From the NCBI GenBank assembly GCA_045635905.1, contig JAZTWN010000055.1, positions 1,894-65,893 on the forward strand: a stretch of 64,000 nucleotides of DNA, in the 5' to 3' direction. Below the pieces are notes generated by a model. That model had not been told where the DNA came from. It saw only the letters and a program-made list of their open reading frames with translations, and made no database searches. Shown here in pieces: positions 1 to 64,000 of this stretch. Source of the stretch: Acutalibacteraceae bacterium (GTDB taxonomy: Bacteria; Bacillota; Clostridia; Oscillospirales; Acutalibacteraceae). The number at the start of each line of letters is the position of its first letter. The stretch's first letter is position 1. A program made the translations under genes and the position numbers.

Positions 1-105
1 TTTCTGATGAGTAAGCAACAGCGTAACATCGAAATTACGCTTTACTGCAGCCGATGAAAGCAAAGAAATAACCCTCTCTGCACCACCGCCGCTCATAAGT
101 TTCAT
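1..105 (-). CDS. Glycosyltransferase family 4, N-terminal fragment (gene continues past the window edge)
   Basis: The reverse complement of 1-105 reads MKLMSGGGAERVISLLSSAAVKRNFDVTLLLTHQK. The GGAERV glycine-rich N-terminus matches the GT4 gene at 2349-3566 (RGGGAERV). The frame is open to the window edge and is absent from the ORF track because it is truncated. Confidence 0.55.
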   Translation of the reverse strand, partial: MKLMSGGGAERVISLLSSAAVKRNFDVTLLLTHQK

Positions 106-113
106 TACAAATA

Positions 114-1175
114 TCAGCTCTTTTTTGTTTTCCATAATTTTTCTCGCAAGAACTTCTTGATTAGTTTGTGATAGTTATTTTTTAAGTATAACAAATATAA
201 AGCAACGTGTTTTTTCTCTTTAATAAGTCTGTATGTTTTCAGATTACTTGGAAAAATATATTTGTTACTAAATGAAATTTCAGGCAAAAAACTGTCCCAA
301 TCAAAATCAACAACAGATTTCCGCTGATTAATTTTTTTTGCTTCCTTATAATACTGATTGAAGATATATATTGCATACCCGAACCAGCTTGCCTGTAAAC
401 GTTCAATTGTTTCAGGAGTATTCATATCCCATTCAGGTAACATTTCCACAAAACGATTATATACATAAATAGTGTTCATTTTATTTAACCTTTCAATATC
501 AAACGTACGAGTGATACTGTTGTTATCAGTTCGATAATTATAAAGTTCATTATTTATATATTTAATCTTTTTCGCGGCGGTAAGCAGATAAATAGATTGA
601 TACTGGTCTTCAGCCAACATTTTACCGTAAATTTTTGAATAATCAGTAGGATCATTTTTTAAAATATATGTTCGTGTCGCCTTAACGCACAATGAATTTA
701 TAAAAGGCGTAAACATTAAAGTTTCATAAATCTCTTTTTTTGAATCTTCTTCAAAAACTTCGCAACCCTTAAATATACAATTTTTTCTATTTGATTTAAC
801 TCCATTATTGCTATAGCAAAACGAAAAAATTATCATATCCAACGAAGCATCTTCAGTAAACTCTTTATTTACTTTTTCAAGAATATTGGATTCAACATAA
901 TCATCTGAATCGACAAACAAGCAAACATCACTTTCTGCTTTCATTATCGCAACCTGACGAGTTGCAGTATGCCCCTCATTCTGCTTATGTATAACCTTTA
1001 TGCATTCAGGATACTTCTCTGCATAATCATCACAGATTTTTCCTGATGCATCAGTTGATCCGTCGTCAACGAGAATTATTTCAAAATTTTTATAGGTCTG
1101 TGAAAGCATGGATTCTAAGCATTGTCCGAGATATTTTTCAACATTGTACACAGGAACAAGAAAAGAATATTTCAT
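114..1175 (-). CDS. Glycosyltransferase family 2 (GT-A fold)
   Basis: The N-terminus FLVPVYNVEKYLGQCLESMLSQTYKNFEIILVDDGSTDASG and a downstream DSDD (DxD) are the classic GT2 signature. ATG start with RBS GGGGTG 5 nt upstream. Confidence 0.85.
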   Translation of the reverse strand: MKYSFLVPVYNVEKYLGQCLESMLSQTYKNFEIILVDDGSTDASGKICDDYAEKYPECIKVIHKQNEGHTATRQVAIMKAESDVCLFVDSDDYVESNILEKVNKEFTEDASLDMIIFSFCYSNNGVKSNRKNCIFKGCEVFEEDSKKEIYETLMFTPFINSLCVKATRTYILKNDPTDYSKIYGKMLAEDQYQSIYLLTAAKKIKYINNELYNYRTDNNSITRTFDIERLNKMNTIYVYNRFVEMLPEWDMNTPETIERLQASWFGYAIYIFNQYYKEAKKINQRKSVVDFDWDSFLPEISFSNKYIFPSNLKTYRLIKEKKHVALYLLYLKNNYHKLIKKFLREKLWKTKKS

Positions 1176-1179
1176 ACAT

Positions 1180-2349
1180 TCACCCCTCTAATAAATTCTG
1201 CCACTGCTTTCTGAATTTCTGCAATTCATCAGAATCATCAATACTGTTAAGATTACAGAGAATCAGATTATTTAAATTTTTATCACTTAAAAGTTTTTCA
1301 ATATTTTGTGCAAGAGACACAGCATCAATGTCTGCAATCAAGCCGGTCTTTCCGTCAGCAACAAGCTTTTTTCCGCCGACCGTAGAGGTTGTCACAACAG
1401 GCTTTTTCAATTTCAGTGACTCAATAATAGTAACAGGCATAGCTTCTTCGTAAGAAGGCTGTATATACACGTCACAAGCACTAATATAGGGATATGGATT
1501 TTCTTTCATCCCCGTAATAACAATACAGTCAGATAAGTTATATGCCTTAATTTTTTTCTCAAGCATCTCACGTTCGGGACCGTCACCTACAAAATACCAT
1601 AAAAAGTCTATACCTCTGTCTTTAAGCATTTTTGCACTCTCGACAGCTATATCAAAGCCCTTTACGGGGGACAGTCGTCCACAAGAACAAAGAATCACCT
1701 TATTATCAGGCGTTGATACGGCATATTCCTTACTCTGATGTTCAATAGCCTGACGGCTTACAAAATTTTCTACTATAGCTACTTTGTCTGCAACATCAGG
1801 ATACCATTCCTTTATAAGATCTGCCTGACTTTCGTGCAATGCGGCGATTCGTCTGAATTTTGGCAATGCTTTTTCGTGCACTGAATGTATTTCGTCTGTG
1901 CTCGTATGGTAAAACATATATTTTTCCATTGCATTGACATATTCATCAACAAACTGCACCTCATATCCCTGCACATAGGCAATCGCCTTATCAAAAACAA
2001 CATCCTTGAAATATTTTTTATGTTCATATTCCATTGACTTGATTCGGATATAATCTGCAAGCTTTCTATCTGCACCTACGGACTTTTTCTTGCAACAAAA
2101 TACAGAGAAAAACCACGAAACCATCTGCAAAAACACAGCATAAGGCTTTCTGTAATATTTGGTTTTATCATCATTTATTATGACGTTTACCCTTTTATCA
2201 ACATAGGGAAGTAAAGTAGTTCTGTTTTTTCTGAGATAAAGCGTAATATCATATTTATCATAATCAAGTGTCGGTAAAGCAGAAATCAAAGATTTCTGAA
2301 CACCACCAATTGTCAGATGATGTGCTACAATAAGAAGCTTTTTCTTCAT
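1180..2349 (-). CDS. Glycosyltransferase family 4
   Basis: N-terminus MKKKLLIVAHHLTIGGVQKS, and a C-terminal GT-B signature (PSYEEAMPVTIIESLKLKKPVVTT, EX7E-like). I chose the ATG at 2349 (GGAG 8 nt upstream, TAATG overlap with the upstream stop) over the track start at 2367, which has no RBS. Confidence 0.85.
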   Translation of the reverse strand: MKKKLLIVAHHLTIGGVQKSLISALPTLDYDKYDITLYLRKNRTTLLPYVDKRVNVIINDDKTKYYRKPYAVFLQMVSWFFSVFCCKKKSVGADRKLADYIRIKSMEYEHKKYFKDVVFDKAIAYVQGYEVQFVDEYVNAMEKYMFYHTSTDEIHSVHEKALPKFRRIAALHESQADLIKEWYPDVADKVAIVENFVSRQAIEHQSKEYAVSTPDNKVILCSCGRLSPVKGFDIAVESAKMLKDRGIDFLWYFVGDGPEREMLEKKIKAYNLSDCIVITGMKENPYPYISACDVYIQPSYEEAMPVTIIESLKLKKPVVTTSTVGGKKLVADGKTGLIADIDAVSLAQNIEKLLSDKNLNNLILCNLNSIDDSDELQKFRKQWQNLLEG

Positions 2350-3566
2350 TAAAATAACTCCATCCATTTTTTTGATATATTTTCAAGAGAAAGATCTTCT
2401 CTGATTTTTGCAGCATTGCGGGACAGTTTTTCAGATAGTTCACCGTCGGACAGAACAGCAATAATCTTTTCTGCGAAATCCTCACAGTCACCAACAGTCG
2501 ATAGCATTCCGTTTTCACAGTGACTGATTACCGCTGATGCACCGCCGATGGGACAGTCAGTGCACACAACAGGCATACCGATAGCCATAGCCTCAAGCAT
2601 TGCATTTGACATACCCTCGTAATCCGAAGAATTAACGTACAATGCGTCAGCAATAATTTCCTTATGTACCTCTGTGCTGAAAGGCAGAAACTCAATAAAG
2701 TCAGAAAGACCGTATTCAAAAATCAATGCCTTTGTATCATCAAGAGCTTCTTCATCATCCCTGTTGCTCGTCTGCCCTATTATTCTGAGAACATTTTGCG
2801 GAAATTTTCTATGGACAATATTAAAGGCATCAATCAGCATCGGAAGATTTTTCTGCTTTGAAATACGGCAGAAGGTGGTAATGTTTTTATTTCTTTCACC
2901 CAAATAAGGCTCAGGCAATTTGCCGTTAATGGGATTAAATATTACAGTTCCCTTTTCTGCTATGCTTTGAGGATATGTGTTTTTAGCATCATCCGTCTGA
3001 AAAACTGCCACATCTGCACGGGTATAGTATTTTTCAATAAATTTATAGCCGTATCTGCTTTTTATAAGTCTTTTCGGATCTCCGCGCTCAGAGATAATTA
3101 TTCTGTTCGGCAGTCCCCTTGCAGCAAGAAGCACTATGGGGATACTTGGTTGTAAAAAAACAACAACGGTGGTATCGGGCTCTTTTTTCAGTTTTTCGCG
3201 CATAGCCTTTATTTCTCTTCTGTATTCTGAGATAAAGGACATGCATGCAAATATTGCAGGCACAGCTATATTTGCGGCTTCAAATAATTTGCAGAAAACA
3301 GAAGAAAGAATTCTCAAAAGCTTATAGAAATATCTTTTGATTATACTTTCTTTTACAAAGTGTTCACGAAGAACTGTAAGAGGAATGTTTTCATTAAGGT
3401 CACGGTTGGTTATACTTTCACGATCTGTTGAGGTTACGAGAAATTCTGCATCATGTCCGTTGTCATAAAACTCATTTTCAAGAAGCGATGCAACTCTTTC
3501 GGCTCCGCCTCCGCGAAGCACAGAAATAATCATCAGCACCTTCTTATTTTTTTCATCAAGCTTCAT
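2349..3566 (-). CDS. Glycosyltransferase family 4
   Basis: VLMIISVLRGGGAERVASLL N-terminus, and a C-terminal SSDYEGMSNAMLEAMAIGMPVVCTD (EX7E motif). ATGA overlap with the upstream gene at 3563-3566. Confidence 0.85.
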   Translation of the reverse strand: MKLDEKNKKVLMIISVLRGGGAERVASLLENEFYDNGHDAEFLVTSTDRESITNRDLNENIPLTVLREHFVKESIIKRYFYKLLRILSSVFCKLFEAANIAVPAIFACMSFISEYRREIKAMREKLKKEPDTTVVVFLQPSIPIVLLAARGLPNRIIISERGDPKRLIKSRYGYKFIEKYYTRADVAVFQTDDAKNTYPQSIAEKGTVIFNPINGKLPEPYLGERNKNITTFCRISKQKNLPMLIDAFNIVHRKFPQNVLRIIGQTSNRDDEEALDDTKALIFEYGLSDFIEFLPFSTEVHKEIIADALYVNSSDYEGMSNAMLEAMAIGMPVVCTDCPIGGASAVISHCENGMLSTVGDCEDFAEKIIAVLSDGELSEKLSRNAAKIREDLSLENISKKWMELF

Positions 3567-4549
3567 TTTAATTTTCCTATTGTTTTTTCAAAAACTTTAT
3601 AAATAAACCATAACAAATTACTGTAGCATTTCATTTTAAGTGCTGTGTCACCATAAGCATTATCGTGAAGAATTTCTTTCTTCACCTTTAAAAGCTTATC
3701 CTTACAGAGCTTTTTATCCTGCCGATTCAGCTTATAGAAATTATTAAATACATTTGATGCATTTCTTGCTATATACTTTTTAGCAAAATTATATTCTGCA
3801 AACTTATTTTCAACTGAAAAATCACGGATATATTCATAAACAGCAACACTACTGTCAAAATATTTCTTTGATTTCATTGATGTCATTGTTGAATTCTCTC
3901 TGTATCTTCTTCTGTAAAGAACTTCATGACACTGAGAGACTGTCTGCGCACGGCATAAAACCTCATATGTGTATGCCATATCCTCATAATAAACTCCGGA
4001 AATAAATTTGATAGCATTATCAACAAGCAGGCTTTTTCTGAGCAACATTCCCCAAACAACACAATGATATTCGTTAAAAGTCTGCATTTGCTCAAAAGCT
4101 TTTATTCCGCTCTGCACAGGATATTTATGTTTACGCATATAAGTCTGTTTCATTTGCAAATCCGGTTTTTCATCAATAAAAGATTCAGCATCAAAAAACA
4201 CCACATCAGATGAATCCGTCTCTGCGATAATACATAGCTGTTCTAAAGCCGTCGAAACAATTATGTCATCACTGTCAAGAAAATATATGTATTTTCCCCG
4301 TGCGACATCAAGCCCCATATTTCTGGCTGTTGACTGACCGCCATTCGATTTATGAAAAGACTTAATGTGGTTATGCTGTTCTGCAAAGCTATCACACATA
4401 GCACCTGAAGAATCAGTTGAGCCGTCATCAACAAGAATAATTTCGATATTCTTATATGTCTGCGCAAGAACGCTGTTCACGCATTCTTCAAGATACTTTT
4501 CAACGTTGTATACGGGGATTATTACACTAATGCGCGGTAAATTTTCCAT
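3563..4549 (-). CDS. Glycosyltransferase family 2
   Basis: ISVIIPVYNVEKYLEECVNSVLAQTYKNIEIILVDDGSTDSSG, followed by YFLDSDD (DxD). RBS AAGGA 7 nt before the ATG. Confidence 0.85.
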   Translation of the reverse strand: MENLPRISVIIPVYNVEKYLEECVNSVLAQTYKNIEIILVDDGSTDSSGAMCDSFAEQHNHIKSFHKSNGGQSTARNMGLDVARGKYIYFLDSDDIIVSTALEQLCIIAETDSSDVVFFDAESFIDEKPDLQMKQTYMRKHKYPVQSGIKAFEQMQTFNEYHCVVWGMLLRKSLLVDNAIKFISGVYYEDMAYTYEVLCRAQTVSQCHEVLYRRRYRENSTMTSMKSKKYFDSSVAVYEYIRDFSVENKFAEYNFAKKYIARNASNVFNNFYKLNRQDKKLCKDKLLKVKKEILHDNAYGDTALKMKCYSNLLWFIYKVFEKTIGKLK

Positions 4550-4552
4550 AAA

Positions 4553-5485
4553 TTAATCCTTTAATCTCTCTTTAACTACAATAAATATTGTAAACATAAG
4601 CTTTTTCATGTCAGATATAAAGCCGTATGAATAATGCTTTTTCATTATCTTCTGAATTCTCTTATCAGGCTTTTCGTCTTCAAAAACGGGATTTTCAATT
4701 GCCTTGCTGAGATCGACATACATTTTCTCGGCATCGTCATTTGTGCTGTGTACACCCGATTCATCGCAACCGATATTCTGAACGTAAGAATTCCGGGGAT
4801 AAACGGTAAGCCAATCATTTTTTACAAGATGTGCACCGAATCTTACTGACCAGGAAGAACCATTCCCCTTTGTCTGCCTGTAAAGACGGATAAAACGGTC
4901 ACTTCCGTTGGAATTAAGACGCTTTATAAGAGAGGGATTTTTATAGAAATCGGAAATATTTTTAAGCTCCCAGTCAACATTCTCCCATCTATCAACCCAA
5001 GTTGCCCAGGACCAACTACAGGAACGATATGCTGTAAAAACATCCTTTTTGTAGTCGGAAGGAAATTTAATCTGAGGTATATATCCTGCAATACTGCCAA
5101 CTATTTTATTATCACAATAAAAATCAAGAGCATTGTTCATATATTTAAGGAAATGAGGTGATGGCATACAATCATCTTCAACAACAATTACCTTGCCGTA
5201 TTTATTTATAATCTCTGTGACACCGGAAATAACAGATTTTGCAAGCCCCTTATTTACGGGACTTTCTGTTACGGTAACACTCTTAAAAAATCCGTCTGTC
5301 TGCACCTTTTTAAGTGATTCTCTTACTTCGATCACCCTTTGAGCGACTTCTTCATTTTTCGGTCCGTCCGAAAAAATGAAAAGCTCTGAGTACTTTGCTT
5401 CGGGACACTGAGAAAGGGCATTATACGTCTTATTAAAATGGTCTGCTCTGTTATAAACGAACATAACAATCGGTGCAAAGCTCAT
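4553..5485 (-). CDS. Putative GT-A-fold glycosyltransferase (GNT-I-like, EDD motif)
   Basis: IVMFVYNRADHFNKTYNAL ... IFSDGPKNEE ... VIVVEDDCMPSPHF resembles GNT-I/GT13-like bacterial sugar transferases. It sits inside the GT block, with a strong RBS (AAGGAG 7 nt upstream). The family assignment is tentative. Confidence 0.55.
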   Translation of the reverse strand: MSFAPIVMFVYNRADHFNKTYNALSQCPEAKYSELFIFSDGPKNEEVAQRVIEVRESLKKVQTDGFFKSVTVTESPVNKGLAKSVISGVTEIINKYGKVIVVEDDCMPSPHFLKYMNNALDFYCDNKIVGSIAGYIPQIKFPSDYKKDVFTAYRSCSWSWATWVDRWENVDWELKNISDFYKNPSLIKRLNSNGSDRFIRLYRQTKGNGSSWSVRFGAHLVKNDWLTVYPRNSYVQNIGCDESGVHSTNDDAEKMYVDLSKAIENPVFEDEKPDKRIQKIMKKHYSYGFISDMKKLMFTIFIVVKERLKD

Positions 5486-5486
5486 T

Positions 5487-6758
5487 TTATTTCTCCTTAA
5501 TATTTTTCAGAATATCACTGTAGGCAAAAAGCAGGTCTTCCGCATTATTCTTTGCATTATGTGTAACTCGAGCTCTTATTTTTGCTTTTTCAGAAAGACT
5601 GAGCGCCAGTTCATCATTATCAAAAATCTGTTTTATCCTCCATGCAAGCAGCTTCGGATCATCATTTCTGTAAAACAAAGCCTCTTTTCCGTCCTCTGCC
5701 ATATCCGAAGCACCACCCACATAAGCTGAAACACACGGGGTACCGACCATCATTGCTTCACCCAATGTATTGGGACTGTTTTCAATTGCTGAACACAAAA
5801 CATAAGCATTAACCGTCGAAAGTCTTTGAGCAACCTCTGTCGCTTTAAGAGGGCCGGTAAACACAACGTGCTCGCCCACGTCGAGCTCGGAAATCAACTT
5901 TTTAAGATACGCACCGTATCCTTTTTTTATAAAAGAACGCCTATCATTATCACTGAAAGGCTTATAACCTGCAATATAGAGCTTGATATCCGGATATTCT
6001 CTTACTAACTGCGGAAGAGCCATAATTACAAAATGAACTCCCTTAAGTGCATAGTATCCGTTACCGACATATATTGAATGCCTTTCAGCATTATCAATTT
6101 TCCATTCCGCATCATAGAAAGGCTGACGGAGCACACGGTTACACGAATAATATTTCGCATCGGGATTTAATGCATATGAATGAGCTCTGTCCCATGTGGT
6201 TCTTCCGAGAATAAAATCTGCTTTTTCTATTATTTCTCTTTCGGGCTTCATTCTTGGCTTATACCAAAACACCTTTCTCAGATGTAAAAGCCACGCAGCC
6301 ATAATATCTGTCAATGATTTTGAAAACATCATATCATCAATCTGCAGCTGACCGCACTGATAGCTGTACTGCCCATTCAAAATACCCTGCAGTGATACAA
6401 TAACGGGAACGGATATTTCCTTACAATAATCTATCATTGCCTTTGCGTGCAAAAACTCAGTTCCTTCTATCTGCACGATATCAGGTGTAAAATCAGAGAT
6501 TATATCTTTGCATCTTTCTTTAATGGCTTCTGTGGTCGATCCATCAGCATAGCCAAGACTGTAGTATGTTACACCTGCAATTGTTTCCTTGAAAAAAACA
6601 TCAGAAGAGCATTTACAGGCAATGGCAAGCTCGATACCTTCAACCATTCTCAGCTGCGCTGCCATTGCTTCAACCCAGCCACCGAGAACCTCAGACTTTA
6701 TTCCGAGCTTCACAGCCGGCTCCTCAGGTATTAAATTTACTGTCCAGAGAATTTTCAT
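5487..6758 (-). CDS. Glycosyltransferase family 4
   Basis: C-terminal CSAIENSPNTLGEAMMVGTPCVSAYVGG (EX7E-type GT-B motif). I chose the start at MKILWTVN (ATG 6758). The track start at 6791 has no RBS and overlaps wzy by 68 nt. Confidence 0.8.
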   Translation of the reverse strand: MKILWTVNLIPEEPAVKLGIKSEVLGGWVEAMAAQLRMVEGIELAIACKCSSDVFFKETIAGVTYYSLGYADGSTTEAIKERCKDIISDFTPDIVQIEGTEFLHAKAMIDYCKEISVPVIVSLQGILNGQYSYQCGQLQIDDMMFSKSLTDIMAAWLLHLRKVFWYKPRMKPEREIIEKADFILGRTTWDRAHSYALNPDAKYYSCNRVLRQPFYDAEWKIDNAERHSIYVGNGYYALKGVHFVIMALPQLVREYPDIKLYIAGYKPFSDNDRRSFIKKGYGAYLKKLISELDVGEHVVFTGPLKATEVAQRLSTVNAYVLCSAIENSPNTLGEAMMVGTPCVSAYVGGASDMAEDGKEALFYRNDDPKLLAWRIKQIFDNDELALSLSEKAKIRARVTHNAKNNAEDLLFAYSDILKNIKEK

Positions 6759-7968
6759 TTTTATTACCTGTCCATTCAATAATGTTCTCATAATATAACG
6801 GCAAAATCAGAAGAAGCATTCCTGTAAAAGCATACGAAAATGAATCAAGAATTGAAACTATCATGATTGATACAAGCGTAGCATTACAGGTACGCTGTAT
6901 GATTGTGCTGCTATATTTTCTCTTATACTGATTCGGAATAAAATATATCATAAAACAATATATTGCTCCGCCCCAGAGCCCGTATCTTGCAAAAGTATCA
7001 AGCACGGCAGAATGTCCACCGCCGGCATCTCGCCATAATGCACCGACAACGGGATAGATAAATATTTTTCTGATACTTGAGAGATATCTGGTCAGTCGTG
7101 CAGCAATTGAACCTGACGCATCACCGCTTTCGGCGCTGGCAATCAAGTCATTGATCTTCTTATGAATTGCATTACTGTTAAATGTATTGAGTATCCAATT
7201 ACGGAATTCTTCAACGTACAGAATAAGGTACATAATAGATACAAACAAAACAAATGCAACCAAAAATGCCTTGATACCACTTTTTCCTCTGTATAACAAT
7301 AAAAGAAAACTGCCGACACAAACTGTAAAAATTGCAATTGAATAACCTGCATTAAAGACAACCAACAAAAAGGAAACAATATTCACGGCACCAATTGCAA
7401 AGAAAATTTTATTATTTTTCAACGCGCATATAGTCCATTGAAGAAGAGCCGGGAAGACACATACCTGCGGATAAATAAGACTGTATCCGCCAATTCCCTG
7501 TCTGAGATAGACATACATATTTTCATCATCCCGAACCAACTGTCTGGCAAGAGCCGGATCCTCCATAAGGGCGTAGAACGTTCTGAAATTGAAGATAATC
7601 AGTAGCACAAGCACAATTGGAACAATTGCTTTTAGCTCGTGCCATTGGTTTCTGTAATACTGACATATAATAAAGCATATACACATCATAAAATAACTAA
7701 TCTGCTTTATTATTCCGCTTGCTTTTCCGGTTTCAATATAGGTAACGCCAACGACCGCAACAAGAAACACCAATGCGATTATAGTATTGGTTTCAATAAC
7801 AAGCGGCTTCTGTCTTAAAATAAGCATAAACGCCCACAGACCGGCAAAAGCAACACCCAAAAGGCGGTATATCATATCGATTTCCATAAAAGGAGAAATT
7901 GTCCAGACAACAATATATAACACCGAAAACATCTGAATAGTTCCGTAATTTATTCCTTTTTTCAGCAT
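6724..7968 (-). CDS. Oligosaccharide repeat-unit polymerase / O-antigen-ligase-like membrane protein (Wzy)
   Basis: A 414-aa polytopic hydrophobic protein with about 10-12 predicted helices. It has a loop RDAGGGHSAVLDTFARYGLWGG typical of the Wzy_C/O-antigen ligase family. It is embedded in the GT block, with RBS AAAGGAG 6 nt upstream. Confidence 0.7.
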   Translation of the reverse strand: MLKKGINYGTIQMFSVLYIVVWTISPFMEIDMIYRLLGVAFAGLWAFMLILRQKPLVIETNTIIALVFLVAVVGVTYIETGKASGIIKQISYFMMCICFIICQYYRNQWHELKAIVPIVLVLLIIFNFRTFYALMEDPALARQLVRDDENMYVYLRQGIGGYSLIYPQVCVFPALLQWTICALKNNKIFFAIGAVNIVSFLLVVFNAGYSIAIFTVCVGSFLLLLYRGKSGIKAFLVAFVLFVSIMYLILYVEEFRNWILNTFNSNAIHKKINDLIASAESGDASGSIAARLTRYLSSIRKIFIYPVVGALWRDAGGGHSAVLDTFARYGLWGGAIYCFMIYFIPNQYKRKYSSTIIQRTCNATLVSIMIVSILDSFSYAFTGMLLLILPLYYENIIEWTGNKNENSLDSKFNT

Positions 7969-7991
7969 ATTATTCTCCTTTCATAAAAGAT

Positions 7992-9110
7992 TTATTTCAG
8001 AAATTTTTTACACAACTCAACATAATTTCTGTAATCAAAGGTCGTTCTTATTTCAGAAGCATCAGAAGCATGACCCTTATTTAACTTTTCTTCCATTGCA
8101 TTTTTTACTGAAACTGCTGAACAATCTGAAAGTAAAATATCTCTTTCAGAATCAAGATATTTTGCAATATCACTTATATCAGTAGTTATAACCGGTACAT
8201 TCAGCGTATAGCCCTCTGCAAATTTTGTAGGAAATCCTGCATTATTACGTCTGTCAAAGGGTCTTATAAATATATAGCAGTCACAGCATGCAACATATTT
8301 CAGTGTATCCTTGTGGGAAAGCTTCCCCATAAATATAATCCGATTATCGCCCGCCGAAGCTTCAAGAGAAGGATACAGTGACACAAATTTTTCCATTGTA
8401 ACACCGATAATACGCAGACGTGCGTTCTGATCCGCAAGCTTACTGAAAGCCACAACAATCGAGTCCAGACTTTCCTTGTTTCCGTCGGGTACACCTGCAA
8501 AACAGAATTCAAAAGTACCATCGTTTCTTGCACTTTTCTGATGCCATATTTCATCCTTTACGTCAACAAGCGGCGGAAGAAGAATCATATTTTTGCAATT
8601 TCTGTATTTTTCCTGCATCATTGAGCTGATAACAATTATGTTATCGCAAAGCTTATGAAGAAAATTACGAACAAAAAATTCATCAAGCCACTTAAAAATA
8701 CGCTTCGGTAATCCACCGTCTGTGAACGCCGTCCATTCCGTACAATCATAAATAATTCTTACATTAGTATTTCTGAGGGCAAATTTTACCGACAATAAAG
8801 TTACAACCGGAAGATTATAAAGAATCACCGCGTCAGCATTATATTTTTTTACCAGCTCAAGAATACTTTCAGCACTGAATATATGCCGTGCCCACTGCAA
8901 CGTAGTAGCAGGATGAGCTTCCTCATACATATTTTCCATTCCCGGAATTTTTCTTATTCCGTCAAAATGCTCTTCTGAAGCAGATGCTCCGAGAAACACG
9001 GTACAAAATCCTGCTTCACTGAAAGCTTTAGCATTTGAAACGACTCGGTTGGCGGAAGCCCCATTATCGGGGAGAATAAACTCACCTACGTAAATGACAG
9101 TACGATTCAT
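7992..9110 (-). CDS. Glycosyltransferase family 4
   Basis: A GT-B-like 370-aa protein (VIYVGEFILPDNGASANRV N-terminus; C-terminal FIRPFDRRNNAGFPTKFAEGYTLNVPVITTD). The track start is TTG. I chose the ATG at 9110 (AAGGTGA 7 nt upstream), which overlaps the upstream TGA by 1 nt. Confidence 0.75.
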   Translation of the reverse strand: MNRTVIYVGEFILPDNGASANRVVSNAKAFSEAGFCTVFLGASASEEHFDGIRKIPGMENMYEEAHPATTLQWARHIFSAESILELVKKYNADAVILYNLPVVTLLSVKFALRNTNVRIIYDCTEWTAFTDGGLPKRIFKWLDEFFVRNFLHKLCDNIIVISSMMQEKYRNCKNMILLPPLVDVKDEIWHQKSARNDGTFEFCFAGVPDGNKESLDSIVVAFSKLADQNARLRIIGVTMEKFVSLYPSLEASAGDNRIIFMGKLSHKDTLKYVACCDCYIFIRPFDRRNNAGFPTKFAEGYTLNVPVITTDISDIAKYLDSERDILLSDCSAVSVKNAMEEKLNKGHASDASEIRTTFDYRNYVELCKKFLK

Positions 9111-10084
9111 CAAAGATTCACCTTATACCATTCTATAGCAGCAGCAATTCCCTTTTCAAAGCTCCAATCGGGCGAATAACCCAGCATTTCCTTTGCCTTT
9201 GAAATATCGGCATTACTGTGCTTTATATCGCCTGCTCTGTCGGGTCCGAAATTGGGTTCAACGTCAAGCTCAAGAGCTTTTGTAAGTCCGTAGTAAATAT
9301 CAATCAGATATTCTCTGCCGCCGTAAGCTATATTGTAGGCTTCGCCTGCCGCATCGGAGGATGCAAGACAAGCCTTGAGATTAGCTTCAATTACATTTTC
9401 AATATAAGTGAAATCACGACTCTGCTTGCCGTCACCGTTAATAGTGGGAATCTCACCGTTCAGAAGCTGCTTGAGGAATTTCGGAATAACTGCAGCATAT
9501 GCCCCGTCGGGATCCTGACGCCTTCCGAAAACATTGAAATATCTCAGTCCGTATGTATCCAGACCGTAATGTCTTGTATACTGCTTCGCCCATTCCTCAT
9601 CGCACATTTTTGTAAGTGCATAAGGGGAAAGCAGATTACCCTCTCTTCCCTCTTTTTTTGGAAGATTAGGCTCGTCACCGTAAACAGAGGAGCTTGAGGC
9701 GTATACGAATTTTTTAACCTTATTCTGCCTTGCTGCTTCAAGCATATTAAGAGTTCCCTGAATATTATTTGCACAGTAGAAAAGAGGCATTTCTATGCTT
9801 CTGGGAACGCTGCCCCAGGCAGCCTGATTAAGCACGTAATCAACACCCTCACATGCCTTCATACACGTTTCGAAATCCTTAATGTCACCTTTTATAAATT
9901 CGTAACGGTCATTACCCTTAAACATTTCAACGTTTTTCATTTTACCAGTCGAAAGGTCATCAAGACAACGGACTCTGTAACCGAGCTTGAGAATGGCTTC
10001 ACAGAGATTCGAACCTATAAAGCCTGCGCCGCCAGTTACAAGAAACAATGAATTTTCAGGGAATTTAATATCACAATAACCCAT
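9110..10084 (-). CDS. NAD-dependent nucleotide-sugar 4-epimerase, TviC/WbpP-like (UDP-GlcNAc(A) C4-epimerase)
   Basis: Rossmann motif VTGGAGFIGSNL, catalytic YALTK (YxxxK), and a long SDR epimerase fold. It is paired with a TviB-like dehydrogenase immediately upstream. The track start is TTG. I chose the ATG at 10084 (GGAG 9 nt upstream). Confidence 0.8.
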   Translation of the reverse strand: MGYCDIKFPENSLFLVTGGAGFIGSNLCEAILKLGYRVRCLDDLSTGKMKNVEMFKGNDRYEFIKGDIKDFETCMKACEGVDYVLNQAAWGSVPRSIEMPLFYCANNIQGTLNMLEAARQNKVKKFVYASSSSVYGDEPNLPKKEGREGNLLSPYALTKMCDEEWAKQYTRHYGLDTYGLRYFNVFGRRQDPDGAYAAVIPKFLKQLLNGEIPTINGDGKQSRDFTYIENVIEANLKACLASSDAAGEAYNIAYGGREYLIDIYYGLTKALELDVEPNFGPDRAGDIKHSNADISKAKEMLGYSPDWSFEKGIAAAIEWYKVNL

Positions 10085-10086
10085 AA

Positions 10087-11406
10087 TTATAATCTCCAAT
10101 AAGTATATCCGGCTGTTTCAAAAGTCTTTTTGTCGCAAATACCCTTAATGTCAATAATAACCTTCTTACCGGCATCGAGAAGTGCGTCAACCTCATCAAC
10201 TGACAGCTTGCTGAATTCATCGTGGGCCACTGCTACAATTACCGCGGACACATCTTTGATATCCTTCATATCGGTAAATTTAATTCCGTAGAATTTTTCT
10301 GCCTCCCACGCTTCTGCCTGAGGATCGGTAACAATAGCTTCAACACCGTACTCCTTAAGCTCGTTTACGATATCAATTACTCTTGTGTTTCTGATATCGG
10401 GACAATTTTCCTTGAAGGTAAAGCCGAGAATTGCAACTCTTGCGTCCTTTACAGGCTTACCGGCAGCAATAAGCTTTTTAACTGTCATTTCAGCAACATA
10501 CTTACCCATGTCATCATTGATTCGTCTGCCGGCAAGAATTACCTGAGAATGATAACCGAATTTTTCAGCCTTGTACGTAAGGTAATAAGGGTCAACACCG
10601 ATGCAGTGACCGCCGACAAGACCGGGGAAGAATTTAAGGAAATTCCACTTTGTGCCAGCTGCCTTAAGCACTGCCTGTGTATCTATTCCCATTTTGTTGA
10701 AAATAATAGACAGCTCGTTCATAAATGCAATATTTATATCTCTCTGGCTGTTTTCTATAACCTTTGCAGCCTCTGCAACCTTTATGCTTTCTGCCTTATA
10801 AACACCTGCCTCAACAACAAGCTCATAAACCTTTGCTGCAAGTTCAAGAGTTTCATCGTCCATGCCTGAAACGATTTTTACTATTGTTTCAAGACGGTGC
10901 ACCTTATCGCCGGGATTGATTCTTTCCGGTGAATAGCCTACCTTGAAATCAACACCGCATTTAAGTCCTGATTCCTCTTCAAGAATGGGAACACAGGTTT
11001 CTTCTGTAACACCGGGATAAACGGTTGATTCAAACACAACAACGGAGCCTGCAGTAAGATTTCTTCCGAGAATATGGCAGGCACCCTCAACGGGTGAAAG
11101 ATCAGGAGTGTGATCATCGTTTACGGGTGTGGGAACGGCAACGATGTGGAACTTTGCATCCTTAAGTCTTGTTGCATCCGCAGTAAAATCAACGGTAGTT
11201 TCTTTTATTGCTTCATCGCCGACTTCATTTGTAGGATCAATTCCGTTTTTGTAAAGCTCAATTTTCTTTTCATTAAGATCATAGCCTATTACGTCAATTT
11301 TTTTAGCAAATGCAACGGCTATAGGCATACCAACATAACCGAGACCTACGAGAGAGAGCTTTTCTGTTCTGTTAAGAAGTTTTTCGTAAAGATTTGCAAA
11401 TTCCAT
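10087..11406 (-). CDS. Nucleotide-sugar 6-dehydrogenase, TviB/WbpO/CapL-like (UDP-GlcNAc dehydrogenase)
   Basis: N-terminal LVGLGYVGMPIAVAFA (GxGxxG), catalytic-Cys region GLVGGHCIGVDPYYL, 439 aa. This is the UDP-glucose/GDP-mannose dehydrogenase family architecture. Confidence 0.85.
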   Translation of the reverse strand: MEFANLYEKLLNRTEKLSLVGLGYVGMPIAVAFAKKIDVIGYDLNEKKIELYKNGIDPTNEVGDEAIKETTVDFTADATRLKDAKFHIVAVPTPVNDDHTPDLSPVEGACHILGRNLTAGSVVVFESTVYPGVTEETCVPILEEESGLKCGVDFKVGYSPERINPGDKVHRLETIVKIVSGMDDETLELAAKVYELVVEAGVYKAESIKVAEAAKVIENSQRDINIAFMNELSIIFNKMGIDTQAVLKAAGTKWNFLKFFPGLVGGHCIGVDPYYLTYKAEKFGYHSQVILAGRRINDDMGKYVAEMTVKKLIAAGKPVKDARVAILGFTFKENCPDIRNTRVIDIVNELKEYGVEAIVTDPQAEAWEAEKFYGIKFTDMKDIKDVSAVIVAVAHDEFSKLSVDEVDALLDAGKKVIIDIKGICDKKTFETAGYTYWRL

Positions 11407-11419
11407 AATATCAATCCTC

Positions 11420-12538
11420 TTATATAAGTTTTTTTATTGTTTCAAGATATGCTTCTATTACCCTTTGCCGCGAGAAGCTTTCTTCAATATGACGCCTGCC
11501 GGCAAGACCCATTTCCCTCTTTTGTTCATTTGAAAGAGAAATGAAGCTTTCGATTTTTTCACACAGAGCATCTACGTCGCCGCCGTGATACATATAACCG
11601 GACACGTTATCAATAAACGTTTCCATACATCCGGGATTATCGGTTGAGATTATAGGTCTTCCCGAGGATGCGCTTTCAAGAAGCACATTGCTCATACCTT
11701 CACCATAGGTGGACGGATGAATCGTTGCGTGCGAGGCTTCTATATACGGACGCACATCTGCACAGCTTCCGTGATATTTTATAATTCCCTGCTTTTCAAG
11801 CTCTGCAAGCAGCGCTTCGTAATGCATTTCCGTAGGCTCTATAAAGCCCAGCATATTGAATTTTGCCGAAGGGTACTTAGCCTTTATTCTTTTTGCGGCT
11901 TCAATATAGTCGTCTACACCCTTATCGTGAAGGATTCTGCCGATATAATTAAAGGAAATACCGTCTGACTCATCAGGATAAGGGAGCACGGGATATCTGT
12001 CGGTATTTACACCAGAGCCCGGAATCAGTCTGCACTCACCCTTTACCATTCCGCTTGCCTTTGCAAGCTTCATGTTGGTTTCATTCTGAAACATAACGCA
12101 ACGTGAGCGTCTGAACGCAAACCTGAAAAGTCCCATAATAAATTTCTGGACAATGCCCTTCTGATTCAGCACACTGCCGAATCCCGTAACGTTGCTGATA
12201 ACGGGAATTCGCAAAAGAAATGCTGCAAGTCCGCAATATACGTTTGGCTTTGCCGTATACGTAAGCACCGCATCGGGACGGTTTTTGGCAAGAAGGAAGA
12301 AATAGTGCACGAAAAGCTTCAGGTCAGACACAATATTCGTTCCTCTTCTGTCAATATCCGGATTATCATATATATAATCTATGTGCTGCATCAATTCAAA
12401 TTTTTTGCCCCAGGGGCACGAAATAAGAATATCATAGCCGTTATCAATAATTGCCTCAATAAGCTCTTTACGGAAGCAATAGATATCGTCGTCATTATTT
12501 GTAAAAAGAGCAACCAGCTTATTATCTTTTTTCTTCAT
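11420..12538 (-). CDS. Glycosyltransferase family 4
   Basis: C-terminal HPSTYGEGMSNVLLESASSGRPIISTDNPGC (EX7E motif), 372 aa. It lies directly downstream of the initiating phosphoglycosyl transferase. Confidence 0.8.
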   Translation of the reverse strand: MKKKDNKLVALFTNNDDDIYCFRKELIEAIIDNGYDILISCPWGKKFELMQHIDYIYDNPDIDRRGTNIVSDLKLFVHYFFLLAKNRPDAVLTYTAKPNVYCGLAAFLLRIPVISNVTGFGSVLNQKGIVQKFIMGLFRFAFRRSRCVMFQNETNMKLAKASGMVKGECRLIPGSGVNTDRYPVLPYPDESDGISFNYIGRILHDKGVDDYIEAAKRIKAKYPSAKFNMLGFIEPTEMHYEALLAELEKQGIIKYHGSCADVRPYIEASHATIHPSTYGEGMSNVLLESASSGRPIISTDNPGCMETFIDNVSGYMYHGGDVDALCEKIESFISLSNEQKREMGLAGRRHIEESFSRQRVIEAYLETIKKLI

Positions 12539-12550
12539 AAAAACTCCGCG

Positions 12551-13255
12551 TTATACGTTTACGGCTTCGTTTTCATCGTTTATGAAAACTGCAAGAACCG
12601 TTTTTATCATTATTTTAATATCACCGAAAAAGCTGAATTCCTTTATTGCCTTAAGGTTATAATGCATTTTATCGGGCAAAATACGGTTTACATACACCTC
12701 TTCGGGATTTTCTGCCATATCAAGAAGAGAGCTTTCATCTCTGTAACAAACGCTTGCCTCTGAGGTAATGCCTGCAGGAAGCAGAAGTGTAGCCATCATT
12801 TCTTCCGAATAAAGCTTCACATATTTTTCAACCTCGGGACGGGTTCCGACAAAGCTCATTTTTCCTCTAAAAACGTCAATGAGCTGACCGAGCTCGTCAA
12901 GCTTGTATTTTCTGAGTATTGCCCCGACACGGGTTATTCTTGAGTCATTTGCAACAGTAAGCTTTGAGCCCTTATCGGCATCACTAACCATAGTACGGAA
13001 CTTAAAAATACGGAATTCCTCGCCATATCGGGTTATACGTGTCTGTCTGTAAAATACCTTGCCGGGAGAATCAAGCTTAATTGCAATTGCAATAAGAAGA
13101 AAAACAGGGAGCAAAACAAGAAGAAATGCACCTGAAACACAAACGTCAAAGACACGCTTGAAAAACAGACTCGCCTTTTTTTCAGAAAGCAAATTATAGT
13201 ATTCCTTCACCTGCTCGTTTTTCATAGCTTCAGGCAAATTTTCCCACTTTCTCAT
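12551..13255 (-). CDS. Initiating phosphoglycosyl transferase, small monotopic PglC/WbaP-C-terminal type (bacterial sugar transferase)
   Basis: FKRVFDVCVSGAFLLVLLPVFLLIAIAIKLDSPGKVFYRQTRITRYGEEFRIFKFRTM ... KLDELGQLIDVFRGKMSFVGTRPE is the canonical Bac_transf signature (re-entrant helix, DE dyad, (P/T)RP motif). Confidence 0.88.
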   Translation of the reverse strand: MRKWENLPEAMKNEQVKEYYNLLSEKKASLFFKRVFDVCVSGAFLLVLLPVFLLIAIAIKLDSPGKVFYRQTRITRYGEEFRIFKFRTMVSDADKGSKLTVANDSRITRVGAILRKYKLDELGQLIDVFRGKMSFVGTRPEVEKYVKLYSEEMMATLLLPAGITSEASVCYRDESSLLDMAENPEEVYVNRILPDKMHYNLKAIKEFSFFGDIKIMIKTVLAVFINDENEAVNV

Positions 13256-13256
13256 T

Positions 13257-14477
13257 TTAATCTTCCTTTGTAATTTTTCTTACGGCTTCCTTAAAGGAAC
13301 AGATTACGTATGCCACGTCCTCATCGCTTAATTTATTGTGAAGAGGAAGAGTAATTTCTTTGCTGAAATAATCGTAAGCACAAGGATAATCCGAAATGTC
13401 AAAGCCCATATTTTTATATGCAGTCATCATAGGAAGCGGCTTATAGTGCACGTTACAGGCAATTCCCTTCTCCGCCATTTCACAGATAATACCGTTTCTC
13501 TGCTCAGCTGTAATACCGGGAATATTTACAATATAAAGATGACCTGAGCTTCTGTAATTTTCACCTGAATGTCTTACGTAGCCTACCCCGATTTCATCGC
13601 AGCACGCCTCATACATTTTGATAATTTCATGGCGTCTTGCCATAATAGCTTCGTATCGGTCAAGCTGACGAAGGCCCATAGCTGCTGCAATATCAGTCAT
13701 ATTACATTTATACCAGGCACCTACAATATCATATTCCCAGGCGCCAAGCTTTGTTTTTGCAAGAGCATCCTTTGACTGACCGTGCAGACTGTAAAGCTGA
13801 TACTGATGATAAAGCTCTTCGTTATCAATTCCTTCTATTGTTCGCCAGGTTGAAGCTCCGCCCTCAGCCGTTGTAAGATTCTTTACGGCATGGAACGAAA
13901 ACGAAGAAAAATCAGCAATATTACCTGCTTTTATACCGTTTTTCTCAGCACCGAGAGAATGAGCACAGTCTGCTATGACTGCAATTCTTCCGATCGCCTT
14001 CTGCACATCGTTTGACGGTATGAAAAGAGCCTTTTTTTCCTCTGCTATACGGAATGCTGTATCATAATCTGCAATAACGCCTGCAAGGTCAACAAGAATT
14101 ACAGCCTTGGTTTTATCTGTGATAGCCGCAGCCAGTTTTTCACTGTCAAGCTCTAGTGAATCATTTTTACAATCTGCCATCACAAGCTTTGCTCCCACGT
14201 GTGCTACGGGAGAAGCAGTTGCAGTATAGGTATATGCGGGAACAACTACCTCGTCACCCTCGCCGATTCCGAGAATACGGAGATTCAGCTCAAGAGCAGC
14301 TGTTGCCGAATTAAGGCAAACCGCCCTGTCAGTTCCGCAGTACTGTGCAATTCTTTTTTCAAGCTCCTTTGTTCTGGGACCGGTTGTTATCCAGCCCGAG
14401 CGAAGAGCATCGCAAACCTCATTGATTTCAGCCTCTGTAATATCAGGTGGGCTGAAGGGTATGTTTCTTTTTTTCAT
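13257..14477 (-). CDS. DegT/DnrJ/EryC1/StrS-family PLP aminotransferase (PglE-like nucleotide-sugar 4-aminotransferase)
   Basis: IPFSPPDITEAEINEVCDALRSGWITTGP N-terminus, and SFSFHAVKNLTTAEGGA (PLP-lysine motif SFxxxK). 406 aa. Confidence 0.9.
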   Translation of the reverse strand: MKKRNIPFSPPDITEAEINEVCDALRSGWITTGPRTKELEKRIAQYCGTDRAVCLNSATAALELNLRILGIGEGDEVVVPAYTYTATASPVAHVGAKLVMADCKNDSLELDSEKLAAAITDKTKAVILVDLAGVIADYDTAFRIAEEKKALFIPSNDVQKAIGRIAVIADCAHSLGAEKNGIKAGNIADFSSFSFHAVKNLTTAEGGASTWRTIEGIDNEELYHQYQLYSLHGQSKDALAKTKLGAWEYDIVGAWYKCNMTDIAAAMGLRQLDRYEAIMARRHEIIKMYEACCDEIGVGYVRHSGENYRSSGHLYIVNIPGITAEQRNGIICEMAEKGIACNVHYKPLPMMTAYKNMGFDISDYPCAYDYFSKEITLPLHNKLSDEDVAYVICSFKEAVRKITKED

Positions 14478-14494
14478 AATTTATCCTTAACGTC

Positions 14495-16495
14495 TTACAG
14501 TTTATTGTTGGGGGTATATGTAGGCACCATTTTCTTTACAAGCTCTACAATTTCATCGGAATTTTCATAAGCAGTATACATAAGCTCGGAAAGCTGCTTC
14601 TGAAAAACATCCGCATCAAGCGGAATCGGATTTCCGATAAAAATAAGGTCGTTGGGAGTTTTTCTGAGACCCTCCTCGGACTTAAGGAGCTCCTCATAAA
14701 GCTTCTCACCGGGACGAAGACCTGTATATTCAATTTTAATATCAATATCGGGCTTAAGACCTGAAAGTCTTATAAGATTTCTTGCAAGAGTGTCAATCTT
14801 CACAGGTGAACCCATGTCAAGCACGAAAATCTCGCCGCCCTTGGCATATGCACCTGCAAGAAGAACAAGAGAAACCGCCTCGGGAATTGTCATAAAATAT
14901 CTGATAATATCAGGGTGAGTAACCTTGACGGGACCGCCCTCTGCAATCTGCTTTTTGAAGACAGGTACAACTGAGCCGTTTGAGCCGAGCACGTTACCGA
15001 ATCTAACGGCAACAAACTCTGTTTCCGAGTGAACGTTTTGTGCAGGAGAATATTTTCTTGTAAGCTCCATATCCTCAAGGTGAGTGAATATTCTTGCGAT
15101 TTCATCGCACTTGTTTTCCTTGATGCGTTTATCAAAAACGTTAACAATCATCTCACAAAGATGCTTGCTTGCACCCATTATATTTGTGGGATTAACTGCC
15201 TTATCCGTGCTGATAAGCACAAATCTCTTGCAGTTATAAACCATAGCGGCATAAGCTGTTTTGTAAGTACCTATTACGTTATTCTTAATAGCCTCACAGG
15301 GGCTGTCCTCCATAAGGGGAACGTGCTTATGTGCAGCTGCGTGGTATACGATGTCGGGACGGTATGTCCTGAAAACATCATCAAGACGTCTTGAGTCACG
15401 AACGGAGCCGATAAGAACATTAAGAGCAAGCTCTGGATATCTGCTTTTGAGCTCCTGTTCAATTGCATACGCGTTATTTTCATAAATATCAAAAATTACG
15501 AGTCTTGCAGGCTCCTGCTTTGCAACCTGACGGCAGAGCTCACTGCCGATTGATCCGCCACCGCCTGTAACAAGGATCGTTTTACCCTTTAGCTGACCGT
15601 ACACCTCAGTCATATCCGCAACAATAGGCTCGCGTCCGAGAAGATCCTCAACGGAAACGTCCGCCATATTGCCGACAGTGATATTCGTATTGATATTCTG
15701 GAAGATGCTGGGGAGATTTTTAAGCTCACAGGAGGTTTCGCTGCAGATGTTTATAATCTCTCTGATTTCCTCCTTGGGAGCACTGGGAATTGCTATAAGG
15801 ATTTTGTTTACGTGGTATTTGCTTACGTTGAAAAGAATATCATTTCTTCCGCCTGCTACGGGGATTCCCTCAATATATCTTCCCTGCTTATTGCTGTCGT
15901 CATCAATAAGACAGACAACCTTATCGGTATGATTGATATCCTTTTCTATGCTTCTTAAAATCTGCTGTCCTGCATTTCCCGCACCGATAATCATTACACG
16001 GCTGACAATTCTTCTCTCCTGGACATCCTTTATACGGTTAACCTCAAGAAGCAGGAAGCGGTATATAAATCTTGCAAAAACAAGAATGATGAGCTGAAGA
16101 CAAGCACCCCATAAATAGTACGAAAGGGGCATTCTGCAGAAAAATACGGTAATGAGAATTGAGTGAATAACCGACGAAACTCCGCTTCCCAGCGCCGTTT
16201 TTACCATATCGTTGAAGCTGGCGTATTTCCATACGCTATGATACATACGCATAGCCCAGAAAAGTATAATGCTCAAAACGGAATAAAGAGGAACAAAGAC
16301 GGTATATGCGTCAAGATATTCTGACGGTATAAGAGAAAACTCGCCGTCATGCCTGATCCATAAGGCAGCAAGATAAGAGAAATTTACGGCAAGAATATCG
16401 TAGAGGATAAGAAAGCCTGCTACAATATGCCACTGCTCGATATGTATTTTTCTTTTGGAAACACATTGTTTTTTCTTCATATTTTTCCTCAACAT
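14495..16495 (-). CDS. Membrane-bound polysaccharide biosynthesis protein CapD/PglF-like (UDP-GlcNAc 4,6-dehydratase)
   Basis: Four N-terminal TM helices, then two Rossmann motifs (MIIGAGNAGQQI and VTGGGGSIGSEL), and ISTDKAVNPTNIMGASKHLCE (the YxxxK equivalent of the CapD family). An alternative start at 16480 (MKKKQ, GAGGA 5 nt upstream) is equally plausible. Confidence 0.9.
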   Translation of the reverse strand: MLRKNMKKKQCVSKRKIHIEQWHIVAGFLILYDILAVNFSYLAALWIRHDGEFSLIPSEYLDAYTVFVPLYSVLSIILFWAMRMYHSVWKYASFNDMVKTALGSGVSSVIHSILITVFFCRMPLSYYLWGACLQLIILVFARFIYRFLLLEVNRIKDVQERRIVSRVMIIGAGNAGQQILRSIEKDINHTDKVVCLIDDDSNKQGRYIEGIPVAGGRNDILFNVSKYHVNKILIAIPSAPKEEIREIINICSETSCELKNLPSIFQNINTNITVGNMADVSVEDLLGREPIVADMTEVYGQLKGKTILVTGGGGSIGSELCRQVAKQEPARLVIFDIYENNAYAIEQELKSRYPELALNVLIGSVRDSRRLDDVFRTYRPDIVYHAAAHKHVPLMEDSPCEAIKNNVIGTYKTAYAAMVYNCKRFVLISTDKAVNPTNIMGASKHLCEMIVNVFDKRIKENKCDEIARIFTHLEDMELTRKYSPAQNVHSETEFVAVRFGNVLGSNGSVVPVFKKQIAEGGPVKVTHPDIIRYFMTIPEAVSLVLLAGAYAKGGEIFVLDMGSPVKIDTLARNLIRLSGLKPDIDIKIEYTGLRPGEKLYEELLKSEEGLRKTPNDLIFIGNPIPLDADVFQKQLSELMYTAYENSDEIVELVKKMVPTYTPNNKL

Positions 16496-18204
16496 TCTGT
16501 CATTTCACCGTTGGAATTAATCTTAAAAATTCTGTTGCAATACTTGAGCATACTCTCTCTGTGAGTAGTGATTATGCAGATTTTTTCAGGATTGCTGATC
16601 ATAATGTTATTAAGCACACGGGTTTCTGTTTCAACATCAAGAGCAGACGTTGCTTCATCCATAAGAATAATATGAGAATCCCTGAGAAGTGCACGTGCTA
16701 TTGAAATTCTCTGAAGCTGGCCCTGTGAAAAATTACTGCCGTTTTCACTGATATCGGTATAAATACCGTCCGGCAGAGTTTCAATATGAGAATAAAGGTC
16801 TGTAGTTTTAAGAACCTCAATAAGCTCCTCGTCGGTTGCATCTTCCTTTACAAGGCGAAGATTATCGGCAATAGTGCCGGAAAAGATGCTGACCCCCTGA
16901 GGAACATACGAGCAGAATCTGCGTGTACTGTCTGACACAGTAAGCTTTTCTCCATCGCAGGATCTAAGGTAAAGACTGCCCCCCGAAGGCTTTATGATTC
17001 CGAGAATAAGCTTCAGAAGAGTGGTTTTTCCCTCACCGGAGGGACCGATAAAGGCTATTGTTTCACCCGAGCGGATATCTATTGAAATATTTTTAAGGAT
17101 TTCAACAGAATCATCCTCATAAGCAAATGATACGTTATCAAACTCTACGGCAACTCCCTTGTCCTTAACGCACTCAAGAAGTCTTAACGCATCTTCCTTG
17201 TCAGCATCATTTTCAGCATCGAAGCTCGTGATTTCAATTATTCTGCCTGCAGCGGTCGCAATTGAAACCGCAGAGGGCACCATTGAAGCAAGAGAGCTGA
17301 AGGATGAGGTAAGGACACCTGAAAGCTGGAGGAACATCGTCATTGTACCGAAGGATATTGCCCCCTGCCACAGGCGGTAAATGCCAAGACCGTAGCACGA
17401 ATAGGAAACGACAACACCGATAAGCGACAGACACAAGGTCATCACAATACTGAACTTATCGTATGATAATCTGAAGGATCGGTATTCACCGAGAAGCTTA
17501 GTGAAATTATTTATGTAATCTTTCGTAAGGTCAAAGGCCTTGATAAGCTGAATGTTCTGCACTGATTCCTGTGTATATGAAAGCACTTTACCGTTATATT
17601 CTCTCATCCGCTCATTGTATCTGCGCATTGAGCGAACAATAAATTTTGATGACAAAAACAAAAACGGTGCTGACATAAGAGCAAGAAGAGCCATTAATTT
17701 GTCATACCAGAGAACTATTGCCAATGCGCCCAAAAACTGAGTTATCTTGACAATCAGCCCGGGAATAAACGTCAGCGCTCCGCTTGAAACCGCTGACACA
17801 TCACTTTCAAGGCGGTTAAGAAGCTCGCCTGAATGAAATCTGCTTACGTTTTTCCATTCGGCGCTTATTATCGATGAGTAAATCTGACTTCTGATTTCAT
17901 TGTTTGCCTTTGTACTGACAACAGAAATAAGCCATGATGAAAGCGCCTGAAATACATGCTGAAAAATTGCAAGAGAAACAACAAGCACACCGAAGCTTAT
18001 AAGCTTATCCGTCAACTGAGAAACAACGGCATCAATAAGATACTTAGAAGCAACCGAAACAGAAAGACTCATAACAGCAGACAGTATACCGATAAGCACG
18101 TATGCAACGGTTATAAGACGGTATTTTTTTATGTATCTGAAAAGCCATTTCCATTCAGAAAGCATTTTCTTCAGCAATACACTGAACTTTTCTGTCTGCG
18201 CCAT
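16489..18204 (-). CDS. ABC exporter, fused 6-TM permease + ATPase (MsbA/PglK-like)
   Basis: An N-terminal TMD with about 6 helices. Walker A GPSGEGKTT, signature FSQGQLQRISIARA, Walker B IILMDEATSALD. Its stop overlaps the CapD-like start by 7 nt. Confidence 0.85.
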   Translation of the reverse strand: MAQTEKFSVLLKKMLSEWKWLFRYIKKYRLITVAYVLIGILSAVMSLSVSVASKYLIDAVVSQLTDKLISFGVLVVSLAIFQHVFQALSSWLISVVSTKANNEIRSQIYSSIISAEWKNVSRFHSGELLNRLESDVSAVSSGALTFIPGLIVKITQFLGALAIVLWYDKLMALLALMSAPFLFLSSKFIVRSMRRYNERMREYNGKVLSYTQESVQNIQLIKAFDLTKDYINNFTKLLGEYRSFRLSYDKFSIVMTLCLSLIGVVVSYSCYGLGIYRLWQGAISFGTMTMFLQLSGVLTSSFSSLASMVPSAVSIATAAGRIIEITSFDAENDADKEDALRLLECVKDKGVAVEFDNVSFAYEDDSVEILKNISIDIRSGETIAFIGPSGEGKTTLLKLILGIIKPSGGSLYLRSCDGEKLTVSDSTRRFCSYVPQGVSIFSGTIADNLRLVKEDATDEELIEVLKTTDLYSHIETLPDGIYTDISENGSNFSQGQLQRISIARALLRDSHIILMDEATSALDVETETRVLNNIMISNPEKICIITTHRESMLKYCNRIFKINSNGEMTEC

Positions 18205-18222
18205 TATTCTCCTGCCTTTCTT

Positions 18223-19710
18223 TTATTTGTTAAGTCCGAATTTTTTCTTTTTTTCTCCGTAGCCGTATTTTTTGTAGCCATACCCGTAACCGTATCCGTA
18301 TCCGTATCCGTATCCATAGCCTCTGCCATAGCCGTACGAGGAAATGCCTGTGACCGTGCCGTTAAGAATACAGCCGAACACAGATACGTCTGTTGAAAGA
18401 AGGTTGTCTATACCCGAACGGATTTTTGATATTCTTACCGTATCCTGATGAATAACGTAAATTGCAGCATCGGCAGCGGCAGAAATATGCATCGCATCAG
18501 AAATAAGTCCGCAAGGCGGTGTATCAATAAAGATATAATCGTAGTTTGCTTTGATTCCGTCAATAACCTGGCTTATGGCCTTAATGCAGCCGAAGGGATT
18601 CTTCTCATTCTCAGGCTCAATAAGCATAACGTCAAGCCCGTATTTATCAAGCTTATTAAGGCTGAAAACTGCGTCGTCATAACGGAAGCTTTCACAAAAG
18701 GTAATTTCATCACTGTCCTTTTCGGTTAAGAGTGCCTCTATAACACTTGGATGATGAAGGTCTGCATCCACAAGAAGTACCTTTTTTCCGACAGGAACAA
18801 GGGACAATGCAAAATTAACAGCAGTGGTTGTCTTTCCCTCGCCGGGTGCGGTGCTTGTAACCATAAATACCTTCTTGTCCTTTGCCGTATTGATAAACAC
18901 GTTTCTGATCACTCGGAAGGACTCAAGGAAATCAGAGGGGATTTTTTCATTTGTAAAAATTACATGCCTGTCCTCAGGCTTGGTATACTTTTTGAAAACA
19001 ACTCCGGGAACAGCTCCCAGTGCATTGAGATTAAGCTCTCGCTGAATATCATCACCTGTTCTTATTGTTCTTCTCATAAATGCATATAGAAGAATAAAGA
19101 ACACACCGATAATCACACCGATTGCTGCACCCTCGGTCGCGTTGCTCACATAATTTGCCTTGTTATATGCAGAGCTTGCAACAACAGGTGCTTCAATCAT
19201 ATCAAATCTTATATTTCCGACAACGTATTTTGCAGCATCGGGATAATTCTCGATAGCGCATACAAGCACGTCGTAAACCAACTGGGGATCGGTTCCGCTT
19301 GCAGACAGAGTGAAAAGATTCGTGCCTGCAACGGAGGATGCACTGAGGCTCGCAGGAAGATAACTCAGCTCAAGGTCATTTTTAATTGCATCCTGCAGAA
19401 TATTACTCTGAAGAATATAAGGGAAGGTTTCTGTAAGCTGCGAGGTGGATGAAGCATCATAATAAAACGAGTATGATGAAATTCCGCTGATTGAAGACTG
19501 ACTTGTCTGGGTGCTTATTGTAAACGTTGCAGAGGATCTGTAATAAGGCACGTATCCCTTGTAATCACTTACAAAGCGCATACCGCCGATGACAAGTGCA
19601 AGAGCCACGCAGATCCACCATAATTTTTTTGCACCCTTCAGAAAGTCTGTAAAGTATATAACAACGTGATTACCTGCAGCGTTTTTGTTTTTATTTTCTG
19701 AATTGCTCAT
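18223..19710 (-). CDS. Fused chain-length-determinant (Wzz) / bacterial tyrosine kinase (BY-kinase), copy 1, with (GY)n tail
   Basis: Two TM helices flank an extracellular Wzz-like region. Walker A TSTAPGEGKTT, Walker A' LLVDADLHHP, Walker B IFIDTPPCG. The C-terminal tail is SSYGYGRGYGYGYGYGYGYGYGYKKYGYGEKKKK. Confidence 0.85.
   Translation of the reverse strand: MSNSENKNKNAAGNHVVIYFTDFLKGAKKLWWICVALALVIGGMRFVSDYKGYVPYYRSSATFTISTQTSQSSISGISSYSFYYDASSTSQLTETFPYILQSNILQDAIKNDLELSYLPASLSASSVAGTNLFTLSASGTDPQLVYDVLVCAIENYPDAAKYVVGNIRFDMIEAPVVASSAYNKANYVSNATEGAAIGVIIGVFFILLYAFMRRTIRTGDDIQRELNLNALGAVPGVVFKKYTKPEDRHVIFTNEKIPSDFLESFRVIRNVFINTAKDKKVFMVTSTAPGEGKTTTAVNFALSLVPVGKKVLLVDADLHHPSVIEALLTEKDSDEITFCESFRYDDAVFSLNKLDKYGLDVMLIEPENEKNPFGCIKAISQVIDGIKANYDYIFIDTPPCGLISDAMHISAAADAAIYVIHQDTVRISKIRSGIDNLLSTDVSVFGCILNGTVTGISSYGYGRGYGYGYGYGYGYGYGYKKYGYGEKKKKFGLNK
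18274..18336 (-). repeat. In-frame hexanucleotide (TAC-GGN) microsatellite encoding the (Y-G) tyrosine cluster of BY-kinase 1
   Basis: 21 consecutive codons alternate Tyr and Gly (with one Arg). Four perfect tandem GTATCC units lie at 18292-18315 on the plus strand. Confidence 0.8.
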
Positions 19711-19731
19711 CTGATTTTTCCGTTTCTGAAT

Positions 19732-21249
19732 TTATTTTCTCTCTGTTCTGTTTTTAAGGTAGTTGTAGTAGGAGGACGCGTGAAAATATTTTGAATAATT
19801 TCCGTAACGTCCGTAGCTACCGTACTTTCCGTATCTGTCATATTTTCCGTACTTTGAATACTTGTGATGATAGTAAGAGCCTGTTTCGTCTGCACCGAAA
19901 AGATTGAAGGGCACGAGCTCCTGATAAAGATCGTTAAGGATACAGCCTGCAAGATTCACACCTGAATCCCTGAGTGTCATTAGAGCATTGTTTATAACGT
20001 CAACCTTTACTGTATCTGTTCTTACTATCATAAGAAGCTTATCTGCAAATTTAGCAATTGCAGAGGTTGAGGAGTCCGCAGAAACAGGAGCAGTATCAAT
20101 AATAACGTAATCAACCATATCGGATACTGCAGCTACAAATTTTTCAAGCTTTCCGCTTTCAACCCATGATGTACTGTCGCTGTGTCTTTTTGTATTGAGA
20201 GCAAGATACAGGGACGTATCCTTATATTTTCTGAACTTGATTTTTTCATCAACCGGATTATTGAGATATTCGCCGACCTCATACTGACGAATATATTCGG
20301 CATCAAATATTTTGTAAAGCGCAGGCTTTTTGAAGTCAAAGTCAAGAAGAAGCACCTTCTTGCCCTTGCTTGCAAGTGAAAGCGCAATATTTGTAGCAAC
20401 CGTAGACTTGCCTTCATTTTCAGCAATACTTGATATAACGAAGACCTTATCTCCGTTACGGCGGTTCATAAATTCAAGCTTTGCGGAGATCTTATGAAAA
20501 TTCTCAACAAAAGAAAAGCTTACGAAGGCATTGGAATAAATACGCAACGACTGCTTCTTTCTTTTGAGAATATCCTTAATCGTTCTTCGTTTTCTTTCGT
20601 GCATAACAGTGCTTATGAGCCGTGCATCTATTTTTTCTCTGAAATCCTCTTCATCCTTAACGGTATCGCGGAGAACGGAAATAACAACAATAAGGAAGGC
20701 TGCAACTATAGCAGCACCGGAATACAAAAGACTCTTATCATCGGAATCAATACTGTTTGAAGGAGCAACAGGCACAGAGGGTGCCTTGAGCTGCATTACC
20801 GTTGCATTAGAGAAAATATACTCGGATACCGAAGGATAAACAGCAATTACCGCCTTTAAAAGCTCATATGAATTCTGAGGACTTTTGCTTGTTACGCTGA
20901 TTGTTATAAAATTAGTTCCCGCCTTTACCGAGGAGCTGACGCTTCCGTTGAAGCTGCGACCAAGATATTCGCCTGCTTTCGTTTTTACGATGGGATCGGT
21001 AAAAACGTTGGCAAAAATCTTTGCAAGGTCTGAAGATACGGTATAATTTGCATAGGTGGATGTGCTTGAGCCCTTTGCGGAAACAACCATGGTTGCAGAT
21101 GCGGTATACTCAGGCTCGTAAACGTACTCCTCAGCAATATAAACGCCCATACGGCAGCAAAGAAGCACAAGAACAACTATCCAGCAATTTTTTATAAGAT
21201 CCTTGAGCACGGAATGTATCTCAAAGGAGATGCGCTTATTTTTCATCAT
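19732..21249 (-). CDS. Fused Wzz / BY-kinase, copy 2, with K/R-Y-G-rich tail
   Basis: Same architecture as copy 1. Walker A SSIAENEGKST, A' LLLDFDFKKP, Walker B VIIDTAPV. The tail is GSYYHHKYSKYGKYDRYGKYGSYGRYGNYSKYFHASSYYNY. The track start is TTG. I chose the ATG at 21249 (MMKNKR), 1 nt after the upstream TGA. Confidence 0.8.
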   Translation of the reverse strand: MMKNKRISFEIHSVLKDLIKNCWIVVLVLLCCRMGVYIAEEYVYEPEYTASATMVVSAKGSSTSTYANYTVSSDLAKIFANVFTDPIVKTKAGEYLGRSFNGSVSSSVKAGTNFITISVTSKSPQNSYELLKAVIAVYPSVSEYIFSNATVMQLKAPSVPVAPSNSIDSDDKSLLYSGAAIVAAFLIVVISVLRDTVKDEEDFREKIDARLISTVMHERKRRTIKDILKRKKQSLRIYSNAFVSFSFVENFHKISAKLEFMNRRNGDKVFVISSIAENEGKSTVATNIALSLASKGKKVLLLDFDFKKPALYKIFDAEYIRQYEVGEYLNNPVDEKIKFRKYKDTSLYLALNTKRHSDSTSWVESGKLEKFVAAVSDMVDYVIIDTAPVSADSSTSAIAKFADKLLMIVRTDTVKVDVINNALMTLRDSGVNLAGCILNDLYQELVPFNLFGADETGSYYHHKYSKYGKYDRYGKYGSYGRYGNYSKYFHASSYYNYLKNRTERK

Positions 21250-21250
21250 A

Positions 21251-22072
21251 TCATTTTCCCACAATCACAATCAGAATAGTGTGACCCTTTTCCCCTCTGT
21301 CATCGACTGCATAATAGTGAACAATATAAGTACCCTCTTTGTTAACGTTGAGATTTGTATCAACAGTAACGTCATCAGTAATATCGTCCTCGTTATAATC
21401 AACCGCACTGACAATAAACTGCTCGGGATCGGTTTCCTCGCCCTTATCGATATAAAGAATGTAATCTGACAACTCAATCTCGGGAGCAGAAAGACTTCTT
21501 TTTTCAACTATGAGAGGAAATGAGATATTCGCCGTATCGCCCTTTGAGTTTGTTGCGGTAGCATCAATCGTAAAAACACCCTCGGTGGCACTTGCATAAT
21601 CGTTTGACGTAAGTATAAGATTACCGTCGATATTTCCGTCAAAGCAATCAGTTACACTTATTGCATTTTTAAGATTAACCGTTTCATAAATCGAATAACA
21701 TAAAGATCTGTTGAGTACGTATTTCGGTGATTCATAATCTGTATATTTAACCTTTCTGACTGCCGTTGCCACATGGTTATCAGCGTCACAAACCGCATAA
21801 GTAACCTTGCAGATACCGGGCTTTATAAAAGTAGACACAGACTCAACAATTAACTTTGAGGTAAGGTCACCGTCCTTCTCATCAAATGCGGTTACACCGT
21901 CAAGAAAATCCGAATCCTTCGCCGAAACGCTAAGCTCAAGCACGTCATCCTCCAGAGTTATCACGGGAAGAGTGGTATCTGTTGACATCAGATTTGTAAT
22001 ATATGTATATCCGAACACAGCAGTCACAGCTATAAACACGACTATGACGGCTATTCTATAGATTTTCATCAT
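21251..22072 (-). CDS. N-terminally membrane-anchored protein with tandem bacterial Ig-like (DUF5011/HYR-like) repeats, function unknown
   Basis: MMKIYRIAVIVVFIAVTAVFGYTY signal-anchor. Two repeats of the type GVTAFDEKDGDLTSKLIVES ... KVTYAVCDADNH and VSAVDYNEDDITDDVTVDTNLNVNKEGTYIVHYYAVDDRGE follow. The track start is TTG. I chose the ATG at 22072, downstream of GAGGAG. Confidence 0.5.
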   Translation of the reverse strand: MMKIYRIAVIVVFIAVTAVFGYTYITNLMSTDTTLPVITLEDDVLELSVSAKDSDFLDGVTAFDEKDGDLTSKLIVESVSTFIKPGICKVTYAVCDADNHVATAVRKVKYTDYESPKYVLNRSLCYSIYETVNLKNAISVTDCFDGNIDGNLILTSNDYASATEGVFTIDATATNSKGDTANISFPLIVEKRSLSAPEIELSDYILYIDKGEETDPEQFIVSAVDYNEDDITDDVTVDTNLNVNKEGTYIVHYYAVDDRGEKGHTILIVIVGK

Positions 22073-22094
22073 AAAATTTTCTCTCCTCAAAAAA

Positions 22095-22826
22095 TCAATA
22101 AGCTATTACATCCTTGTTTTCAATTACACACAGGGCATTTTTTTCAAAAAGCACCTCAGCGTAATCAAAGGAATAATTTTCAGCAACAAATTCAAACGCC
22201 TCACCAAGATACGGAGTTCTGCGATAAGGACTGTGTGCATCACTTGCAACAAAATCAGCATACGCTCTGTCAAGCACTCTTTTTGCAGCTTCATAAGCTG
22301 AACGCCCGAAGCTGCCCTGCAGACTGCCCTTATTCAGCTGAAGCAGACAGCCCATATTCCTGAGCTTTATTACAGCCTCCTCATCCTCACAGAAAAATGC
22401 ATAGCGTTCAGGATGAGCAACTATTGGCTTGTAGCCCTCTGCAAGCAATCTTTTGAGCTTATGGTAAACAGATGACGAATGCTCATAAAAATCGAACTCA
22501 ACAAGAGGATATAAGGACTTATTCAGAGTTATAAGCTTCCCCTCGGAAAGAAGACTCATAAAGCCCTCGTTACAGAAAATTTCCTGACCGGGATAAAGAC
22601 TGACGTCACATCCACGCTGACTGAGCCTTTCGTTAAGCTGATTTATCATCAAATCGAATTCCGGCTCCCACATATTCCTATAAGTTCCGGGAACGTTACA
22701 GTGCGGAGTAGCTATAATTTTTTCAGTTCCGCCCTTGAAGGCAAGAAGAGCCATTTCAACGGATTCTTCAGCACTTACAGAGCCATCGTCAAGACCGTAC
22801 AAAATATGACAATGAATATCAATCAT
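22095..22826 (-). CDS. Capsule tyrosine-protein phosphatase, PHP family (CpsB/YwqE type)
   Basis: MIDIHCHILYGLDDGS N-terminus, plus ATPH and SDAHS metal-binding motifs, 243 aa. RBS GGGGAGGTG 6 nt upstream. Confidence 0.9.
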   Translation of the reverse strand: MIDIHCHILYGLDDGSVSAEESVEMALLAFKGGTEKIIATPHCNVPGTYRNMWEPEFDLMINQLNERLSQRGCDVSLYPGQEIFCNEGFMSLLSEGKLITLNKSLYPLVEFDFYEHSSSVYHKLKRLLAEGYKPIVAHPERYAFFCEDEEAVIKLRNMGCLLQLNKGSLQGSFGRSAYEAAKRVLDRAYADFVASDAHSPYRRTPYLGEAFEFVAENYSFDYAEVLFEKNALCVIENKDVIAY

Positions 22827-22862
22827 CAGCTACACCTCCCCACACTATTCGACATTATTTTA

Positions 22863-22891
22863 AGTTTACACCCAAAATAATTAAAAGTCAA
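22863..22891 (-). promoter_or_regulatory. Candidate sigma70-type promoter of the main EPS operon (TTGACT-17-TAAACT)
   Basis: On the minus strand, TTGACT (22891-22886), a 17-nt spacer and TAAACT (22868-22863) lie about 35 nt upstream of the cpsB-like ATG. The site is directly downstream of the epimerase terminator. Confidence 0.35.
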
Positions 22892-22922
22892 TACGTATGC
22901 ATATATATAATCCTATATAAAT

Positions 22923-22946
22923 AAAAAAACTGACCCGAAGGCCAGC
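22923..22946 (-). terminator. Rho-independent terminator after the epimerase gene
   Basis: The minus-strand RNA is CUGGCC-UUCG-GGUCAG: a 6-bp stem with one G-U pair and a UUCG tetraloop, followed by UUUUUUU. Confidence 0.55.
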
Positions 22947-22957
22947 ATTTTTACAAA

Positions 22958-24028
22958 TTACATATAAAATTCCTTGTACCACTTACTGAATCTGCGAAGT
23001 CCTTCCCTGAGTGAGGTAGAGGGTCTGAAGCCGAAATCCTCCTCAAGTGGACTTGTATCAGCGAAGGTAACGGGTACGTCACCTGCCTGCATCGGAACAA
23101 GTTTTTTGTGGCTTTCAAAATCATAATCCTCGGGAAGCACACCAGCCGATACCAGTTCCTGCTGAAGAATATCAACAAAATCAAGCAGATTCTCGGGATT
23201 TGAATTGCCGATATTATAAACCCTGTAGGGCGGCACGGGCAGTCCGTCCTCTCCGTTTTTCTTTTCCGGAGCACACATCATTATGCGTTTTACACCTTCA
23301 ACAATATCGTCAACGTAGGTAAAGTCGCGCTTGCAGTTACCGAAATTGAAAATTTCGATATCTTCATTCTTTATAAGCTTGTTAGTAAAGCCGAAATATG
23401 CCATATCGGGTCTTCCTGCAGGACCGTAAACGGTAAAAAAGCGAAGACCTGTAGAGGGAATATTATAAAGCTTGGAATACGAATGAGCAAAAAGCTCGTT
23501 GCTCTTTTTTGTTGCAGCATAAAGGCTTACGGGGTTATCTACCTTATCGTCAGTGCTGTAGGGAATTTTTTTGTTTGTTCCGTATACGCTTGAAGAGCTG
23601 GCATAAACAAGATGCTTCACAGGGAAATTCCTGCATGCTTCAAGAATATTGTAAAAGCCGATGATATTACTTCTGATATACGAATCGGGATTGGTGATTG
23701 AGTAACGAACACCTGCCTGCGCAGCAAGATTCACAACCACGTCAAAGCCGTATTTTGCAAACACGGAATCAACAAGCTCCTTATCAGCAATATCACCTCT
23801 GATAAAGGTCCACTCACAGGAGGCTTTTTCTGCCACCTTCTTCTCTATTTCAGAAAGACGGTATTCCTTTATGGAAACATCGTAGTAGTCATTCATATTG
23901 TCAAATCCGACTATTCTGATTCCCTCAACAGTTTCAAGAAGTTCAAGCACAAGGTGAGCACCGACAAAGCCTGCAGCACCGGTTACAAGAACAGTGGAAT
24001 TCTCAAGAATAACGTTTCTTTCGAGCAT
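22958..24028 (-). CDS. NAD-dependent epimerase, UDP-glucuronate 4-epimerase-like (CapI/Cap1J type)
   Basis: VTGAAGFVGAHL Rossmann motif, YAATK (YxxxK), 356 aa extended SDR. RBS GGGGTG is present. The gene has its own promoter and terminator. Confidence 0.8.
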   Translation of the reverse strand: MLERNVILENSTVLVTGAAGFVGAHLVLELLETVEGIRIVGFDNMNDYYDVSIKEYRLSEIEKKVAEKASCEWTFIRGDIADKELVDSVFAKYGFDVVVNLAAQAGVRYSITNPDSYIRSNIIGFYNILEACRNFPVKHLVYASSSSVYGTNKKIPYSTDDKVDNPVSLYAATKKSNELFAHSYSKLYNIPSTGLRFFTVYGPAGRPDMAYFGFTNKLIKNEDIEIFNFGNCKRDFTYVDDIVEGVKRIMMCAPEKKNGEDGLPVPPYRVYNIGNSNPENLLDFVDILQQELVSAGVLPEDYDFESHKKLVPMQAGDVPVTFADTSPLEEDFGFRPSTSLREGLRRFSKWYKEFYM

Positions 24029-24067
24029 AATACACCCCTAAAAAATTTACATTTTGTTAACATTATG

Positions 24068-24096
24068 ATAATATGGCATCAATCACCATTTGTCAA
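24068..24096 (-). promoter_or_regulatory. Near-consensus sigma70 promoter (TTGACA-17-TATTAT) for the epimerase gene
   Basis: On the minus strand, TTGACA (24096-24091), a 17-nt spacer and TATTAT (24073-24068) lie about 40 nt upstream of the ATG at 24028. Confidence 0.6.
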
Positions 24097-24262
24097 TAAT
24101 ATGAATAATTTTATGTAATTCCTGTCTGTCAGAATAGTGATTTTATACATTTTTAAATGTCACTTTTTTGTCATTGAGCAATTATCACAAATCAAGCATC
24201 ACGCAAAATATATTGATACTGCTTTATTTTTTTTAATTACACCAGTATCACATTTTTGTTCT

Positions 24263-24538
24263 TCAGACCAACAGATTCAACTCTTTTAATTGTCCAATAA
24301 AAGCCGTAACGTCCTCACGTGCTTCATTTTCAGAAACAGAAAATTCTGACGTAATTTCGCGGACTATTTCATCAATATTTTTTTCAGTCTGAAGCGACTG
24401 CCATATAGCCGCACTGACAGAATTCAGCACAATAAGCTGAGAAGGATTTTCCGTATTGCTCACGGAAATCGCAAGATACTCCCCTGCGACCTCACGCAGA
24501 ATGAAGCCGCTTCTGACTCTGAATTTTTCATCAGACAT
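24263..24538 (-). CDS. PqqD-family peptide chaperone (RiPP recognition element)
   Basis: MSDEKFRVRSGFILREVAGEYLAISVS...LIVLNSVSAAIWQSLQTEKNIDEIVREITSEFSVSENEAREDVTAFIGQLKELNLLV shows the PqqD pattern (beta-strands, then LNxxxxxIW, then D(V/I)xxFlxxL). I chose the ATG at 24538 (GGGGTGA 5 nt upstream) over the track start. Confidence 0.8.
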   Translation of the reverse strand: MSDEKFRVRSGFILREVAGEYLAISVSNTENPSQLIVLNSVSAAIWQSLQTEKNIDEIVREITSEFSVSENEAREDVTAFIGQLKELNLLV

Positions 24539-24643
24539 AATATCACCCCATAAGAATAATAGCACATTTATTTTTCACATACAACAAAATTTGCAAAAAT
24601 ACAAAAAAAGTCTGAATTTTACAAAATTTTAACAAATGTCGGG

Positions 24644-24672
24644 TTGACATAATATGATAGTAGTATTATAAT
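24644..24672 (+). promoter_or_regulatory. Perfect-consensus sigma70 promoter (TTGACA-17-TATAAT) driving the HprK-like/rSAM/giant/peptide operon
   Basis: TTGACA at 24644-24649, a 17-nt spacer, and TATAAT at 24667-24672, which is 31 nt upstream of the ATG at 24704. Confidence 0.65.
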
Positions 24673-24703
24673 ATCAAATTATAATATATAGGATTGTGGG
24701 TTA

Positions 24704-25516
24704 ATGGACAAATTTTATGATATCTGCAACAGAATAATTAAAATTGACTCTCCGTATTTCCCCGATGCGGCTATAACGCACGATGAATTTCTTGCCAATG
24801 TCGCAACACCCGATATATGTATTACAGTCAGAGCCGATGACTTTTTACCCGAAAAAGCCCGATTCGGTAGCACTGATAATATTTTCCGCTATCATCCGAT
24901 GGGAACAGAGGAAGGCAGCCTCACGGTATATGACAAAAGTAATCACCGTAGTAGTGAAACGTTCGTCGTGAAGAAGAATATGAAGGTTACTCTTGATGAG
25001 CGCTATTTCTGGAGCAGCATTTCATTTGCATCAATAATGCTTCAGGAAAAAATTCTGTTTTTCCACGCATCATTCATTGAGATTAACGGTGAAGGCATTA
25101 TTTTTACTGCTCCGTCAGGGACAGGGAAAAGCACTCAGGCAAGACTGTGGCAGGAGCACAAGGGCGCTAACGTCATAAACGGTGACAAGGCAGGAATTTT
25201 ACTGCAAGACAAAAGGGCGATTGCATGCGGAGTTCCCTTCTGCGGAACAAGCGGAATATGCAAAAACAGAAGTGTTCCGCTGAAAGCAATTGTTCTGCTC
25301 AGTCAAGCAAAACAGAATACCGTGTGCGAAATAAACGGTGCGGCGGCAATAGCACCGCTGATGCAGAACGTTCACCTCGACCTCGCGGCAGCAGATGATC
25401 GGCTTGCTTGCATTGACCTGCTCATTGAGCTTCTCGGAAACACGGCTGTACTGCAGCTCGGATGCACGCCCGACAAATCGGCAGTTGACACACTTGCCGG
25501 ATATCTCGGGATGTAA
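24704..25516 (+). CDS. HPr-kinase-like P-loop protein (HprK C-terminal domain homologue)
   Basis: FHASFIEINGEGIIFTAPSGTGKSTQARLWQEHKGANVINGDKAGI aligns with the HprK/P core pattern H-G-x-x-V...G-x-G-V-L-I-x-G-x-S-G-x-GKS...L-V-x-DD. 270 aa. Confidence 0.7.
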   Translation: MDKFYDICNRIIKIDSPYFPDAAITHDEFLANVATPDICITVRADDFLPEKARFGSTDNIFRYHPMGTEEGSLTVYDKSNHRSSETFVVKKNMKVTLDERYFWSSISFASIMLQEKILFFHASFIEINGEGIIFTAPSGTGKSTQARLWQEHKGANVINGDKAGILLQDKRAIACGVPFCGTSGICKNRSVPLKAIVLLSQAKQNTVCEINGAAAIAPLMQNVHLDLAAADDRLACIDLLIELLGNTAVLQLGCTPDKSAVDTLAGYLGM

Positions 25517-25532
25517 AAAGGAGGGGTGCTTA

Positions 25533-26648
25533 TTGGAAATTAATTACGATTTACTGCTGAGCAGAATGTTTATTAATGCCGAAGCAAACGGAGTGCCTCT
25601 CGGAGCAACCTTTGAGCTGACGGCCGACTGTCCTCTTAACTGTAAGATGTGCTACATTCATCAGAAGAATTGCCGACAGGCGGATAAGCTTCGCGAGAAG
25701 GATACCGATTGGTGGCTCAATCTTATTGATAAGGCAAAGAAAAAAGGAGTTTTTCTTATTCTTCTTACAGGCGGTGAGCCGCTTATGAGGAAGGATTTCA
25801 AGGAAATATACGTTGCCTGTAAGCAAGCAGGCTTTATGGTTTCCGTAAACACAAACGGAGTGCTTATAGACGACGAAATAATTACACTTTTTACAAGCCT
25901 TCCGCCGCAAAGAGTCAACGTCACTCTGTACGGCACGTCGGCTGAAACGTATAAAAGCCTGTGCGGCAGCGCTGAAGCCTACAACAAGGTTATGACCGCA
26001 ATAGCAAGGCTTAAGGAAGCGAAAATTAACGTCAAGCTGAATTATTCGGTAACACCGCATAACAGATGCGATTGCGAATCGGCTCTCAGCTTTGCAAAAA
26101 ACGAGAGCTTGAAAATGCAACCCGTCACCTACATATATCCCCCTGTAAGAAGCACGGGTGAGGCAGTAAGACTCAGCGCGGAGGATGCAGCAATGGAGCA
26201 TTTTCTGTGGCAAAGACGACTGCTTGGTGATGCGGATATGCTGGAATACGCAAAAGCTCAGCTATCTCCCGATAAAACGGAATCCGAGGATCCGGAATGC
26301 GGTGAAAAAATCAATTGCAGAGCGGGACTTTCAACCCTATGGGTGACCTTTGACGGTTATATGCTCCCCTGCGGTATGATGACAACACCAAAAATTGAAA
26401 TTAAGGATTTTGACGAAGCGTGGCAGTATATACGCCGCGAACGTGAAAATATAATTCTTCCGAAGCAGTGTACCACCTGTGGAGACAGAAAAATCTGCGA
26501 TATATGCGCAGCTGTGGCTTACGCTGAAGCAGGAGAATACGGCGGTGTTCCCCGTTACGCCTGTAAAAAGGCAAAGGAATACAAAAAGCTTTGTAAAAAC
26601 TTCATTGAAGAAATGAATTCTATGTTTTCAGGAGGTTCAGAAAAATGA
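25533..26648 (+). CDS. Radical SAM enzyme with C-terminal SPASM domain (peptide/protein-modifying maturase)
   Basis: CX3CX2C cluster (CPLNCKMC), GGEPL SAM-binding motif, and SPASM cysteines (C-x17-C with GYMLPC, then CTTCGDRKICDIC, and a later C). The TTG start at 25533 is preceded by AAAGGAGGGG at 6 nt. The track ORF start at 25395 would overlap the HprK-like gene. Confidence 0.9.
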   Translation: MEINYDLLLSRMFINAEANGVPLGATFELTADCPLNCKMCYIHQKNCRQADKLREKDTDWWLNLIDKAKKKGVFLILLTGGEPLMRKDFKEIYVACKQAGFMVSVNTNGVLIDDEIITLFTSLPPQRVNVTLYGTSAETYKSLCGSAEAYNKVMTAIARLKEAKINVKLNYSVTPHNRCDCESALSFAKNESLKMQPVTYIYPPVRSTGEAVRLSAEDAAMEHFLWQRRLLGDADMLEYAKAQLSPDKTESEDPECGEKINCRAGLSTLWVTFDGYMLPCGMMTTPKIEIKDFDEAWQYIRRERENIILPKQCTTCGDRKICDICAAVAYAEAGEYGGVPRYACKKAKEYKKLCKNFIEEMNSMFSGGSEK

Positions 26649-29600
26649 AAACTACAAAAAAACTTCTGGCATTTATGCTTTCTGCATTGATGATTTTCTC
26701 CGTGGCTATCGTCCCCGGAGCAGACCTTTCAATGTTTGCAGTTGAAGCAGATGCAGCAATTACCCTCGGCGGTATAACACAGCAGAGAGTTGTTTCAAAT
26801 TATGAAAGCATCTACAGATCATACCAGGAAAGATTTTTTATGGGTGCAGAATCAAACGAACCCACAAATTTTGTTATTCCCGGTCTTTCATCAAGTAACG
26901 ACTATACTCCTCAGGGTATGACGTACTGGGAGGAAAAAGAATGGATTCTTATATCTGCATACGATGCAAGCGGAAGCGGTAAGCACTCCGTTATTTATGC
27001 TCTCGACGCAGTTACAACAGATTTCGTTGCTCTTTTCAAGATTCTCAACGCTGACGGCAGTGTAAACACAAGCCACGGCGGCGGTATTGCTGCATCAAAA
27101 TACAATTTCTACTATGCAGATACAGGCTCAAATATAAGTTATATTCCCCTTTCAGAAATGGACGTTGCAAAGGGCACTGTAAAGGAAATTAAACTCCGCG
27201 GCAGCATTAACTGCAGTGGTGAGCTTGGCGGCGCTGCAACATCATACTGTTGCTATGAAGACGGTGTTCTCTGGGCAGGTAACTTCTACTACAACGAAGA
27301 TGACCGTTATGCTACAAGTGCTCATTCTGCAGCAAACAGTATGATTGTGGGGTATGAGCTTCACGGTAATTCCTCTGCAGAAGAGTGGTATTATCTTTCA
27401 ACCAACTATAACGTTATCAATCTTAATATTGACTCATCTACTCAGCAGACATGGACCAACAATAGCGGTGTATCAATGAATTTTACCACAATGAATACAA
27501 ACGGTGCTAACGTTGAAATCAGAGGTACAATCACAAACACCACCGGCAACACATTTGGCGAAGTTACCCAGAATTTCTGTTCCTTCAAGCTTACTGAAGG
27601 TGTAAAATATAAGCTTGAATTCATAACCGATAACTATCAGATGAGCGACCTTTATATGTTTGCTCCAAACGGTACTCACTGTGACGTAAAGCTTGCTCAA
27701 AGCACAACAATTACAGACCTCGGAAACGGTAAATATCACTATCAGATGATTTTTACCGCAGGTCTCAAGCCCAATGGTGCCGACAGCTCATGGCCCACTA
27801 CACAGAGCACAAACGGCAGCTATACCGGTACATATACAATGCGTTTCGACCAGGATAGTGTAGCTGCAGGCGAGCGCAAATTTAATATGACTGACATTTC
27901 AATTTCGAAATTCGCTGAAGCTTCAGGCTTCACTCCTGATTCAAACTACGAAGGTGTAGGTTGCGCTGGTAATCCCACCTATGTTATCTTATTCCCCGGC
28001 ATAGATAAAATTCAGTATGCAATGGTTTTCAAGGGCAAGATCTATATCAGCCGTTCCTGGAAGCGCACATCAGGCACTAACCATACAAGAGAGCTTATGA
28101 TCGGTGATATTGATATATATTCGCCCGGAGCAGAAAGCTATTCAATCAACGGAAGAACACGTCCCTGCACTGTTCTTAACGTCAATAATATGACCCGTTT
28201 CGGCGGCGACAACGGCGCATCAAATCTTAACCAGATGTTCTATATGGGCGAGGCTCTTTGCGTTATAGAAGACTATCTTTACATGTTCGGCGAAGGCGCA
28301 GCATGGGCTTACAACGGCAAGGAAAGTAACAACAAGTGTGATGAGCCCATTGACGTAATCTGGAAAATTGACCAGCATTTTCTTTTGGACGAGAAGCGTC
28401 TTATTGAAGATACAAAAGCCATTTACTATGAAAAGGTTACAGATATATCAGGTATCAATTCAGAAGACGAATATATCATTGTTCATAAATCCCCTGAAAA
28501 GGATCCCATAACACAGAAAAACATTTTGTATGCAATTGATGCATTCGGCGGTTATGGTGGACACAAGCTTCCCAAGCAGGATGCAGGCTCTCAGCCAAAC
28601 ACCGGTGACTCTATGGGTATCGTTGGCTATCCTATAACCAACTACTCTATCGACGAAGAAAATGAAAATATCATTTATCTTTCAGAAGAGGATGCATCAA
28701 AGCTTTCCATACGTTGGGAAATCGAGCCCTCAAATGCAACACACGATAAAGCACAGGTAAAGATCACAAACAAGGACCTTTATTATTCCACCAATGAATA
28801 TCTCTATTTCGGAAGCCGTCTTTTTGCAATGACAACCACAGCAAGAAAAAACCTTGACAGAATATATCTTGAAGAATTTGCAGCAAGTGAAGGTAATTTT
28901 GTTCTTTACTATTTAGGCGGCACAACTGAAGAGGCAAAACCATATTATCTCTGGTGTAATGACGGACGCGATCAGGATTTTATTGCCGCATATACAGAAT
29001 ATTATTCCAATCACGGCAAAACCGGCTATGTGCCTAAATATCACGGTCTTGAAGAGGTTCCCGGCACCTTCCACAGTGACGCATTCCACTATCAGACTGA
29101 CCAAAATACCGGAACATTAATAGGCTCAGTTACTGATGTTGAAATGGGCTCAATAAGTATTTATAAGCGTGTAAATGATGAGTATTCAACAACATCCGGC
29201 AGTCGAGTTTATACTGATATGTTTGCTGAGCTTCAGGCAGACGGAACATACACAATTGACATTGAATCCTATGCAATCAGTAACCTTCAGTACCAGAAGG
29301 TTAACGAAAGACCTACCGACTTTATTTTTGTTCTTGACGCATCAGGCTCTATGACCAACAACACTGATGCACGTGGATACCACACAGAAATAAACAATTG
29401 GTCAGCTCTGAAAATGAAACAAGCAGCTAATAGCAACGATATTTCAGAAAACGGCAACTACAACAGGGAATGGACAAGTAATTTCTATTACAAATTACCC
29501 GATGGTGAATTTGCCCGTATTTCTGTTGCTGTCAATAAAGGTTCAGACGGAACTTACTCAAGAGATATCTGGCTTTGGTGTAAGCATCCCGTAACAGGCA

Positions 29601-32600
29601 GATGCTATAAAATCTCTCAGAATGGATACCTTGTTGTGAACAACTGTACCGGAAATCCTTCAACAGACAGTTCAAGTAGACTTACAGAGGCAATGTATCT
29701 TGCGAACCCATCTGCTTATGGCTATGCAAGTTCATCAGAAATCCTTGCAGAGGCCTCATCTGATAAAAACAGAACGGACTATCATAGTTCAAGAAACTCC
29801 CAAGATAAAAGACGTGACTATGAGGTTTTAAACTACAAGTATACTGATGGCTACGGTTTTACAAGAGCAACATATTACTCTTATGGTGAGTGCTACAGAC
29901 TCTTAGCTATGCAGCAGGCTGTTGAAAAACTTACCTACAAAATTGAAAATGAAGTTAAAAACACCGGTTTGCAACACAGAATAGCTATCGTACAGTTTGG
30001 TTCAGATGGAAATGAAAGCTATAGCAATACCGGCATGTACAAAAACACAAGCACGGCAATGGTTCAGTACAGTAAAGAAAATCCAATTTCCGCGACAAAT
30101 TATCAAAATGCATTCTTTACATCAAGTCAATTTGCAACTGTAAGAAGCATCATCAATAATATTAAGACATGGGACAGAGACCATGACACTTATTCAAACT
30201 TTGGATTTGAAATGGCAAATAATATTGTAAAAAATTCTGATGCTGACTATCTTGCAGACGGCAATAGAAGTGCTTGTATCATTATGATCACAGACGGTGT
30301 TCCTGGTCTTGGCAATAATAACCCAAGCTCAGCAATAAGTACAGCAAATGCAGCAATAGATATGTCCCATCAGTCAAAAGAAAGTGGCGCATACGTTTAT
30401 AGTGTTCTTATGGGTAGTGACTCCTGTTCCGGTTTCAGCATGGATAACTATATGGACTATGTTTCCTCTGAATTCATTGACTCAACAAGCCTTTCTTCTT
30501 CAGGTGACAGAAACGTTGCTGACATCGATTATCGAATTAACGTTCCCACCGGCAGCACCTTCAATATCACAAATCTCGTTAATGATATGTTCAATTCAAT
30601 CACAAAGAACAGCACTAATGCTATGGTAAGGCTTACTGCTGATTCCGTGCTTCGTGAACACGTTACTGATGCCTTTGATATCAGCAATGCAACAATAGAG
30701 GCTTATACAGCAGATTGCGAATATGACGGCATCGGAAGACTCGGATTTGCACAAGAAACCCTTGACTCATCTATAACCGTACTTACAGATGAATTAGACG
30801 TTAATATAGTTAAATCGACCGGATTTGACTATACAGAAAAGTATATCAGCAAAAATCACCCGGGCAAAAAGCTCATCATAAGACTTACCGGTGTTGAAGC
30901 AAATGAAAACGCTGAGCTTCTTAATACATCCATCAACGAGCACGACACAACTGCCATCTATGAAAACATTTCAAATATGACAGCCAACAAACCGTTTAAG
31001 AAGTTCCCGACGGAAAGCTTTACTATTCCCGAGTATACGTACGTGCTCGACTACGGAATTAATATGTATGACTCTGATATCAACGGTACTCTCGTTTCCG
31101 TTGACAGTGAGCCGAGAAAGCAGAATTCTTATTCAACCGTACTTGATACCGACAACATCGGAATTACATTTACAAATGCTCAGCAGGATATGCTTTATTC
31201 ACTCAAGCCTCAATCTGACGGTGCTGAAGAAGATTCAAGAGGCTACTGTCTGATTCAGCGTGATAACGGAACATACGACTGGTTCAGAATCAACATTCTT
31301 CCTGCATCAAACGTTTACTTTGAAGAATTCACCGGAACAAAGCAGACAACAACAGAAAATGCAAATTATGCTAATTGGCACCAGGATGGAACCAAAGAAA
31401 GCTTCACTCAGAATCTTACCAATGAAAATGATGTATACGGCTTTGACAAGGAATATTCAAAAAGCACTTCTGCTTTTTCGTATGGTTCTGCATACAAGGC
31501 TGAGGTAAATTCTGACATTATAAGAAGTGAAACTATTTCCTTCAGCTACACAGGCACAGCAGTAGATATCGTTGCTTCCTGCGGCAGCAAAACCGGTATT
31601 TATATCGTAACAATTAAAAACAGTAATGGTGTTGAAAAAGCATACATTGTTGACACATACTTTACCGACAACGGATATCTCAGCAGCACAAATCAGCTTA
31701 ATCAGGTACCCATTGTTCACCATGAAAATTCAGGCGGCTACGACACATACACTGTTGAGGTCACATCAGTTTACCTTGCATACATTGTAGGTGGAAGAAG
31801 CTCAACATATGCACTGGACCGTTTCGGCAACGAGAATGTTTCTTTCTTCTCAACAGACATTTCCGATGAAGCAAAGGAAGCAGTTCTTTCATTTGCAGAT
31901 ATGGATTACCTTCTTGACGAAAACGTTGAGGTTATCTTCTGCGACGAAAATTCAATCTTCAACGGCGGTACAGGTGCTGAAGGCACAAATGGCGGAATGT
32001 CAACATTTGCACTTGGCTCATCAAGCACAGAAACATCAACAGGTCTTGTAAACTATTTTGACGGTTACAGAATATATAATCCTCTCGGTGATAACGAAGG
32101 CGAATATCCTCAGTCAGAACAGGGGTCTGTGTATTACAACATTATAAATTCGCTCGCAACACCAGATTCAATACTTAACGGAACCAGTGATAAGTTTGTC
32201 GGATACATTGTCGGTTCCGGCAGCACTAACGAAATAAGCTTTTCTGACTACGAAAGCAAGGGTCCTGCTAATGAGGTTTATCTCACAAAAGGCAACGCTA
32301 TTGCTTTCACCGCACCTGAAGGCTATGAAAGAGTTATGGTAAGCCTTCGAGCAGTCAACGGTGCAACAAAAGCAAAAATCGGTAGCAAGGAATTTACAGT
32401 AAGCAGCACAACTGAAATGTATTATGATATTACTCCTTACATTGAGGATAACACCGTAGCAATTCTTAATAGCGGCTCAGGCATACTTGCAGTAAATAAC
32501 ATCAAGCTTGTCAGCGGTCACGTAGTTGAACCTATGGCAGTATTCAACATGTCCAGAATCAGAATGATGATGGCTGCACCTGCAACAGAGGTTGAACCCA

Positions 32601-32815
32601 ATGTTCCCGAGGAAACAACAAACGAAAATATTTCCTGGCCCGAGGTTGATCCCGTTCCCGAAGGCACTGCTCCGGAAGATGACGGTGTTGAAGATAATGT
32701 ATCAGAAGATACAGATTCAACAGATGGCATTATCGATACACTCAAGTCAGTGCTCAATAAGATTATTGCATTCTTTAACAAGGTATTTACCTTGTTAAAA
32801 TCACTTGCTGCGTAA
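26645..32815 (+). CDS. Giant (2,056 aa) secreted protein with a vWA/MIDAS domain and a C-terminal acidic linker plus amphipathic helix
   Basis: Signal peptide MKTTKKLLAFMLSALMIFSVAIVPG...AVEADA. vWA MIDAS DFIFVLDASGSM (from 29318) with RIAIVQFGS and IIMITDGVPG strands. GGAGG RBS 9 nt upstream, and an ATGA overlap with the rSAM stop. The rest of the protein has no motif I recognise. Confidence 0.8.
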   Translation: MKTTKKLLAFMLSALMIFSVAIVPGADLSMFAVEADAAITLGGITQQRVVSNYESIYRSYQERFFMGAESNEPTNFVIPGLSSSNDYTPQGMTYWEEKEWILISAYDASGSGKHSVIYALDAVTTDFVALFKILNADGSVNTSHGGGIAASKYNFYYADTGSNISYIPLSEMDVAKGTVKEIKLRGSINCSGELGGAATSYCCYEDGVLWAGNFYYNEDDRYATSAHSAANSMIVGYELHGNSSAEEWYYLSTNYNVINLNIDSSTQQTWTNNSGVSMNFTTMNTNGANVEIRGTITNTTGNTFGEVTQNFCSFKLTEGVKYKLEFITDNYQMSDLYMFAPNGTHCDVKLAQSTTITDLGNGKYHYQMIFTAGLKPNGADSSWPTTQSTNGSYTGTYTMRFDQDSVAAGERKFNMTDISISKFAEASGFTPDSNYEGVGCAGNPTYVILFPGIDKIQYAMVFKGKIYISRSWKRTSGTNHTRELMIGDIDIYSPGAESYSINGRTRPCTVLNVNNMTRFGGDNGASNLNQMFYMGEALCVIEDYLYMFGEGAAWAYNGKESNNKCDEPIDVIWKIDQHFLLDEKRLIEDTKAIYYEKVTDISGINSEDEYIIVHKSPEKDPITQKNILYAIDAFGGYGGHKLPKQDAGSQPNTGDSMGIVGYPITNYSIDEENENIIYLSEEDASKLSIRWEIEPSNATHDKAQVKITNKDLYYSTNEYLYFGSRLFAMTTTARKNLDRIYLEEFAASEGNFVLYYLGGTTEEAKPYYLWCNDGRDQDFIAAYTEYYSNHGKTGYVPKYHGLEEVPGTFHSDAFHYQTDQNTGTLIGSVTDVEMGSISIYKRVNDEYSTTSGSRVYTDMFAELQADGTYTIDIESYAISNLQYQKVNERPTDFIFVLDASGSMTNNTDARGYHTEINNWSALKMKQAANSNDISENGNYNREWTSNFYYKLPDGEFARISVAVNKGSDGTYSRDIWLWCKHPVTGRCYKISQNGYLVVNNCTGNPSTDSSSRLTEAMYLANPSAYGYASSSEILAEASSDKNRTDYHSSRNSQDKRRDYEVLNYKYTDGYGFTRATYYSYGECYRLLAMQQAVEKLTYKIENEVKNTGLQHRIAIVQFGSDGNESYSNTGMYKNTSTAMVQYSKENPISATNYQNAFFTSSQFATVRSIINNIKTWDRDHDTYSNFGFEMANNIVKNSDADYLADGNRSACIIMITDGVPGLGNNNPSSAISTANAAIDMSHQSKESGAYVYSVLMGSDSCSGFSMDNYMDYVSSEFIDSTSLSSSGDRNVADIDYRINVPTGSTFNITNLVNDMFNSITKNSTNAMVRLTADSVLREHVTDAFDISNATIEAYTADCEYDGIGRLGFAQETLDSSITVLTDELDVNIVKSTGFDYTEKYISKNHPGKKLIIRLTGVEANENAELLNTSINEHDTTAIYENISNMTANKPFKKFPTESFTIPEYTYVLDYGINMYDSDINGTLVSVDSEPRKQNSYSTVLDTDNIGITFTNAQQDMLYSLKPQSDGAEEDSRGYCLIQRDNGTYDWFRINILPASNVYFEEFTGTKQTTTENANYANWHQDGTKESFTQNLTNENDVYGFDKEYSKSTSAFSYGSAYKAEVNSDIIRSETISFSYTGTAVDIVASCGSKTGIYIVTIKNSNGVEKAYIVDTYFTDNGYLSSTNQLNQVPIVHHENSGGYDTYTVEVTSVYLAYIVGGRSSTYALDRFGNENVSFFSTDISDEAKEAVLSFADMDYLLDENVEVIFCDENSIFNGGTGAEGTNGGMSTFALGSSSTETSTGLVNYFDGYRIYNPLGDNEGEYPQSEQGSVYYNIINSLATPDSILNGTSDKFVGYIVGSGSTNEISFSDYESKGPANEVYLTKGNAIAFTAPEGYERVMVSLRAVNGATKAKIGSKEFTVSSTTEMYYDITPYIEDNTVAILNSGSGILAVNNIKLVSGHVVEPMAVFNMSRIRMMMAAPATEVEPNVPEETTNENISWPEVDPVPEGTAPEDDGVEDNVSEDTDSTDGIIDTLKSVLNKIIAFFNKVFTLLKSLAA

Positions 32816-32827
32816 GGAGGTATAAGT

Positions 32828-33061
32828 ATGAAAACATATCAGAAGCCTACAATTATGCTGTCATCAACAGCATCTACAGCAAGTACTTTAGGAAGCTGCA
32901 TGGAAAAGGTTGATGCAGAGCTTATTCAGCAGATTACCGGCCTTCCTATCACTAACGATTCTTTTGGCATGAATGAAGCATGCAAGAAACCTGTACCGAT
33001 TGAGTTTTATTGCAAATTCACATCTGGTGAATTAGGTGCTCTTCAGGCATTCATTTCCTAA
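32828..33061 (+). CDS. 77-aa cytoplasmic Cys-containing small protein, candidate rSAM/PqqD substrate (RiPP-precursor-like)
   Basis: AAGGAGG lies exactly 7 nt before the ATG, and a terminator follows immediately. It has no signal peptide or TM helix. Cys at positions 24, 52 and 62, an S/T-rich stretch at 12-23, and a C-terminal Ser. It is the last gene of the rSAM operon. Confidence 0.6.
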   Translation: MKTYQKPTIMLSSTASTASTLGSCMEKVDAELIQQITGLPITNDSFGMNEACKKPVPIEFYCKFTSGELGALQAFIS

Positions 33062-33078
33062 AAAATCAAACAAAAAAA

Positions 33079-33110
33079 GCAGAGGGGCAAATGCTCCTCT
33101 GTTTTGTTTT
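33079..33110 (+). terminator. Rho-independent terminator of the rSAM/giant/peptide operon
   Basis: GCAGAGGGG-CAAAT-GCTCCTCTG hairpin followed by TTTTGTTTT. Confidence 0.7.
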
Positions 33111-33113
33111 ATG

Positions 33114-33150
33114 CAAAAAAATCGGAGGGGTTTGAGCCCTCCGTTTTTTA
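33114..33150. terminator. Bidirectional rho-independent terminator (ends the TraX operon on the minus strand)
   Basis: AAAAAAAT-CGGAGGG-GTTTGAG-CCCTCCG-TTTTTTA: a 7-bp GC-rich stem flanked by an A-tract and a T-tract. It sits 2 nt from the TraX stop codon. Confidence 0.7.
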
Positions 33151-33151
33151 T

Positions 33152-33835
33152 TCAGAAAAACAGGATTTTTATAAGATAAATCACTGCAAGATGCAAGGGA
33201 TAGAAAACGTAGAAAAGATATTTCAGCTTCAGCCTTCCTCGTTTTCCGTTATACAGAGCAATCGGCACAAGGGAAAGCAGAGAATACCACTGTATGCCGC
33301 CAAGGTCAATGGAAAGAAATACAAGCATAACAAAGGCTGCAACAAGCTTTAACGGCTTTTTCGGTGCAAAATATACTATTACAGGCAACAAAAGGCCCGA
33401 AAAACCGTAATCAATCTGAAAGCCCTTTACAAGCACCGGCATTCCCAGACATAGAAAAATTACCGCTGACGCATCAATTGCCACAAGCAGTGCGGATGAA
33501 AGATTTTTCTTTTTAATGAAATTATCTATTGCAAAAATCGTCAGAATAGAAAGAGAAAAGGTCACAAGCACATTCTGATAATATGATTTTTCCGCAATAA
33601 AATATACGAGCTGACAGCCCACTGCAAGACCTGCAATTTTCAGGAAATATTGCCGTTTTTTACGGGTATAAAAGCAGCCCTCGGCAATCATAAAAGCAAA
33701 TATGGGGAAAGCAAGTCTGCCGAAAATCTGAAGAAATTCAAGCTGCGGAAAAAGCTCCTTGCCAACGTGGTCGGCAAGCATTGAAAGCACCGCAAGAATT
33801 TTAAGCTGATTGTTTGAAAGTCTTAAATATTTCAT
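33152..33835 (-). CDS. TraX-family integral membrane protein (putative acyl/acetyltransferase)
   Basis: MKYLRLSNNQLKILAVLSMLADHVGK... is the typical TraX N-terminus (LKxxAxxxMxxDH). 227 aa with about 7 hydrophobic helices. ATGA overlap with the upstream gene. Confidence 0.75.
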   Translation of the reverse strand: MKYLRLSNNQLKILAVLSMLADHVGKELFPQLEFLQIFGRLAFPIFAFMIAEGCFYTRKKRQYFLKIAGLAVGCQLVYFIAEKSYYQNVLVTFSLSILTIFAIDNFIKKKNLSSALLVAIDASAVIFLCLGMPVLVKGFQIDYGFSGLLLPVIVYFAPKKPLKLVAAFVMLVFLSIDLGGIQWYSLLSLVPIALYNGKRGRLKLKYLFYVFYPLHLAVIYLIKILFF

Positions 33836-35193
33836 AGTGATTTTATGTTATTTTCAAATTCTGCGAAGAACTTTTCAAGAATAGCGCTGTCATTTTCGTT
33901 GCCGCGTACACATATTGACGCTGAAAGTGCGCCGCCGATTGAAAGGGCGGTCATAACTGCACAGGGCTTGTTTTTTGCCGCTCCTGCAGTAAAGGCGTCA
34001 AAGGGACCCGATTGCCCCAGCACAAAGTCTGCAGGCTCAAGTTTTCCAACGTTGCTGACAGACATCTGAGGGTTATTGTAAAAAAGCTTTACAAGGCTCT
34101 CTGCCTGAATATACGTCATCGCTTTGTATGCAAAATTCAGAAGCGGCAGCCCGTGAAGACCTAAAAACTCGTCATTCTTAAGCGCCTTCATTGCATCACG
34201 CACAAGAAGCAGAGTTTCCTTAAGGTCACTCCCCTTCTTATCAAGCACACAATACATAAACGACACGTGATTCGTATAGCCTATGGTTGACAAATCCTTG
34301 ATATGACGTCTGAGGTCAGTAGCACAGGCAACACTTAAACGGTCAGTTGTCCTCACGTCTGCAATTTTACCAAACGCATCAATATAGGAGGCAATCAGCA
34401 GGTCCGTCACCGTTGCACCTACCGATTTTGCATATAAGCAGGCTCGTGAAAAGGAATCCGCATCAACACGGCAGGAGGAAATTACTACCTTTTCCTCACC
34501 GTTTACGGGGGTAAACGGGAATTTTATCTTTGAACGGGGTGAGGCATTGGCTATCTGCATTTTAGCCTTTTTTGCAGTCTTTTTATCAAAGCCCTTATAC
34601 ACCTCGGAATATTTACGGGAGCCGACAGAGAAATTTACGGGAGAAATACCGCAAAGAAGAAAATCCGTGTAATTTTTACAGAAATCACTCCAGAACATTT
34701 TAAATCCGCCACCGTCAAAGCACATATGATTCCATATAAAAAGCACGTAGGTTCTGCCCTCGTAAAAGTAAACACCTATATTCATCTGAACGTTACTTTT
34801 CAAGGGAATTTCACGCGAGAAGAACTCTTCCTTAGCCTTTTTTATATCATCCACCTGACGGATATCGAGAAAATCCGTTATAGCATAATCGGCAACCTTC
34901 CAATAGGGTGCAACAGGGTTATTTATAACCTCAGAGCGCAGAATTGTTACGGTTTCAAGGCAACAAACAGCAACAGTCTTAAAGGCTTCGGTATCAACAA
35001 TAAAATCGTAATCCATTTCAAAGCGCGCAAGACGGTCCATATAATTTCTGCACATAAGGTTTACCTTGTCGTACATTTCAGTGGGAAGCATACGCTTTCC
35101 GGTAACGGGATGTGCATTACGATATGCCTGCAGGTCTGCAATCACCTTTTCGGAGGTTATCCCCTTACTGCGGATATATTCATTATAATCCAT
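33832..35193 (-). CDS. Stand-alone condensation-domain-like acyltransferase (HxxxDG active-site motif)
   Basis: IWNHMCFDGGGFKMFW contains HxxxDG, as in NRPS C-domains / PapA5 / WS-DGAT. The 453-aa size fits a two-lobed CAT-like fold. RBS GGTGA 6 nt upstream. Confidence 0.6.
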   Translation of the reverse strand: MDYNEYIRSKGITSEKVIADLQAYRNAHPVTGKRMLPTEMYDKVNLMCRNYMDRLARFEMDYDFIVDTEAFKTVAVCCLETVTILRSEVINNPVAPYWKVADYAITDFLDIRQVDDIKKAKEEFFSREIPLKSNVQMNIGVYFYEGRTYVLFIWNHMCFDGGGFKMFWSDFCKNYTDFLLCGISPVNFSVGSRKYSEVYKGFDKKTAKKAKMQIANASPRSKIKFPFTPVNGEEKVVISSCRVDADSFSRACLYAKSVGATVTDLLIASYIDAFGKIADVRTTDRLSVACATDLRRHIKDLSTIGYTNHVSFMYCVLDKKGSDLKETLLLVRDAMKALKNDEFLGLHGLPLLNFAYKAMTYIQAESLVKLFYNNPQMSVSNVGKLEPADFVLGQSGPFDAFTAGAAKNKPCAVMTALSIGGALSASICVRGNENDSAILEKFFAEFENNIKSL

Positions 35194-35205
35194 ACAAATT
35201 CACCG

Positions 35206-36894
35206 TTATTCTGCAATATGTGAGAAAAAGAAGTCCCTCTTCTCGTCATTATCGATAACCTTAATGGGCTTTACCTGATTAAGATTTGCACCGCGCTTTC
35301 TGAGAACCTCTCGGTAGTCGTCATAGGTTCCGTGACGCAAAAACTTAACCTCGGGATGTCCCAGCGCACCGCTCTTTATAAGAGGCTCTACGGAAACATT
35401 ACCCTTGCAGAGCATTTCTTCAAACACCTGGGCATACCTTGCTTTTTTGTCTTCGGCTACAGGCTGCGCAGTTTCAAGAAGTAAAACGTAGTGTCCGGGA
35501 GAGGTGGAGCGATCGGGATAAATACTGTATCCGATATACAAATCGTCCATTTCATTGGAAAGATTTTCTACCATTTCATCAAATGCCATCTGACTTATCT
35601 TTTCGCCACTTATATTTGCAATCTGATTAAGGCGGTAACAGAAGGTAATTTTAGGCACCTGATGATAATATCCCGTGCATTTTACAACATCTTCAATTCT
35701 GTAGCGGTAGAAGCCGCTCATATTGGTAAGAATAAGCTCATATTCCTTACCGGGCTCAAGATCCTTGATTGTAAGAAGGTTATCGTAGCCCTCCTGCTCA
35801 ACGGGTCGGAATTCATAGAAGCCGTTCTGAGGAAGCATAACGTATTCAAAGGAGTTAAGCTCCATAGGAACTGCCATAAAAGCCTCGGTTGCGGTATAGC
35901 CAAGATAATGAATGGGCATATCCTCACCTATATATCTGCGAAGCTTTTTTGCATAAAGTGAAAGAGCGCCCGTTCCCATACCGTAAAGCCATTCAACCCT
36001 GGGAAGAATTCTCGGAACGATGGGAGATTCGTCAAAGCCCTTTCTGAACTCATTACGAAGCTCCTCAGCTCTCTTGGGCATAGGCTTTAATTTTCTTTCC
36101 AATTTCTTTCTTATATGCGCGGGAACGTTTACGCTTTCGTTGATAATCCCCTTTTCGATATCATCGCAGAGCATTTCCCAGTTTTCCTCCATATAGAAAA
36201 ACATTGATTCGAGCGTTGTGATGAATATTGTACCGAGATAGCTTGTTTTCGTGTTGATAAGCGCAAATCTCAGTTTAAGATAATGCATATCCATATCAGA
36301 GCCGTCGGGGAAAAGCACCTCCTTCGGGGAGGTAGCAAAAATAGGAACAAGGGGACGGATATTAAGAAGCGGAATTGAAGAAAGACAGCTTATTGTGCCG
36401 CCCTTCATCTTACGCCACGATGTTTCTGCAGTAAGAAGTCCCTTCTGAGGAGGAAGTGGTCTTCCCTTTCTTATAAACCATTTTACGGCGCAGCCTATGG
36501 GTGCGGAAAAGCCAAAGCACTGTGCAACCCACTCTGCCCAGAATGAAAGAGGAACAAGCTTTGATTTACCGGTGCTTCCCGAGCTTTCTGTAAAGCGTCT
36601 GACTGGAAGATTTGTGATAAGCCCTCTTTCCCCCTCTGCCATTCGCCATACATATTCGTCATAGTCGGCATAGGTGGAAAGGGGAACTATTTTCTGATAG
36701 TCCTCTATTGATTTTACCTTGTTGAAATTATGAATCCGTCCGTACTCGGTGGACTTATTCCAGCGCATAAGTCTTTTTACGGTTTTCTCCTGTAATTTAA
36801 GACCTCTGCGAGAATATATATTGAGCTTTATGTGCTCACAGGTACCGACTAAGCCGCCGTATGAGGAAAGTATGTATCCTAATATATTAAGCAT
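35206..36894 (-). CDS. GH3 (auxin-responsive promoter) family adenylate-forming acyl-acid amido synthetase homologue
   Basis: FTESSGSTGKSKLVPL (GH3 P-loop-like SSGT(T/S)xGxxKxxP), GFYRYRIEDVVKCTGYYHQVPKITFCYR (GH3 YRxGDxV...P.. motif), and C-terminal NQVKPIKV (QxKxPR-like). 562 aa. Confidence 0.8.
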   Translation of the reverse strand: MLNILGYILSSYGGLVGTCEHIKLNIYSRRGLKLQEKTVKRLMRWNKSTEYGRIHNFNKVKSIEDYQKIVPLSTYADYDEYVWRMAEGERGLITNLPVRRFTESSGSTGKSKLVPLSFWAEWVAQCFGFSAPIGCAVKWFIRKGRPLPPQKGLLTAETSWRKMKGGTISCLSSIPLLNIRPLVPIFATSPKEVLFPDGSDMDMHYLKLRFALINTKTSYLGTIFITTLESMFFYMEENWEMLCDDIEKGIINESVNVPAHIRKKLERKLKPMPKRAEELRNEFRKGFDESPIVPRILPRVEWLYGMGTGALSLYAKKLRRYIGEDMPIHYLGYTATEAFMAVPMELNSFEYVMLPQNGFYEFRPVEQEGYDNLLTIKDLEPGKEYELILTNMSGFYRYRIEDVVKCTGYYHQVPKITFCYRLNQIANISGEKISQMAFDEMVENLSNEMDDLYIGYSIYPDRSTSPGHYVLLLETAQPVAEDKKARYAQVFEEMLCKGNVSVEPLIKSGALGHPEVKFLRHGTYDDYREVLRKRGANLNQVKPIKVIDNDEKRDFFFSHIAE

Positions 36895-36917
36895 TAATTT
36901 TCACCCTATATTTTTTA

Positions 36918-38072
36918 TCAGAAATTTTCAATAAAGCGTGTGGGACGGTAAGGAAATGCGCGGAAGAAATCCCTGGAACTTTCTTTTATTTCCGCACCGT
37001 ATATGAACGCTGCAGTTTCCATTGTGTGGCCCTCACCTGCAAGCATAAGCCTTGCTGCGGCAGTTTCGGAAAGAGCAAGGTCATATTCACCCTCTGCTCT
37101 TCTCGTAACAGTAGCTCTGCCGTTTTCATATTCAACGTCAAATATACCGCTGTTCTGCGGAAGACGGTCACGACTCATAAGACTGAAGCGGCCGTATTCC
37201 TCAGGGTATTCATTGATTTCAAGAAGCTTCTGCAGATTATATATTCTGCCCGCACAGCCGCTGTTATAATCATAAAAGGTTCCTGGGATTCTGTCTGCAA
37301 GTAAGGAGAACGGTGAGCCCGGATACTGATTGCGGACAACAAGATTTTTTACAATACCGTCGTAATTACGCAAGAAGCCGATCAGCGCATACAATGCTGA
37401 AGGAGTAAGGCAGTAAAGGTCATTTACAAAAAGTGTTTCGGGACGGGTAACGGTAAAACGGACATAACCGTCAGCAACACCGTTTTCATCGCGGTGAAAA
37501 TACGTATAATCGGCATTTTCAAGAGGCTTACCGCAGAAAAACTTCTTATCATTGTGAAGCGTCATAAGATTTTCCTTAAGAGCACACTTGCCGTGAAGCT
37601 CACTTATTTCTTCAAAATACTCATCAGAATAAGGAATAACCTCCGTACATCTGGGAATATGATTCATATTCTCAAATGGCACTCTTATTGCAAAAAGGCG
37701 GTTAAGATTTGCATAGCCGAATTTTTCGTAATATGAAATTGAAAACGGGAAAAGAAGACCTATTGTCCAGTCCTTTTCAAGAGCAAGCTCTTCAATTTTT
37801 TCAAAAATGGCTCTTACGCCGCCAAGACGCCTTGCCTCGGGAAGACTGCAAACACCGCTTGCAACCACTGCGTTGATAAACGTACCGCAATAGTTTGTGC
37901 TGAAGGGTAATACCTCGGAGCCTGCAATCATTCTGTCACCGTCAAAGGCACACATAACAGGCATATCAACGTGGTCATCCACGGCTGCATCAAATTTCCA
38001 TATAAATGAGGCTGATGATATTTTAAGGTAATCAATTTCTTCCTGTTGAGTTGAAACATATCTTACGTCCAT
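36918..38072 (-). CDS. Eis-like GNAT N-acetyltransferase with C-terminal SCP2-type domain
   Basis: GNAT motif A (LPEARRLGGVRAIFEKIEELA), followed by FPFSISYYEKFGYAN (Eis-like). The ~384-aa three-domain length fits. RBS GGAGG 5 nt upstream. Confidence 0.65.
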   Translation of the reverse strand: MDVRYVSTQQEEIDYLKISSASFIWKFDAAVDDHVDMPVMCAFDGDRMIAGSEVLPFSTNYCGTFINAVVASGVCSLPEARRLGGVRAIFEKIEELALEKDWTIGLLFPFSISYYEKFGYANLNRLFAIRVPFENMNHIPRCTEVIPYSDEYFEEISELHGKCALKENLMTLHNDKKFFCGKPLENADYTYFHRDENGVADGYVRFTVTRPETLFVNDLYCLTPSALYALIGFLRNYDGIVKNLVVRNQYPGSPFSLLADRIPGTFYDYNSGCAGRIYNLQKLLEINEYPEEYGRFSLMSRDRLPQNSGIFDVEYENGRATVTRRAEGEYDLALSETAAARLMLAGEGHTMETAAFIYGAEIKESSRDFFRAFPYRPTRFIENF

Positions 38073-38083
38073 AAAGACCTCCG

Positions 38084-41000
38084 TTATTTTGCTTTTCTGC
38101 TTTCAATAAGCTTCTTTACGCGCTTATCATTTTTAATTCCGTCTATAACCTTGTTGTTGATGATGTAATAAAGGTCACCCAAGGAATTTTTGTTATAGCA
38201 GCCCTCCATAACAAAATGGACACAGAAATCTCTGTCGAAGAGCTTATCAAGCACTCTTTCAATTGCATTTCTGCGGGAATGCTTTACAGCATAATCTGAG
38301 AAGGTATAGTCAAATTCTCTCTTTTCAAGGGTATCAAAATGCTCGTCACCCTTAATAAAGTAAGTATCGTTTTTAATTGCCGTAGCGGCAAAAACAACAA
38401 TATCCTTGTTTACGGGAAGCTTCACAGCGGCTACTCCCCTTACAGGTATTGCGATACTGTAAAGATAAAGCTGCTTCGCAATCATATCCCCGTCAGGAGA
38501 ATGTGTATGAGTTACGGTGAGCGCCTGAGGACAGGGTTTTATATAGCCTGTAATTTTTTCGCGCATAAGGTCCCACGTGCCGGGAGCCTCATCGTGACTC
38601 TGCACAGAAGCGATAAATTTATTTTCATCACACAAAAATTCTGCCTTAACATCACCGCCAAGGGACGTAAGGAGAAGATGCAGGGTATCTGCGCCATCGG
38701 GTACGCTGATATTCTGTCCGTCACAAGCAATACAGTTCTTTTCTTCCTTTGAAAGGCTATAATCAATTCCTGCAAAATTGAATTTTTCGGGAAGCATTTC
38801 GCAGGGTGCGGAAATTCCGTTTTTAAGTGTTGAATCCTTTCGGCTTTCATTTCTTGTTATACCGCAGTCTGTAAACCTGAGAGCAACACTCTCCTGCAGA
38901 ATACCGTCAGCGGATGAATTTTTTTCGAATACCAGCATAAAGCTGTTAATGGAATTAGCATCAGCATCAAACACAAGTCTGCCGTCAGTAACTTCAATTT
39001 CCTTAATAAGCTTTTCGTCACCTGTAACAGCATAAGCCTTGCTTACGGGCACTGAAAATTCAACGGAAACGTTTTCCTGTCTTTTCCCCGATGCTTCAAC
39101 GAGTCTTATTACGGTATTATCGTTTTCCTGCGCCTTTTTAAGTGCTGAAATTCTTACCCTTTCATTACTTACTTTTACAAATGAGAAGCCGTCGGCAACA
39201 CCACCGCTATGCTTATCGGCAACAAAGCTGTGCATAGGCTGGCAGAAGCGTTCTGCATAAGCCGAAGCCATTGCAGGCTCACCGCTATGACCGAAAACTG
39301 CATAGGAATAACGGTTAAGTCCCATATCCATTACATGCTGCGAGCATTCGTGACGGTAATTTGCAAAGGGAGTATGAACGCAGGTAAGGCGAAGAGTGGA
39401 ATTGTCGGGCTTATCCCAGCCTGTACGGGAATCACTGAAAACAGAAACACCGAAGCTTCCGTCCTTATCTGTGATATCTGCCCATTTCTGTGCAGGCACC
39501 TCGTAAAGCCTTTCTGTATTATTACCGCGCTTTGTGTAGCCGAGTCCTATATCATAATTTGCATTTTCGTTCTCTGAAGAAAGCCTGAATTCTGTTTTGA
39601 GAAGAGATGCCTCCTCTCTCCAATCTGTTTCGTTATATACGGTAACGAATTCACTTTCGGCATCAAGTGAAATTACGCTTGTAAACGTAGATTTATTTGC
39701 CTTTCTTATAATTTCAACAGAGCATAAGGCAGGTCCGTTATCTTTAATTTTAATTTCGGGAGCAGAAGGATACATATAGGGGGCTTCCTTTATATCCTCA
39801 TACTTTACCTCCCATGCGGGCCAGTCAAAGCTGTGAACGTTATTAAGAATTGCGTTTTTTATAGGAGCTGAAAGAAGCTCCTTATCAAGCTTTTTATTGT
39901 AAACGGAGGAAATATCTCCGTTTTCGTCAATAGTAACCTTGATGAATTTATTTTCAAGAGAGCCGGTGCTTACTGAAATTTCAGATGTTATTTTTTCTGT
40001 TCTTTCACAGGGCACAACGTCATATACGGCAAGACCGCAGGAGGGCACTTCCGCAATAAAGGTTACCCTTCTTTTTCCATTTTCGGATTTTGTCTGTGCT
40101 GCAACTGCATTTCCCTTTCTGTCATAAACAGCAAAGTCAGCAGCATCGGAATCAAGAAGCACACTTACGGCTTCCCTTCTTGATGAAGCACTCTCCACAG
40201 GGTTTGATACTACAACAGGTATCCCCTTTACAAAGGAGGTATCAAGCATCCTTGAAAGTGCCTTACATGATGCAGTGTATTCAGCTGAAAACGTATTCAT
40301 TGACTGAACGTAGTCACTATAGCTTCTTTTGTAGCACTCTTCAAATGAGGTGCCTGTAATATCATCGTGGAAATGATGAGTAATTACCCTTTTCCACGCA
40401 GCATCAAAGCCGTACTGAGGATAATCACGAAGACCGTAAACAGCTGCAGCAGAGGTAAATCTTTCAGCCGCATCCGCAAGAAGCTCGTTTCGTCTGTTCC
40501 AACGCTTTGTGGGTGTTCTTGAGGTATAGCTTCCTGTGCCGTGGCGAGTCATAAGAAATTCTGATTCCCATACGGGAAGAGCATTTTTCTGCTCTTCGGA
40601 CATAGCACAGATATCGTCGAAAAATTCCTTTGTTGTAGCAGATAAAACCTCGGTATCACTGCTTTCATTCTGTCTTGCAGAATCTACAACAACCTTAATA
40701 GAGCTTTCCTTAGGCGCACCGCCTCTGTCACCGTTTCCGTGATAAACAAAGGTTTTATCGAGCCCGTATTTCTTTTTATTGCTGTCAAGCTTATCTGTAA
40801 TTCTCTCGTTATTTCTTACATCCTTCATTATTGTGGTGTAGGAAAAGGGATTGATCGCACTCCATACACCCTTACCGTCAGGTCCTTTCCAGAAGCCGAT
40901 ATCAAAGGGAATGTCTACTGCCGCACCCCAGGGCAACTTACAGGTTGAAAAGCCCGTAAGTCCCGAATGAGCCGCAACGGAGGGCAGAGCACGTCCGAAA

Positions 41001-41392
41001 CCGAAGCAGTCGGGAATAAATATATCGTTTGATTCCTTTCCGAATTCAGCACGGAAAAAGCCGTTACCGTAAAGAATATTTCTTGTAAGTGCTTCGGGGG
41101 AAGGAATATTCACGTCACCGTTTTCAAAGCAGGAGCCGCAGGGATTCCATCTGCCGTCTGCAATATATTTCTTTAATCTTTCATACAAATCGGGGTAGTA
41201 TTCCTTGAGAAGCTCATAGCGGAGGCTTCCCTCGAAATTGAATTTATACTCGGGATATTTATCAAGTAAATCAAGATTTTTCACAAAAGTATCGGGAATG
41301 TATTCTTTAACAGACCTTTCATAGGTCCAAAGCCACGAGGTATCAAGATGAGCTGTTGCAATTGTGTAAATTCTGTCGCGTTGCTTCTTCAT
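38084..41392 (-). CDS. Glycoside hydrolase family 38 alpha-mannosidase (cytoplasmic; no signal peptide)
   Basis: N-terminus IYTIATAHLDTSWLWTYERS (GH38 HxDxxW), then FIPDCFGF and HHFHDDITGTS motifs. 1,102 aa, the typical length. Confidence 0.9.
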   Translation of the reverse strand: MKKQRDRIYTIATAHLDTSWLWTYERSVKEYIPDTFVKNLDLLDKYPEYKFNFEGSLRYELLKEYYPDLYERLKKYIADGRWNPCGSCFENGDVNIPSPEALTRNILYGNGFFRAEFGKESNDIFIPDCFGFGRALPSVAAHSGLTGFSTCKLPWGAAVDIPFDIGFWKGPDGKGVWSAINPFSYTTIMKDVRNNERITDKLDSNKKKYGLDKTFVYHGNGDRGGAPKESSIKVVVDSARQNESSDTEVLSATTKEFFDDICAMSEEQKNALPVWESEFLMTRHGTGSYTSRTPTKRWNRRNELLADAAERFTSAAAVYGLRDYPQYGFDAAWKRVITHHFHDDITGTSFEECYKRSYSDYVQSMNTFSAEYTASCKALSRMLDTSFVKGIPVVVSNPVESASSRREAVSVLLDSDAADFAVYDRKGNAVAAQTKSENGKRRVTFIAEVPSCGLAVYDVVPCERTEKITSEISVSTGSLENKFIKVTIDENGDISSVYNKKLDKELLSAPIKNAILNNVHSFDWPAWEVKYEDIKEAPYMYPSAPEIKIKDNGPALCSVEIIRKANKSTFTSVISLDAESEFVTVYNETDWREEASLLKTEFRLSSENENANYDIGLGYTKRGNNTERLYEVPAQKWADITDKDGSFGVSVFSDSRTGWDKPDNSTLRLTCVHTPFANYRHECSQHVMDMGLNRYSYAVFGHSGEPAMASAYAERFCQPMHSFVADKHSGGVADGFSFVKVSNERVRISALKKAQENDNTVIRLVEASGKRQENVSVEFSVPVSKAYAVTGDEKLIKEIEVTDGRLVFDADANSINSFMLVFEKNSSADGILQESVALRFTDCGITRNESRKDSTLKNGISAPCEMLPEKFNFAGIDYSLSKEEKNCIACDGQNISVPDGADTLHLLLTSLGGDVKAEFLCDENKFIASVQSHDEAPGTWDLMREKITGYIKPCPQALTVTHTHSPDGDMIAKQLYLYSIAIPVRGVAAVKLPVNKDIVVFAATAIKNDTYFIKGDEHFDTLEKREFDYTFSDYAVKHSRRNAIERVLDKLFDRDFCVHFVMEGCYNKNSLGDLYYIINNKVIDGIKNDKRVKKLIESRKAK

Positions 41393-41427
41393 AATGGATT
41401 TCTCCCCCGTTAATTATAGATGGTACA

Positions 41428-41436
41428 ATTATATCA
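41428..41436 (-). promoter_or_regulatory. Candidate extended -10 promoter element (TGATATAAT) for the GH38-to-TraX operon
   Basis: The minus strand reads TGATATAAT about 35 nt upstream of the GH38 ATG. The -35 is weak (CTTTAT). It lies just downstream of the terminator at 41496-41538. Confidence 0.4.
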
Positions 41437-41495
41437 AATTATTTATTATAAATAAAGCACTTTATTATAAATTTTCTTATATTTCAACATATTAT

Positions 41496-41538
41496 AAAAA
41501 AATTTACCACCGCCTGACAGCACGTCATGCGGTGGTAA
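41496..41538 (-). terminator. Rho-independent terminator after the dockerin phosphoesterase gene
   Basis: The minus strand shows TTACCACCGC-(15-nt loop)-GCGGTGGTAA, a 10-bp stem, followed by ATTTTTTT. Confidence 0.7.
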
Positions 41539-41544
41539 TGATAT

Positions 41545-44500
41545 TTATTTAAGCTTTTCAAGTCCGACAGAGGCACGAAGAATAAGTCTTGCATCAGCTG
41601 CACTTATTGCGCCGTCCTTATCGGCATCAGCAGCCTGCTTCTGAGCATCATTGAGCTTTTCAAGTCCGACAGACGCTCTGAGAGCAAGTCTTGCATCGGA
41701 TGCACTGACAGTGCCGTCATCATCGACGTCACCGACAGTAGCAACAGGCTTGGGAACAGGATTGATTACAAAGGTTAAGGTCTTCTCGCCGGCGTATTTG
41801 CCAATGAAGCTTACCTTAACGTTATACTCCCCTGCTTCAATACACTTACCGCTGTAGGTAAGCTTATAATCGGTACCTTCAACAAGCACCTTTCCCTGTG
41901 AATCCGTCACCTTTACTAAAGGCTGCTGCACACTACCGTTATAAGTAAAGTTATCCTCAGAGAGGGCAATTGTTTTGGGTCTGTAAATTACAGTGGATTC
42001 ACCCTTTGAGCACTCGACACATACGGATGAAACTGAACCGTCTGCAGTAAGCGTTGCGGGCTGAATTACCTCCTTGTACTCGTGAGTATGGTCATAAAGA
42101 CCTATGGTGAACTGACTGAGCACTGAGCCGTAGCAATCCTTTTCTACGGAATAGTAGCGGACTGTAAGAGTTTTGCCGTCATTGGAGAAATAGAACATTG
42201 CAACCATACCTGTTGAACCGATGTTTTTATCAACGTACTGTGCGTCAATAAGCATCTGGGTTACAACGTTTCCGTGTCTGCCCTTGTCCTGACGGTAAAC
42301 AACGTGCTGCCAGGGGTCGTGACCAGATAATACCATAAGAACGTTTTCGTGCTTTGAAATACACTTATCCCACATATCGTTACCGTTCTGAGCATTATCG
42401 TAGCCCTGATAGTATGTGGGAGGATAGCAATCCTCTTCAGAGATTGTTGTTCCGTCACGGTACATATATGCGTGAGTTACAACTATAACCTTATGCTCGG
42501 GATGTGCGGTAATAATCTTGTCTGCCCACTTAAGAGTTTCTTCATTGGGAGCAAAATCAAGTGTAATAATAAGGTAATCAGTACCCTGAACACTGAAGGT
42601 TCTGTATGAGTTTGTAAGGTCGCCCTTTACATCGCCGCCCTCGGGAATATCCTCCTCTCGGGTCATATAGATTATGCTTCCGTCCTCCTGCTCAACAGGA
42701 ATAAGTCCGGGCTGATCGGGGTCAGTAAGTGAAACAGTGCCCTCATTCATCATACCCTCTACGTTTTTTTCATAGAAGCCGTTGTGGAGATTTCTGTTGA
42801 AATCATCCCAGTCATCGTGATTTCCTCGTGCAAGAGAATAAGGAATAATGCCGTTAAGCTTGCTAATGCTGTTTATTGCAGTTACCCATTCACCGTCAGT
42901 ACTGTCGTCGGTTATGTCACCAAGACCGATAACGTATTCTATCTTCTGTGAGGTCTTATTTTCAACAAGCCAGTCATATATTGCCTCCATAGCCTCGGGA
43001 TCTTTTTCACACATGGTCTGTGTATCACCGATAACGGCAAAGGAATAATCGAAGTCACCTACAGGTGCAACATCTTCCTTATCCTGCCATAAAAGAATAT
43101 GCTCAAGGTCATTATTATTAGCGGAAAGGTCTTCTACAAAATGCTCGGGGCATTTTGTAAAGTCGTATGCAGCAAGAAGCTTATCATCCTTCACATCAAT
43201 GCCGTTTTTGTAGTCAGCTGCAATTTCAGCCGCACTACGCATGTCAGACCATACTGCAACAGAATAGATTTCACCTGTGAAATATGTTGCGTTACCGTTT
43301 CTGTGATCACCGCCGATAACTGCATTATGCTTTTCCTCAAAGGTAACGGGTACCTTTACGTTCTTTTTGGTCTGCATAAGCTCACCGTTAACGTAACAAT
43401 GAATTTCCTTCTTATTGAAATCCATTGTAAATGCAAGATGTACCTTTTCACCTGTTGCAACGTTTACGTTTGAGAAGGTATATACGCTTGTTCCCGAATA
43501 TGCCGCAACGTCTCTTATAGCAAGTCGGGGCTGACCGCTTTTATTGAGAGAAAATACTATACAGGGATCATACATACCGTCGCTTCCGAGGATTGTTGTT
43601 GTACCAGTAAGAGTATCTGCGTCAACCGAGAATTCTGCCTCAAAGGTAAGAGGCATTGAGCTGTACTTCTTTGTAAGCACGTACTGCTCATCTGTATTAC
43701 AGGTAAGTGAGCCCTCGTTGTAGCATTCAATACATTCTACAACTGTTACCTTTACGGTATCCTTTGTCTTACCGTCAGAAACGGTAATTGTAGCAGTACC
43801 TGTATTCTTACCTGTAATTTTTCCGTTAACAACACCTGCAACCGAACTGTTGCTTGTGGACCAGGTAAGAGCTGCAGAGCCGTAGTTTGCAGGCTCAACC
43901 TCATAGGTCTGCCCTACCTCAAGGGTAAGAGTCTGGGGATTTACCTCAAAGGACTTTCCGACACCGCCGTAAGAAAATCTGCTTGCAAATATTTCATAGA
44001 AGCCGGGGGTATCCTCGTTATCAATTTCGTTGATAACAAGCATTGAGTTTGTTCTGTACCAGAATGCAGCCATACCGTAGTTACAGGATGTAAGAATAGA
44101 TACATTATGACGAACTCCATTTTCGGAATAGCTCATTATCATATCCTTTGCATGAATACCGCTGTTGGACTTTGTTATGTTTCTGTAGCCTATTTCAGAA
44201 CCAAGCTTCAGCTGCTCAATACCCTCAGTATCAAATGAAGACAGATGTATTGAAAACTTATTGTTTGCATTGGGTCTGTTGCAGAAAACATCGTTAACCT
44301 TTGCCATAAGCGTCTGCTTGATATTACAGTTGCCGGCAGAATATGAATTCCACGTAAATTCAACATAATCGTCAGATGCCTGAAGCTTATCAATATATTT
44401 ACAGGTGGGATTAAAATCGGGCTCCCATACATCAGTTGCACCACCGAAGGGAGTGAAATAAAGCTCAAACACAGGATCTGTTTCCGAGCCGGGATAAATA

Positions 44501-45636
44501 ATAATCTCATCATCGGGAATTTTGTCACGCTGTCCGTTTTTAATAAGCTCAAACTGCTCCATATTCAGGCGTCGTACAAGCTCACGAAGCTGATATAAGC
44601 CATCCTGATCACTGTACTTAACCATAAGCTGCGTATAGTTATAGGTTACCCTCCAGAGCTCATCGTGGTCTGAAACAATAACACCGGACTGTGAGCCGTT
44701 CTGACCGTTTGCACCGTTATAAAAGATATCGTCATAGTTAGCACTTGCAAAAAATACGGATTTTCCGTGCTCGGTACCATCTGTTGCAATATAGTTTGTA
44801 ACAGAAAGGCTCTTAAGATGCTGCATTTCGTAGCCGTTGTCATTAACAGTCCAGCCTACCTTAACACAGGTAAAGAAATCTGATACCTTTTTACCCTTTG
44901 CATAATTATCATAGCAAGCTACATTGCCTACATTTTTGAAATATGTTTCATAATTAAGGTGAGATCTTGTTGTAAGCTTTCCTGTATCGGGGTCATACTG
45001 CTTACGTCCATAAGACTGAAGCTGGTTAACCATTGTTACCTCAATACCCATTCGTGCTGCCTCAACAAGCATATATGAAACACGAACAAAGCCCTGCTCA
45101 TCATAGTTTGTTGTGTAAAGAGTACGCATATATCCGTAGTATTTACTTCCGGGAATTACGCACACCGCAGCACCTGCTGATGTACGGTATGAGGAAAAAG
45201 TGATTTTTACATCCTCCTCGGGATGGGCTCTCTTATAAAGAATACACTGATACAAAAGAATACCGAGACCGCAGTTCGGATCGTGAAGTGCCTCATTTGA
45301 TAATCTGTAGAATGCTTCCGATGTTACGGTTTTGCCGTTGATATTTGCATATGTTGCATGACCCAAGCCCTGGAAATTTTCGGGATTGTTGGCAAGGGGA
45401 AACTTGTCATAATAGGGGCTTACCGTATGAGTATTGCTCTCTTTAATATTCTTCTCAATTTCGGGAAGAATTTCATCAAAGAAGCATTCTTCTGTTGCTT
45501 TATAGTATACTGTTGTGCCGAAGGGGTTGGTCTCCGACGGAAGCTGTGTAGCTTCCGCCGCAAAAACCGCAGAATCAAAAGGTATAACTCCTAAAAGCAT
45601 AACAGCAACAAGAATTGTTGATATTATTTTTTTCAT
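41545..45636 (-). CDS. Secreted multidomain dockerin protein: PLD-like N-terminal region, Big_2, LamG-like, calcineurin-type metallophosphoesterase, Ig-like stalk, C-terminal dockerin
   Basis: Signal peptide MKKIISTILVAVMLLGVIPF. Paired HxK...SxN motifs (HLKSLSV...ASANY and HAKDMIM...TSCNY). Big_2 (VAGVVNGKITGKNTGTATITVSDGKTKDTVKVTV). Metallophosphoesterase motifs IGDTQ, GLGDITD, RGNHD, VVTHAY, SGHD. The track start is GTG. I chose the ATG at 45636 (GAGGTG 6 nt upstream). Confidence 0.85.
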   Translation of the reverse strand: MKKIISTILVAVMLLGVIPFDSAVFAAEATQLPSETNPFGTTVYYKATEECFFDEILPEIEKNIKESNTHTVSPYYDKFPLANNPENFQGLGHATYANINGKTVTSEAFYRLSNEALHDPNCGLGILLYQCILYKRAHPEEDVKITFSSYRTSAGAAVCVIPGSKYYGYMRTLYTTNYDEQGFVRVSYMLVEAARMGIEVTMVNQLQSYGRKQYDPDTGKLTTRSHLNYETYFKNVGNVACYDNYAKGKKVSDFFTCVKVGWTVNDNGYEMQHLKSLSVTNYIATDGTEHGKSVFFASANYDDIFYNGANGQNGSQSGVIVSDHDELWRVTYNYTQLMVKYSDQDGLYQLRELVRRLNMEQFELIKNGQRDKIPDDEIIIYPGSETDPVFELYFTPFGGATDVWEPDFNPTCKYIDKLQASDDYVEFTWNSYSAGNCNIKQTLMAKVNDVFCNRPNANNKFSIHLSSFDTEGIEQLKLGSEIGYRNITKSNSGIHAKDMIMSYSENGVRHNVSILTSCNYGMAAFWYRTNSMLVINEIDNEDTPGFYEIFASRFSYGGVGKSFEVNPQTLTLEVGQTYEVEPANYGSAALTWSTSNSSVAGVVNGKITGKNTGTATITVSDGKTKDTVKVTVVECIECYNEGSLTCNTDEQYVLTKKYSSMPLTFEAEFSVDADTLTGTTTILGSDGMYDPCIVFSLNKSGQPRLAIRDVAAYSGTSVYTFSNVNVATGEKVHLAFTMDFNKKEIHCYVNGELMQTKKNVKVPVTFEEKHNAVIGGDHRNGNATYFTGEIYSVAVWSDMRSAAEIAADYKNGIDVKDDKLLAAYDFTKCPEHFVEDLSANNNDLEHILLWQDKEDVAPVGDFDYSFAVIGDTQTMCEKDPEAMEAIYDWLVENKTSQKIEYVIGLGDITDDSTDGEWVTAINSISKLNGIIPYSLARGNHDDWDDFNRNLHNGFYEKNVEGMMNEGTVSLTDPDQPGLIPVEQEDGSIIYMTREEDIPEGGDVKGDLTNSYRTFSVQGTDYLIITLDFAPNEETLKWADKIITAHPEHKVIVVTHAYMYRDGTTISEEDCYPPTYYQGYDNAQNGNDMWDKCISKHENVLMVLSGHDPWQHVVYRQDKGRHGNVVTQMLIDAQYVDKNIGSTGMVAMFYFSNDGKTLTVRYYSVEKDCYGSVLSQFTIGLYDHTHEYKEVIQPATLTADGSVSSVCVECSKGESTVIYRPKTIALSEDNFTYNGSVQQPLVKVTDSQGKVLVEGTDYKLTYSGKCIEAGEYNVKVSFIGKYAGEKTLTFVINPVPKPVATVGDVDDDGTVSASDARLALRASVGLEKLNDAQKQAADADKDGAISAADARLILRASVGLEKLK
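41548..41736 (-). other. C-terminal type-I dockerin module (two Ca-binding repeats)
   Basis: VGDVDDDGTVSASDARLALRASVGLEKL and ADADKDGAISAADARLILRASVGLEKLK: duplicated DxDxDG loop + helix segments. Confidence 0.85.
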
Positions 45637-45655
45637 TTCTTCCACCTCTTATGCA

Positions 45656-48600
45656 TCAAGGTATATCTGTAACATTGTAAGTCATTGATACGAGACCACC
45701 GCGTCCCGCTACATCACTTACCCAGGATGCTGAGTCATTATGAGTTGTATATATTCTGGGAGGATTACTGTAATTATCATTATAAAGGTAAGCAAAAGCT
45801 CCGTTTGAAGCAATATTTCCGCTTTGAGTTACAGTTCCTGTAAGATAAATTCTTGAATGATTGGAGGTGATATAGAACACACCACCGTTATTGCGCTTTG
45901 AAGAGCCTGCAATATTTCCTGTTGCCTCAATACCGTCAAATTTTGCACAGCAGCTTGATCTTAATTCAACTGCTCCACCTGTGGATTTTGCGGTATTTGA
46001 TGTAAATTTACAGTTTGTGAAAACTATAGTATTAACATCAGGTCCGTCTACTGTTTTACAGTTGCCGTTCTGGATTTCAACAGCACCGCCGCCGGCACCC
46101 AGTGCCTTATTTTCATTGAATACACATGATGTTGCATTTATAACAAGATTTGCACTTGAGGTATCTGTTGAAATTGCACCGCCCTTAAGAGCTGCCTCAT
46201 TACCGTTAAATGTAACAGTGTTGAGAGTAATGCTTGTTGCAAGAGTGCCATCCGTTGAAGAATCAGCTATAAGAATTGCACCGCCGTCACCGGAAATAAG
46301 CTTATCGTCTTTACCTATTTCACCGATAGATGTGTTTTCTTCAAATACGGAGGAAGAAATTTCGGCTGCTGCACCGGTATCAAGGAATAATGCACCGGCT
46401 ACCTTTGCAGAGTTGCCCTTAAATAAGGTATTTTCACTTACGAATGCCTTACCGCTTCCTGCAACATGCATTGCACCACCTGCTGTTGCCGCAGTGTTGG
46501 AATCAAGAGTAACACCCTTAAGAGTCAGGGTTGTTCCGGCTGTTCCCTCCTCGGAGGTATCAACAACCGATATCGCACCGCCGTTTCCTTCTGTTGCAGA
46601 GTTGCTCTCAAAGGAGGATGCTGTAATTTCTGCTTTTGCACCTGAATCAAGGTATACTGCACCTGCATTAGGAGCAGTATTTCCCTTGAATACTGTATCG
46701 TCGCTTATATCCACCTTACCGCTGCCGGTGATATTCAATGCACCGCCTGTTACTGTTGCTGAGTTATTTTCAAAGCTGCAGCCCTTGATTGTAACGGCAC
46801 CCTTACCTGCAAGATTCATAGCACCGCCATTCTTTGCGGTATTTCCGATGAATTCTGAATCGGAAACTGAAAGTGTACCGCTTGAGCGGAAATCAATCGC
46901 ACCTGCATTGGTGCTTGCAGTATTATTTGTGAATACAGAATCTGCAATTGTAAGATTTACCGATCCGCTGACATAGAACACACCGCCATTGGTGTTATTA
47001 TTTCCTGTTGCAGTAAGTCCTGAAACGTCAACACTGCCTGAGCCGGTAGCATAGATAATTCCGTTGCCGCCTGTAGCAGAATTTTCGATTAACTGTGTAT
47101 TGCTGATTTCAACAACAGAGCTTCCTCTTAAATTGAATGCATGGCCGGTTTTTGCAATATTTCCGCTGAATTTGCTGTTTTCAACAATTACGCTTGAGCT
47201 AACACTTGTAAGAACGCCACCATAGAAGCCTGTTGAGCTGCCTGTAGCCTCTACGCCTGACAGAGTAACAGAGCCTGCGCCCACGTAAGCGACACCGCCG
47301 CCGCCTTCCTGGTCACTGCTTGAAGCAGCATTATTCTTGAATACAGTACCGTTAAATACTGCTTCACAGCCATCTCTTACGGAAGCTGCACCGCCTATGG
47401 ATGCGGAGTTATTTTCATATAAGCCGCCTGTAATTGTAAAGGTGGATGTAGTTCTTGTATTATCTGAATTTGTTGTATATGAAACGTATGTTGCACCGCC
47501 GTGGCCTTCTGCACTGTTCTTTACGAAGGTATTATTACCTGTAGCAGTAAGAGTTGAACCTGCAAGTGCTACAGCACCGCCGTTACCGTTCTTGCCGGCA
47601 TCGGTAAGAACGGCACTGTTTTCAGTAAAGACATTGTCAATCATTGTAACAACACCCTTAATGCTGTAAATCGCACCACCGACATTTGCAGTATTTTTGC
47701 TGAAGGTATTACCGCTGATATCAACTGTTGCAGAATTTATATAAATTGCAGCACCATAGCTTGCTTTGTTTTCACTGAAGCTGCTGCCTGAAACTGAGCC
47801 TGTTGTGCTTGCATCACCGAAATAAAGCACACTGCCGTTCTTGCCCTCGTTACCGCTTGCAGTCATATTTTCTACAGTGCATGTACCGCCCTGTGTATAA
47901 ATAGCACTGTTTCCGGTAGCCTTGTTACCATTAACGGTAACATCCTTAATAGTCACATCACATGCATTACGAAGGTATAATGCAACACCGTGTGTACCAG
48001 AATGATTAAGTATCTGTGAATTACCGTCAATTGTAATTTCAGAGTCGAATGCATGTAAGGCAGCACCGTAATAATTGGTCTTGTTGCCATCAAGAGTAAC
48101 ACCTGTAAGGATTATTGAGCCACCTGATGCTCTTATAGCACCGCCACCTACCGCACTGTCTGTAGAGCCGGTCAAATTACCGAGAGATTCGTTCGCGGTA
48201 AAGCTTACACCCTCTGCAACAAGAGTTGAATTTGTAATAAGATTTATAGCACCACCGGAGGTTGCCTTGTTTCCGTCAAAGCTTCCGCCGCTGATTGTAA
48301 CGGTTGAAGAAACACTGTCAACTGCGCCGCCGTAGTTCTTATTTACAGTACTGTCAGCTTCATTAACTGTTTCATTTGCGATGTTTCCTGTAAATACTGT
48401 ATCTGTAAGGTCGAGACTGCCGTAGCCAACATAGATAGCACCGCCGCCTTCGCCGTTGCCGTCTGCCTTATCGCTGAAGCCCTCTACTGTATTTCCGGTA
48501 AAGACAGTACCGTTAAAGCTTGCTTCGCAGGCACTTCTGATACTTACTGCACCGCCGCCGAGAGCAGTGTTTCCAGTAAACTCACCGTTTTCCATTGTAA

Positions 48601-51600
48601 GGACAGACGGAATTCTCGTTTTTGTTGTTGTACCGTCCGGGCCTTCTTCTTCAAGGTCAAGGTAGCAAACATAGATAGCACCGCCGTGGTTCTTTGATGA
48701 ATTATTTGTAAATACATTATTGCCGGTTACAGAAGCTTCTGTACCGCTGAGATAAATTCCCGCACCGTGATTACCTGATGAGTTGCCGGTAAAGGTATTA
48801 TCGGTAAAGACAGCCGTGCTCTGCTTGAGATATACGCCACCGCCGTAGCTTTTTGAGGTATTTTCCGAAACTGTTGCACCACTAAAGCTTACGTCTGCAA
48901 GCTCTGCATAAACAGCACCTGCAGTGCTTGTGGAGGTATTTTCTGTAATTTCAGTTCCGTTTACGGTAACAACGCCACCGACAGCATACACAACACCGCC
49001 GCCCTTTGCAGTATTTTCTGAAGCCTTGCCGCCAGAAAGTGTTACCTGTGATGCAGAAGAATAAATCGCACCGCCGCTTGCTGTTGAAGCGTTTCCTGAA
49101 ATTTCAGTATCGGTAAGGCTGATATTTGCAGCATCAGCATAAACCGCACCGCCGCTTTCGCTTGCAGTGTTTTCGGAAATAACTGTACCGTTAAAGCTTA
49201 TGTTTGCAGCATCTGAATAAGCGACACCGCCGTTTTTAGCAGTATTTCCTGTGATAGCACCGCCTGTGAATGTAACTGTTGACTTTTCAGCATAAACAAC
49301 ACCACCGGAAGCAGCTGCTGTATTATTGCTGAATGTAGAGTTATTCGCCTCTACCGTTGTGCTCTTTCCGCTTACATAAATCACACCGCCGTTTTTGGAC
49401 TTATTGCCCGTTGCCTCAAGACCGTTTGCTGTAATTGTGCAGCCGTTTGCGTAAATTGCACCGTTATTTGTGCCGGTATTGTCGGTAATCTTTGAATTTT
49501 CAATTGCTACTGCACAGCCTGATTTGAAGTATAATGCTGAGCCTGTGCCGCCCTCGGATTTTGTGATTACACTGCCGTTTGTAACAGTAACCGTTGTTCC
49601 TGTTGCAAGCACCGCACCACCGTAATATTTTGACTTGTTGCCGGAAAGTGTAGTGTTATCAAGAACAATTGAACTGCTGTTTGCCTTGATTGCACCGCCA
49701 CCGATATTACCCGAATATTCCTTATCCTGTAAATCAGATTCATTATTTTCGATAAGCGCACCTGTCACTGTAAGGCTTGTTGCGGATATAGCATTGAACA
49801 CACCGCCGACACTTGCCTTGTTGCCGCTGAAGGTACCGCCTGTTACGATAATATCTGCAGACATACCTGCAACAGCACCGCCAAAGCCCGGATTAATTAC
49901 GTCTTTACCTTCAACTACTGTAGTGGTAGCTGATGCAATATTATCTGTTGCAGTTACATTGGTCAGATTAAGCACACCGTAGCCAACATAGATAGCACCG
50001 CCACCTTCGCCGTTGCCTTCTGCCGCCTTATCATTGAAGCCCTCTACGGTATTACCTGTAAATACAGTACCGTTGAAGCTTGCTTCACATGCACTTCTGA
50101 TGCTTACCGCACCGCCGCCCATAGCAGAGTTTCCGTTAAACTTACCTTTTTCCATAGTAAGACTTGAAGGAACTCTTGTTTCGGTTGTTGTACCGTCAGC
50201 ACCTTCTTCTTCAACGTCATCATAAACAACATATATCGCACCGCCGTGATACTTTGTGCTGTTTGAATCAAAGAGGTTGCTGCCTGTTGCTGTCATTTCA
50301 GAAGCACAGATATACATAGCACCGCCGTGATAATCAGTGCTGTTGCTTACAAAGCTGTTATCCGATAATGCTGCAACAGAATGTGTAGCATATACTGCAC
50401 CGCCGAAGTTCTTTGCACTATTAGAGGTAAATTCGGAGTTATTAACTGTCAATACCGTATTCTCTGAACAATATACTGCACCGCCGGTTACAGCACTGTT
50501 TTCAGAAGCAGTTGTATCTGTAACGGTAACTGTACCGCCTACTGCATATACAGCACCACCGTTTGCGCTTGCCGTATTTTCGGAAACCACAGTGCCGGTA
50601 GCGGAGATATTACCCTTTTCAGTGTAAACCGCACCGCCGTTTTTAGCAGTATTAGCGGAAACACTACCGCCGTTAAATATTATTGTTGAGTTTTCGGTAT
50701 AAACCACACCGCCGCTTGCTGATGCGGAATTTTTTGCAATTGCACAGTCGTTCATTTTTACAACCGTGCTCTTACCGCTTGAATAGATAACACCGCCGTT
50801 TTTAGCAGTATTTCCTGTCATTGTAAGCTTATCAAGGGTAACATTACTTGCATTTGCATATAACACACCGTTATTTGAAGCAGTGTTATTTACAATTTCA
50901 CTTTCAAATACAGATACATCGCAGCTATTCTTGAAATGTAAGGCTGCACCTGTTGAGCCCGCAGAATTTGTGAATCTGCTGTTGATAATATCAACCTTGA
51001 CACCGGATGCCAGAAGAGCACCGCCGTAGTAGCCAGACTTGTTACCGTCGAAAATAACAGTATCCATTGCAAGGCTGCCGCCGACTGCAGTTACCGCACC
51101 GCCGCCTATGGTGTTATCAAAGTCACTGTTTTTATAATCGGATTCGTTACCGATAAATGAGGTATTACTTATAGAAACTATGGATGAGGTCAAAGTATTG
51201 ATTGCACCGCCGACGCTTGCCTTGTTGCCGCTGAAGCTACTGCCTGTTACGGTAATATCAGCCTTTGCACCGTCAACAGCACCGCCAAAGCCCTTGATAA
51301 TGGTATTTGTGCCTTCCTCTGTATATGCTGCTGCTACATTGTTTTCGGCTGTAACATTATTGAGAGTAAGCTTACCGTAGCCAACATAAATAGCACCGCC
51401 GCCCTCTGCGTTGCCGTCGGGAGTGCCTGCGCCCTCTGCATTTATTTCATAGCCGGATACTGTATTTTCTGTAAATACTGTTCCGTCAAAGCTTGCCTCA
51501 CAGTCACTTCTTATACTTACTGCACCGCCGGCTGTAGAGCTGTTATGGGTGAAGCTGCCGCCTGTTACAGTAAGAGTTCCGGGAATTTCGGGAGTAAGTC

Positions 51601-54600
51601 CGTCTGCGCTTGCGTGGATATAGCTTACATAAACTGCACCGCCGTGCTTTGCAGAGCTATTGTCTGTAAATACGCTTGTGCCTGAAACTGTTACGTCTGC
51701 ACCAACGATATCAATAGCACCGCCGTTGCCTGCAGCAGTATTGCCGCTGAAGCTTACATCAGCAAGTGAAGCAGTTGTATTTGTAAGATAAACCGCACCG
51801 CCGTTGCCTGCAGCACCCTCTGTGAAGGTGGTGTTGCTTATGGTTGCAGCACCCTCGGTCTGATATACAGAACCACCGGAGCCGGTTGCAGTGTTTCTTT
51901 CAAATACGCAATTGCTGATTACTGTGTTGCTGTTTTCACAGGTGTAAATTGCACCACCTGTTTTTGCTGAATTTTCAGTAAAGCTTACATTGTCAAAGGT
52001 AGCCTCACCTGCAGCATGATATAGCACACCGCCTGTGCCGCCGGAAACGGAGTTTCCTGTGAAGGAGGAGTTCTTAACATTGAGATTTGATTTACCGCTT
52101 GTGTAAATAACACCGCCGGCTGCAGCAGAGCTATTGCCGCTTGCAGACATATTTTCAATATTGAATTCCTTGCCGTTAAAATAGAAAATACCGTTTTTCT
52201 TTGAGTAGTTATTTGTTACGGTTATATCCTTTGCATCAAGTGAGCTTGAGCTTGTAAGATAAAGAGCCGCACCTGTGCCGCCGTTATTGCCGTCAATAAG
52301 AGTGTTATCCTTGATTGATACTGCGGTTTTTTCAGTATAAACCGCACCGCCGTAATAGCCTGAAGAGTTCTTTGTGATATCACAGTCAGAAATATTTATC
52401 TCGGAATCGTTTGCGAAAATTGCACCGCCGCCTGCCTTATTTGTAAGGTTAGCTTCAGGAGTGGAGTTTTCGGTAAGAACCACGCGTGTAAGATTAATTG
52501 TGCTGTTGGTTCTGCCGCTTATTGCACCGCCGTAAAGAGCGGTATTTCCGTTAAGCTTTGTGTCGGTAATATTAAGAGTACCGCCGATTTTCTGTCCTTC
52601 TGCGTCTGTGAAATATGAAAGGTATATCGCACCGCCGTAATTTACAGCCTTATTTCCGCTGATTTCGGTATTTGCACCTGAAATATTTGCTGTTGCACCC
52701 GAAACATAGAAGGCACCGCCGTTGTTTGCTGCTTCATTGTTTGTGGCAACTACACCGGAAACATCAAAGACTGTGGGAATGATAGCATAAACGGCACCGC
52801 CGTTATTAGCCTTATTTCCGGAAAGAGTGATATTGTTATCTACAAAATTAACCTTACAGCCGTTTACATAAAATGCACCGCCGTTACTTGTAGCAGAGTT
52901 ATCGCTTGCAGTAATATTTGAAAATTCAATATCACTGTTTGTGTAAATTGCAACCGCACCACCGTTTTTAGCTGTGTTACCGGTAAATACAACGTTATCT
53001 ACAGTACCTGTAGCACCTGTGTTATACATAGCACCGCCACCGTAGCTTGTTGATGTTGCAATATTGTTTGTAAGAGTAGCATCTGCTACCGAATACTGTG
53101 AATCATTGAAATATAACGCACCGCCGCGATCAGCAGTATTTTCAGCAAATGAACACTTTTCAATACTTACCACAGAGGATATTTTTTCTTTAGTTGTTTC
53201 ATCCTGTGCATCAAATACGCCTATGGCACCACCGTGACCGGAGGATGTATTCTTCTCGAATACAGTTTCACCTTCAGCGTTAAAGGAAGCACCGTAAACA
53301 TAAACGGCACCGCCGTCACCACTCGGAGCATTGTTGGAGATAAACTTATTATTTATTGAATTAACAGTTGAGGATTCTGTAACAAAAACAGCACCGCCGT
53401 CACCTGTTGTAACACTGTTGCCTGAAATATTATTATCTCTTAATTCAACAACAGAAGCTGAAGCCGCATAAATCACACCGCCGTTCTTTGCAGTGTTTGA
53501 GGAAAGCTCGGAGTTTGCTATTATAACAGCAGATTTGCCGCTTGAATAAAGCACACCTCCGCTTGTACCTGTATTTTCTGTTGCGGTAAGATTATTGAAT
53601 ATTGCTTCACGGCTCTTAACATATAAAATACCGTTAAGTCTGGAGGAATTTCCCTTAAGAACAAGATTTTCTGCCTGAAGAGAATCACCTGAGGCATAAA
53701 CAGCACCGCCTGTGCCGCCTGAGCTGTTTGTAATTTCAGTATTCTTCAGTATAACATCACAGGCATCAAAACGGATAGCACCACCGTAATAGCCGGAGAA
53801 GTTACCGTCAAAAGCTGAATCTGTTATTGTTACGGTTGAATTGTTTGCATAGACAGCACCGCCGCCTGTGGTTGTGCTTACCTTTGCATCGGGAGTTGAA
53901 TTTTCCTTGAAGCTTACCTTTTTAAGGGTAAGTGTGGATGCACTTCTTACACTGACAGCACCGCCTGCAAGAGCAGAGTTACCCTTGAATTCGGTATTTT
54001 CAACATTAAGAACAGAGCCGTTCTTTGTTCCGTCAGCGTTTGTTGAATATGTAAGATAAAATGCACCGCCGTGTGCTGCGGCCTTATTACCTGTGAAGCT
54101 ACAGGTCTTATCAAGCGTAAGAGAGGAAGCATACTGATAAATAGCACCTGCATTATTGTCTGCAGAGTTATTATTAAAGGTTGCATTTTTAAGTGTAAGC
54201 TTTGCATTTGAATAGTAAACGGCACCACCGTTACCGCCTGAGCCTGTTTCAGTCATTACAGCAGCATTTTCGGTAAAATCAACACCGTTCATTTTTACAA
54301 CCGTATCGGTTGAAAGATATACCGCACCACCTGAAACAGCAGTATTCTTATTAAATGAGCTATCGGTCAGCTGAACTGTTGCACCGTTATAAATACCGAT
54401 TGCACCGGCATTTTTTACAGCTGAATTTTCGCTGAATGTGCAGCCGCTGATTATTGCATCACTTTTGCTTGAAATATAAATTGCACCGCCGTTGCTGCCT
54501 GACGATGTTGTATTCATCGCTTTATTATTGCTGAAGGTAGAGTTTGTTATTTCTGCATAGGTTCCTTCTGTACCTTTTTCAGCAGCAGTGGAGCTTGAGC

Positions 54601-56434
54601 TGAGAACAATTGCACCGCCCTGTCTTGATGTATTTCCGTCAAAGGTACAATCAGAAACCTGAAGCTGCTTACGATTAACGTCAGCAGATGCGTAATGATG
54701 ATAAACTGCACCGCCGTTACCGTTACATGTATTGCCGATAAATTTTACACCCTTCATAACAAGAGCACTTGCGGTATATATTGCACCACCGCTTGTGTCG
54801 GTGTGGTTACCGATAAACTCTGTATTGGGATAAAGAATAATTGCGCTGAGTGTGCTTGAATATACAGCACCGCCTGCCCTCAAAGCACGGTTATTTTTGA
54901 TAACCATCTTTTCAGTGCCGTATTCAGAGCCTGTATAAAGAGTTGATGAAACAGCCAATGAAGAAGCAACCGCACCACCATGAGTATGCGCCATATTGTC
55001 GGAAACCTCACCGGCTACAAGATAACAGTTCTTGTCGTTGTAAATAGCACCGCCGCGCAAAGCCTCGTTTGAGCTTATCTTACCGCCATACATAGTAAAG
55101 GATCCACGGTTATAAACAGCACCGCCGCATGCATCTTTTTCAACATTAGATACAGTGCCGTCCTCCTTGGGAATTTCGGTAGTCGCAATCATAACTGCAT
55201 TATTTTCAATCACACCGCCATACATATTGACAACGGATGAAAGATTCATAATAGCCGCGCCACCCATACGTCTTATGGCAGATTCGGAATAGATATGACC
55301 GTATTCATAAGCTCTGACATTGTCGGTTTTGTTATTATTTATAAGCCTTGCACCGTCATAAAGGTTAAAATGGGCACTGTCGGCAACAAAAACAAGAGAG
55401 CCGTTTACTGTTACGGTAACATTATCTCTGTTACCGTCAACTGTAAGAGTACCCTTGCCCTTACCGAGAGTAAGAACAGACTTCAATCCTTTTTTAACGG
55501 ATTTATTACCATACTTATCAGAACCGACAACAAATATGTCACCCTCATATTCGGGAGCTCTTGTAATAGAAAAATCACCGTCGGAATAAATATGTGTTTC
55601 AGAGGGAACGAAAATAGGACCGGTAACAACAATATCCTTTGTGATAAGAATCTGATCCACACCTGCATTGGCACGAGCCGCAAGCTTCTCATAGGTATCA
55701 GTTCCGTCTATTGCCCAGCTTGCCTTAACGGTAATATTTTTGTTGATAGTACCGCTTGAGGCAAATGTCTTACCGTTGGAATCGACCCATCCCTTGAAGA
55801 CATATCCCTCTTTTACAGGATCGGATAAGGTATACTTACCGTCTGCGGCAACACCCTTCTTTTCGGTTTTGCCCGTTCCTGTTTCAAGAGTTATGTAATA
55901 AGCAGCAGCCTTCTTTGCTATAGCTCTGTCCTTATAGTATTCACAAACAGAGCACTTGCTGCGCTCATAGCCTTCTGCATCTACTGTTGAATCAAGCACA
56001 ACTGTCCACGCACCAAGCTTATGACCGGTTGCCTTGATAACCTCAATCTTTTTGTATGAGCAACCGCTGCAGGTTATTTTCTGCTCGCCCTGCTTTGTGC
56101 AGGTGGGCTGCTTTGTAACAGTAGTAACGTAGCTGTGAGTATGCTCCGCACCGGGGTCCTGTAATTCCTCAAGACCTACGGATGCTCGAAGCACAAGTCT
56201 TGCATCAGCCGCAGTAACGGTACCGTCAAAGTCAGCATCAGCAACCTTTATAGCCGCAGCTGAAAGCTTCTCAAGTCCGACAGAGGCCCTGAGAACAAGT
56301 CTTGCATCAGCCGCAGTCACACTGCCGTCACCGTCAACGTCACCTGGTATTGCAGCAAAAGCAGTAGTCGCCATCAAAATAGCAACAAGCACTGAAATTA
56401 CTGCAATCAGTTTTCTCTTTCCTGAATTTTTCAT
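45656..56434 (-). CDS. Giant (3,592 aa) secreted N-terminal-dockerin protein built from polymorphic-membrane-protein-type (GGA[IV] / FxxN) parallel beta-helix repeats
   Basis: Signal peptide MKNSGKRKLIAVISVLVAILMATTAFA, then a dockerin, a Cys-rich module, a Listeria-Bacteroides repeat (EGYVFKGWVDSNGKTF), and >100 GGA(I/V)(Y/F) ... F.(G/E)N motifs. I chose the ATG at 56434 (AAAGGAG upstream) over the track start. It lies 19 nt upstream of the next dockerin gene. Confidence 0.9.
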   Translation of the reverse strand: MKNSGKRKLIAVISVLVAILMATTAFAAIPGDVDGDGSVTAADARLVLRASVGLEKLSAAAIKVADADFDGTVTAADARLVLRASVGLEELQDPGAEHTHSYVTTVTKQPTCTKQGEQKITCSGCSYKKIEVIKATGHKLGAWTVVLDSTVDAEGYERSKCSVCEYYKDRAIAKKAAAYYITLETGTGKTEKKGVAADGKYTLSDPVKEGYVFKGWVDSNGKTFASSGTINKNITVKASWAIDGTDTYEKLAARANAGVDQILITKDIVVTGPIFVPSETHIYSDGDFSITRAPEYEGDIFVVGSDKYGNKSVKKGLKSVLTLGKGKGTLTVDGNRDNVTVTVNGSLVFVADSAHFNLYDGARLINNNKTDNVRAYEYGHIYSESAIRRMGGAAIMNLSSVVNMYGGVIENNAVMIATTEIPKEDGTVSNVEKDACGGAVYNRGSFTMYGGKISSNEALRGGAIYNDKNCYLVAGEVSDNMAHTHGGAVASSLAVSSTLYTGSEYGTEKMVIKNNRALRAGGAVYSSTLSAIILYPNTEFIGNHTDTSGGAIYTASALVMKGVKFIGNTCNGNGGAVYHHYASADVNRKQLQVSDCTFDGNTSRQGGAIVLSSSSTAAEKGTEGTYAEITNSTFSNNKAMNTTSSGSNGGAIYISSKSDAIISGCTFSENSAVKNAGAIGIYNGATVQLTDSSFNKNTAVSGGAVYLSTDTVVKMNGVDFTENAAVMTETGSGGNGGAVYYSNAKLTLKNATFNNNSADNNAGAIYQYASSLTLDKTCSFTGNKAAAHGGAFYLTYSTNADGTKNGSVLNVENTEFKGNSALAGGAVSVRSASTLTLKKVSFKENSTPDAKVSTTTGGGAVYANNSTVTITDSAFDGNFSGYYGGAIRFDACDVILKNTEITNSSGGTGGAVYASGDSLQAENLVLKGNSSRLNGILYVKSREAIFNNLTATENTGTSGGVLYSSGKSAVIIANSELSSNTAKNGGVIYAASASVVELRDNNISGNSVTTGDGGAVFVTESSTVNSINNKFISNNAPSGDGGAVYVYGASFNAEGETVFEKNTSSGHGGAIGVFDAQDETTKEKISSVVSIEKCSFAENTADRGGALYFNDSQYSVADATLTNNIATSTSYGGGAMYNTGATGTVDNVVFTGNTAKNGGAVAIYTNSDIEFSNITASDNSATSNGGAFYVNGCKVNFVDNNITLSGNKANNGGAVYAIIPTVFDVSGVVATNNEAANNGGAFYVSGATANISGANTEISGNKAVNYGGAIYLSYFTDAEGQKIGGTLNITDTKLNGNTALYGGAISGRTNSTINLTRVVLTENSTPEANLTNKAGGGAIFANDSEINISDCDITKNSSGYYGGAVYTEKTAVSIKDNTLIDGNNGGTGAALYLTSSSSLDAKDITVTNNYSKKNGIFYFNGKEFNIENMSASGNSSAAAGGVIYTSGKSNLNVKNSSFTGNSVSGGTGGVLYHAAGEATFDNVSFTENSAKTGGAIYTCENSNTVISNCVFERNTATGSGGSVYQTEGAATISNTTFTEGAAGNGGAVYLTNTTASLADVSFSGNTAAGNGGAIDIVGADVTVSGTSVFTDNSSAKHGGAVYVSYIHASADGLTPEIPGTLTVTGGSFTHNSSTAGGAVSIRSDCEASFDGTVFTENTVSGYEINAEGAGTPDGNAEGGGAIYVGYGKLTLNNVTAENNVAAAYTEEGTNTIIKGFGGAVDGAKADITVTGSSFSGNKASVGGAINTLTSSIVSISNTSFIGNESDYKNSDFDNTIGGGAVTAVGGSLAMDTVIFDGNKSGYYGGALLASGVKVDIINSRFTNSAGSTGAALHFKNSCDVSVFESEIVNNTASNNGVLYANASNVTLDKLTMTGNTAKNGGVIYSSGKSTVVKMNDCAIAKNSASASGGVVYTENSTIIFNGGSVSANTAKNGGAVYTEKGNISATGTVVSENTASANGGAVYAVGGTVTVTDTTASENSAVTGGAVYCSENTVLTVNNSEFTSNSAKNFGGAVYATHSVAALSDNSFVSNSTDYHGGAMYICASEMTATGSNLFDSNSTKYHGGAIYVVYDDVEEEGADGTTTETRVPSSLTMEKGKFNGNSAMGGGAVSIRSACEASFNGTVFTGNTVEGFNDKAAEGNGEGGGAIYVGYGVLNLTNVTATDNIASATTTVVEGKDVINPGFGGAVAGMSADIIVTGGTFSGNKASVGGVFNAISATSLTVTGALIENNESDLQDKEYSGNIGGGAIKANSSSIVLDNTTLSGNKSKYYGGAVLATGTTVTVTNGSVITKSEGGTGSALYFKSGCAVAIENSKITDNTGTNNGAIYANGCTITANGLEATGNKSKNGGVIYVSGKSTTVEANNSTFSNNTAAASGGVVYAEKSTVTFTGGAITGNTAKNGGVAYSDAANISFNGTVISENTASESGGAVYADAANISLTDTEISGNASTASGGAIYSSASQVTLSGGKASENTAKGGGVVYAVGGVVTVNGTEITENTSTSTAGAVYAELADVSFSGATVSENTSKSYGGGVYLKQSTAVFTDNTFTGNSSGNHGAGIYLSGTEASVTGNNVFTNNSSKNHGGAIYVCYLDLEEEGPDGTTTKTRIPSVLTMENGEFTGNTALGGGAVSIRSACEASFNGTVFTGNTVEGFSDKADGNGEGGGAIYVGYGSLDLTDTVFTGNIANETVNEADSTVNKNYGGAVDSVSSTVTISGGSFDGNKATSGGAINLITNSTLVAEGVSFTANESLGNLTGSTDSAVGGGAIRASGGSIILTGVTLDGNKTNYYGAALHAFDSEITIDGNSQILNHSGTHGVALYLRNACDVTIKDVTVNGNKATGNSAIYTQGGTCTVENMTASGNEGKNGSVLYFGDASTTGSVSGSSFSENKASYGAAIYINSATVDISGNTFSKNTANVGGAIYSIKGVVTMIDNVFTENSAVLTDAGKNGNGGAVALAGSTLTATGNNTFVKNSAEGHGGATYVSYTTNSDNTRTTSTFTITGGLYENNSASIGGAASVRDGCEAVFNGTVFKNNAASSSDQEGGGGVAYVGAGSVTLSGVEATGSSTGFYGGVLTSVSSSVIVENSKFSGNIAKTGHAFNLRGSSVVEISNTQLIENSATGGNGIIYATGSGSVDVSGLTATGNNNTNGGVFYVSGSVNLTIADSVFTNNTASTNAGAIDFRSSGTLSVSDSEFIGNTAKNGGAMNLAGKGAVTIKGCSFENNSATVTGGALNITGSGKVDISDDTVFKGNTAPNAGAVYLDSGAKAEITASSFESNSATEGNGGAISVVDTSEEGTAGTTLTLKGVTLDSNTAATAGGAMHVAGSGKAFVSENTLFKGNSAKVAGALFLDTGAAAEISSSVFEENTSIGEIGKDDKLISGDGGAILIADSSTDGTLATSITLNTVTFNGNEAALKGGAISTDTSSANLVINATSCVFNENKALGAGGGAVEIQNGNCKTVDGPDVNTIVFTNCKFTSNTAKSTGGAVELRSSCCAKFDGIEATGNIAGSSKRNNGGVFYITSNHSRIYLTGTVTQSGNIASNGAFAYLYNDNYSNPPRIYTTHNDSASWVSDVAGRGGLVSMTYNVTDIP
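45750..55250 (-). repeat. Intragenic Pmp-type repeat array with higher-order ~1.4-1.56-kb super-repeats (approximate bounds)
   Basis: Short repeats of about 20-25 aa run throughout. Nucleotide landmarks AGCCAACATAGATAGCACCGCC occur at 48424 and 49981, with a diverged copy at 51378. Protein landmarks GGGAIYVGYG occur x3 (plus GGGVAYVGAG), and (S/T)(G/K/N)YYG(G/A)A x5. Confidence 0.85.
56162..56344 (-). other. N-terminal type-I dockerin module of the giant protein
   Basis: GDVDGDGSVTAADARLVLRASVGLEKL and ADADFDGTVTAADARLVLRASVGLEEL lie directly after the signal peptide. Confidence 0.85.
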
Positions 56435-56612
56435 ACAGTTATCTCCTTTTTGTAAGTTCTGTATTTTCCCGGACAAGCAAAGAAAAGCTGTTATCAGAAT
56501 TTTTCTCTTACTTTCAAGGGGTAGGATGATATAAAATCACTATTTTATATTAACATATACGCGTAATAAATACAATAACAATTTTTCTCCGGCAAAATAT
56601 ACCTTGTACGGC

Positions 56613-56651
56613 AAAAAAATACCTCAGTCCGCAGCACGCAGATTGAGGTAT
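56613..56651 (-). terminator. Rho-independent terminator after the fucosidase gene
   Basis: The minus strand shows ATACCTCA-(17-nt loop)-TGAGGTAT followed by TTTTTTT, about 10 nt from the stop. Confidence 0.55.
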
Positions 56652-56661
56652 GTATTTATTA

Positions 56662-58137
56662 TCAGCCTATCTGAATTCTGAAGCACACGGGAAGATCTCC
56701 TGCAGGCTCGTCGGCAAGTCTGATTTCAAAGTAATCTTCCGTTCTTGTAAAGCCCTCTATTGTGTTTTCCCCAAGCACGTCAACACCGTCAATAAGGAAA
56801 TCACCGTATGTTTTCTGTTTGAGGCATTCAATTCTTACAACCCTTGAAGGACGCATCTGGAAGGCGTAAAGATATCCGTTTTTATAGGTAAATCTGAAGT
56901 CACAGTTTGTAAACTGCTTCTCGTCGCCGTCCTTGAAGAAGCCCTCCTCGGCATTGACCTTACCCTCACCGAACTGCTTCCAATGAGTTGTTCCGTAAAT
57001 GCCCTCACCGTTTATTTCAAGCCATTTACCCATATTAAGAAGAACCTCTGTTTCCTCGTCGGTAAAGGTACCGTCTGCCTTGGGGCCGATATTTATAAGA
57101 AGATTTCCGTTTTTGGAAACAATATCAACAAGGTCGCAGATAACCTGACGGGCACTCTTATACTGATTGTCCATTCTGTAGCCCCATGAGCACTTTCCTA
57201 TGGCAGTATCCGTCTGCCAGTAAATAGGCGAAATACCGGAAAGAGCGCCTCTTTCAACGTCAAAGGTAGCAACTGTGGGAGGGAATGCCTGATGCTTGTA
57301 ATTTATGGTTACCTCTCTGCCCCACTCTTCGGCGCGGTTATAATAGTATGCCGCAAGCTTTTTAAGATAAGGCTTGAAGGAATGATTGTGAATCCACCAG
57401 TCAAAATAAAGAACCGAGGGCTGATATCTGTCAATAAGCTCACAGGTTCTTACAAGCCAATCCTCAAGCCATTCACGACTTGCGCCTATGGTGTGAGGAT
57501 TTTCGGTGGTGATACCGAGCACGGAGGAATCAAGCTCCTCACAATAGAAGGCAGGACCGTAAAAATCTCTGTAAGCCTCATCGGTAACGTCGCTTTCAAC
57601 AGTGCGGCCCATATTCATAAAGAAATAATGCTCTGCTCTGTGAGTGGAGGCGCAGAAGGTAAGCCCCTGCTTTTCACACTCAGCCTTCAACTCTCCTACC
57701 ACGTTACGGCAGGGCCCCATCTGTGTTGCATTCCAACGGTTGAATTCAGTTTCATACATAGCAAAGCCGTCGTGATGCTCGGCTACGGGCATCACGTATT
57801 TTATACCTGATCTTCTGAAAATATCAACCCAACGGGCTGCATCAAAGTCTTCAGCCTTAAACATAGGAATAAAATCCTTATAGCCGAAATCCTTATGAGC
57901 ACCGTAGGTTTTTACGTGATGCTCAAACTCAGGGGAATTTTTATCGTACATATTTCTTGAGTACCATTCGTTACCGTAGCCCGGAACGGAATAAATCCCC
58001 CAATGAATAAAGACACCAACCTTGTCGTGCTTATACCAGTCGGGCACCTTATGATGGGCAAGGCTTGCCCAGTCTGCCTTATATTTACCGTTTTCAATAA
58101 CACTGTCAATCAAAGAAAGATATTCGTTTACTGTCAT
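56662..58137 (-). CDS. Glycoside hydrolase family 29 alpha-L-fucosidase
   Basis: WYKHDKVGVFIHWGIYSVPGYGNEWYSRNMY is the GH29 N-terminal signature. HHDGFAMY is present, and there is a C-terminal beta-sandwich. 491 aa, RBS AGGAG. Confidence 0.9.
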   Translation of the reverse strand: MTVNEYLSLIDSVIENGKYKADWASLAHHKVPDWYKHDKVGVFIHWGIYSVPGYGNEWYSRNMYDKNSPEFEHHVKTYGAHKDFGYKDFIPMFKAEDFDAARWVDIFRRSGIKYVMPVAEHHDGFAMYETEFNRWNATQMGPCRNVVGELKAECEKQGLTFCASTHRAEHYFFMNMGRTVESDVTDEAYRDFYGPAFYCEELDSSVLGITTENPHTIGASREWLEDWLVRTCELIDRYQPSVLYFDWWIHNHSFKPYLKKLAAYYYNRAEEWGREVTINYKHQAFPPTVATFDVERGALSGISPIYWQTDTAIGKCSWGYRMDNQYKSARQVICDLVDIVSKNGNLLINIGPKADGTFTDEETEVLLNMGKWLEINGEGIYGTTHWKQFGEGKVNAEEGFFKDGDEKQFTNCDFRFTYKNGYLYAFQMRPSRVVRIECLKQKTYGDFLIDGVDVLGENTIEGFTRTEDYFEIRLADEPAGDLPVCFRIQIG

Positions 58138-58240
58138 TTAATTCTCTCCTGTCAAGGGTAAAATCTGTTATTTTTTATAATACCACAAAATTTCCGTAAT
58201 TGCACTATTTTTTATAAGAAAAACACAACAAGCCTTCAGG

Positions 58241-58269
58241 TTGATTTTTGTGCAGAATTAAGCTATAAT
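58241..58269 (+). promoter_or_regulatory. sigma70 promoter (TTGATT-17-TATAAT) for the kinase-murQ operon
   Basis: TTGATT at 58241-58246, a 17-nt spacer, and TATAAT at 58264-58269, which is 29 nt upstream of the GTG start. Confidence 0.55.
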
Positions 58270-58298
58270 AGATCTCAACATAAGAAGGAAGGGATAAC

Positions 58299-59207
58299 GT
58301 GAATAACGGCAATATTGAATTTTTTCTCGGCATTGACGGAGGCGGCACAAAAACAGAATTTCTGCTGACAGACAAGGGCGGAAACGAAATAAGGCGACTG
58401 CTTCTCGGACCGTCAAATCCCGTTAACGTCGGAATTGAAAATACGCTGAGCCTTCTGAATTCAGGTTTTGCAGCAATAATACGGGATTTTCCCTGTGAGA
58501 AAATATCCGTTTTTGCAGGTATTGCAGGCTGCAAAAGCCCTGAAACACAAAAAGAAATTACAAATACCCTTTCCCGATACGGTTTCGGGGCATTTTCCTG
58601 CGCAAGCGACGTCGATAATGCCATCAGCACTGCTCTCGGCAGAAAAAACGGTATTGCGGTTATTATGGGCACGGGAATAGTAGCCTACGCAAGATACAAT
58701 AACGTACTGCACCGCGTCGGCGGATGGGGATATATGATAGACAAGGGCGGAAGCGCATACTGCTACGGCGCTGACGCACTTGAGTGTGCACTCTCCTTTT
58801 CTGACGGAAGAGGCGGAAGTGAAATAATAAAAAATCTTGTAGAAAAAAGGCTTTCACAGTCTGTTGAGGATGCCATTCCGCAGATTTACAAAAACGGACC
58901 GTCCTTTGTTGCTTCATTTGCTCCCGCAGTTTTTGAAGCTTATGAAATGGATGATAAAAAAGCAGAGGAAATAATTAAAAGAAACTGCAAGCAGGCAGCT
59001 GAAATAATCATCGCCGCAGGCAAAAGCATCCCCGAAGAAAGAGTAAGCACAGTTATTCTCGGTGGACTTTGCAGACAAAGCGGAATCATTGAAAAATATC
59101 TCAAGGAATATCTTGATGAAAAATATAGCCTGTCGTTTTCACAGGAGCCTATGGTAAACGGCGCTGTGCTTATGGCTATGACAATAAATGAGGGAAGAAT
59201 ATGCTGA
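58299..59207 (+). CDS. BadF/BadG/BcrA/BcrD-type sugar kinase (N-acetylglucosamine / N-acetylmuramic acid kinase, MurK-like)
   Basis: FLGIDGGGTKTEFLL ATPase phosphate-1 motif and GWGYMIDKGGSAY (the GWGxxxGDxGS equivalent). GTG start after GAAGGAAGGG. It overlaps murQ by 7 nt. Confidence 0.8.
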   Translation: MNNGNIEFFLGIDGGGTKTEFLLTDKGGNEIRRLLLGPSNPVNVGIENTLSLLNSGFAAIIRDFPCEKISVFAGIAGCKSPETQKEITNTLSRYGFGAFSCASDVDNAISTALGRKNGIAVIMGTGIVAYARYNNVLHRVGGWGYMIDKGGSAYCYGADALECALSFSDGRGGSEIIKNLVEKRLSQSVEDAIPQIYKNGPSFVASFAPAVFEAYEMDDKKAEEIIKRNCKQAAEIIIAAGKSIPEERVSTVILGGLCRQSGIIEKYLKEYLDEKYSLSFSQEPMVNGAVLMAMTINEGRIC

Positions 59208-60010
59208 AAACAGAAATGAGAAATCCCGATACTTACAACATCGGGAATATGAGCGCTTCGGAAATCGTTAAAATTATAAACAACGAAAATAAGAACGTGT
59301 ATAAAGCAATTGAAGCAGCCTCGGATGATATTGCCGCTGCCTGCGAGTGTGTTGCAGATATAATTTCCGCAGGCGGAAGAGTATTTTATATCGGAAGCGG
59401 CACCTCGGGCAGGCTTGCAGTATGCGACGCAGCAGAGTGTCCGCCAACCTTCGGTGTTCCCTACGGGCTTTTCAACGGAATAATTGCAGGCGGTGAAAAA
59501 TGTATGTTCAAGGCTGCAGAAAATGCCGAGGACAATGCCGAAGCAGCGATAAAAGACCTCAATAATCACGGCATTTCAAAAACTGATATTCTTATCGGAA
59601 TTTCAGCCTCGGGCTCTGCCTCATACGTTACGTCTGCTATCAGCTATGCAAAAAGCATCGGTGCAAAAACCGTTTCAATCGTCAACAATCCCGACACTGA
59701 AATGGGACGTATGGCAGATATCAACATATGCGCCGACACGGGTCCCGAGGTAATAACGGGCTCTACACGAATGAAGGCAGGTACGGCACAGAAGATTATT
59801 CTCAATATGATTTCGACAGCATCAATGGTAAAATGCGGCTACGTCTATGAAAATCTTATGATAAATCTTAAGCCCACAAACAAGAAGCTGCGTCAGCGAA
59901 TGATAGGCATCACAACTGAAATTCTCGGCTGTGATGCAGAAATGGCTGAAGACCTTCTTGAAGAAAATCAATGGAGCATCCGCAGTGCCGTTGAAAACTT
60001 TGGAAAGTAA
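59201..60010 (+). CDS. murQ: N-acetylmuramic acid 6-phosphate etherase
   Basis: SIS-domain signature GGRVFYIGSGTSGRLAVCDAAECPPTFGV, then ISASGSASYV and TGSTRMKAGTAQK. 269 aa, the typical MurQ length. Confidence 0.9.
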   Translation: MLKTEMRNPDTYNIGNMSASEIVKIINNENKNVYKAIEAASDDIAAACECVADIISAGGRVFYIGSGTSGRLAVCDAAECPPTFGVPYGLFNGIIAGGEKCMFKAAENAEDNAEAAIKDLNNHGISKTDILIGISASGSASYVTSAISYAKSIGAKTVSIVNNPDTEMGRMADINICADTGPEVITGSTRMKAGTAQKIILNMISTASMVKCGYVYENLMINLKPTNKKLRQRMIGITTEILGCDAEMAEDLLEENQWSIRSAVENFGK

Positions 60011-60048
60011 AAAAAAGAGCAGACATCTGTCTGCTCTTTTTTATTTTT
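60009..60048. terminator. Bidirectional rho-independent terminator between murQ and the convergent P-loop gene
   Basis: AAAAAAAA-GAGCAGAC-ATCT-GTCTGCTC-TTTTTTATTTTT: a perfect 8-bp stem flanked by an A-tract and a T-tract. Confidence 0.8.
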
Positions 60049-60562
60049 ACAGATCATCAATATTGATACTGTATTCCTTATCTATCACAATATACTTACA
60101 GTTGTATCCTTCAGAAAATTCAAGATAATTTTTGTTTTCTTTTATCAGCCAGTCCTTTGTTACCTCATCCGCAAAACGGCTTTCAATTATGTTCGCGTAC
60201 GTCATAATGTCTTCTGAATGATTTTCAATATAATTTTCCGTCATAACAATGCATATCAGCTTAATATTTTCAAGATACTCTTCAGAAAAGCTGTCTGCCC
60301 AGTCAGCGGGCACATAGCAGCCTTCAACGATGAGATTCTGCTTGTTTTCAACGGCTGTTTTTATCATTTCAGCCACAATCGGCCACAGATACTGAGTAAG
60401 TGAGGCAGTATCAGAAAGCGGTGTAAGATGCGTCTGACCGCTTCTTATAAGCCCCATTTTAAGGTGGTCAATTGAAAGACAGGAATATTTATATTTTTCA
60501 ACAAGCCATTGTGCAAGCAGGGTTTTTCCGGCATGACCGGCACCCGTTATAATAAATATCAC
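60047..60562 (-). CDS. Small P-loop NTPase / kinase-like protein (AAA/adenylate-kinase-like fold), function unknown
   Basis: Walker A ITGAGHAGKT lies at the extreme N-terminus. I chose the second GTG (60562), 9 nt after AAGGGG, because the track GTG at 60571 abuts the RBS. Terminators flank the gene on both sides. Confidence 0.5.
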   Translation of the reverse strand: MIFIITGAGHAGKTLLAQWLVEKYKYSCLSIDHLKMGLIRSGQTHLTPLSDTASLTQYLWPIVAEMIKTAVENKQNLIVEGCYVPADWADSFSEEYLENIKLICIVMTENYIENHSEDIMTYANIIESRFADEVTKDWLIKENKNYLEFSEGYNCKYIVIDKEYSINIDDL

Positions 60563-60600
60563 AAAGCACACCCCTTATAAATTCTGATACCGTACAACGT

Positions 60601-60626
60601 AAAAAAACGGGAGCTGAGGCTCCCGT
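60601..60626 (-). terminator. Rho-independent terminator after the GPH transporter gene
   Basis: The minus strand shows ACGGGAGC-CTCA-GCTCCCGT followed by TTTTTTT, about 10 nt from the stop. Confidence 0.75.
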
Positions 60627-60636
60627 TCATTTTTTA

Positions 60637-62055
60637 TTACTCCGCAATCTGCTGTGCAAATGCGTCTTCTTCCTTCTTGCCGATATTGTAGATAAATTTC
60701 ATTGAAAGGAATGCAACAAGTGAGCCTGCTGCAAGAAGAATAAAGTAGAGTGATTTTACCTTGTCACCGAAATCTGCTGCCTGTACGGCATTTTCACCCT
60801 CGATAAAGCCGATTGCTGAAAGACCGAGTGCAACAACTGCCTGACCGATACCCTGAGCAAGCTTACGGAAGAATGAATAAAGCGCATAAAGCGAGCCTTC
60901 CTCACTCTTGCCTGTCTGTCTGTAGGAAACCTCAATACAGTCGGCAATAATAGCCCACACGGAAATCTGGAAGCCTGCATTACCAAGGTTAAGTCCCATA
61001 AGGCATACAACGTAAAGAATCATACCTGTTGAATCGGGGGCAATGGGAAGCACAAGGGAAACAACACCTGAAATTGCACCAACAAGCATAGCCCCTACAA
61101 TAACTGCCTTCTTGCCGAATTTCTTTGTAAGCTTACCCATAAATGCCATAAAGATAACCATGGGAGCATAGCTTCCTACCATCGCAAGACCCATTTTTTC
61201 AGTATCGTGGAAGAAATACTGGAATACCATATTGTTAAGTGACATAGTTGAGTTGAAAAGCGCAACGGATGCAACAGATGCAATAGTAGCGCCGATCATA
61301 GCACGGTTTGTGAAGAAGGACTTTACAGAGGACATAATAGCCTTGAAGCCTACTGCATTATCCTCGGACTTGTGATTTACTCTCTCCTTAACAAGCTTTG
61401 TTGTGGCAAAGAATGCAACAAGTGCAACAATACCGAACACAAGAGCTACGGGAAGAAGTGAGGGTCCCTTGAGAACGTCAACAGGCTCACCAAGCTCGTT
61501 TGTCTTTGTTTCATATACAAGCTTGGGAAGCACAATCATAACGATGATACCGGGAAGAGCCGCACCGAGGCTTCTGAAGGTTGAAAGTGAAACCTTCTGC
61601 TGAGGGTCGTCTGTAATAACAGAATGAAGAGAGCCGTAGGGCACGTTTACCATTGTATAGGCAATTGACCAAAGGCAATATGCACCAAGACACCAGATGT
61701 ATTTACCCCACCGTGAAAAGCCCTGTACGGGGGCAAAAAGCATAACGTTGAAGATAATAAGAGTAACGCCGCCCAGAAGTATCCAGGGCATATACTTACT
61801 CTTTTTACCGATTCTCTTTGTATCAACAAGATTACCGATAACAATATCGTTTATTGCGTCGAAAATTTTGGAAAGAAGAATAATAATTGCATAAGCGCCT
61901 TCTTCAATGCCGATATACTGCATATAGAAAAGCTGCATATATGTTGATACGAGCTGGAAGGAAAAATTACAACCCATATCACCCATTGAGTAACCGATTT
62001 TGTCAGCCCAGCCGAAGGGGCGGATGCTGCCTTGCTTTTTCTGTAAATCGCTCAT
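60637..62055 (-). CDS. MFS glycoside-pentoside-hexuronide (GPH):cation symporter family transporter
   Basis: KIGYSMGDMGCNFSFQLVSTYMQLFY and DAINDIVIGNLVDTKR are GPH-family N-terminal motifs. About 12 TM helices. I chose the ATG at 62055 (AGGAG 8 nt upstream) over the track start. Confidence 0.85.
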   Translation of the reverse strand: MSDLQKKQGSIRPFGWADKIGYSMGDMGCNFSFQLVSTYMQLFYMQYIGIEEGAYAIIILLSKIFDAINDIVIGNLVDTKRIGKKSKYMPWILLGGVTLIIFNVMLFAPVQGFSRWGKYIWCLGAYCLWSIAYTMVNVPYGSLHSVITDDPQQKVSLSTFRSLGAALPGIIVMIVLPKLVYETKTNELGEPVDVLKGPSLLPVALVFGIVALVAFFATTKLVKERVNHKSEDNAVGFKAIMSSVKSFFTNRAMIGATIASVASVALFNSTMSLNNMVFQYFFHDTEKMGLAMVGSYAPMVIFMAFMGKLTKKFGKKAVIVGAMLVGAISGVVSLVLPIAPDSTGMILYVVCLMGLNLGNAGFQISVWAIIADCIEVSYRQTGKSEEGSLYALYSFFRKLAQGIGQAVVALGLSAIGFIEGENAVQAADFGDKVKSLYFILLAAGSLVAFLSMKFIYNIGKKEEDAFAQQIAE

Positions 62056-62127
62056 TTTTTCAACTCCTGCAATATAAAAATAGTATAACCGACGGAAAAT
62101 CAACTGCTTCCGACTCCGATTATTTAC

Positions 62128-62156
62128 ATTCTACAATAGATATCAGTAAAAGGCAA
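62128..62156 (-). promoter_or_regulatory. Candidate sigma70 promoter (TTGCCT-17-TAGAAT) for the GPH transporter gene
   Basis: On the minus strand, TTGCCT (62156-62151), a 17-nt spacer and TAGAAT (62133-62128) lie about 70 nt upstream of the ATG. Confidence 0.4.
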
Positions 62157-62200
62157 TAGAAAAAATATGCCGTTTAAAGTATTATTAAAAAATATGATAC

Positions 62201-62737
62201 TTAATCACCGTAGATAATTTTTCCAGCGTGAAGCAATACGGGCAGCTCTCTTCTGTAAATAAGTCTTCCGAGCCTTGTTTGTGAGCAGCGCTCATATTCC
62301 CGTACGGCATCCTCATACTTAAGCTTCAGTGTCGAAAGATGAAAGCTTTCCTTCTCATCCCACGTAAGGCTTCTTTCTCCGAAGGAAACCACCCTGCAAA
62401 GGAAATAGTTATTCAGATTGTGCCTGTGAATAAGATTATAATAATCACTAACAACACCTATTTTACAAAGCACCTCAACCTCTGCACCTAGCTCCTCCTG
62501 AAGCTCACGCACAATGGCAGAATAAAGCTCCTCCCCTGCTTCAACTCCGCCGCCTGCGGTTTCAATAAGCACTGCTCTGCCGAAATCATCGTCGCGGTCC
62601 ACACGGACAAAATAGAAATATCCCTCATCGTCAAAAACAATCGCTCTTACTATTTCACGGTCGTGGTCAATATATTCATTTTCCCATTGATCATCCTGAA
62701 ATGACAGCATCAGCTCCTGAAAATTTTCGGTCATCAT
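62201..62737 (-). CDS. NUDIX hydrolase
   Basis: Nudix box GGGVEAGEELYSAIVRELQEELG (GX5EX7REUXEEXGU). I chose the start at the MM pair (62737/62734), downstream of AAGGAG. Confidence 0.8.
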   Translation of the reverse strand: MMTENFQELMLSFQDDQWENEYIDHDREIVRAIVFDDEGYFYFVRVDRDDDFGRAVLIETAGGGVEAGEELYSAIVRELQEELGAEVEVLCKIGVVSDYYNLIHRHNLNNYFLCRVVSFGERSLTWDEKESFHLSTLKLKYEDAVREYERCSQTRLGRLIYRRELPVLLHAGKIIYGD

Positions 62738-62824
62738 AAAGCTCCTTAATAGAATTTGTATAAATTGTAGCATATTATTATAAAAATTTCTACACCACTT
62801 GCAGAGATAACGGAGATATTTATA

Positions 62825-62853
62825 TTGATTAATTTTTTTACCTGATGCATAAT
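62825..62853 (+). promoter_or_regulatory. Candidate sigma70 promoter (TTGATT-17-CATAAT) for the alpha-galactosidase-like gene
   Basis: TTGATT at 62825-62830, a 17-nt spacer, and CATAAT at 62848-62853, which is 35 nt upstream of the ATG. Confidence 0.4.
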
Positions 62854-62888
62854 TAACCTATAACAGCTTTCTGAAGAGAGGATAAAAA

Positions 62889-64000
62889 ATGAAAATTGAT
62901 ATAAAGGCATTTACCTCCAAAATAATCTGCGAAAACGAGGTTACCGATGCCGTAATTGAGGCTGAGGCTAAAGAAAAGGAGCTTGAGCTTTATATACAGG
63001 CCTCTGCCGATAAGCCCGAATTCATCGAGCTTCACTGGCAGGCTGATACAGATGACGGTATTTTTGTTCTTGGTGACGCGTGGGAAAGAAGCTACGGTGA
63101 GCTTGAATTCAGAAAAATCTCAGACAACGAAAGATTTATGCCCTGGTATTTTATTGCGTCAGACAAATGCACCTCCTTCTGCTTCGGCGTAAAAACCGGT
63201 ACCGGCTCATTCGTAAGCTTCCGCTATGACAAAAACGGAATTACCGCTCTCGTTGACATAAGAAACGGCGGCAGCGGCGTTCATCTTGAAGGCAGAAGGC
63301 TTCTTGCGGCTACCTTTATTTACGAGGAATACTCCACTGCGGATATAATGGTAAATCTGCACGATTTCTGCAAAAAAATGTGTCCCTCTCCCCGTCTTCC
63401 CAAGGAAAAAATCTACGGCGGCAACAACTGGTATTATGCCTACGGCGACAGCTGCTATGAACAGATCGTTTCCGACGCGAGGCTTCAGGCAAAGCTTTCA
63501 GAGGGCATTGACAACAAGCCCTTCGAGGTGGTTGACGACTGCTGGTCAGTAAACGATACCGAAGGTCCCTGGCTTCCTAATGAAAAATTCAGAGATATGA
63601 AAAAGCTCGCTTCGGAAATAAAGTCACTCGGCGTCCGTCCCGGAATATGGCTTCGTCCCCTGCACAACAAGGATGAGGCTATTACCGCTGATATGAGAAT
63701 TCTCCGTGAGGATGAAAGGCTTTATCTTGACCCTACCCACCCCGATGTGCAGACATATCTCAGAGCTGATATTGAAAGAATCAGAGAATGGGGCTACGAG
63801 CTTATAAAGCACGATTTTTCAACGGTTGACCTCTTCGGTGATTACGGTGCAAGCCTCGATGCCACAATCACAAACATAAAGGACTGGCATTTTTACGACA
63901 AGACAAAAACAAATGCCGAAATCGTACTTGATTTCTACAGATTGCTAAGGGACGCTGCAAGTGATATGCTTATTATAGGCTGCAACACCGTTTCTCATCT
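62889..64000 (+). CDS. Clan GH-D (GH27/GH36-like) alpha-galactosidase-family glycoside hydrolase, N-terminal ~370 aa (runs off the window)
   Basis: My own translation from the ATG at 62889 (GAGAGGA RBS) reads MKIDIKAFTSKIICENE... and stays open to 64000. It contains VVDDCWS (the DDCW motif of GH27), GIWLRP, and YELIKHDFS (a K-x-D nucleophile-type motif). It is absent from the ORF track because it is truncated. Confidence 0.55.
   Translation, partial: MKIDIKAFTSKIICENEVTDAVIEAEAKEKELELYIQASADKPEFIELHWQADTDDGIFVLGDAWERSYGELEFRKISDNERFMPWYFIASDKCTSFCFGVKTGTGSFVSFRYDKNGITALVDIRNGGSGVHLEGRRLLAATFIYEEYSTADIMVNLHDFCKKMCPSPRLPKEKIYGGNNWYYAYGDSCYEQIVSDARLQAKLSEGIDNKPFEVVDDCWSVNDTEGPWLPNEKFRDMKKLASEIKSLGVRPGIWLRPLHNKDEAITADMRILREDERLYLDPTHPDVQTYLRADIERIREWGYELIKHDFSTVDLFGDYGASLDATITNIKDWHFYDKTKTNAEIVLDFYRLLRDAASDMLIIGCNTVSH

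Follow-up and report, generated by a model that had tools for sequence, protein, structure and literature searches.

A conserved gene set of gut or rumen Clostridia pairs a 77-residue, three-cysteine protein ending in serine with a radical-SAM (rSAM) enzyme, a leader-binding PqqD-family protein, an HPr-kinase-like protein and a giant secreted protein, beside capsule genes. It looks like a new, rSAM-bearing branch of the recently described phosphorylated-peptide systems (linear polyphosphorylated peptides, LPPs, and paeninodin-type clusters), although no chemistry has been shown.

Organization of the locus

The locus was examined within a window of 64 kb, i.e., the whole stretch of DNA analyzed. 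All genes reported in the preliminary description were found at their places, and its observation is thereby confirmed. The features of the locus and of the adjoining capsule operon are as follows.

16489-18204 (-): MsbA-like ABC exporter, 571 aa, tentative candidate exporter of the modified peptide
18223-22826 (-): capsule-regulatory unit comprising a CpsB phosphatase (22095-22826), a surface Ig-like protein (21251-22090) and two Wzz/P-loop (CpsCD-like) proteins (19732-21264 and 18223-19710)
24263-24541 (-): PqqD-family RiPP recognition element (RRE), 92 aa from ATG 24541
24644-24672 (+): consensus sigma-70-type promoter TTGACA-17-TATAAT, overlapping a minus-strand TTGATA-17-TATTAT site at 24677-24649
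24704-25516 (+): ScmC-like/HprK-like P-loop protein, 270 aa, Walker A APSGTGKST at 25109-25135
25533-26648 (+): rSAM/SPASM enzyme, 371 aa, CX3CX2C at 25629-25652, SPASM Cys region at 26298-26564
26645-32815 (+): giant secreted protein, 2,056 aa, with a signal peptide (26645-26755), a vWA-like region with an insertion (about 29312-30304) and a variable middle
31286-32614 (+): C-terminal module of the giant protein, aa ~1548-1990
32720-32809 (+): C-terminal amphipathic helix of the giant protein, aa 2026-2055, after an acidic linker
32828-33061 (+): 77-aa small protein/precursor with a Y4-x-x-P7-x-I9 leader motif, C24, C52, Y61-C62-K-F-T-S66 and C-terminal S77
33076-33105 (+): intrinsic terminator closing the plus-strand unit

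The promoter is the only 12/12 match in the window, against 0.02 expected, and the terminator is strong, with a 13-bp stem followed by a T-run (dG -20.8 kcal/mol, z = -4.96). The four plus-strand genes are tightly packed, so that one transcription unit, as proposed in the preliminary description, is plausible. The rSAM gene starts at TTG 25533 behind AAAGGAGG, its stop overlaps the start of the giant ORF (ATGA), and the small ORF lies behind AAGGAGG-7-ATG.

The domain assignments were tested by profile searches, as had been suggested beforehand, and they hold with corrections. The PqqD protein matched Pfam PqqD (E=1e-15), and its best NCBIfam hit was lasso_PqqD_Bac (E=7.6e-10), below the cut-off of that model. 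The HprK-like protein gave ScmC as its best NCBIfam hit (E=2.5e-8, below cut-off) along with weak HprK hits, and its homologues carry PF27840 ScmC. A profile of 13 homologues found HprK/P 1ko7 as the top PDB hit (E=3e-4), and H121, G141-K142-T144, N159-G160-D161, G181 and S183 are invariant in them; the HprK-type His, P-loop and Asp are thus kept. The rSAM protein matched Radical_SAM (E=4e-24) and possesses CX3CX2C at C33/C37/C40 and a conserved SPASM-type Cys set (C262..G275x4C280, C313x2C316x5C322x2C325, C344), although Pfam's SPASM model did not hit. That the rSAM might group with a housekeeping family such as anSME or a cofactor maturase had been named in advance as grounds for rejecting the cassette; it groups with neither, all NCBIfam hits being far below their cut-offs. 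ScmC, PqqD and rSAM all score below the curated cut-offs of every named family, which weighs against the reading proposed below. In the giant protein, which has a Sec-type N-terminus, the vWA assignment is sub-threshold (VWA_2, 22.8 bits against a cut-off of 27), although a DxSxS motif is present at aa 898.

Conservation of the cassette and its giant partner

To assess whether the layout recurs, homologous loci (numbered with the prefix L) were compared. ScmC-rSAM plus a giant protein occur in all 14 related loci with rSAM of at least 37% identity and enough flank. The small ORF lies directly 3' of the giant gene in the window, L001, L002, L004, L006, L008, L010, L011, L012 and L085-L089, and PqqD lies next to the cassette in L001, L002 and L085-L088. 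An ScmC-like ORF accompanies nearly every rSAM of this group. In a reverse search starting from the small ORF, tblastn found the C-terminal module of the giant protein directly upstream in 10/10 informative metagenome loci, i.e., those with at least 500 bp upstream; nine had CpsB-Ig-like-Wzz directly downstream, and L104 carries giant C-module-small ORF-ScmC-rSAM. The arrangement is conserved across loci whose proteins are only 25-55% identical, with rearranged gene order. The claim that the giant gene is hard-wired into the unit thus survives the refutation test set for it in the preliminary description, and a chance juxtaposition of unrelated genes in this one genome, for which no evidence was found, is refuted by the synteny data.

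The C-terminal module of ~450 aa is the only part shared by the giant proteins of nearly all related loci (blastp to 15 giants), whereas the N-terminal 1,500 aa are shared with only some relatives. No Pfam family matched the module. An AF2 model was mostly β-strand (pTM 0.66), and only generic jelly-roll fold matches were obtained (TM < 0.25). The same modeling predicted the C-terminal helix (498-527 of the modelled segment), and comparable hydrophobic or aromatic-rich C-terminal tails are seen in most other giants.

We considered whether the giant protein, rather than the small one, is the rSAM substrate, being modified in the cytoplasm before Sec export, as anSME does with sulfatases, with the small protein as an accessory such as a chaperone or assembly factor. 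The overlap of the rSAM stop with the giant start, the presence of a giant with a conserved C-module in every close locus and the lack of a leader peptidase in this clade would fit this possibility. However, the module has no conserved Cys or other obvious target motif, its invariant residues being N, D, R, Y, E, G, P and L, and more distant relatives have the same enzyme trio and Cys/Ser-terminal precursors with no giant at all (for example, L017-L021, L024, L025, L033, L041 and L055). As the small protein also carries the RRE-type leader motif, we regard this alternative as unlikely.

The small protein family

The small protein defines an uncatalogued family, without a Pfam or NCBIfam match, of 66 cluster representatives in 1.84 billion proteins. 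Of these, 63 end in Ser, against a 9.6% background (p about 4e-60), and 52 have exactly three Cys. P7, C52, C62, K63 and S77 are invariant in the 64-sequence alignment, and Y4, K6 and F46 are at least 90% conserved. The family has an N-terminal YxxPxΦ motif, as in lasso and LPP leaders. Despite the 64-sequence alignment, AF2 gave no confident fold (pLDDT 59), which fits a substrate or partner-dependent peptide. The proposal that the 77-aa ORF is the candidate peptide substrate holds up, whereas the terminal Ser, the lasso-type leader motif and the capsule linkage had been missed in the preliminary description.

The same design appears beside more distant rSAM/ScmC pairs (26-31% identity) in other phyla, where short precursors of the form MKK.W.KP.L..L...EE.VL..CK...C...C....S mostly have three core Cys and a terminal Ser. 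Ser-ending is enriched near the rSAM (Fisher p = 4e-5). The leader regular expression used to find distant precursors was chosen by us, which partly pre-selects the motif, though not the terminal Ser or the Cys count. Some ScmC-positive loci have precursors that do not end in Ser, namely L021 (second peptide), L022, L023, L026 and L076.

Alternatively, the small ORF could encode an ordinary secreted protein or lipoprotein, lipidated at Cys24 and with the other Cys in disulfides, that partners the giant protein without any link to the rSAM enzymes. The first Cys sits at position 22-25, a typical lipoprotein signal length, about 10 of 62 family members have a hydrophobic stretch before it, and the window peptide reads LGSC. 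Still, the best 10-residue hydropathy before this Cys has a median of 1.3 (1.0 in the window peptide), and most members lack a lipobox (SSC, TNC, NNC, DTLC). Since the family co-occurs with rSAM/ScmC wherever flanks allow and its N-terminus matches the RRE-bound leader motif, this reading is unlikely.

Capsule linkage, exporter and leader peptidase

The CpsB-Ig-like-Wzz unit, identified from Pfam and precomputed domains, travels with the cassette; it lies next to the cassette or the small ORF in L001, L002, L004, L011, L014, L018, L019, L021, L085, L087, L090-L096 and L098. This strong linkage, together with that to sugar-nucleotide enzymes, could suggest that the trio acts on the capsule pathway, for example through rSAM sugar chemistry and a sugar or lipid kinase, the giant and small genes being mere neighbours. 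We consider this improbable, as PqqD-family proteins are peptide-binding RREs (PMC5067487), L086, L088 and L089 keep the five genes outside capsule loci, and the conserved three-Cys/terminal-Ser precursors track the enzymes across phyla.

The preliminary description stated that the trio appears without a leader peptidase or peptidase-ABC exporter; for the ABC exporter, this is not quite right. The exporter encoded in the adjoining capsule operon (ABC_membrane + ABC_tran; top NCBIfam hits MsbA-related) is 39-53% identical to exporters adjacent to rSAM/ScmC/PqqD genes in L015, L019, L021, L087 and L104. Relatives of the cassette, including more distant ones, carry a SipW-like peptidase (20 loci), an NTP_transf_5 transferase (4 loci) and MsbA-like exporters, matching the LPP core set. 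The absence of the peptidase here is thus a clade-specific loss rather than a feature of the whole family.

Proposed function

We hypothesize, with a probability of roughly 0.6, that the locus encodes a RiPP-type maturation system whose substrate is the 77-aa protein. What the analysis itself demonstrates is the conserved gene linkage, the conserved precursor-like family with three Cys and a terminal Ser, and the conservation of catalytic motifs in the enzymes; the mechanism that follows is inferred from these. PqqD would bind the N-terminal Y4xxP7xI9 motif, corresponding to the [Y/W]xxPxΦ leader motif of lasso and LPP precursors, and present the protein to the enzymes. The SPASM rSAM would crosslink the three conserved Cys (C24, C52, C62), most likely as thioethers as in ranthipeptides or QhpC. 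The ScmC/HprK-like protein would phosphorylate a Ser, with C-terminal S77 as the prime candidate by analogy to the paeninodin-type kinases, since HPr-kinase homologues phosphorylate the C-terminal Ser of lasso precursors (PMC8498205, PMC10368454). S23, at Y+19 like Ser3 of LPP cores, is the alternative, and HprK-like RiPP kinases do not always target the C-terminal Ser, BsfK and LppK using Ser3. No modification has been observed, and the crosslink type, acceptor residues and phosphosite are all inferred.

In this view, the system is an rSAM-bearing offshoot of the LPP/paeninodin-type module (RRE, HprK-like kinase, SipW-like peptidase, NTP transferase and MsbA-like exporter, embedded in capsule loci), in which this clade lost the leader peptidase and the NTP transferase, and the precursor gene became fixed directly behind a giant Sec-secreted protein with a conserved C-terminal β-rich module. 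The modified, probably uncleaved, small protein most likely works together with that module at the cell surface or capsule. With no leader peptidase at this locus and the only exporter candidate 6.5 kb away in another operon, how a cytoplasmically modified protein would meet a Sec-exported partner is unexplained by this model.

Comparison with known systems

The interpretation in the preliminary description is partly supported, as its statement that no described system has this architecture needs qualifying. The RRE, HprK-like kinase and MsbA-like exporter set in capsule loci, with a YxxPxΦ leader, is the core of LPPs (lppA-K-B-S-D-N, Paenibacillus alginolyticus; PMC13381572, Nat Commun 2026), in which LppK polyphosphorylates a Ser and the leader motif is [Y/W]xxPx[V/L]. 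LPP clusters have no rSAM enzyme, the term being absent from the paper, and their precursors have variable C-termini and no described Cys pattern. The window clade lacks the SpI peptidase and the NTP transferase and adds a SPASM rSAM, a three-Cys/terminal-Ser precursor and a giant secreted protein. LPPs were described in Bacilli, whereas the present system is found in Clostridia.

The same core is found in paeninodin-type phosphorylated lasso peptide clusters (PadeA/B1/K; ThcoK, SyanK; pseudomycoidin; PMC8498205), which share a PqqD-like B1 RRE, the best NCBIfam hit of the window PqqD, a YxxPxL leader motif, an HPr-kinase homologue and a precursor ending in a Ser that is phosphorylated. Here, there is no lasso cyclase (C) or B2 protease, the core is about 55 aa rather than about 20 aa, and an rSAM/SPASM enzyme is present instead.

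The trio of PqqD, HprK-like protein and SPASM rSAM is itself catalogued as the SynChlorMet cassette (NCBIfam TIGR04248-04251: ScmC, ScmD, ScmE, ScmF), with ScmE giving the best full-length alignment of the window rSAM. However, all scores are far below the equivalog cut-offs (33.6 against 125, 29 against 100 and, for ScmE, 88 against 400 bits), and the second rSAM, ScmF, is absent. No precursor or product has been reported for that cassette, and none was found in the literature searched.

Finally, ranthipeptide and sactipeptide maturases (PapB, AlbA, SkfB, StsB) and QhpD-QhpC share the logic of a SPASM rSAM plus RRE acting on Cys-containing precursors. PapB scored 52 bits against a cut-off of 340, other hits were similarly low, none of those systems is known to have a kinase, and no QhpA/B homologues occur here. 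QhpC, a small three-thioether subunit that ends up inside a larger secreted enzyme, nevertheless offers a useful analogy for a small protein paired with a giant one.

Gene content of the locus

Annotation of the region showed that it contains what the preliminary description had reported: a PqqD-family gene divergent from a tightly packed plus-strand unit that is preceded by a promoter and closed by a terminator. The features are as follows.

24263-24541 (-), PqqD-family protein of 92 aa
24644-24672 (+), promoter TTGACA-17-TATAAT
24677-24649 (-), promoter-like site TTGATA-17-TATTAT
24704-25516 (+), P-loop protein of 270 aa
from 25533 (+), radical-SAM (rSAM) enzyme of 371 aa, with a TTG start behind AAAGGAGG
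26645-32815 (+), ORF of 2,056 aa (the giant protein), whose ATG overlaps the rSAM stop
32828-33061 (+), ORF of 77 aa behind AAGGAGG (the small protein)
33076-33105 (+), strong terminator (dG -20.8 kcal/mol, z = -5)
33123-33143, symmetric GC-rich hairpin with T-runs on both strands

The plus-strand promoter is the only perfect match of its type in the 64-kb window, with 0.02 expected. Together with the minus-strand site it forms a face-to-face overlapping arrangement (24629-24677); the two divergent units could compete for RNA polymerase. The hairpin located just after the cassette terminator is a likely bidirectional terminator shared with the convergent operon that follows.

Profile searches, which had been proposed in advance as a check of the domain assignments, were run against Pfam and NCBIfam. 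Pfam PqqD matched the minus-strand protein at E=1e-15, and the best NCBIfam hit of this protein was the lasso B1-type chaperone. The best family hit of the P-loop protein was ScmC of the SynChlorMet cassette (E=2.5e-8), with weaker HprK-related hits. A profile built from 13 homologues picked HprK/P (1ko7) as the top PDB match, aligning the conserved His, the GxSGxGKS loop and the downstream Asp. The vWA assignment made for the giant protein in the preliminary description was sub-threshold, although a DxSxS motif is present.

The rSAM enzyme matched Pfam Radical_SAM at E=4e-24 and carries the cluster motif C33-x3-C37-x2-C40, in which C40 is invariant and C33 and C37 are at least 90% conserved among 35 homologues. 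A SPASM-type Cys set (C262..G275-x4-C280, C313-x2-C316-x5-C322-x2-C325 and C344) is conserved across the family, and the full-length alignment to ScmE, PapB and NirJ2 covers this region, while the Pfam SPASM model itself gave no hit. The enzyme scored far below the cut-off of every curated family. Firm grouping with anSME or a cofactor maturase had been named beforehand as an outcome that would speak against a dedicated cassette, and it was not observed: among anSME and the cofactor maturases (AhbD, NirJ, PqqE, MftC, MoaA), the best hit was AhbD with 112 bits against a cut-off of 500, over the N-terminal core only, PqqE scored 74 against 381 and MftC 70 against 265, and anSME was not among the top 25 hits.

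Conservation of the gene arrangement

To assess whether the arrangement is conserved, the neighbourhoods of rSAM homologues were examined. The enzyme has 352 homologues at E<=1e-10. Genomic contexts were retrieved for ten of them, and further close loci came from a scan of species-representative genomes; the related loci are designated here by L numbers. The genome scan was dominated by unrelated SPASM enzymes (L037-L084, about 24% identity, no ScmC), which served only as negative background. All of the retrieved contexts and close loci show ScmC directly 5' of the rSAM gene, and all also show a signal-peptide protein of 1,150-2,660 aa in the same cluster. The nearest named relatives are Acutalibacteraceae, Oscillospiraceae and Lachnospiraceae MAGs.

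The giant proteins differ in their N-terminal and central domains, which include GH20, GH85, GH43-related, Flg_new, Big_3 and SHIRT, and a vWA-like region in the window. They share a single C-terminal region of ~450 aa (aa ~1548-1990 of the window protein), usually followed by an acidic linker and an amphipathic C-terminal helix. A Foldseek search with the model of this C-terminal part returned only generic cupin or jelly-roll matches (TM 0.15-0.2), and no function is assigned. No conserved target residue was found in the shared module, which argues against the giant protein being the rSAM substrate, as does the retention of the precursors in relatives without a giant protein.

A homologue of the 77-aa ORF lies immediately 3' of the giant gene in the window, L001, L002, L004, L006, L008, L010, L011, L012 and L085-L089; in L087 it had not been called as a gene. 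A reverse search, starting from the small protein alone and using an alignment of 14 sequences, returned 15 metagenome loci. All 10 with at least 500 bp upstream carry the giant C-module directly upstream, nine carry CpsB, an Ig-like surface protein and Wzz directly downstream, and one (L104) carries giantC-small-ScmC-rSAM. The preliminary description had stated that its cassette would fall if these genes were never adjacent in other genomes; they are adjacent, and chance juxtaposition is excluded. The observation itself is real and conserved.

In the window, two tandem Wzz + P-loop (CpsC/D-like) genes at 18223-21264 (-) follow CpsB and an Ig-like surface protein. This four-gene unit recurs next to the cassette in many loci, also in L011, L014, L018, L019, L021, L087, L091 and L092, and may belong to the same functional system rather than being an ordinary capsule regulator. 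Such linkage could suggest that the enzymes act in capsule-sugar chemistry. However, L086, L088 and L089 keep the five genes outside capsule loci. In L089, a subtilisin-like S8 peptidase (7029-8855, -) lies directly upstream of ScmC, reminiscent of the S8 leader peptidase QhpE of the QhpC/QhpD system; it was seen in this one locus only.

The small protein family

An HMM of the small protein, searched against 1.84 billion representatives, identified 66 clusters of 47-94 aa, 65 of them 65-94 aa long. Of these, 63 end in Ser, against a background of 9.6% for ORF ends in these loci (p about 4e-60), and 52 have exactly three Cys. The conserved columns are Y4, K6, P7, C24, D29, F46, E50, C52, Y61-C62-K63-F64-T65-S66, G70, F75 and S77. 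Neither Pfam nor NCBIfam has a model for the family. AF2 with a 64-sequence alignment gave no confident fold (pLDDT 59, pTM 0.30), and no fold search was run on this model.

The N-terminal Y-x-x-P-x-Φ is the [Y/W]xxPx[L/V/I/F/A] motif that discrete PqqD-like RREs recognise in lasso and LPP (linear polyphosphorylated peptide) leaders (PMC10368454; PMC13381572). The locus combines a PqqD-type RRE with a co-encoded precursor bearing a recognisable leader, though binding was not assayed. An alternative reading, in which the small protein is a lipoprotein unrelated to the enzymes with Cys24 as the lipidation site, is unlikely, as the stretch before the first Cys is too polar in most members and a lipobox is usually absent.

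The wider family and its accessory genes

An ScmC-like ORF accompanies nearly every rSAM down to about 26% identity to the window enzyme. Beside these distant pairs lie short precursors of the type 'MKK.W.KP.L..L...EE.VL..CK...C...C....S', which occur in Desulfobacterales, Nitrospirae, Bacteriovoracaceae, Chloroflexi, Aminicenantes and other Clostridia. Most have three core Cys and a terminal Ser, and Ser-ending is enriched near the rSAM (Fisher p = 4e-5). A second precursor type of 107-116 aa, with two Cys and ending in ...PSWS, ...ISWS or ...TGMS, lies between the rSAM and ScmC/SipW-like genes in capsule loci that have no giant protein (L017 10136-10480, L018 11071-11394, L019 11040-11384). 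Some genomes carry two ScmC copies with separate precursors in one locus (L009 15-2302 and 5643-7894; L011 6056-8133 and 13443-15882; L021 8135-9525 and 9672-12067), and L009 also appears to carry a second rSAM. In L021 one precursor ends in Tyr and the other in Ser, so these may be duplicated systems with different substrates.

The distant loci additionally carry three accessories: a SipW/archaeal-type signal-peptidase-like protein of ~150-190 aa, MsbA-like ABC exporters and, in four loci (L021, L023, L030 and L104), an NTP_transf_5 nucleotidyltransferase. An HMM of the SipW-like accessory found it in 20 related loci, but neither in the window nor in the giant-associated clade, with the exception of L087. 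This locus (3461-13663) looks intermediate, encoding a GH20 giant protein, an uncalled 89-aa precursor (8793-9062), ScmC, rSAM, an MsbA-like ABC exporter, a SipW-like peptidase and PqqD, then CpsB-Ig-like-Wzz; it combines the giant partner with the full LPP-like export and cleavage set.

A tblastn search found no NTP transferase in the window. An MsbA-like ABC exporter is present at 16489-18204 (-), in the neighbouring capsule operon. It is 53% identical to the one in the same position in L021, after two tandem Wzz/P-loop genes, and 39% identical to exporters adjacent to the maturase genes in L015, L087 and L104. As it is not adjacent to the cassette here and is missing from several close loci, these data neither assign it to the system nor exclude it. 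The window lacks the peptidase and the transferase.

Comparison with described systems

The accessory set of the family comprises an RRE, an HprK-like kinase, a SipW-like SpI peptidase, an NTP transferase, an MsbA-like exporter, a [Y/W]xxPxΦ leader and embedding in capsular-polysaccharide loci. This is the core of the LPPs reported in 2026 from Bacilli, in which LppK polyphosphorylates Ser3 of the core and whose biological role is unknown (PMC13381572). The window has the discrete RRE and the HprK-like kinase; direct similarity to LppB or LppK was not computed. Of the LPP precursor leader YxxPxVLxHQxIxFETxxS only the YxxPxΦ part is shared, the HQxIxFET part is absent, and Ser is common but not invariant at Y+19 (31/62), a partial match that points clearly neither towards nor away from an LPP-type leader. 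Paeninodin-type lasso clusters share the RRE and the kinase; their kinases phosphorylate the C-terminal Ser of the precursor, and a nucleotidyltransferase can then glycosylate the phosphate (PMC8498205). Neither system contains a radical-SAM enzyme, and the LPP paper does not mention one. The macrolactam synthetase (C) and B2 leader protease of lasso clusters were not found among the ORFs between 24.2 and 33.1 kb or in the flanking operons examined.

The SynChlorMet cassette of NCBIfam combines ScmC, a PqqD homologue and SPASM rSAMs. The window proteins fall far below its equivalog cut-offs (33.6 against 125, 29.1 against 100 and 88.2 against 400 bits for ScmC, ScmD and ScmE), as do the distant loci tested, and the second rSAM (ScmF) is missing, only one rSAM gene being present in the locus. 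Membership of the PapB ranthipeptide family is likewise not supported, with 52.1 bits against a cut-off of 340. Literature searches on the SynChlorMet cassette and its substrate, on ScmC with radical SAM, on ranthipeptides with kinases and on SPASM with HPr found nothing relevant. The interpretation in the preliminary description was partly supported: the coupling of the enzymes to a giant protein holds, and parts of the gene set are shared with these described systems.

Proposed role of the cassette

Together, our results place the cassette best as a radical-SAM-bearing variant of the LPP/paeninodin-type phosphorylated-RiPP systems, with an unprecedented coupling to giant secreted proteins. 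The gene arrangement and its conservation were observed directly, whereas the mechanism proposed here is deduced from them and from precedent; no chemistry has been demonstrated, and no modified peptide product was measured. In the most likely mechanism, PqqD binds residues ~4-12 of the small protein and the SPASM rSAM crosslinks the three Cys, thioethers being the precedent for this enzyme class. ScmC would use ATP to phosphorylate a Ser. The invariant C-terminal Ser points to S77; S23, at Y+19 like LPP Ser3, is the alternative, but Ser occupies that column in only 31/62 members.

In this view, the clade has lost the leader peptidase and has fixed the precursor gene behind a giant secreted protein with a conserved C-terminal module. 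The product is therefore probably an uncleaved, crosslinked small protein that works with that module at the cell surface or capsule. Export may go through the MsbA-like transporter, which is the weakest step of the proposal. If the small protein stays uncleaved and partners the giant protein, it would be an example of RiPP machinery maturing a structural protein subunit rather than making a secreted natural product.

A further, unlikely possibility is that the crosslinked 77-aa protein is not a diffusible natural product but a RiPP-derived adaptor. Its invariant C-terminal Ser, phosphorylated after crosslinking, would serve as a phosphodiester attachment point for capsule glycan, as in the phosphoglycosylation of pseudomycoidin, while its body would bind the conserved C-terminal module or helix of the giant protein. 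Giant surface enzymes and adhesins would thereby be tethered to the capsule, a new mode of surface-protein anchoring in Gram-positive gut bacteria.

The cassette links SPASM radical-SAM peptide crosslinking, HprK-type peptide phosphorylation (LPP and paeninodin systems, whose biological role is unknown) and giant secreted proteins of gut Clostridia encoded at the head of capsule loci, which have so far been treated separately. It supplies a candidate precursor family, with three Cys and a terminal Ser, for the whole ScmC/PqqD/SPASM group, and gives a concrete handle on what phosphorylated RiPPs in capsule loci are for.

Genes downstream of the cassette

A convergent operon (33152-38072, -) directly follows the cassette and encodes a TraX-family acyltransferase, a 453-aa protein with no family hit but an HxxxDG-like motif (WNHMCFDGGG), a GH3-family amido synthetase and a double-GNAT protein. 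A possible link to modification of the peptide's C-terminus was not examined. A GH3 homologue (44% identity) also lies 2 kb from the cassette in L006.

The large ORFs further downstream were first suspected to encode an NRPS, but Pfam showed dockerin/PMP-repeat surface proteins and glycosidases instead. Two very large dockerin-bearing proteins are encoded at 41545-56476 (-), one of 3,606 aa with Chlamydia-PMP repeats, a right-handed beta-helix and an N-terminal dockerin, and the other of 1,366 aa with Laminin_G_3, Metallophos, Big_2 and a C-terminal dockerin. They are flanked by a GH38 mannosidase (38084-41392) and a fucosidase (56662-58137), which suggests a cellulosome-type surface-protein neighbourhood.

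Follow-up and report, generated by a model that had tools for sequence, protein, structure and literature searches.

The 77-amino-acid small protein studied here is encoded by the last gene of an operon, in which it is preceded by the genes for a ScmC-like protein, a radical SAM (rSAM)/SPASM enzyme and a giant secreted protein, in this order (Table 1). A first-pass annotation of the window (i.e. the whole stretch of 64,000 nucleotides that was analysed) had proposed this reading frame, and it was recovered with the identical translation, with a perfect AAGGAGG in front of it and a terminator just 3' of it. The gene is genuine and well translated. Its ribosome-binding site had been described as the best in the whole window, which was an overstatement: the heptamer occurs 10 times in the window versus 5.4 times expected by chance, and one of these copies stands before the start of the rSAM gene. 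A scan of positions 24000–34000 with Rfam returned 0 RNA families. The rSAM gene and the peptide gene are separated by the 6.2-kb giant gene, whose link to the peptide had been missed; besides the features given in Table 1 the giant protein has an acidic linker and ends in an amphipathic helix. The overlap of the AAGGAGG with the TAA of the giant gene points to translational coupling of giant and peptide.

Table 1. Positions of the genes and signals discussed, numbered from the first nucleotide of the window.
Feature	Position	Strand	Remarks
ABC exporter (ABC_membrane + ABC_tran, no peptidase domain)	16489..18204	-	orthologous to ScmC-adjacent ABC genes elsewhere
Stand-alone PqqD-family RRE protein, 91 aa from ATG	24263..24538	-	PF05402, E=1.1e-15
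Sigma-70-type promoter	24644..24672	+	perfect match TTGACA-17-TATAAT; upstream of ScmC-like gene
ScmC-like/HPr-kinase-like P-loop protein, 270 aa	24704..25516	+	invariant motif FH-S...GTGKSTQA...INGDK
Radical SAM/SPASM enzyme	25533..26648	+	TTG start after AAGGAGG at 25518; CX3CX2C and SPASM Cys motifs
Giant secreted protein, 2056 aa	26645..32815	+	Sec-type signal peptide, weak VWA match, conserved C-terminal domain of ~500 aa
AAGGAGG ribosome-binding site	32814..32820	+	7 nt ahead of ATG; overlaps TAA stop of giant gene
77-aa precursor-like small protein	32828..33061	+	stop codon within span
Intrinsic-terminator-like hairpin, operon end	33076..33105	+	13-bp stem, 6 GC pairs, T-run
Second hairpin, bidirectional terminator-like	33123..33143		

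In the peptide a putative N-terminal recognition motif (residues 1–12) is followed by Cys24, Cys52, Cys62 (within a YCKFTS motif) and the C-terminal Ser77; the Cys and the Ser are all present as had been listed. A first, word-indexed search recovered 5 clusters of homologues, and the family was then enlarged by a full HMM search. Profile searches gave 66 full-length matches of 47–94 aa, nearly all of 65–94 aa, among 1.84 billion representative proteins (clustered at 50%) and 163 clusters in a set of 5.8 billion (clustered at 90%). The hosts are gut and rumen Clostridia, including Acutalibacteraceae and other Clostridia gut genomes. One match from a genome collection, assigned to Nitrospirales, was discarded as spurious, the similarity being a 23-residue stretch within an unrelated ORF. 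Single-sequence and profile searches of Pfam, NCBIfam, PHROGs and the PDB returned no known family, and the peptide family is previously unannotated.

The first-pass annotation had made its interpretation dependent on the conservation of the Cys residues and of the terminal Ser among homologues. In an alignment of 67 sequences C62 does not vary at all, and conservation reaches at least 90% at each of C24, C52 and S77. Ser is the last residue in 166 of 170 family members; three of the four exceptions have a penultimate Ser and the fourth appears truncated. Exactly three Cys are found in 152 of the 170, at a fixed spacing: C1 lies at residues 22–25, C1 and C2 are 28–32 apart, the C2–C3 spacing is 10 in 110/164 members and 15 residues follow C3 in 108/164. 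Near the N-terminus Y-x-K-P is present in 163/170 members, and its fuller form M-K-x-Y-I/V-K-P-T-F/I-x-L-A is nearly invariant; [YF]CK[FYL] also occurs in 163/170. Mean pairwise identity is 0.65 over the N-terminal 12 residues, which are among the most conserved segments, 0.84 over YCKFTS, 1.0 at S77 and 0.44 around C52, against 0.23–0.29 in most other parts. Acidic residues are conserved at E50 (C2-2), E59 (C2+7, equal to C3-3) and E68 (C3+6), and no conserved Trp was found in the family alignment. AlphaFold modelled the peptide with a mean pLDDT of 57.7, one short helix and no stable fold, a prediction that fits what would be expected of a peptide substrate. The hallmarks of this family of ~170 sequence clusters (leader motif, three fixed Cys and C-terminal Ser) are very sharp and testable.

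A Ser/Thr tract had been pointed out at residues 12–23. The segment is indeed polar in the subgroup to which the peptide of the window belongs, but it is variable and in many other members hydrophobic, so that it is no feature of the family. Between the motif and Cys1 it is hydrophobic with a small-residue end in about half of the family, which gives it a likeness to a Sec signal peptide. The N-terminal ~22 residues could accordingly be read as a Sec or lipoprotein signal, from which a mature protein of ~54 aa, beginning at about Cys24, would be exported to bind the giant protein outside the cell. A Kyte-Doolittle value of at least 1.6 over a 10-residue window is reached within the first 26 residues of 86/157 members, and A-x-A-like small residues stand just ahead of Cys1 in many of them. 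However, the strict lipobox [LVI][ASTVI][GAS]C occurs in 7/160 members only and a charged residue interrupts the segment in 70/160, and on these counts the reading was rejected. In addition, the invariant Y-x-K-P-T motif is foreign to the n-regions of signal peptides, and the conserved cytoplasmic enzyme set would be left unexplained. In the subgroup of the window the maximum 10-residue hydropathy is 1.0 (TIMLSSTASTASTLGS), and the earlier statement that the peptide has no signal peptide holds for this subgroup. We consider an export signal at this position very improbable.

The rSAM enzyme matches PF04055 (E=4e-24), and its closest solved relatives are the RiPP maturases SkfB, PqqE and SuiB. 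It has no fused or N-terminal RRE. Its scores lie below every NCBIfam equivalog cutoff, and far below those for sacti- and ranthipeptide maturases (PapB, 52 bits versus 340; SkfB, 75 versus 300); the best full-length match is ScmE with 88 bits against a cutoff of 400, and ScmF gives 81 against 400. For the P-loop protein the best-named match is ScmC (TIGR04249), with 33.6 bits at E=2.5e-8 and a cutoff of 125, followed by HprK_rel_B (E=3.9e-4), HprK_rel_A (E=1.1e-3) and HprK (E=7.5e-3), all below their cutoffs. PF27840 ScmC is recorded on orthologues of this protein. In the PDB its sole match is HprK/P, which is weak (E=0.011 with the single sequence and E=0.23 with a profile); the alignment spans the His, the P-loop and the Asp. 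The P-loop GTGKSTQA is invariant in 7 orthologues, and so are the His and Asp aligned with HprK. The PqqD gene is encoded on the minus strand; it diverges from the operon and reads into the capsule locus, a placement that the first-pass annotation did not give. PqqD was seen in 4 loci only, namely the window, L001, L008 and L010, and elsewhere it may lie beyond the flanks that were read. In L008 an epimerase-like gene and PqqD are just 15 nt apart. The ORFs of 50–58 aa at 23954–24632 were rejected as genes, being AT-rich intergenic sequence or antisense to PqqD. No component of the system reaches the threshold of a curated family.

The first-pass interpretation had also been made dependent on homologues of the peptide lying near rSAM genes. 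In the window the peptide gene and the rSAM/SPASM gene are in the same operon. Upstream DNA was sufficient in ~12 independent loci, and each of these has the same enzyme of the rSAM/SPASM type or the ScmC/HprK-like protein, and usually both. PqqD or an orthologous ABC exporter is present in some of the peptide loci. The ABC gene of the window is 53–56% identical to ABC genes in L013, L022 and L023, where the gene abuts that for ScmC; from this synteny, which covers three other loci only, it may export the modified peptide.

A gene for a homologous giant C-terminal domain precedes every peptide copy of which the upstream sequence could be read. The giant partners are secreted proteins of 1,870–2,750 aa with a conserved C-terminal domain, for which the AlphaFold model was poor (pLDDT 47.6, built on 6 homologues from a search dominated by low-complexity candidates). 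Of the 15 junctions read, nearly all have the ribosome-binding site of the peptide gene overlapping the stop or last codons of the giant gene; L010 has only GGAGG. In the DNA read, L013 and L014 each have a single rSAM enzyme and a single ScmC-like protein for two giant-peptide pairs. The paralogues in L013 have an identical 24-aa leader and diverged cores, and share a 95%-identical tract of 350 nt that takes in the tail of the giant, the junction and the leader. A conserved N-terminal segment of 12 residues that is identical in paralogues with one visible enzyme set would fit recognition by PqqD. Since giant and peptide are coupled 1:1 while two pairs can use one enzyme set, the peptide is most likely the dedicated partner of the giant. 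The constancy of this coupling alters the role that the peptide probably has.

A giant toxin with a small immunity protein was also considered for such a pair. It was rejected: in the giant it is the C-terminal domain that is conserved, not variable, while the small protein lacks a fold and carries a linear motif at its N-terminus, and its last residue is invariant.

The peptide might instead be an ordinary secreted RiPP, i.e. a sacti- or ranthipeptide-type product that acts as a bacteriocin or a signal, and its gene might lie behind the giant gene by an accident of operon structure. The cassette contains the standard parts, being an rSAM/SPASM enzyme, PqqD, a kinase-like tailoring protein and a nearby ABC exporter, and the leader is conserved with a variable core. 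The first-pass annotation had treated the ORF as a stand-alone precursor of this kind, without the coupling to a giant gene, which stays 1:1 when two pairs have their enzymes in common. The place after the giant-domain gene is kept in every readable locus, although the order of the other genes changes and the members are only ~30% identical, and duplications have copied the giant-peptide pair, not the peptide alone. Moreover, the core is long, with 54 residues past Cys24 at fixed spacing, no immunity gene was seen in the cassette, and searches for Pfam and NCBIfam domains found no leader peptidase in the operon or cassette. This makes an operon accident improbable.

The same coupling could be explained if the peptide assisted the giant without being modified itself, be it as a chaperone, secretion adaptor, anchor or inhibitor. 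The enzymes would then act on another substrate, for instance the giant itself or a capsule-related one, and the Cys and Ser would serve in binding or metal ligation. A strict 1:1 translational coupling that persists when the enzymes are not duplicated is in line with this, as are the homogenised tract, which takes in the tail of the giant and the first part of the peptide gene, and the capsule locus that often adjoins the cassette. Against it, PqqD-type RREs and RRE-less SPASM enzymes target short peptides; within the cassette the small protein is the sole conserved peptide-sized ORF, no further conserved small ORF having been found there. Conservation peaks at the N-terminal linear motif, the three Cys and the last residue and not in a folded core. 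The giant is a poor candidate for the substrate, since its Sec signal sends it out of the cell, while rSAM enzymes and kinases work in the cytoplasm. Three Cys without a His or a fourth ligand make a poor metal site. An unmodified partner thus appears unlikely.

The precedent that had been put forward for the terminal Ser is sound: homologues of HPr kinase phosphorylate the C-terminal Ser side chain of linear lasso precursors (PMC8498205). As with PadeK of the paeninodin system, a P-loop protein, here a putative member of the HPr-kinase superfamily, is encoded together with a ribosomal precursor in whose core a C-terminal Ser is the sole universally conserved feature, and a stand-alone PqqD-like RRE is common to both. 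The peptide locus is nevertheless not a lasso system. Its core enzyme is an rSAM/SPASM enzyme, and neither a lasso cyclase (Asn-synthetase-like) nor a leader protease (transglutaminase-like) is present in the operon or in homologous loci. The kinase-like protein scores nearer to ScmC than to the lasso-associated HprK-related A and B families, below all cutoffs, and the peptide differs in its 77 aa, its three conserved Cys and its obligate coupling to a giant gene. With the sacti- and ranthipeptide systems (SkfA/SkfB, PapA/PapB and SCIFF) it shares a precursor that contains Cys and has a conserved leader, a maturase of the rSAM/SPASM type and a predicted recognition through an RRE. Unlike in those systems, the Cys of the long precursor lie far apart, a 6-kb gene separates maturase and precursor, and the peptide is duplicated together with the giant gene and not in tandem precursor arrays.

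A different parallel is offered by QhpC, the gamma subunit of quinohemoprotein amine dehydrogenase (QH-AmDH). This protein of ~9 kDa has an N-terminal leader and three Cys that are crosslinked to Asp or Glu by the cytoplasmic rSAM/SPASM enzyme QhpD; it is exported by an ABC transporter and is a stoichiometric subunit of much larger secreted proteins from the same operon (PMC7876137). The QhpD, QhpC, QhpE and QhpF system combines an rSAM-crosslinked small subunit with ABC export (PMC7876137). The peptide likewise has three fixed Cys with conserved Asp or Glu nearby, an orthologous ABC exporter in its surroundings and a 1:1 relation to a large secreted protein. Yet it is not similar in sequence to QhpC or to any Pfam or NCBIfam family, and Trp/CTQ chemistry, a QhpE-like protease and QhpG are lacking here. 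The host is Gram-positive, the partner is a surface-type protein of 2,000 aa and not a dehydrogenase, and the kinase-like protein and terminal Ser are additional. The resemblance to QhpC is one of logic only.

Our preferred explanation, of moderate confidence, is that the peptide is a RiPP-like precursor which binds to PqqD, receives crosslinks at its Cys from the rSAM enzyme and is probably phosphorylated at its terminal Ser, and which acts 1:1 with the giant protein. PqqD as a stand-alone RRE would bind the N-terminal motif and hand the peptide to the rSAM/SPASM enzyme, which has no RRE of its own. The crosslinks would be made at the three fixed Cys (at ~24, ~52 and 62, the last in YCKFTS) and would most likely be intramolecular thioethers of the sacti- or ranthipeptide kind. 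The HprK/ScmC-like P-loop protein would probably phosphorylate the invariant C-terminal Ser, by analogy with the lasso-peptide kinases. The modified peptide, which may leave the cell via the co-conserved ABC exporter, would most likely be a partner dedicated to the conserved C-terminal domain of the giant, as a small subunit, a ligand or an anchor. It therefore looks like an enzyme-modified partner of a giant surface protein and not like a free antibiotic. The interpretation in the first-pass annotation, in which the Cys are crosslinked and Ser77 is possibly phosphorylated, is supported in part: conservation and linkage speak for it, while thioether formation and Ser77 phosphorylation are inferred, the assignment to HprK is weak and the coupling to the giant had been missed.

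A more far-reaching version, which we put forward tentatively as possible but less than probable, holds that a RiPP-type set of PqqD RRE, rSAM/SPASM enzyme, HprK-like kinase and ABC exporter builds a crosslinked, C-terminally phosphorylated mini-protein that is not a diffusible product but an obligate 1:1 partner of giant surface proteins in gut Clostridia. Either the conserved C-terminal domain or the tail of the giant could be what this mini-protein locks onto or anchors, and the phospho-Ser might be an attachment point to envelope or capsule polymers. If true, the QhpC principle would have a counterpart that is Gram-positive and non-enzymatic, and ScmC-type cassettes would have their first candidate substrate family.

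SynChlorMet (ScmC, a PqqD homologue, ScmE and ScmF) resembles the present cassette in combining a ScmC-type HprK-like protein with PqqD and an rSAM/SPASM enzyme. It differs in having two rSAM enzymes as opposed to one; the scores here are far under the equivalog cutoffs and the lineage is that of Clostridia gut bacteria. We know of no precursor for the SCM cassette, judging by the TIGRFAMs descriptions, and literature searches (SynChlorMet, ScmC, HPr kinase with radical SAM, SPASM, PqqD or RiPP, and the peptide motifs) found nothing on a system of peptide, rSAM enzyme and ScmC-like protein. The ScmC-like proteins, otherwise orphans, thereby gain a concrete candidate substrate, and the pairing of an HPr-kinase-type protein with a C-terminal Ser would reach past lasso peptides into an rSAM/SPASM cassette. 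The arrangement suggests that RiPP machinery, besides making antibiotics and signals, may serve the assembly of giant cell-surface proteins beside capsule loci.

The open reading frame (ORF) directly downstream of the giant gene gave exactly the 77-aa translation of the first-pass annotation, and the immediate terminator claimed there corresponds to a strong terminator-like hairpin (see table). Its rating of the ribosome-binding site (RBS) as the best in the window is overstated, since AAGGAGG occurs 10 times in the window against 5.4 copies expected by chance; one of these copies precedes the rSAM start. No RNA family was matched when positions 24000-34000 were searched against Rfam. A chance ORF is ruled out by the existence of a peptide family. 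A word-indexed search returned only 5 clusters, all of which keep C24, C52, C62 and S77. When 1.84 billion representatives were searched with a full HMM, 66 matches of 47-94 aa emerged, nearly all of 65-94 aa and full-length; a profile search gave 163 clusters at 90% identity. All of these clusters are unnamed and none carries a Pfam domain; the source organisms, where named, are Acutalibacteraceae or other Clostridia MAGs. The peptide itself matched nothing in PDB, Pfam, NCBIfam or PHROG.

The Cys residues and the terminal Ser, proposed earlier as sites of crosslinking and phosphorylation, proved to be conserved among the homologues: exactly three Cys are present in 152 of 170 members and 166 end in Ser, the other four having a penultimate Ser (three) or an apparent truncation (one). 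Y-x-K-P near the N-terminus and [YF]CK[FYL] each occur in 163/170. Cys1 lies at residues 22-25 and Cys2 28-32 residues further; Cys3 follows 10 residues after Cys2 in 110 of 164 members, and the stretch after Cys3 is 15 residues long in 108 of 164. Asp/Glu is enriched at Cys2-2 (94%), Cys3-3 (71%) and Cys3+6 (66%). Mean pairwise identity is 0.65 over residues 1-12, 0.27 in the linker 13-23, 0.29 over 24-45, 0.44 around C52 (46-52), 0.23 over 53-60, 0.84 in YCKFTS (61-66), 0.25 over 67-76 and 1.0 at Ser77. The AlphaFold model (67-sequence alignment) has a mean pLDDT of 57.7 and one short helix, and hence no autonomous fold. The hydrophobic segment that precedes Cys1 in about half of the family could be taken for a Sec or lipoprotein signal; this is very improbable, as a lipobox occurs in only 7/160 members, the segment contains a charged residue in 70/160, and the subgroup to which the window's peptide belongs is polar. 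This is a genuine, conserved gene, and what its product keeps is a linear motif at the N-terminus, the three Cys and the Ser at its end.

Features of the cassette, its surroundings and the homologous loci (window positions unless a locus is named)
Feature	Position	Strand	Remarks
ABC exporter	16489-18204	-	embedded in capsule locus
PqqD protein, stand-alone	24263-24538	-	PF05402, E=1.1e-15; reads into capsule locus
Promoter match TTGACA-17-TATAAT (perfect)	24644-24672		upstream of four plus-strand genes
ScmC-like protein, 270 aa	24704-25516	+	weak ScmC/HprK-related matches
rSAM/SPASM enzyme	start 25533	+	TTG is the real start; PF04055, E=4e-24
Giant protein, 2056 aa	26645-32815	+	Sec-type signal peptide; weak VWA match only
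RBS AAGGAGG (perfect)	32814-32820	+	7 nt 5' of ATG; overlaps upstream gene's TAA stop
77-aa ORF	32828-33061	+
Terminator-like hairpin, strong	33076-33105	+	directly 3' of 77-aa ORF
TraX-family protein	33152-33835	-	convergent with peptide gene
Three-gene run	33832-38072	-	453-aa, GH3 and GNAT+SCP2 proteins
Two dockerin-bearing proteins	41545-56476	-	1366 and 3606 aa
L008 PqqD	L008:957-1235	+	co-directional with and upstream of ScmC gene
L013 shared tract (approximate)	9728-10077 vs reverse complement of 10661-11010		350 nt, 95% identity
L020 TraX-family gene	L020:10888-11667		6 kb downstream of peptide gene
Junctions in L001, L002, L006, L008; L003	~10001; 8640		giant's conserved end K-E-V-F/Y

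Behind the promoter match the plus-strand genes are ordered ScmC-like, rSAM/SPASM, giant protein and 77-aa ORF. The ScmC-like protein gave a weak NCBIfam match to ScmC (TIGR04249, E=2.5e-8) and further weak matches to the HprK-related A/B families and HprK itself; HprK/P was its sole PDB match (E=0.011), in an alignment spanning a His, the P-loop GTGKST and an Asp that are invariant across seven orthologues. The rSAM enzyme, which has no fused RRE, missed every NCBIfam cutoff; its nearest solved structures are SkfB, PqqE and SuiB. About 12 independent loci had flanks of sufficient length; in all of them the peptide gene occurs together with an rSAM or ScmC-like orthologue, usually both (rSAM orthologues at phmmer E 1e-114 to 1e-133). 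Even a very divergent 88-aa member conforms to this, with the order giant-like gene, peptide, ScmC-like gene. PqqD was also present in L001, L008 and L010. The peptide gene is linked to rSAM/SPASM, ScmC-like and, where seen, PqqD genes. Constant neighbourhood of rSAM-SPASM genes had been named as a check by the first-pass annotation, which overlooked the invariable giant gene upstream.

The window's capsule locus comprises CpsB, an Ig-like protein, two Wzz/CpsD-like proteins, the ABC exporter, Polysacc_synt_2, DegT and a sugar transferase. Many homologous peptide genes, too, have a capsule locus on their 3' side. In relatives such as L008, PqqD runs in the direction of the ScmC gene and lies 5' of it, and the capsule locus comes after the peptide gene; compared with these, the window's ScmC-like-to-peptide block is inverted with respect to both PqqD and the capsule genes, and PqqD therefore reads into the epimerase/CpsB genes. 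In L013, L022 and L023 the ScmC gene is directly adjoined by an exporter 53-56% identical to the window's. The window's exporter may thus be part of the peptide system instead of exporting capsule.

Wherever the upstream sequence could be read, the peptide gene lies directly 3' of a gene of ~1,870-2,750 aa, whose last ~500 aa share homology with the giant of the window. The N-terminal parts of the giants differ (VWA, Flg_new, Big_3 or SHIRT). Behind the C-terminal domain come an acidic linker and a terminal amphipathic helix, the latter being the best-predicted part (pLDDT ~75-83) of an otherwise poor AlphaFold model. In nearly all of 15 junctions read, the peptide RBS overlaps the giant's stop or last codons. 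In one subgroup the RBS sequence AAA GGA GGT ATT TTG ATG encodes, in the other frame, the giant's conserved K-E-V-F/Y end, so that it may be the nucleotide sequence that imposes conservation of this end. Two convergent giant+peptide pairs are present in L013 and again in L014, but each locus has only one rSAM and one ScmC-like gene in the DNA read. The two L013 peptides share an identical 24-aa leader and have diverged cores; the tract common to both pairs extends over the giant's tail and the RBS junction into the peptide leader. Elsewhere the pairs are 66-84% identical or not alignable. This points to gene conversion, or to joint constraint on tail plus leader. Coupling of the peptide gene to the giant gene is obligate; peptide and giant are thus linked in a fixed stoichiometry, with one enzyme set serving both pairs. 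That the peptide is an ordinary diffusible RiPP is quite unlikely, since this would leave the invariant coupling and co-duplication with the giant gene unexplained. An unmodified accessory partner of the giant is somewhat less improbable; it would not explain why the sole conserved peptide-sized ORF accompanies an RRE and an RRE-less SPASM enzyme.

In its workings the peptide system resembles a RiPP maturation cassette. PqqD would bind the N-terminal motif, which presumably recalls the K-P-x-F segment of PqqA. The rSAM enzyme would crosslink the Cys residues, in all likelihood through thioethers to residues close by, for which the conserved Asp/Glu are possible acceptors. The ScmC-like protein may phosphorylate the terminal Ser, by analogy with HPr-kinase homologues, which phosphorylate lasso precursors that have nothing but a C-terminal Ser in common (PMC8498205); the kinase/terminal-Ser logic would be borrowed from phosphorylated lasso peptides. 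The modified product would work together with the giant, perhaps once the ABC exporter has carried it out of the cell. By analogy, QhpC offers a solid precedent for a crosslinked, exported small subunit of large secreted partners: a 9-kDa subunit is rSAM-crosslinked, ABC-exported and assembled with such partners (PMC7876137).

A lasso system was rejected (cyclase and protease absent), as were a SynChlorMet cassette (scores far below cutoffs, one rSAM enzyme only) and a QhpC relative; the system also falls outside every named sacti- or ranthipeptide family. Literature text searches on the peptide motifs and on HPr kinase with SPASM found no paper. If the proposal is correct, this could be a new use of RiPP machinery, in which it matures a partner of giant surface proteins.

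The genes 3' of the peptide ORF in the window (TraX, an unknown gene, GH3, GNAT, glycosidases, dockerin proteins) look unrelated to the cassette. The TraX-family (pilin acetylase-like) membrane protein has a second representative in L020; this may be coincidence. The three-gene run encodes an unknown 453-aa protein that faintly matches a condensation domain, a 562-aa GH3-family acyl-adenylate/amido synthetase and a 384-aa GNAT+SCP2 acetyltransferase. These genes may form a small-molecule conjugation module; the run is not conserved beside the cassette in other loci. The two very large dockerin-bearing proteins, one with Laminin_G_3, metallophosphoesterase and dockerin domains (1366 aa) and one with beta-helix/PMP repeats and an N-terminal dockerin (3606 aa), point to a cellulosome-type (Ruminococcus-like) Oscillospirales host.

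Follow-up and report, generated by a model that had tools for sequence, protein, structure and literature searches.

A conserved gene pair for a GH3 ligase and a condensation-like acyltransferase in Acutalibacteraceae: a candidate acylation module in a probably composite operon

Described GH3 and condensation-fold systems

Among the closest known systems is OlsH/OlsI of the planctomycete Singulisphaera acidiphila. OlsH, a bacterial GH3 enzyme, makes N-acyl ornithine from a free fatty acid and ATP with neither ACP nor CoA, and a separate O-acyltransferase, encoded by its own gene in the same operon, then completes the product (PMC12493201). The statement in an earlier note on the present DNA that bacterial GH3 proteins are essentially uncharacterised is thus out of date, OlsH having been characterised in 2025 (PMC12493201). 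The locus described here, from a Gram-positive gut relative of Clostridium, likewise encodes a bacterial GH3, which would share the OlsH chemistry, and a second acyltransferase. However, the partner of OlsH has an alpha/beta-hydrolase fold, whereas the partner here has a condensation fold. [quoted passage not shown] That pathway needs an ANL fatty-acyl ligase and a dedicated ACP, whereas here a GH3 does the activating and the pair has no ACP gene beside it; the motif also differs, being (D/H)HxxxDS in the OaaC pathway and NHxxxDG here.

The plant GH3 enzymes (JAR1, GH3.5, GH3.12/PBS3) have the same three-domain architecture and nucleotide motifs, and the action of PBS3 followed by EPS1, a BAHD enzyme of the HxxxD-fold family, is a precedent for these two folds working in sequence. 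Unlike the plant case, the present system is bacterial and operon-encoded, its catalytic His is strictly retained, and the condensation-like (C-like) partner is nearer to NRPS C/E domains than to BAHD enzymes. A further group, PapA5, SgcC5, VibH, WS/DGAT and AzeD, has the same single-domain, two-lobed fold of about 450 aa with an HxxxDG motif; these match the C-like protein in structure (TM 0.57-0.74) with sequence identity of only 11-16%. Such enzymes accompany PKS, NRPS or carrier proteins, or draw on CoA esters for lipid storage, whereas what defines the C-like family is the GH3 next to it.

The operon and its products

The window, a stretch of 64,000 nt from an Acutalibacteraceae bacterium, carries five minus-strand genes in a row, for a GH38 alpha-mannosidase, an Eis-type double GNAT, a GH3 enzyme, the HxxxDG (C-like) protein and TraX. 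The intergenic gaps, 5' to 3' along the operon, are 11, 23, 12 and -4 nt, the last being a 4-nt ATGA overlap between the C-like and TraX genes. Shine-Dalgarno-like sequences precede the first four genes; none is found upstream of the TraX start, which fits translational coupling through the overlap. On the upstream side, a hairpin with a T-run on the minus strand (ccaccgc...gcggtgg, about 41494..41535, read directly) terminates the dockerin gene on that side (41545-45645), setting this gene apart from the operon. The organism encodes dockerin proteins. An extended -10-like element, TGATATAAT (41428..41436, minus strand), lies 36 nt before the GH38 ATG. Downstream of TraX, a 7-bp GC-rich hairpin with T-runs on both strands (33123..33143) forms a bidirectional terminator common to the operon and a convergent small ORF (32829-33062). 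Internal minus-strand terminator-like matches are weak; the whole region has 16 terminator-like matches compared with 8.3 +/- 3.4 in shuffled sequences, the 16 including the genuine flanking terminators. Tight packing and the single flanking terminator make it likely that the five genes are co-transcribed in this genome. This layout bears out the earlier note in its gene order, gaps, overlap and flanking signals. The -10 element that it named is present but is one of several candidates, other promoter-like matches being found by consensus scan in the same AT-rich spacer (41520-41491 and 41487-41459). A capsule locus lies 9 kb from the operon within the window.

The five family assignments of the earlier note were correct, as judged by Pfam and, for the HxxxDG protein, by AF2 and Foldseek. 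The GH3 protein (35206..36894, minus strand, 562 aa), an acyl acid amido synthetase by family, matches the Pfam GH3 N, M and C domains with E values of 4e-67, 3e-24 and 9e-17. In a PDB search it aligns with plant JAR1 over residues 28-117 and 187-543 (173 bits, E = 7e-50), and its nucleotide motifs, SSGSTGKSK (the P-loop, 36559-36585, minus strand), YTATE and YRYRIED, line up with those of JAR1. Against the OlsH model it scores 64 bits where the cut-off is 620, and so is not an OlsH orthologue, the JAR1 and OlsH scores being of different kinds that are not directly comparable.

The C-like protein (33832..35193, minus strand, 453 aa) has no Pfam match of its own, and a sequence search of the 2026 PDB copy detects no solved chain resembling it. 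Its AF2 model (pLDDT 82.8, pTM 0.85) has the full two-lobed condensation-domain fold. Foldseek searches with the model return NRPS C/E domains at E of about 1e-17 to 1e-18, AzeD at TM 0.74, and also SgcC5, PapA5 and the BAHD enzyme HCT. The predicted catalytic motif, HMCFDG (34711..34728, minus strand, within WNHMCFDGGG), falls, in the model, in a loop that joins a beta-strand to a long helix, where a C-domain active site would be expected. In one alignment of the family (A1) the H, D and G of the motif are invariant, as are basic residues in GSR.Y, DLRR and AAKNKP; in a wider one (A2) the H and D are invariant and the flanking N and G are at least 90% conserved. The wider family has 518 representatives at 50% clustering, and some members show weak Pfam matches to PapA_C and WS_DGAT_C. 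For GH3 and its C-like neighbour alike, a soluble protein of the cytoplasm is predicted.

The GH38 protein (38084..41392, minus strand, 1102 aa) is a class II alpha-mannosidase with the Pfam GH38 N, middle, C and C2 domains; no signal peptide, TM or hydrophobic segment is predicted in it, and its best solved relatives are Ams1-type mannosidases. The GNAT (36918..38072, minus strand, 384 aa) matches Acetyltransf_9 and Acetyltransf_17, with SCP2_2 below the cut-off, and so resembles mycobacterial Eis and Eis-like proteins in having a double-GNAT architecture and a C-terminal SCP2-like region. Its scores against the Eis equivalog models are 16-33 bits (cut-offs 463-701). Its PDB matches (2hv2, 3n7z, 2ozg and 2i00) are annotated there only as GNAT or hypothetical proteins; we take them to be Eis homologues of Firmicutes and cyanobacteria. 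TraX (33152..33835, minus strand, 227 aa; Pfam TraX E = 2.5e-33) has some 6-7 hydrophobic TM-like segments. It shares with the TraX/TrbP pilin acetylases of conjugative plasmids a full-length PF05857 match and polytopic topology, and scores 44.7 bits against the F-type TraX equivalog (cut-off 149). Unlike them, it is coupled to a C-like gene, and no conjugation genes are found in the annotated part of the window. TraX has been described as borderline within the transmembrane acyltransferase (TmAT) superfamily (PMC12423673).

Conservation of the GH3 and C-like pair

The locus was compared with those of 80 species-level genomes (L010-L089), Acutalibacteraceae and Oscillospiraceae MAGs from the guts of ruminants and other herbivores where the host is named, and with eleven further encoding-contig loci (L001-L009, L177 and L178). 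All 77 testable loci have the GH3 gene immediately 5' of the HxxxDG gene; the other three of the 80 are cut less than 500 nt from a contig end. The gap is 2 nt in 30 of 75 measured pairs and mostly 9-16 nt, or an overlap, in the rest. The adjacency is kept despite complete turnover of the surrounding genes. GH3 identity over these 77 loci is 72-95%, and the C-like protein evolves about twice as fast. The two proteins have correlated distance matrices (r = 0.57, a value reached in none of 999 permutations). Beyond this set, a search of 50% representatives recovered distant clades of C-like proteins, whose identity to that of the window is about 30-40%; five of the six (L090, L092/93, L094, L095 and L096) have a GH3 partner and one, L091, has no GH3 neighbour. 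Reciprocally, a C-like partner lies beside all eight testable GH3 relatives of at least 64% identity and beside none of about 65 at 61% identity or less. Part of the synteny is shared ancestry, because nearly all loci are MAGs from one bacterial family. The conserved unit is two genes, GH3 followed by C-like, not five. The existence of GH3 clades without a C-like partner suggests that GH3 is probably self-sufficient in catalysis and that the C-like enzyme supplies an extra step.

The other three genes behave differently. GH38 and GNAT occur within 10 kb of the pair in 10 of the 80 genome loci, both genes in the same ten, and stand on the same strand directly upstream of GH3 in two. Where present, they are adjacent or one MFS_2 gene apart. 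The closest relatives (83-84% C-like identity) have the order fucosidase-GH3-C-TraX, with the GH38 and GNAT genes divergent on the opposite strand and often an MFS_2 sugar symporter gene between the two. The window GH38 and GNAT are nearest to those of L018 and L029 (65-70% and 77-78%), the copies of the closest relatives being at 59%, which indicates a mosaic origin. TraX is directly 3' of the C-like gene in five of the 80 loci and in L177 and L178. The five-gene arrangement is absent from all 80 genome loci and the eleven further ones, and is seen in the window only. The synteny in related genomes on which the earlier note made its proposal depend thus exists for GH3 with the C-like gene and not for GH38, GNAT and TraX.

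From these comparisons, GH38-GNAT appears to be a separate glycoside unit outside the GH3-C core, and TraX a facultative accessory of the pair. GH38 and GNAT would form an independent glycoside-utilisation pair that in this lineage merely came to lie upstream of GH3. The hydrolase, permease and acetyltransferase layout of the relatives resembles lacZYA. In contrast to Eis, this GNAT is paired with a mannosidase, with a symporter gene between them in relatives, and this suggests a role in sugar or glycoside metabolism. In a 'glycan-context' subgroup, GH38-GNAT of two paralogous types stands beside GH3-C in about half of some 20 loci, so there may be a looser functional or regulatory link.

A probable reaction and its alternatives

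The reading that we prefer, at somewhat better than even odds (about 0.55), is that GH3 and the C-like enzyme form a two-gene module for an N-acyl amide and a second acyl transfer, and that the operon brings together three parts in an arrangement specific to its lineage. The GH3 would use ATP to adenylate a carboxylic acid that is free and probably hydrophobic (fatty or aryl), and the same active site would join it to an amine or amino acid. The C-like enzyme would then make a second O- or N-acyl transfer to this N-acyl amide, or ready the GH3 substrate, in a role like that of OlsI or OlsA after OlsH or OlsB. Its donor would be acyl-CoA or housekeeping acyl-ACP, which would make a dedicated carrier unnecessary. 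What the pair yields is probably an acylated amide or aminolipid, formed with no carrier protein of its own; in this scheme it would be a diacylated aminolipid or a lipo-amino-acid-type molecule. TraX, optional and translationally coupled, may further acylate this product or move an acyl group across the membrane. No ACP/PCP, KS or ANL A-domain gene is present among the annotated window ORFs of at least 150 aa, a set without the small ORFs and without a few at 58-64 kb, so that a carrier of about 80 aa could escape it. Carrier-protein-free, the term used in the earlier note, therefore holds for a dedicated carrier in the cluster, but housekeeping acyl-ACP or acyl-CoA could serve the C-like enzyme. 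The donors usual for characterised C-domain enzymes, carrier-tethered or CoA, are not encoded beside the pair, a point counted against the preferred reading. Aminolipids have no reports from these Clostridia, and the ornithine-lipid review mentions no such lipid in Bacillota.

The neighbours of the pair are variable. Of the 24 loci with a gene for a class-3 (fatty or aryl) aldehyde dehydrogenase, 23 have it 19-46 nt before GH3 and in the same orientation, and in the other it is 233 nt away. A triacylglycerol-lipase-like gene lies 3' of the pair in L095, and MFS transporters flank it in L090 and L096. These neighbours point to a free hydrophobic acid as the substrate. A rival, to which we give a low but appreciable probability, takes the acid to be an aromatic one from plants or fermentation, for instance phenylacetic, indole-3-acetic, hydroxycinnamic or benzoic acid. 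GH3 would conjugate it to amino acids, after which the C-like enzyme would transfer or eliminate, as PBS3 acts with EPS1 or as HCT does. For a gut bacterium that degrades plant fibre the purpose would be detoxification, or conjugation of the hormone type, and the herbivore hosts and dockerin proteins agree with this, as do the JAR1 score set beside that for the OlsH model (with the same reserve on comparing them), the HCT match, the published PBS3/EPS1 partnership of GH3 and BAHD enzymes, and a BaiCD/enoate-reductase-type flavoenzyme gene 3' of the pair in L003/L004. The aldehyde dehydrogenase encoded upstream has its best scores with benzaldehyde dehydrogenase MdlD (410 bits, cut-off 550) and class-3 ALDHs; however, the latter also take fatty aldehydes, and human FALDH (4qgk) is its second-best PDB match. 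The L095 lipase points to fatty acids, the strictly conserved His of the C-like enzyme fits acyl transfer, and genes of aromatic-acid pathways show no consistent linkage to the pair.

That all five enzymes form one pathway, as the earlier note had proposed, with a mannoside-derived acceptor from GH38 acylated in turn by GH3, C-like, GNAT and TraX into a surface or secreted glycoconjugate, is unlikely. It would suit the packing and probable co-transcription, the two types of GH38-GNAT pair that 10 of 80 loci have near GH3-C, and the recurrence of GH38-GNAT-GH3-C in this order in L018 (= L008/L009) and L029. However, GH38 and GNAT are missing within 10 kb at 67 of 77 testable loci, the closest relatives have them on the other strand with a sugar symporter between, none of the five distant GH3-paired clades has a GH38, Eis-type GNAT or TraX neighbour, and the full arrangement was seen in the window alone. 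Of that proposal the GH3 and C-like pairing stands; the mannoside acceptor is without comparative support, because GH38-GNAT is a separate pair and the layout is not seen elsewhere. Modification by GH3-C and TraX of an envelope polymer (teichoic acid, capsule or peptidoglycan) rather than a small molecule, in the manner of Dlt or O-acetylation, seems very unlikely. Members of the superfamily in which TraX is borderline transfer acyl groups to acceptors outside the cytosol, about ten loci have a gene for a TagF-like glycerophosphotransferase convergent with the pair, MBOAT and AlgX genes are near it in L096 and an Acyl_transf_3 gene in L090, and the capsule locus is in the window. Yet TraX is missing from more than 90% of loci, both core proteins are predicted to be soluble and cytoplasmic, and the envelope genes are on other strands and inconsistently present. 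Least likely of all is a truly carrier-free system in which GH3 only adenylates and the C-like enzyme captures the acyl-adenylate or GH3-bound intermediate and transfers the acyl group. The two genes are strictly adjacent, frequently 2 nt apart or overlapping, and co-evolve, all of which suggests a physical complex; most loci have no carrier gene beside the pair, and the invariant basic residues could bind a nucleotide phosphate. Against this, we know of no condensation-superfamily enzyme with an acyl-AMP donor, and sister GH3 clades lack any C-like partner. Moreover, every characterised GH3 performs both half-reactions (PMC12493201; plant GH3 structures).

The two-gene module thus keeps the central proposal of the earlier note, an adenylating GH3 working with an HxxxDG acyltransferase, which the conserved pairing strongly backs. 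Such a route would be missed by BGC finders.

Gene content of the operon

The operon that the earlier note had described as a tight set of five genes is borne out as five minus-strand ORFs with short gaps, an ATGA overlap and flanking hairpins. In 5' to 3' order the genes encode a GH38 enzyme of 1102 aa (38084-41392), a double GNAT of 384 aa with Acetyltransf_9 and Acetyltransf_17 domains (36918-38072), a three-domain GH3 enzyme of 562 aa (35206-36894), an HxxxDG condensation-like protein of 453 aa, here called C-like (33832-35193), and a TraX-family protein of 227 aa (33152-33835). Four of these were assigned by Pfam; C-like has no Pfam match and its motif was read from the sequence. The gaps from GH38 through GNAT and GH3 to C-like are 11, 23, and 12 nt, and the C-like stop codon overlaps the TraX start in the ATGA. 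A TGATATAAT element lies 36 nt 5' of the GH38 start codon, and a consensus scan gives further promoter-like matches in the AT-rich leader. The dockerin gene preceding the operon is terminated by a hairpin and T-run, a GC-rich hairpin with T-runs on both strands is found at 33123-33143, and terminator-like matches inside the operon are weak. Co-transcription of the five genes in the window genome is plausible. No signal peptide or transmembrane segment is predicted in the GH38, GNAT, GH3 or HxxxDG proteins, and GH3 and C-like are predicted to be cytoplasmic.

The outer genes have Pfam family matches, and their scores fall below the cut-offs of the named equivalogs. The GH38 domain matches (N-terminal catalytic, middle and C-terminal) score 166.7, 49.6, 110.5, and 31.7 bits, each above cut-off, and the best PDB matches are Ams1-type mannosidases; the MngB equivalog is not reached (96 vs 1138 bits). 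In the GNAT, Acetyltransf_9 (46 bits) and Acetyltransf_17 (38 bits) both pass, SCP2_2 scores 20.1 against a cut-off of 23.2 bits, and the NCBIfam Eis equivalogs give 16-33 bits against cut-offs of 463-701. Its PDB matches 2hv2, 3n7z, 2ozg, and 2i00 are annotated as GNAT or hypothetical proteins, which we take to be Eis homologues. The TraX protein matches PF05857 over profile positions 2-216 of 217 (116.3 vs a 25-bit cut-off) and is polytopic, with about six to seven hydrophobic segments. It falls below the F-type TraX equivalogs TIGR02755 (44.7 vs 149 bits) and NF010260 (29.4 vs 419 bits), and there are no T4SS genes among the annotated window ORFs. In the transmembrane acyltransferase superfamily, TraX is described as a borderline case (PMC12423673).

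Three other gene sets share the window with the operon. A large capsule or exopolysaccharide locus (114-24028, minus strand) encodes a CpsB phosphatase, two tyrosine-kinase-like ATPases, an ABC exporter and a Polysacc_synt_2 dehydratase, together with a DegT aminotransferase, an initiating sugar transferase, nine glycosyltransferases, a UDP-glucose dehydrogenase and epimerases. A RiPP-like set (24704-33062, plus strand) begins with an ORF of 270 aa, for which the corresponding protein in relatives has a Pfam ScmC match; the other members are a radical SAM enzyme (25395-26648), a giant protein of 2056 aa with only a weak VWA match (26645-32815), and a Cys-containing ORF of 77 aa (32829-33062). 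Two giant dockerin proteins are encoded at 41545-56476 (minus strand), one of 1366 aa with Big_2, Laminin_G_3, metallophosphoesterase and dockerin domains, and one of 3606 aa with an N-terminal dockerin, PMP repeats and a beta-helix.

Conservation of the GH3-C pair

Conservation was examined with an alignment of the HxxxDG protein, searched against a single genome for each GTDB species. The scan gave 93 loci; the 80 retained are all from MAGs with Acutalibacteraceae, Oscillospiraceae, Ruminococcus, Eubacteriales or Clostridia labels; the named isolate sources among the scanned genomes are ruminants (deer, goat, yak, cattle). Gene content was scored by tblastn with the five window proteins. The comparative data are MAGs and metagenome contigs, most from one bacterial family, and the contexts of distant clades are samples.

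GH3 lies immediately 5' of C-like in 77 of the 80 loci; in the other three the contig itself breaks off less than 500 nt upstream of C-like. Across loci, identity to the window protein is 72-95% for GH3 and 53-84% for C-like. The gap between them is 2 nt in 30 of 75 measured pairs, the rest being mostly 9-16 nt or an overlap. The outer genes behave differently: GH38 and an Eis-type GNAT are found within 10 kb in 10/80 loci and directly upstream on the same strand in two (L018 and L029), and TraX is directly downstream of C-like in 5/80, with two more loci having it about 1 kb off, beyond an opposite-strand EamA gene. The C-to-TraX spacing is -4 nt in four loci, and TraX, where present, is translationally coupled to C-like. 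None of the loci examined has all five genes in a row. Of the five-gene unit that the earlier note had proposed, the GH3-C part therefore stands (77/80), and the GH38-GNAT (10/80) and TraX (5/80) parts do not; these genes are accessory or adventitious, and the tight packing in one genome exaggerated the size of the functional unit.

The closest relatives (L177, L178, and L010, 83-84% C-like identity) carry a fucosidase-GH3-C-TraX order, the fucosidase ending 6 nt upstream of GH3, with GNAT-MFS_2-GH38 beside it on the opposite strand, and they share with the window the downstream context of small peptide, giant protein, radical SAM and ScmC genes. In the window the fucosidase gene (56662-58137) is about 21 kb from GH3, and the stretch between holds the two giant dockerin genes and GH38-GNAT. 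Since the fucosidase adjoins GH3 in those relatives, the window lineage carries an inserted or rearranged stretch of about 21 kb. The window GH38 and GNAT are 65-70% and 77-78% identical to those of L018/L029, as against 59% to those of the nearest relatives, which argues for a mosaic arrangement. In layout, GH38-[MFS_2]-GNAT resembles lacZYA, in which a hydrolase, a permease and an acetyltransferase follow one another, and we read it as an independent glycoside-utilisation set. In L005, L177, and L178, the RiPP-like set of the window, with a PqqD gene, adjoins GH3-C(-TraX).

Clustering of neighbours separates two main contexts. In about 55 loci the order is [DHDPS]-[aldehyde dehydrogenase]-GH3-C, convergent with M20 peptidase-DnaE-GcpE; in about 20, the window among them, GH3-C lies within glycan-utilisation genes. 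The M20 peptidase, found in 54/80 loci, was considered as a counterpart of ILR1-like amidohydrolases and rejected: it is convergent with the pair, shares a strand with its neighbours DnaE and GcpE, and owes its proximity most simply to an inherited neighbourhood.

The pairing extends beyond the scanned genomes. A search of representatives gave six C-like clades at a greater distance, with about 30-40% identity to the window protein, and in five of them (L090, L092/L093, L094, L095, and L096) GH3 is directly upstream; no GH3 is directly upstream in L091. Identity of the partner GH3 proteins to that of the window is still 63-71%. The L096 pair is preceded by an MFS gene. The L095 pair (2748-8784) lies on an apparent mobile element, with a triacylglycerol-lipase-like gene and then a two-component system after it; flanking genes for Mob_Pre and a serine recombinase suggest that GH3-C is able to travel on such an element.

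The reciprocal test, in which metagenome contigs were scanned with a GH3 alignment, defines the boundary of the pairing from the other side. C-like is directly downstream in all eight testable GH3 relatives of at least 64% identity, and in none of about 65 relatives at 61% identity or less; among the latter are a clade abundant in the human gut, at 51%, and another at 42-45%. Three partnerless loci inspected (L108, L111, and L113) have other neighbours, such as DUF819 and a PLP decarboxylase. The 427-aa ORF after GH3 in L108 was entertained as a divergent C-like and rejected, being a DUF819 membrane protein followed by the PLP decarboxylase. Over 69 loci the GH3 and C-like distance matrices are correlated (r = 0.57, 0 of 999 permutations as high), C-like evolving about twice as fast as GH3. 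It is thus well supported that GH3 and C-like form a co-inherited two-gene module defining a GH3 sub-clade, one that is bounded at 63% identity or more and is coupled throughout to a condensation-fold enzyme. No description of the pairing was found in the literature on GH3 with condensation or Clostridia.

Other GH3 genes were seen in the course of these scans. The human-gut clade at 51% comprises about 45 near-identical contigs (L112-L160, e.g., L113 5962-7683), none with a C-like gene in its locus; in L113, the contig inspected, GH3 is a solitary gene whose vicinity holds an AMP-binding ligase, a radical SAM/SPASM enzyme and a sulfatase. L007 (16987-20696), and also L015, L016, L024, L027, L028, and L029, have a second GH3 paralogue of about 40% identity 6-8 kb from GH3-C, flanked by a small GNAT and an MFS_1 transporter. 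The small GNAT is arsinothricin/phosphinothricin N-acetyltransferase-like, below the cut-off (154 vs 210 bits). The second GH3 looks like a distinct module, possibly tied to an amino-acid-analogue metabolite.

The two proteins of the pair

The window GH3 is a member of its family by sequence. PF03321, PF23571, and PF23572 score 226.9, 85.5, and 62.3 bits, all above the 23.6-bit cut-off. The family nucleotide-binding motifs were sought (P-loop SSGT.G..K, Y..SE, and YR.GD), and SSGSTGKSK, YTATE, and YRYRIED of the window protein align with SSGTSQGRPK, YGSSE, and YRYRLGD of JAR1, the third having Glu where the family has Gly; the alignment spans residues 28-117 and 187-543. To our knowledge, OlsH, the lyso-ornithine lipid synthetase of Singulisphaera acidiphila (2025), is alone among thousands of bacterial GH3 enzymes in having a known function. 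In plant GH3 enzymes a single active site both adenylates the free acid and joins it to an amino acid, with no need of CoA or ACP. Bacterial OlsH does likewise, and a separate O-acyltransferase, OlsI, acts afterwards (PMC12493201). The window GH3 is not an OlsH orthologue (64.4 vs the 620-bit cut-off of equivalog NF052613), and the partners also differ: here a condensation fold, in the OlsH/OlsI operon an alpha/beta-hydrolase, of which Pfam annotation finds no gene in the window operon.

The fold assignment of C-like rests on an AlphaFold2 model and Foldseek, since searches of PDB by sequence gave nothing at E ≤ 10 and by profile, made from the narrower alignment, only marginal C/E-domain matches around the motif (E = 0.065). 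The model, from 15 homologues, has pLDDT 82.8 and pTM 0.85. It gives 257 PDB matches at E ≤ 0.001, led by NRPS condensation and epimerisation domains (E about 5e-18). The best TM-score, 0.74, is with the free-standing C-like AzeD; SgcC5, PapA5, CmnI, and the plant BAHD enzyme HCT also match. The predicted structure is a CAT-like pseudo-dimer of two lobes, with the motif where the lobes meet, between a beta-strand (146-153) and a long helix (160-180) as in C domains. The catalytic motif is NHMCFDG, in the context WNHMCFDGGG (HxxxDG at 34711-34728, minus strand); its H, D, and G are invariant in the narrower alignment, and in the wider one His and Asp do not vary, and the Asn and Gly beside them are conserved at 90% or more. 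The window C-like has no PF00668 match at E ≤ 0.01. Its relatives have weak precomputed matches, two distant members pass (42.6 and 39.2 vs 30.6 bits), and some family members pass the Pfam Condensation or PapA_C thresholds. The family has 518 representatives (50% clustering, E ≤ 0.001), 232 of them at E ≤ 1e-10, and no fusion to a carrier or GH3 domain is found among the longer representatives checked (P0180, P0162, and P0236). By modelled fold and motif, C-like is a remote subfamily of the condensation superfamily.

PapA5 and SgcC5 are free-standing C-fold enzymes that move thioester-bound acyl groups to free amines or alcohols. OaaC, the free-standing C domain of the gut-Clostridia FAA pathway, moves such groups to free amines (PMC13310621). 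The FAA C domains have (D/H)HxxxDS, unlike the NHxxxDG of the window protein (PMC13310621), and the OaaC pathway requires an ACP and an ANL ligase, which the GH3-C pair does not fit. There is no PCP/ACP or ANL adenylating gene in the operon or among annotated window ORFs of at least 150 aa, nor a dedicated carrier gene adjoining the pair in most related loci. L094 is the only locus with a PP-binding gene nearby; it lies with a PlsC-type acyltransferase on the opposite strand (9423-12755), an AMP-binding ligase being on the same strand as GH3-C. In L090, an AMP-binding ligase and a Condensation-domain protein are on the opposite strand beside the pair (1-2249). These carrier-dependent acylation genes could be a coincidence or a hint at the acyl donor source.

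Possible chemistry of the pair

The pairing being well supported, what can be proposed from sequence is a two-step biosynthesis of an acyl amide or aminolipid. GH3 would form an N-acyl amide from a free hydrophobic acid, and C-like would make a second acyl transfer, with housekeeping acyl-ACP or acyl-CoA as the donor; the two reactions could also run in reverse order. Because sister GH3 clades have no partner, GH3 is probably self-sufficient and C-like adds a step. TraX may contribute an optional step, either more acylation or export. As hints of the substrate there are a class-3 (fatty or aryl) aldehyde dehydrogenase, which 24 loci carry and which in 23 of them precedes GH3 by 19-46 nt, the L095 lipase-like gene following the pair, MFS transporters adjoining it in several clades, and an NPN-dependent ornithine cyclodeaminase variant recurring downstream. 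The variant passes its NCBIfam cut-off in L003 (13523-14731, 618 vs 440 bits) and lies just downstream of C or TraX in glycan-context loci (L003, L004, L019, L024, L027, L049, and L053); in L003 and L004 a BaiCD/enoate-reductase-type flavoenzyme precedes it. That the pair is an unrecognised route, with no dedicated carrier, to a diacylated aminolipid or lipo-amino-acid signal, or to new gut N-acyl amides, we put at a probability of about one in four.

Other roles can be envisaged for these genes. The integrated five-enzyme, mannoside-linked pathway of the earlier note is disfavoured by synteny. Conjugation or detoxification of aromatic acids, by analogy with PBS3/EPS1 or HCT, is plausible at a low probability; the grounds for it are that the habitat is the herbivore gut, that the aldehyde dehydrogenase has an MdlD-like score, and that some neighbours are of enoate-reductase type. 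Direct capture of the acyl-adenylate by C-like would be new enzymology, but we know of no precedent for it. Modification of a cell-envelope polymer is weakly suggested by TraX and by scattered envelope genes nearby.

The two-step acyl-amide or aminolipid route, if true, would bring the aminolipid pathways to four, with this one the first in Bacillota, or else represent a new class of N-acyl amides from gut microbes. In some lineages a TraX-type membrane acyltransferase would extend it, and the rules now used for BGC detection would probably overlook it. At least 93 species-level genomes in the reference set conserve GH3-C, and the 80 examined belong to Acutalibacteraceae, Oscillospiraceae and related Clostridia; the pair offers a concrete two-gene target for expression and metabolomics. 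The known sources of N-acyl amides and aminolipids are NAS/OlsB-type acyltransferases, the ACP-dependent OaaC pathway and OlsH/OlsI. If its product is an N-acyl amide or aminolipid, the pair would add to these a route with no dedicated carrier, operating in abundant, mostly uncultured, fibre-degrading gut Clostridia.
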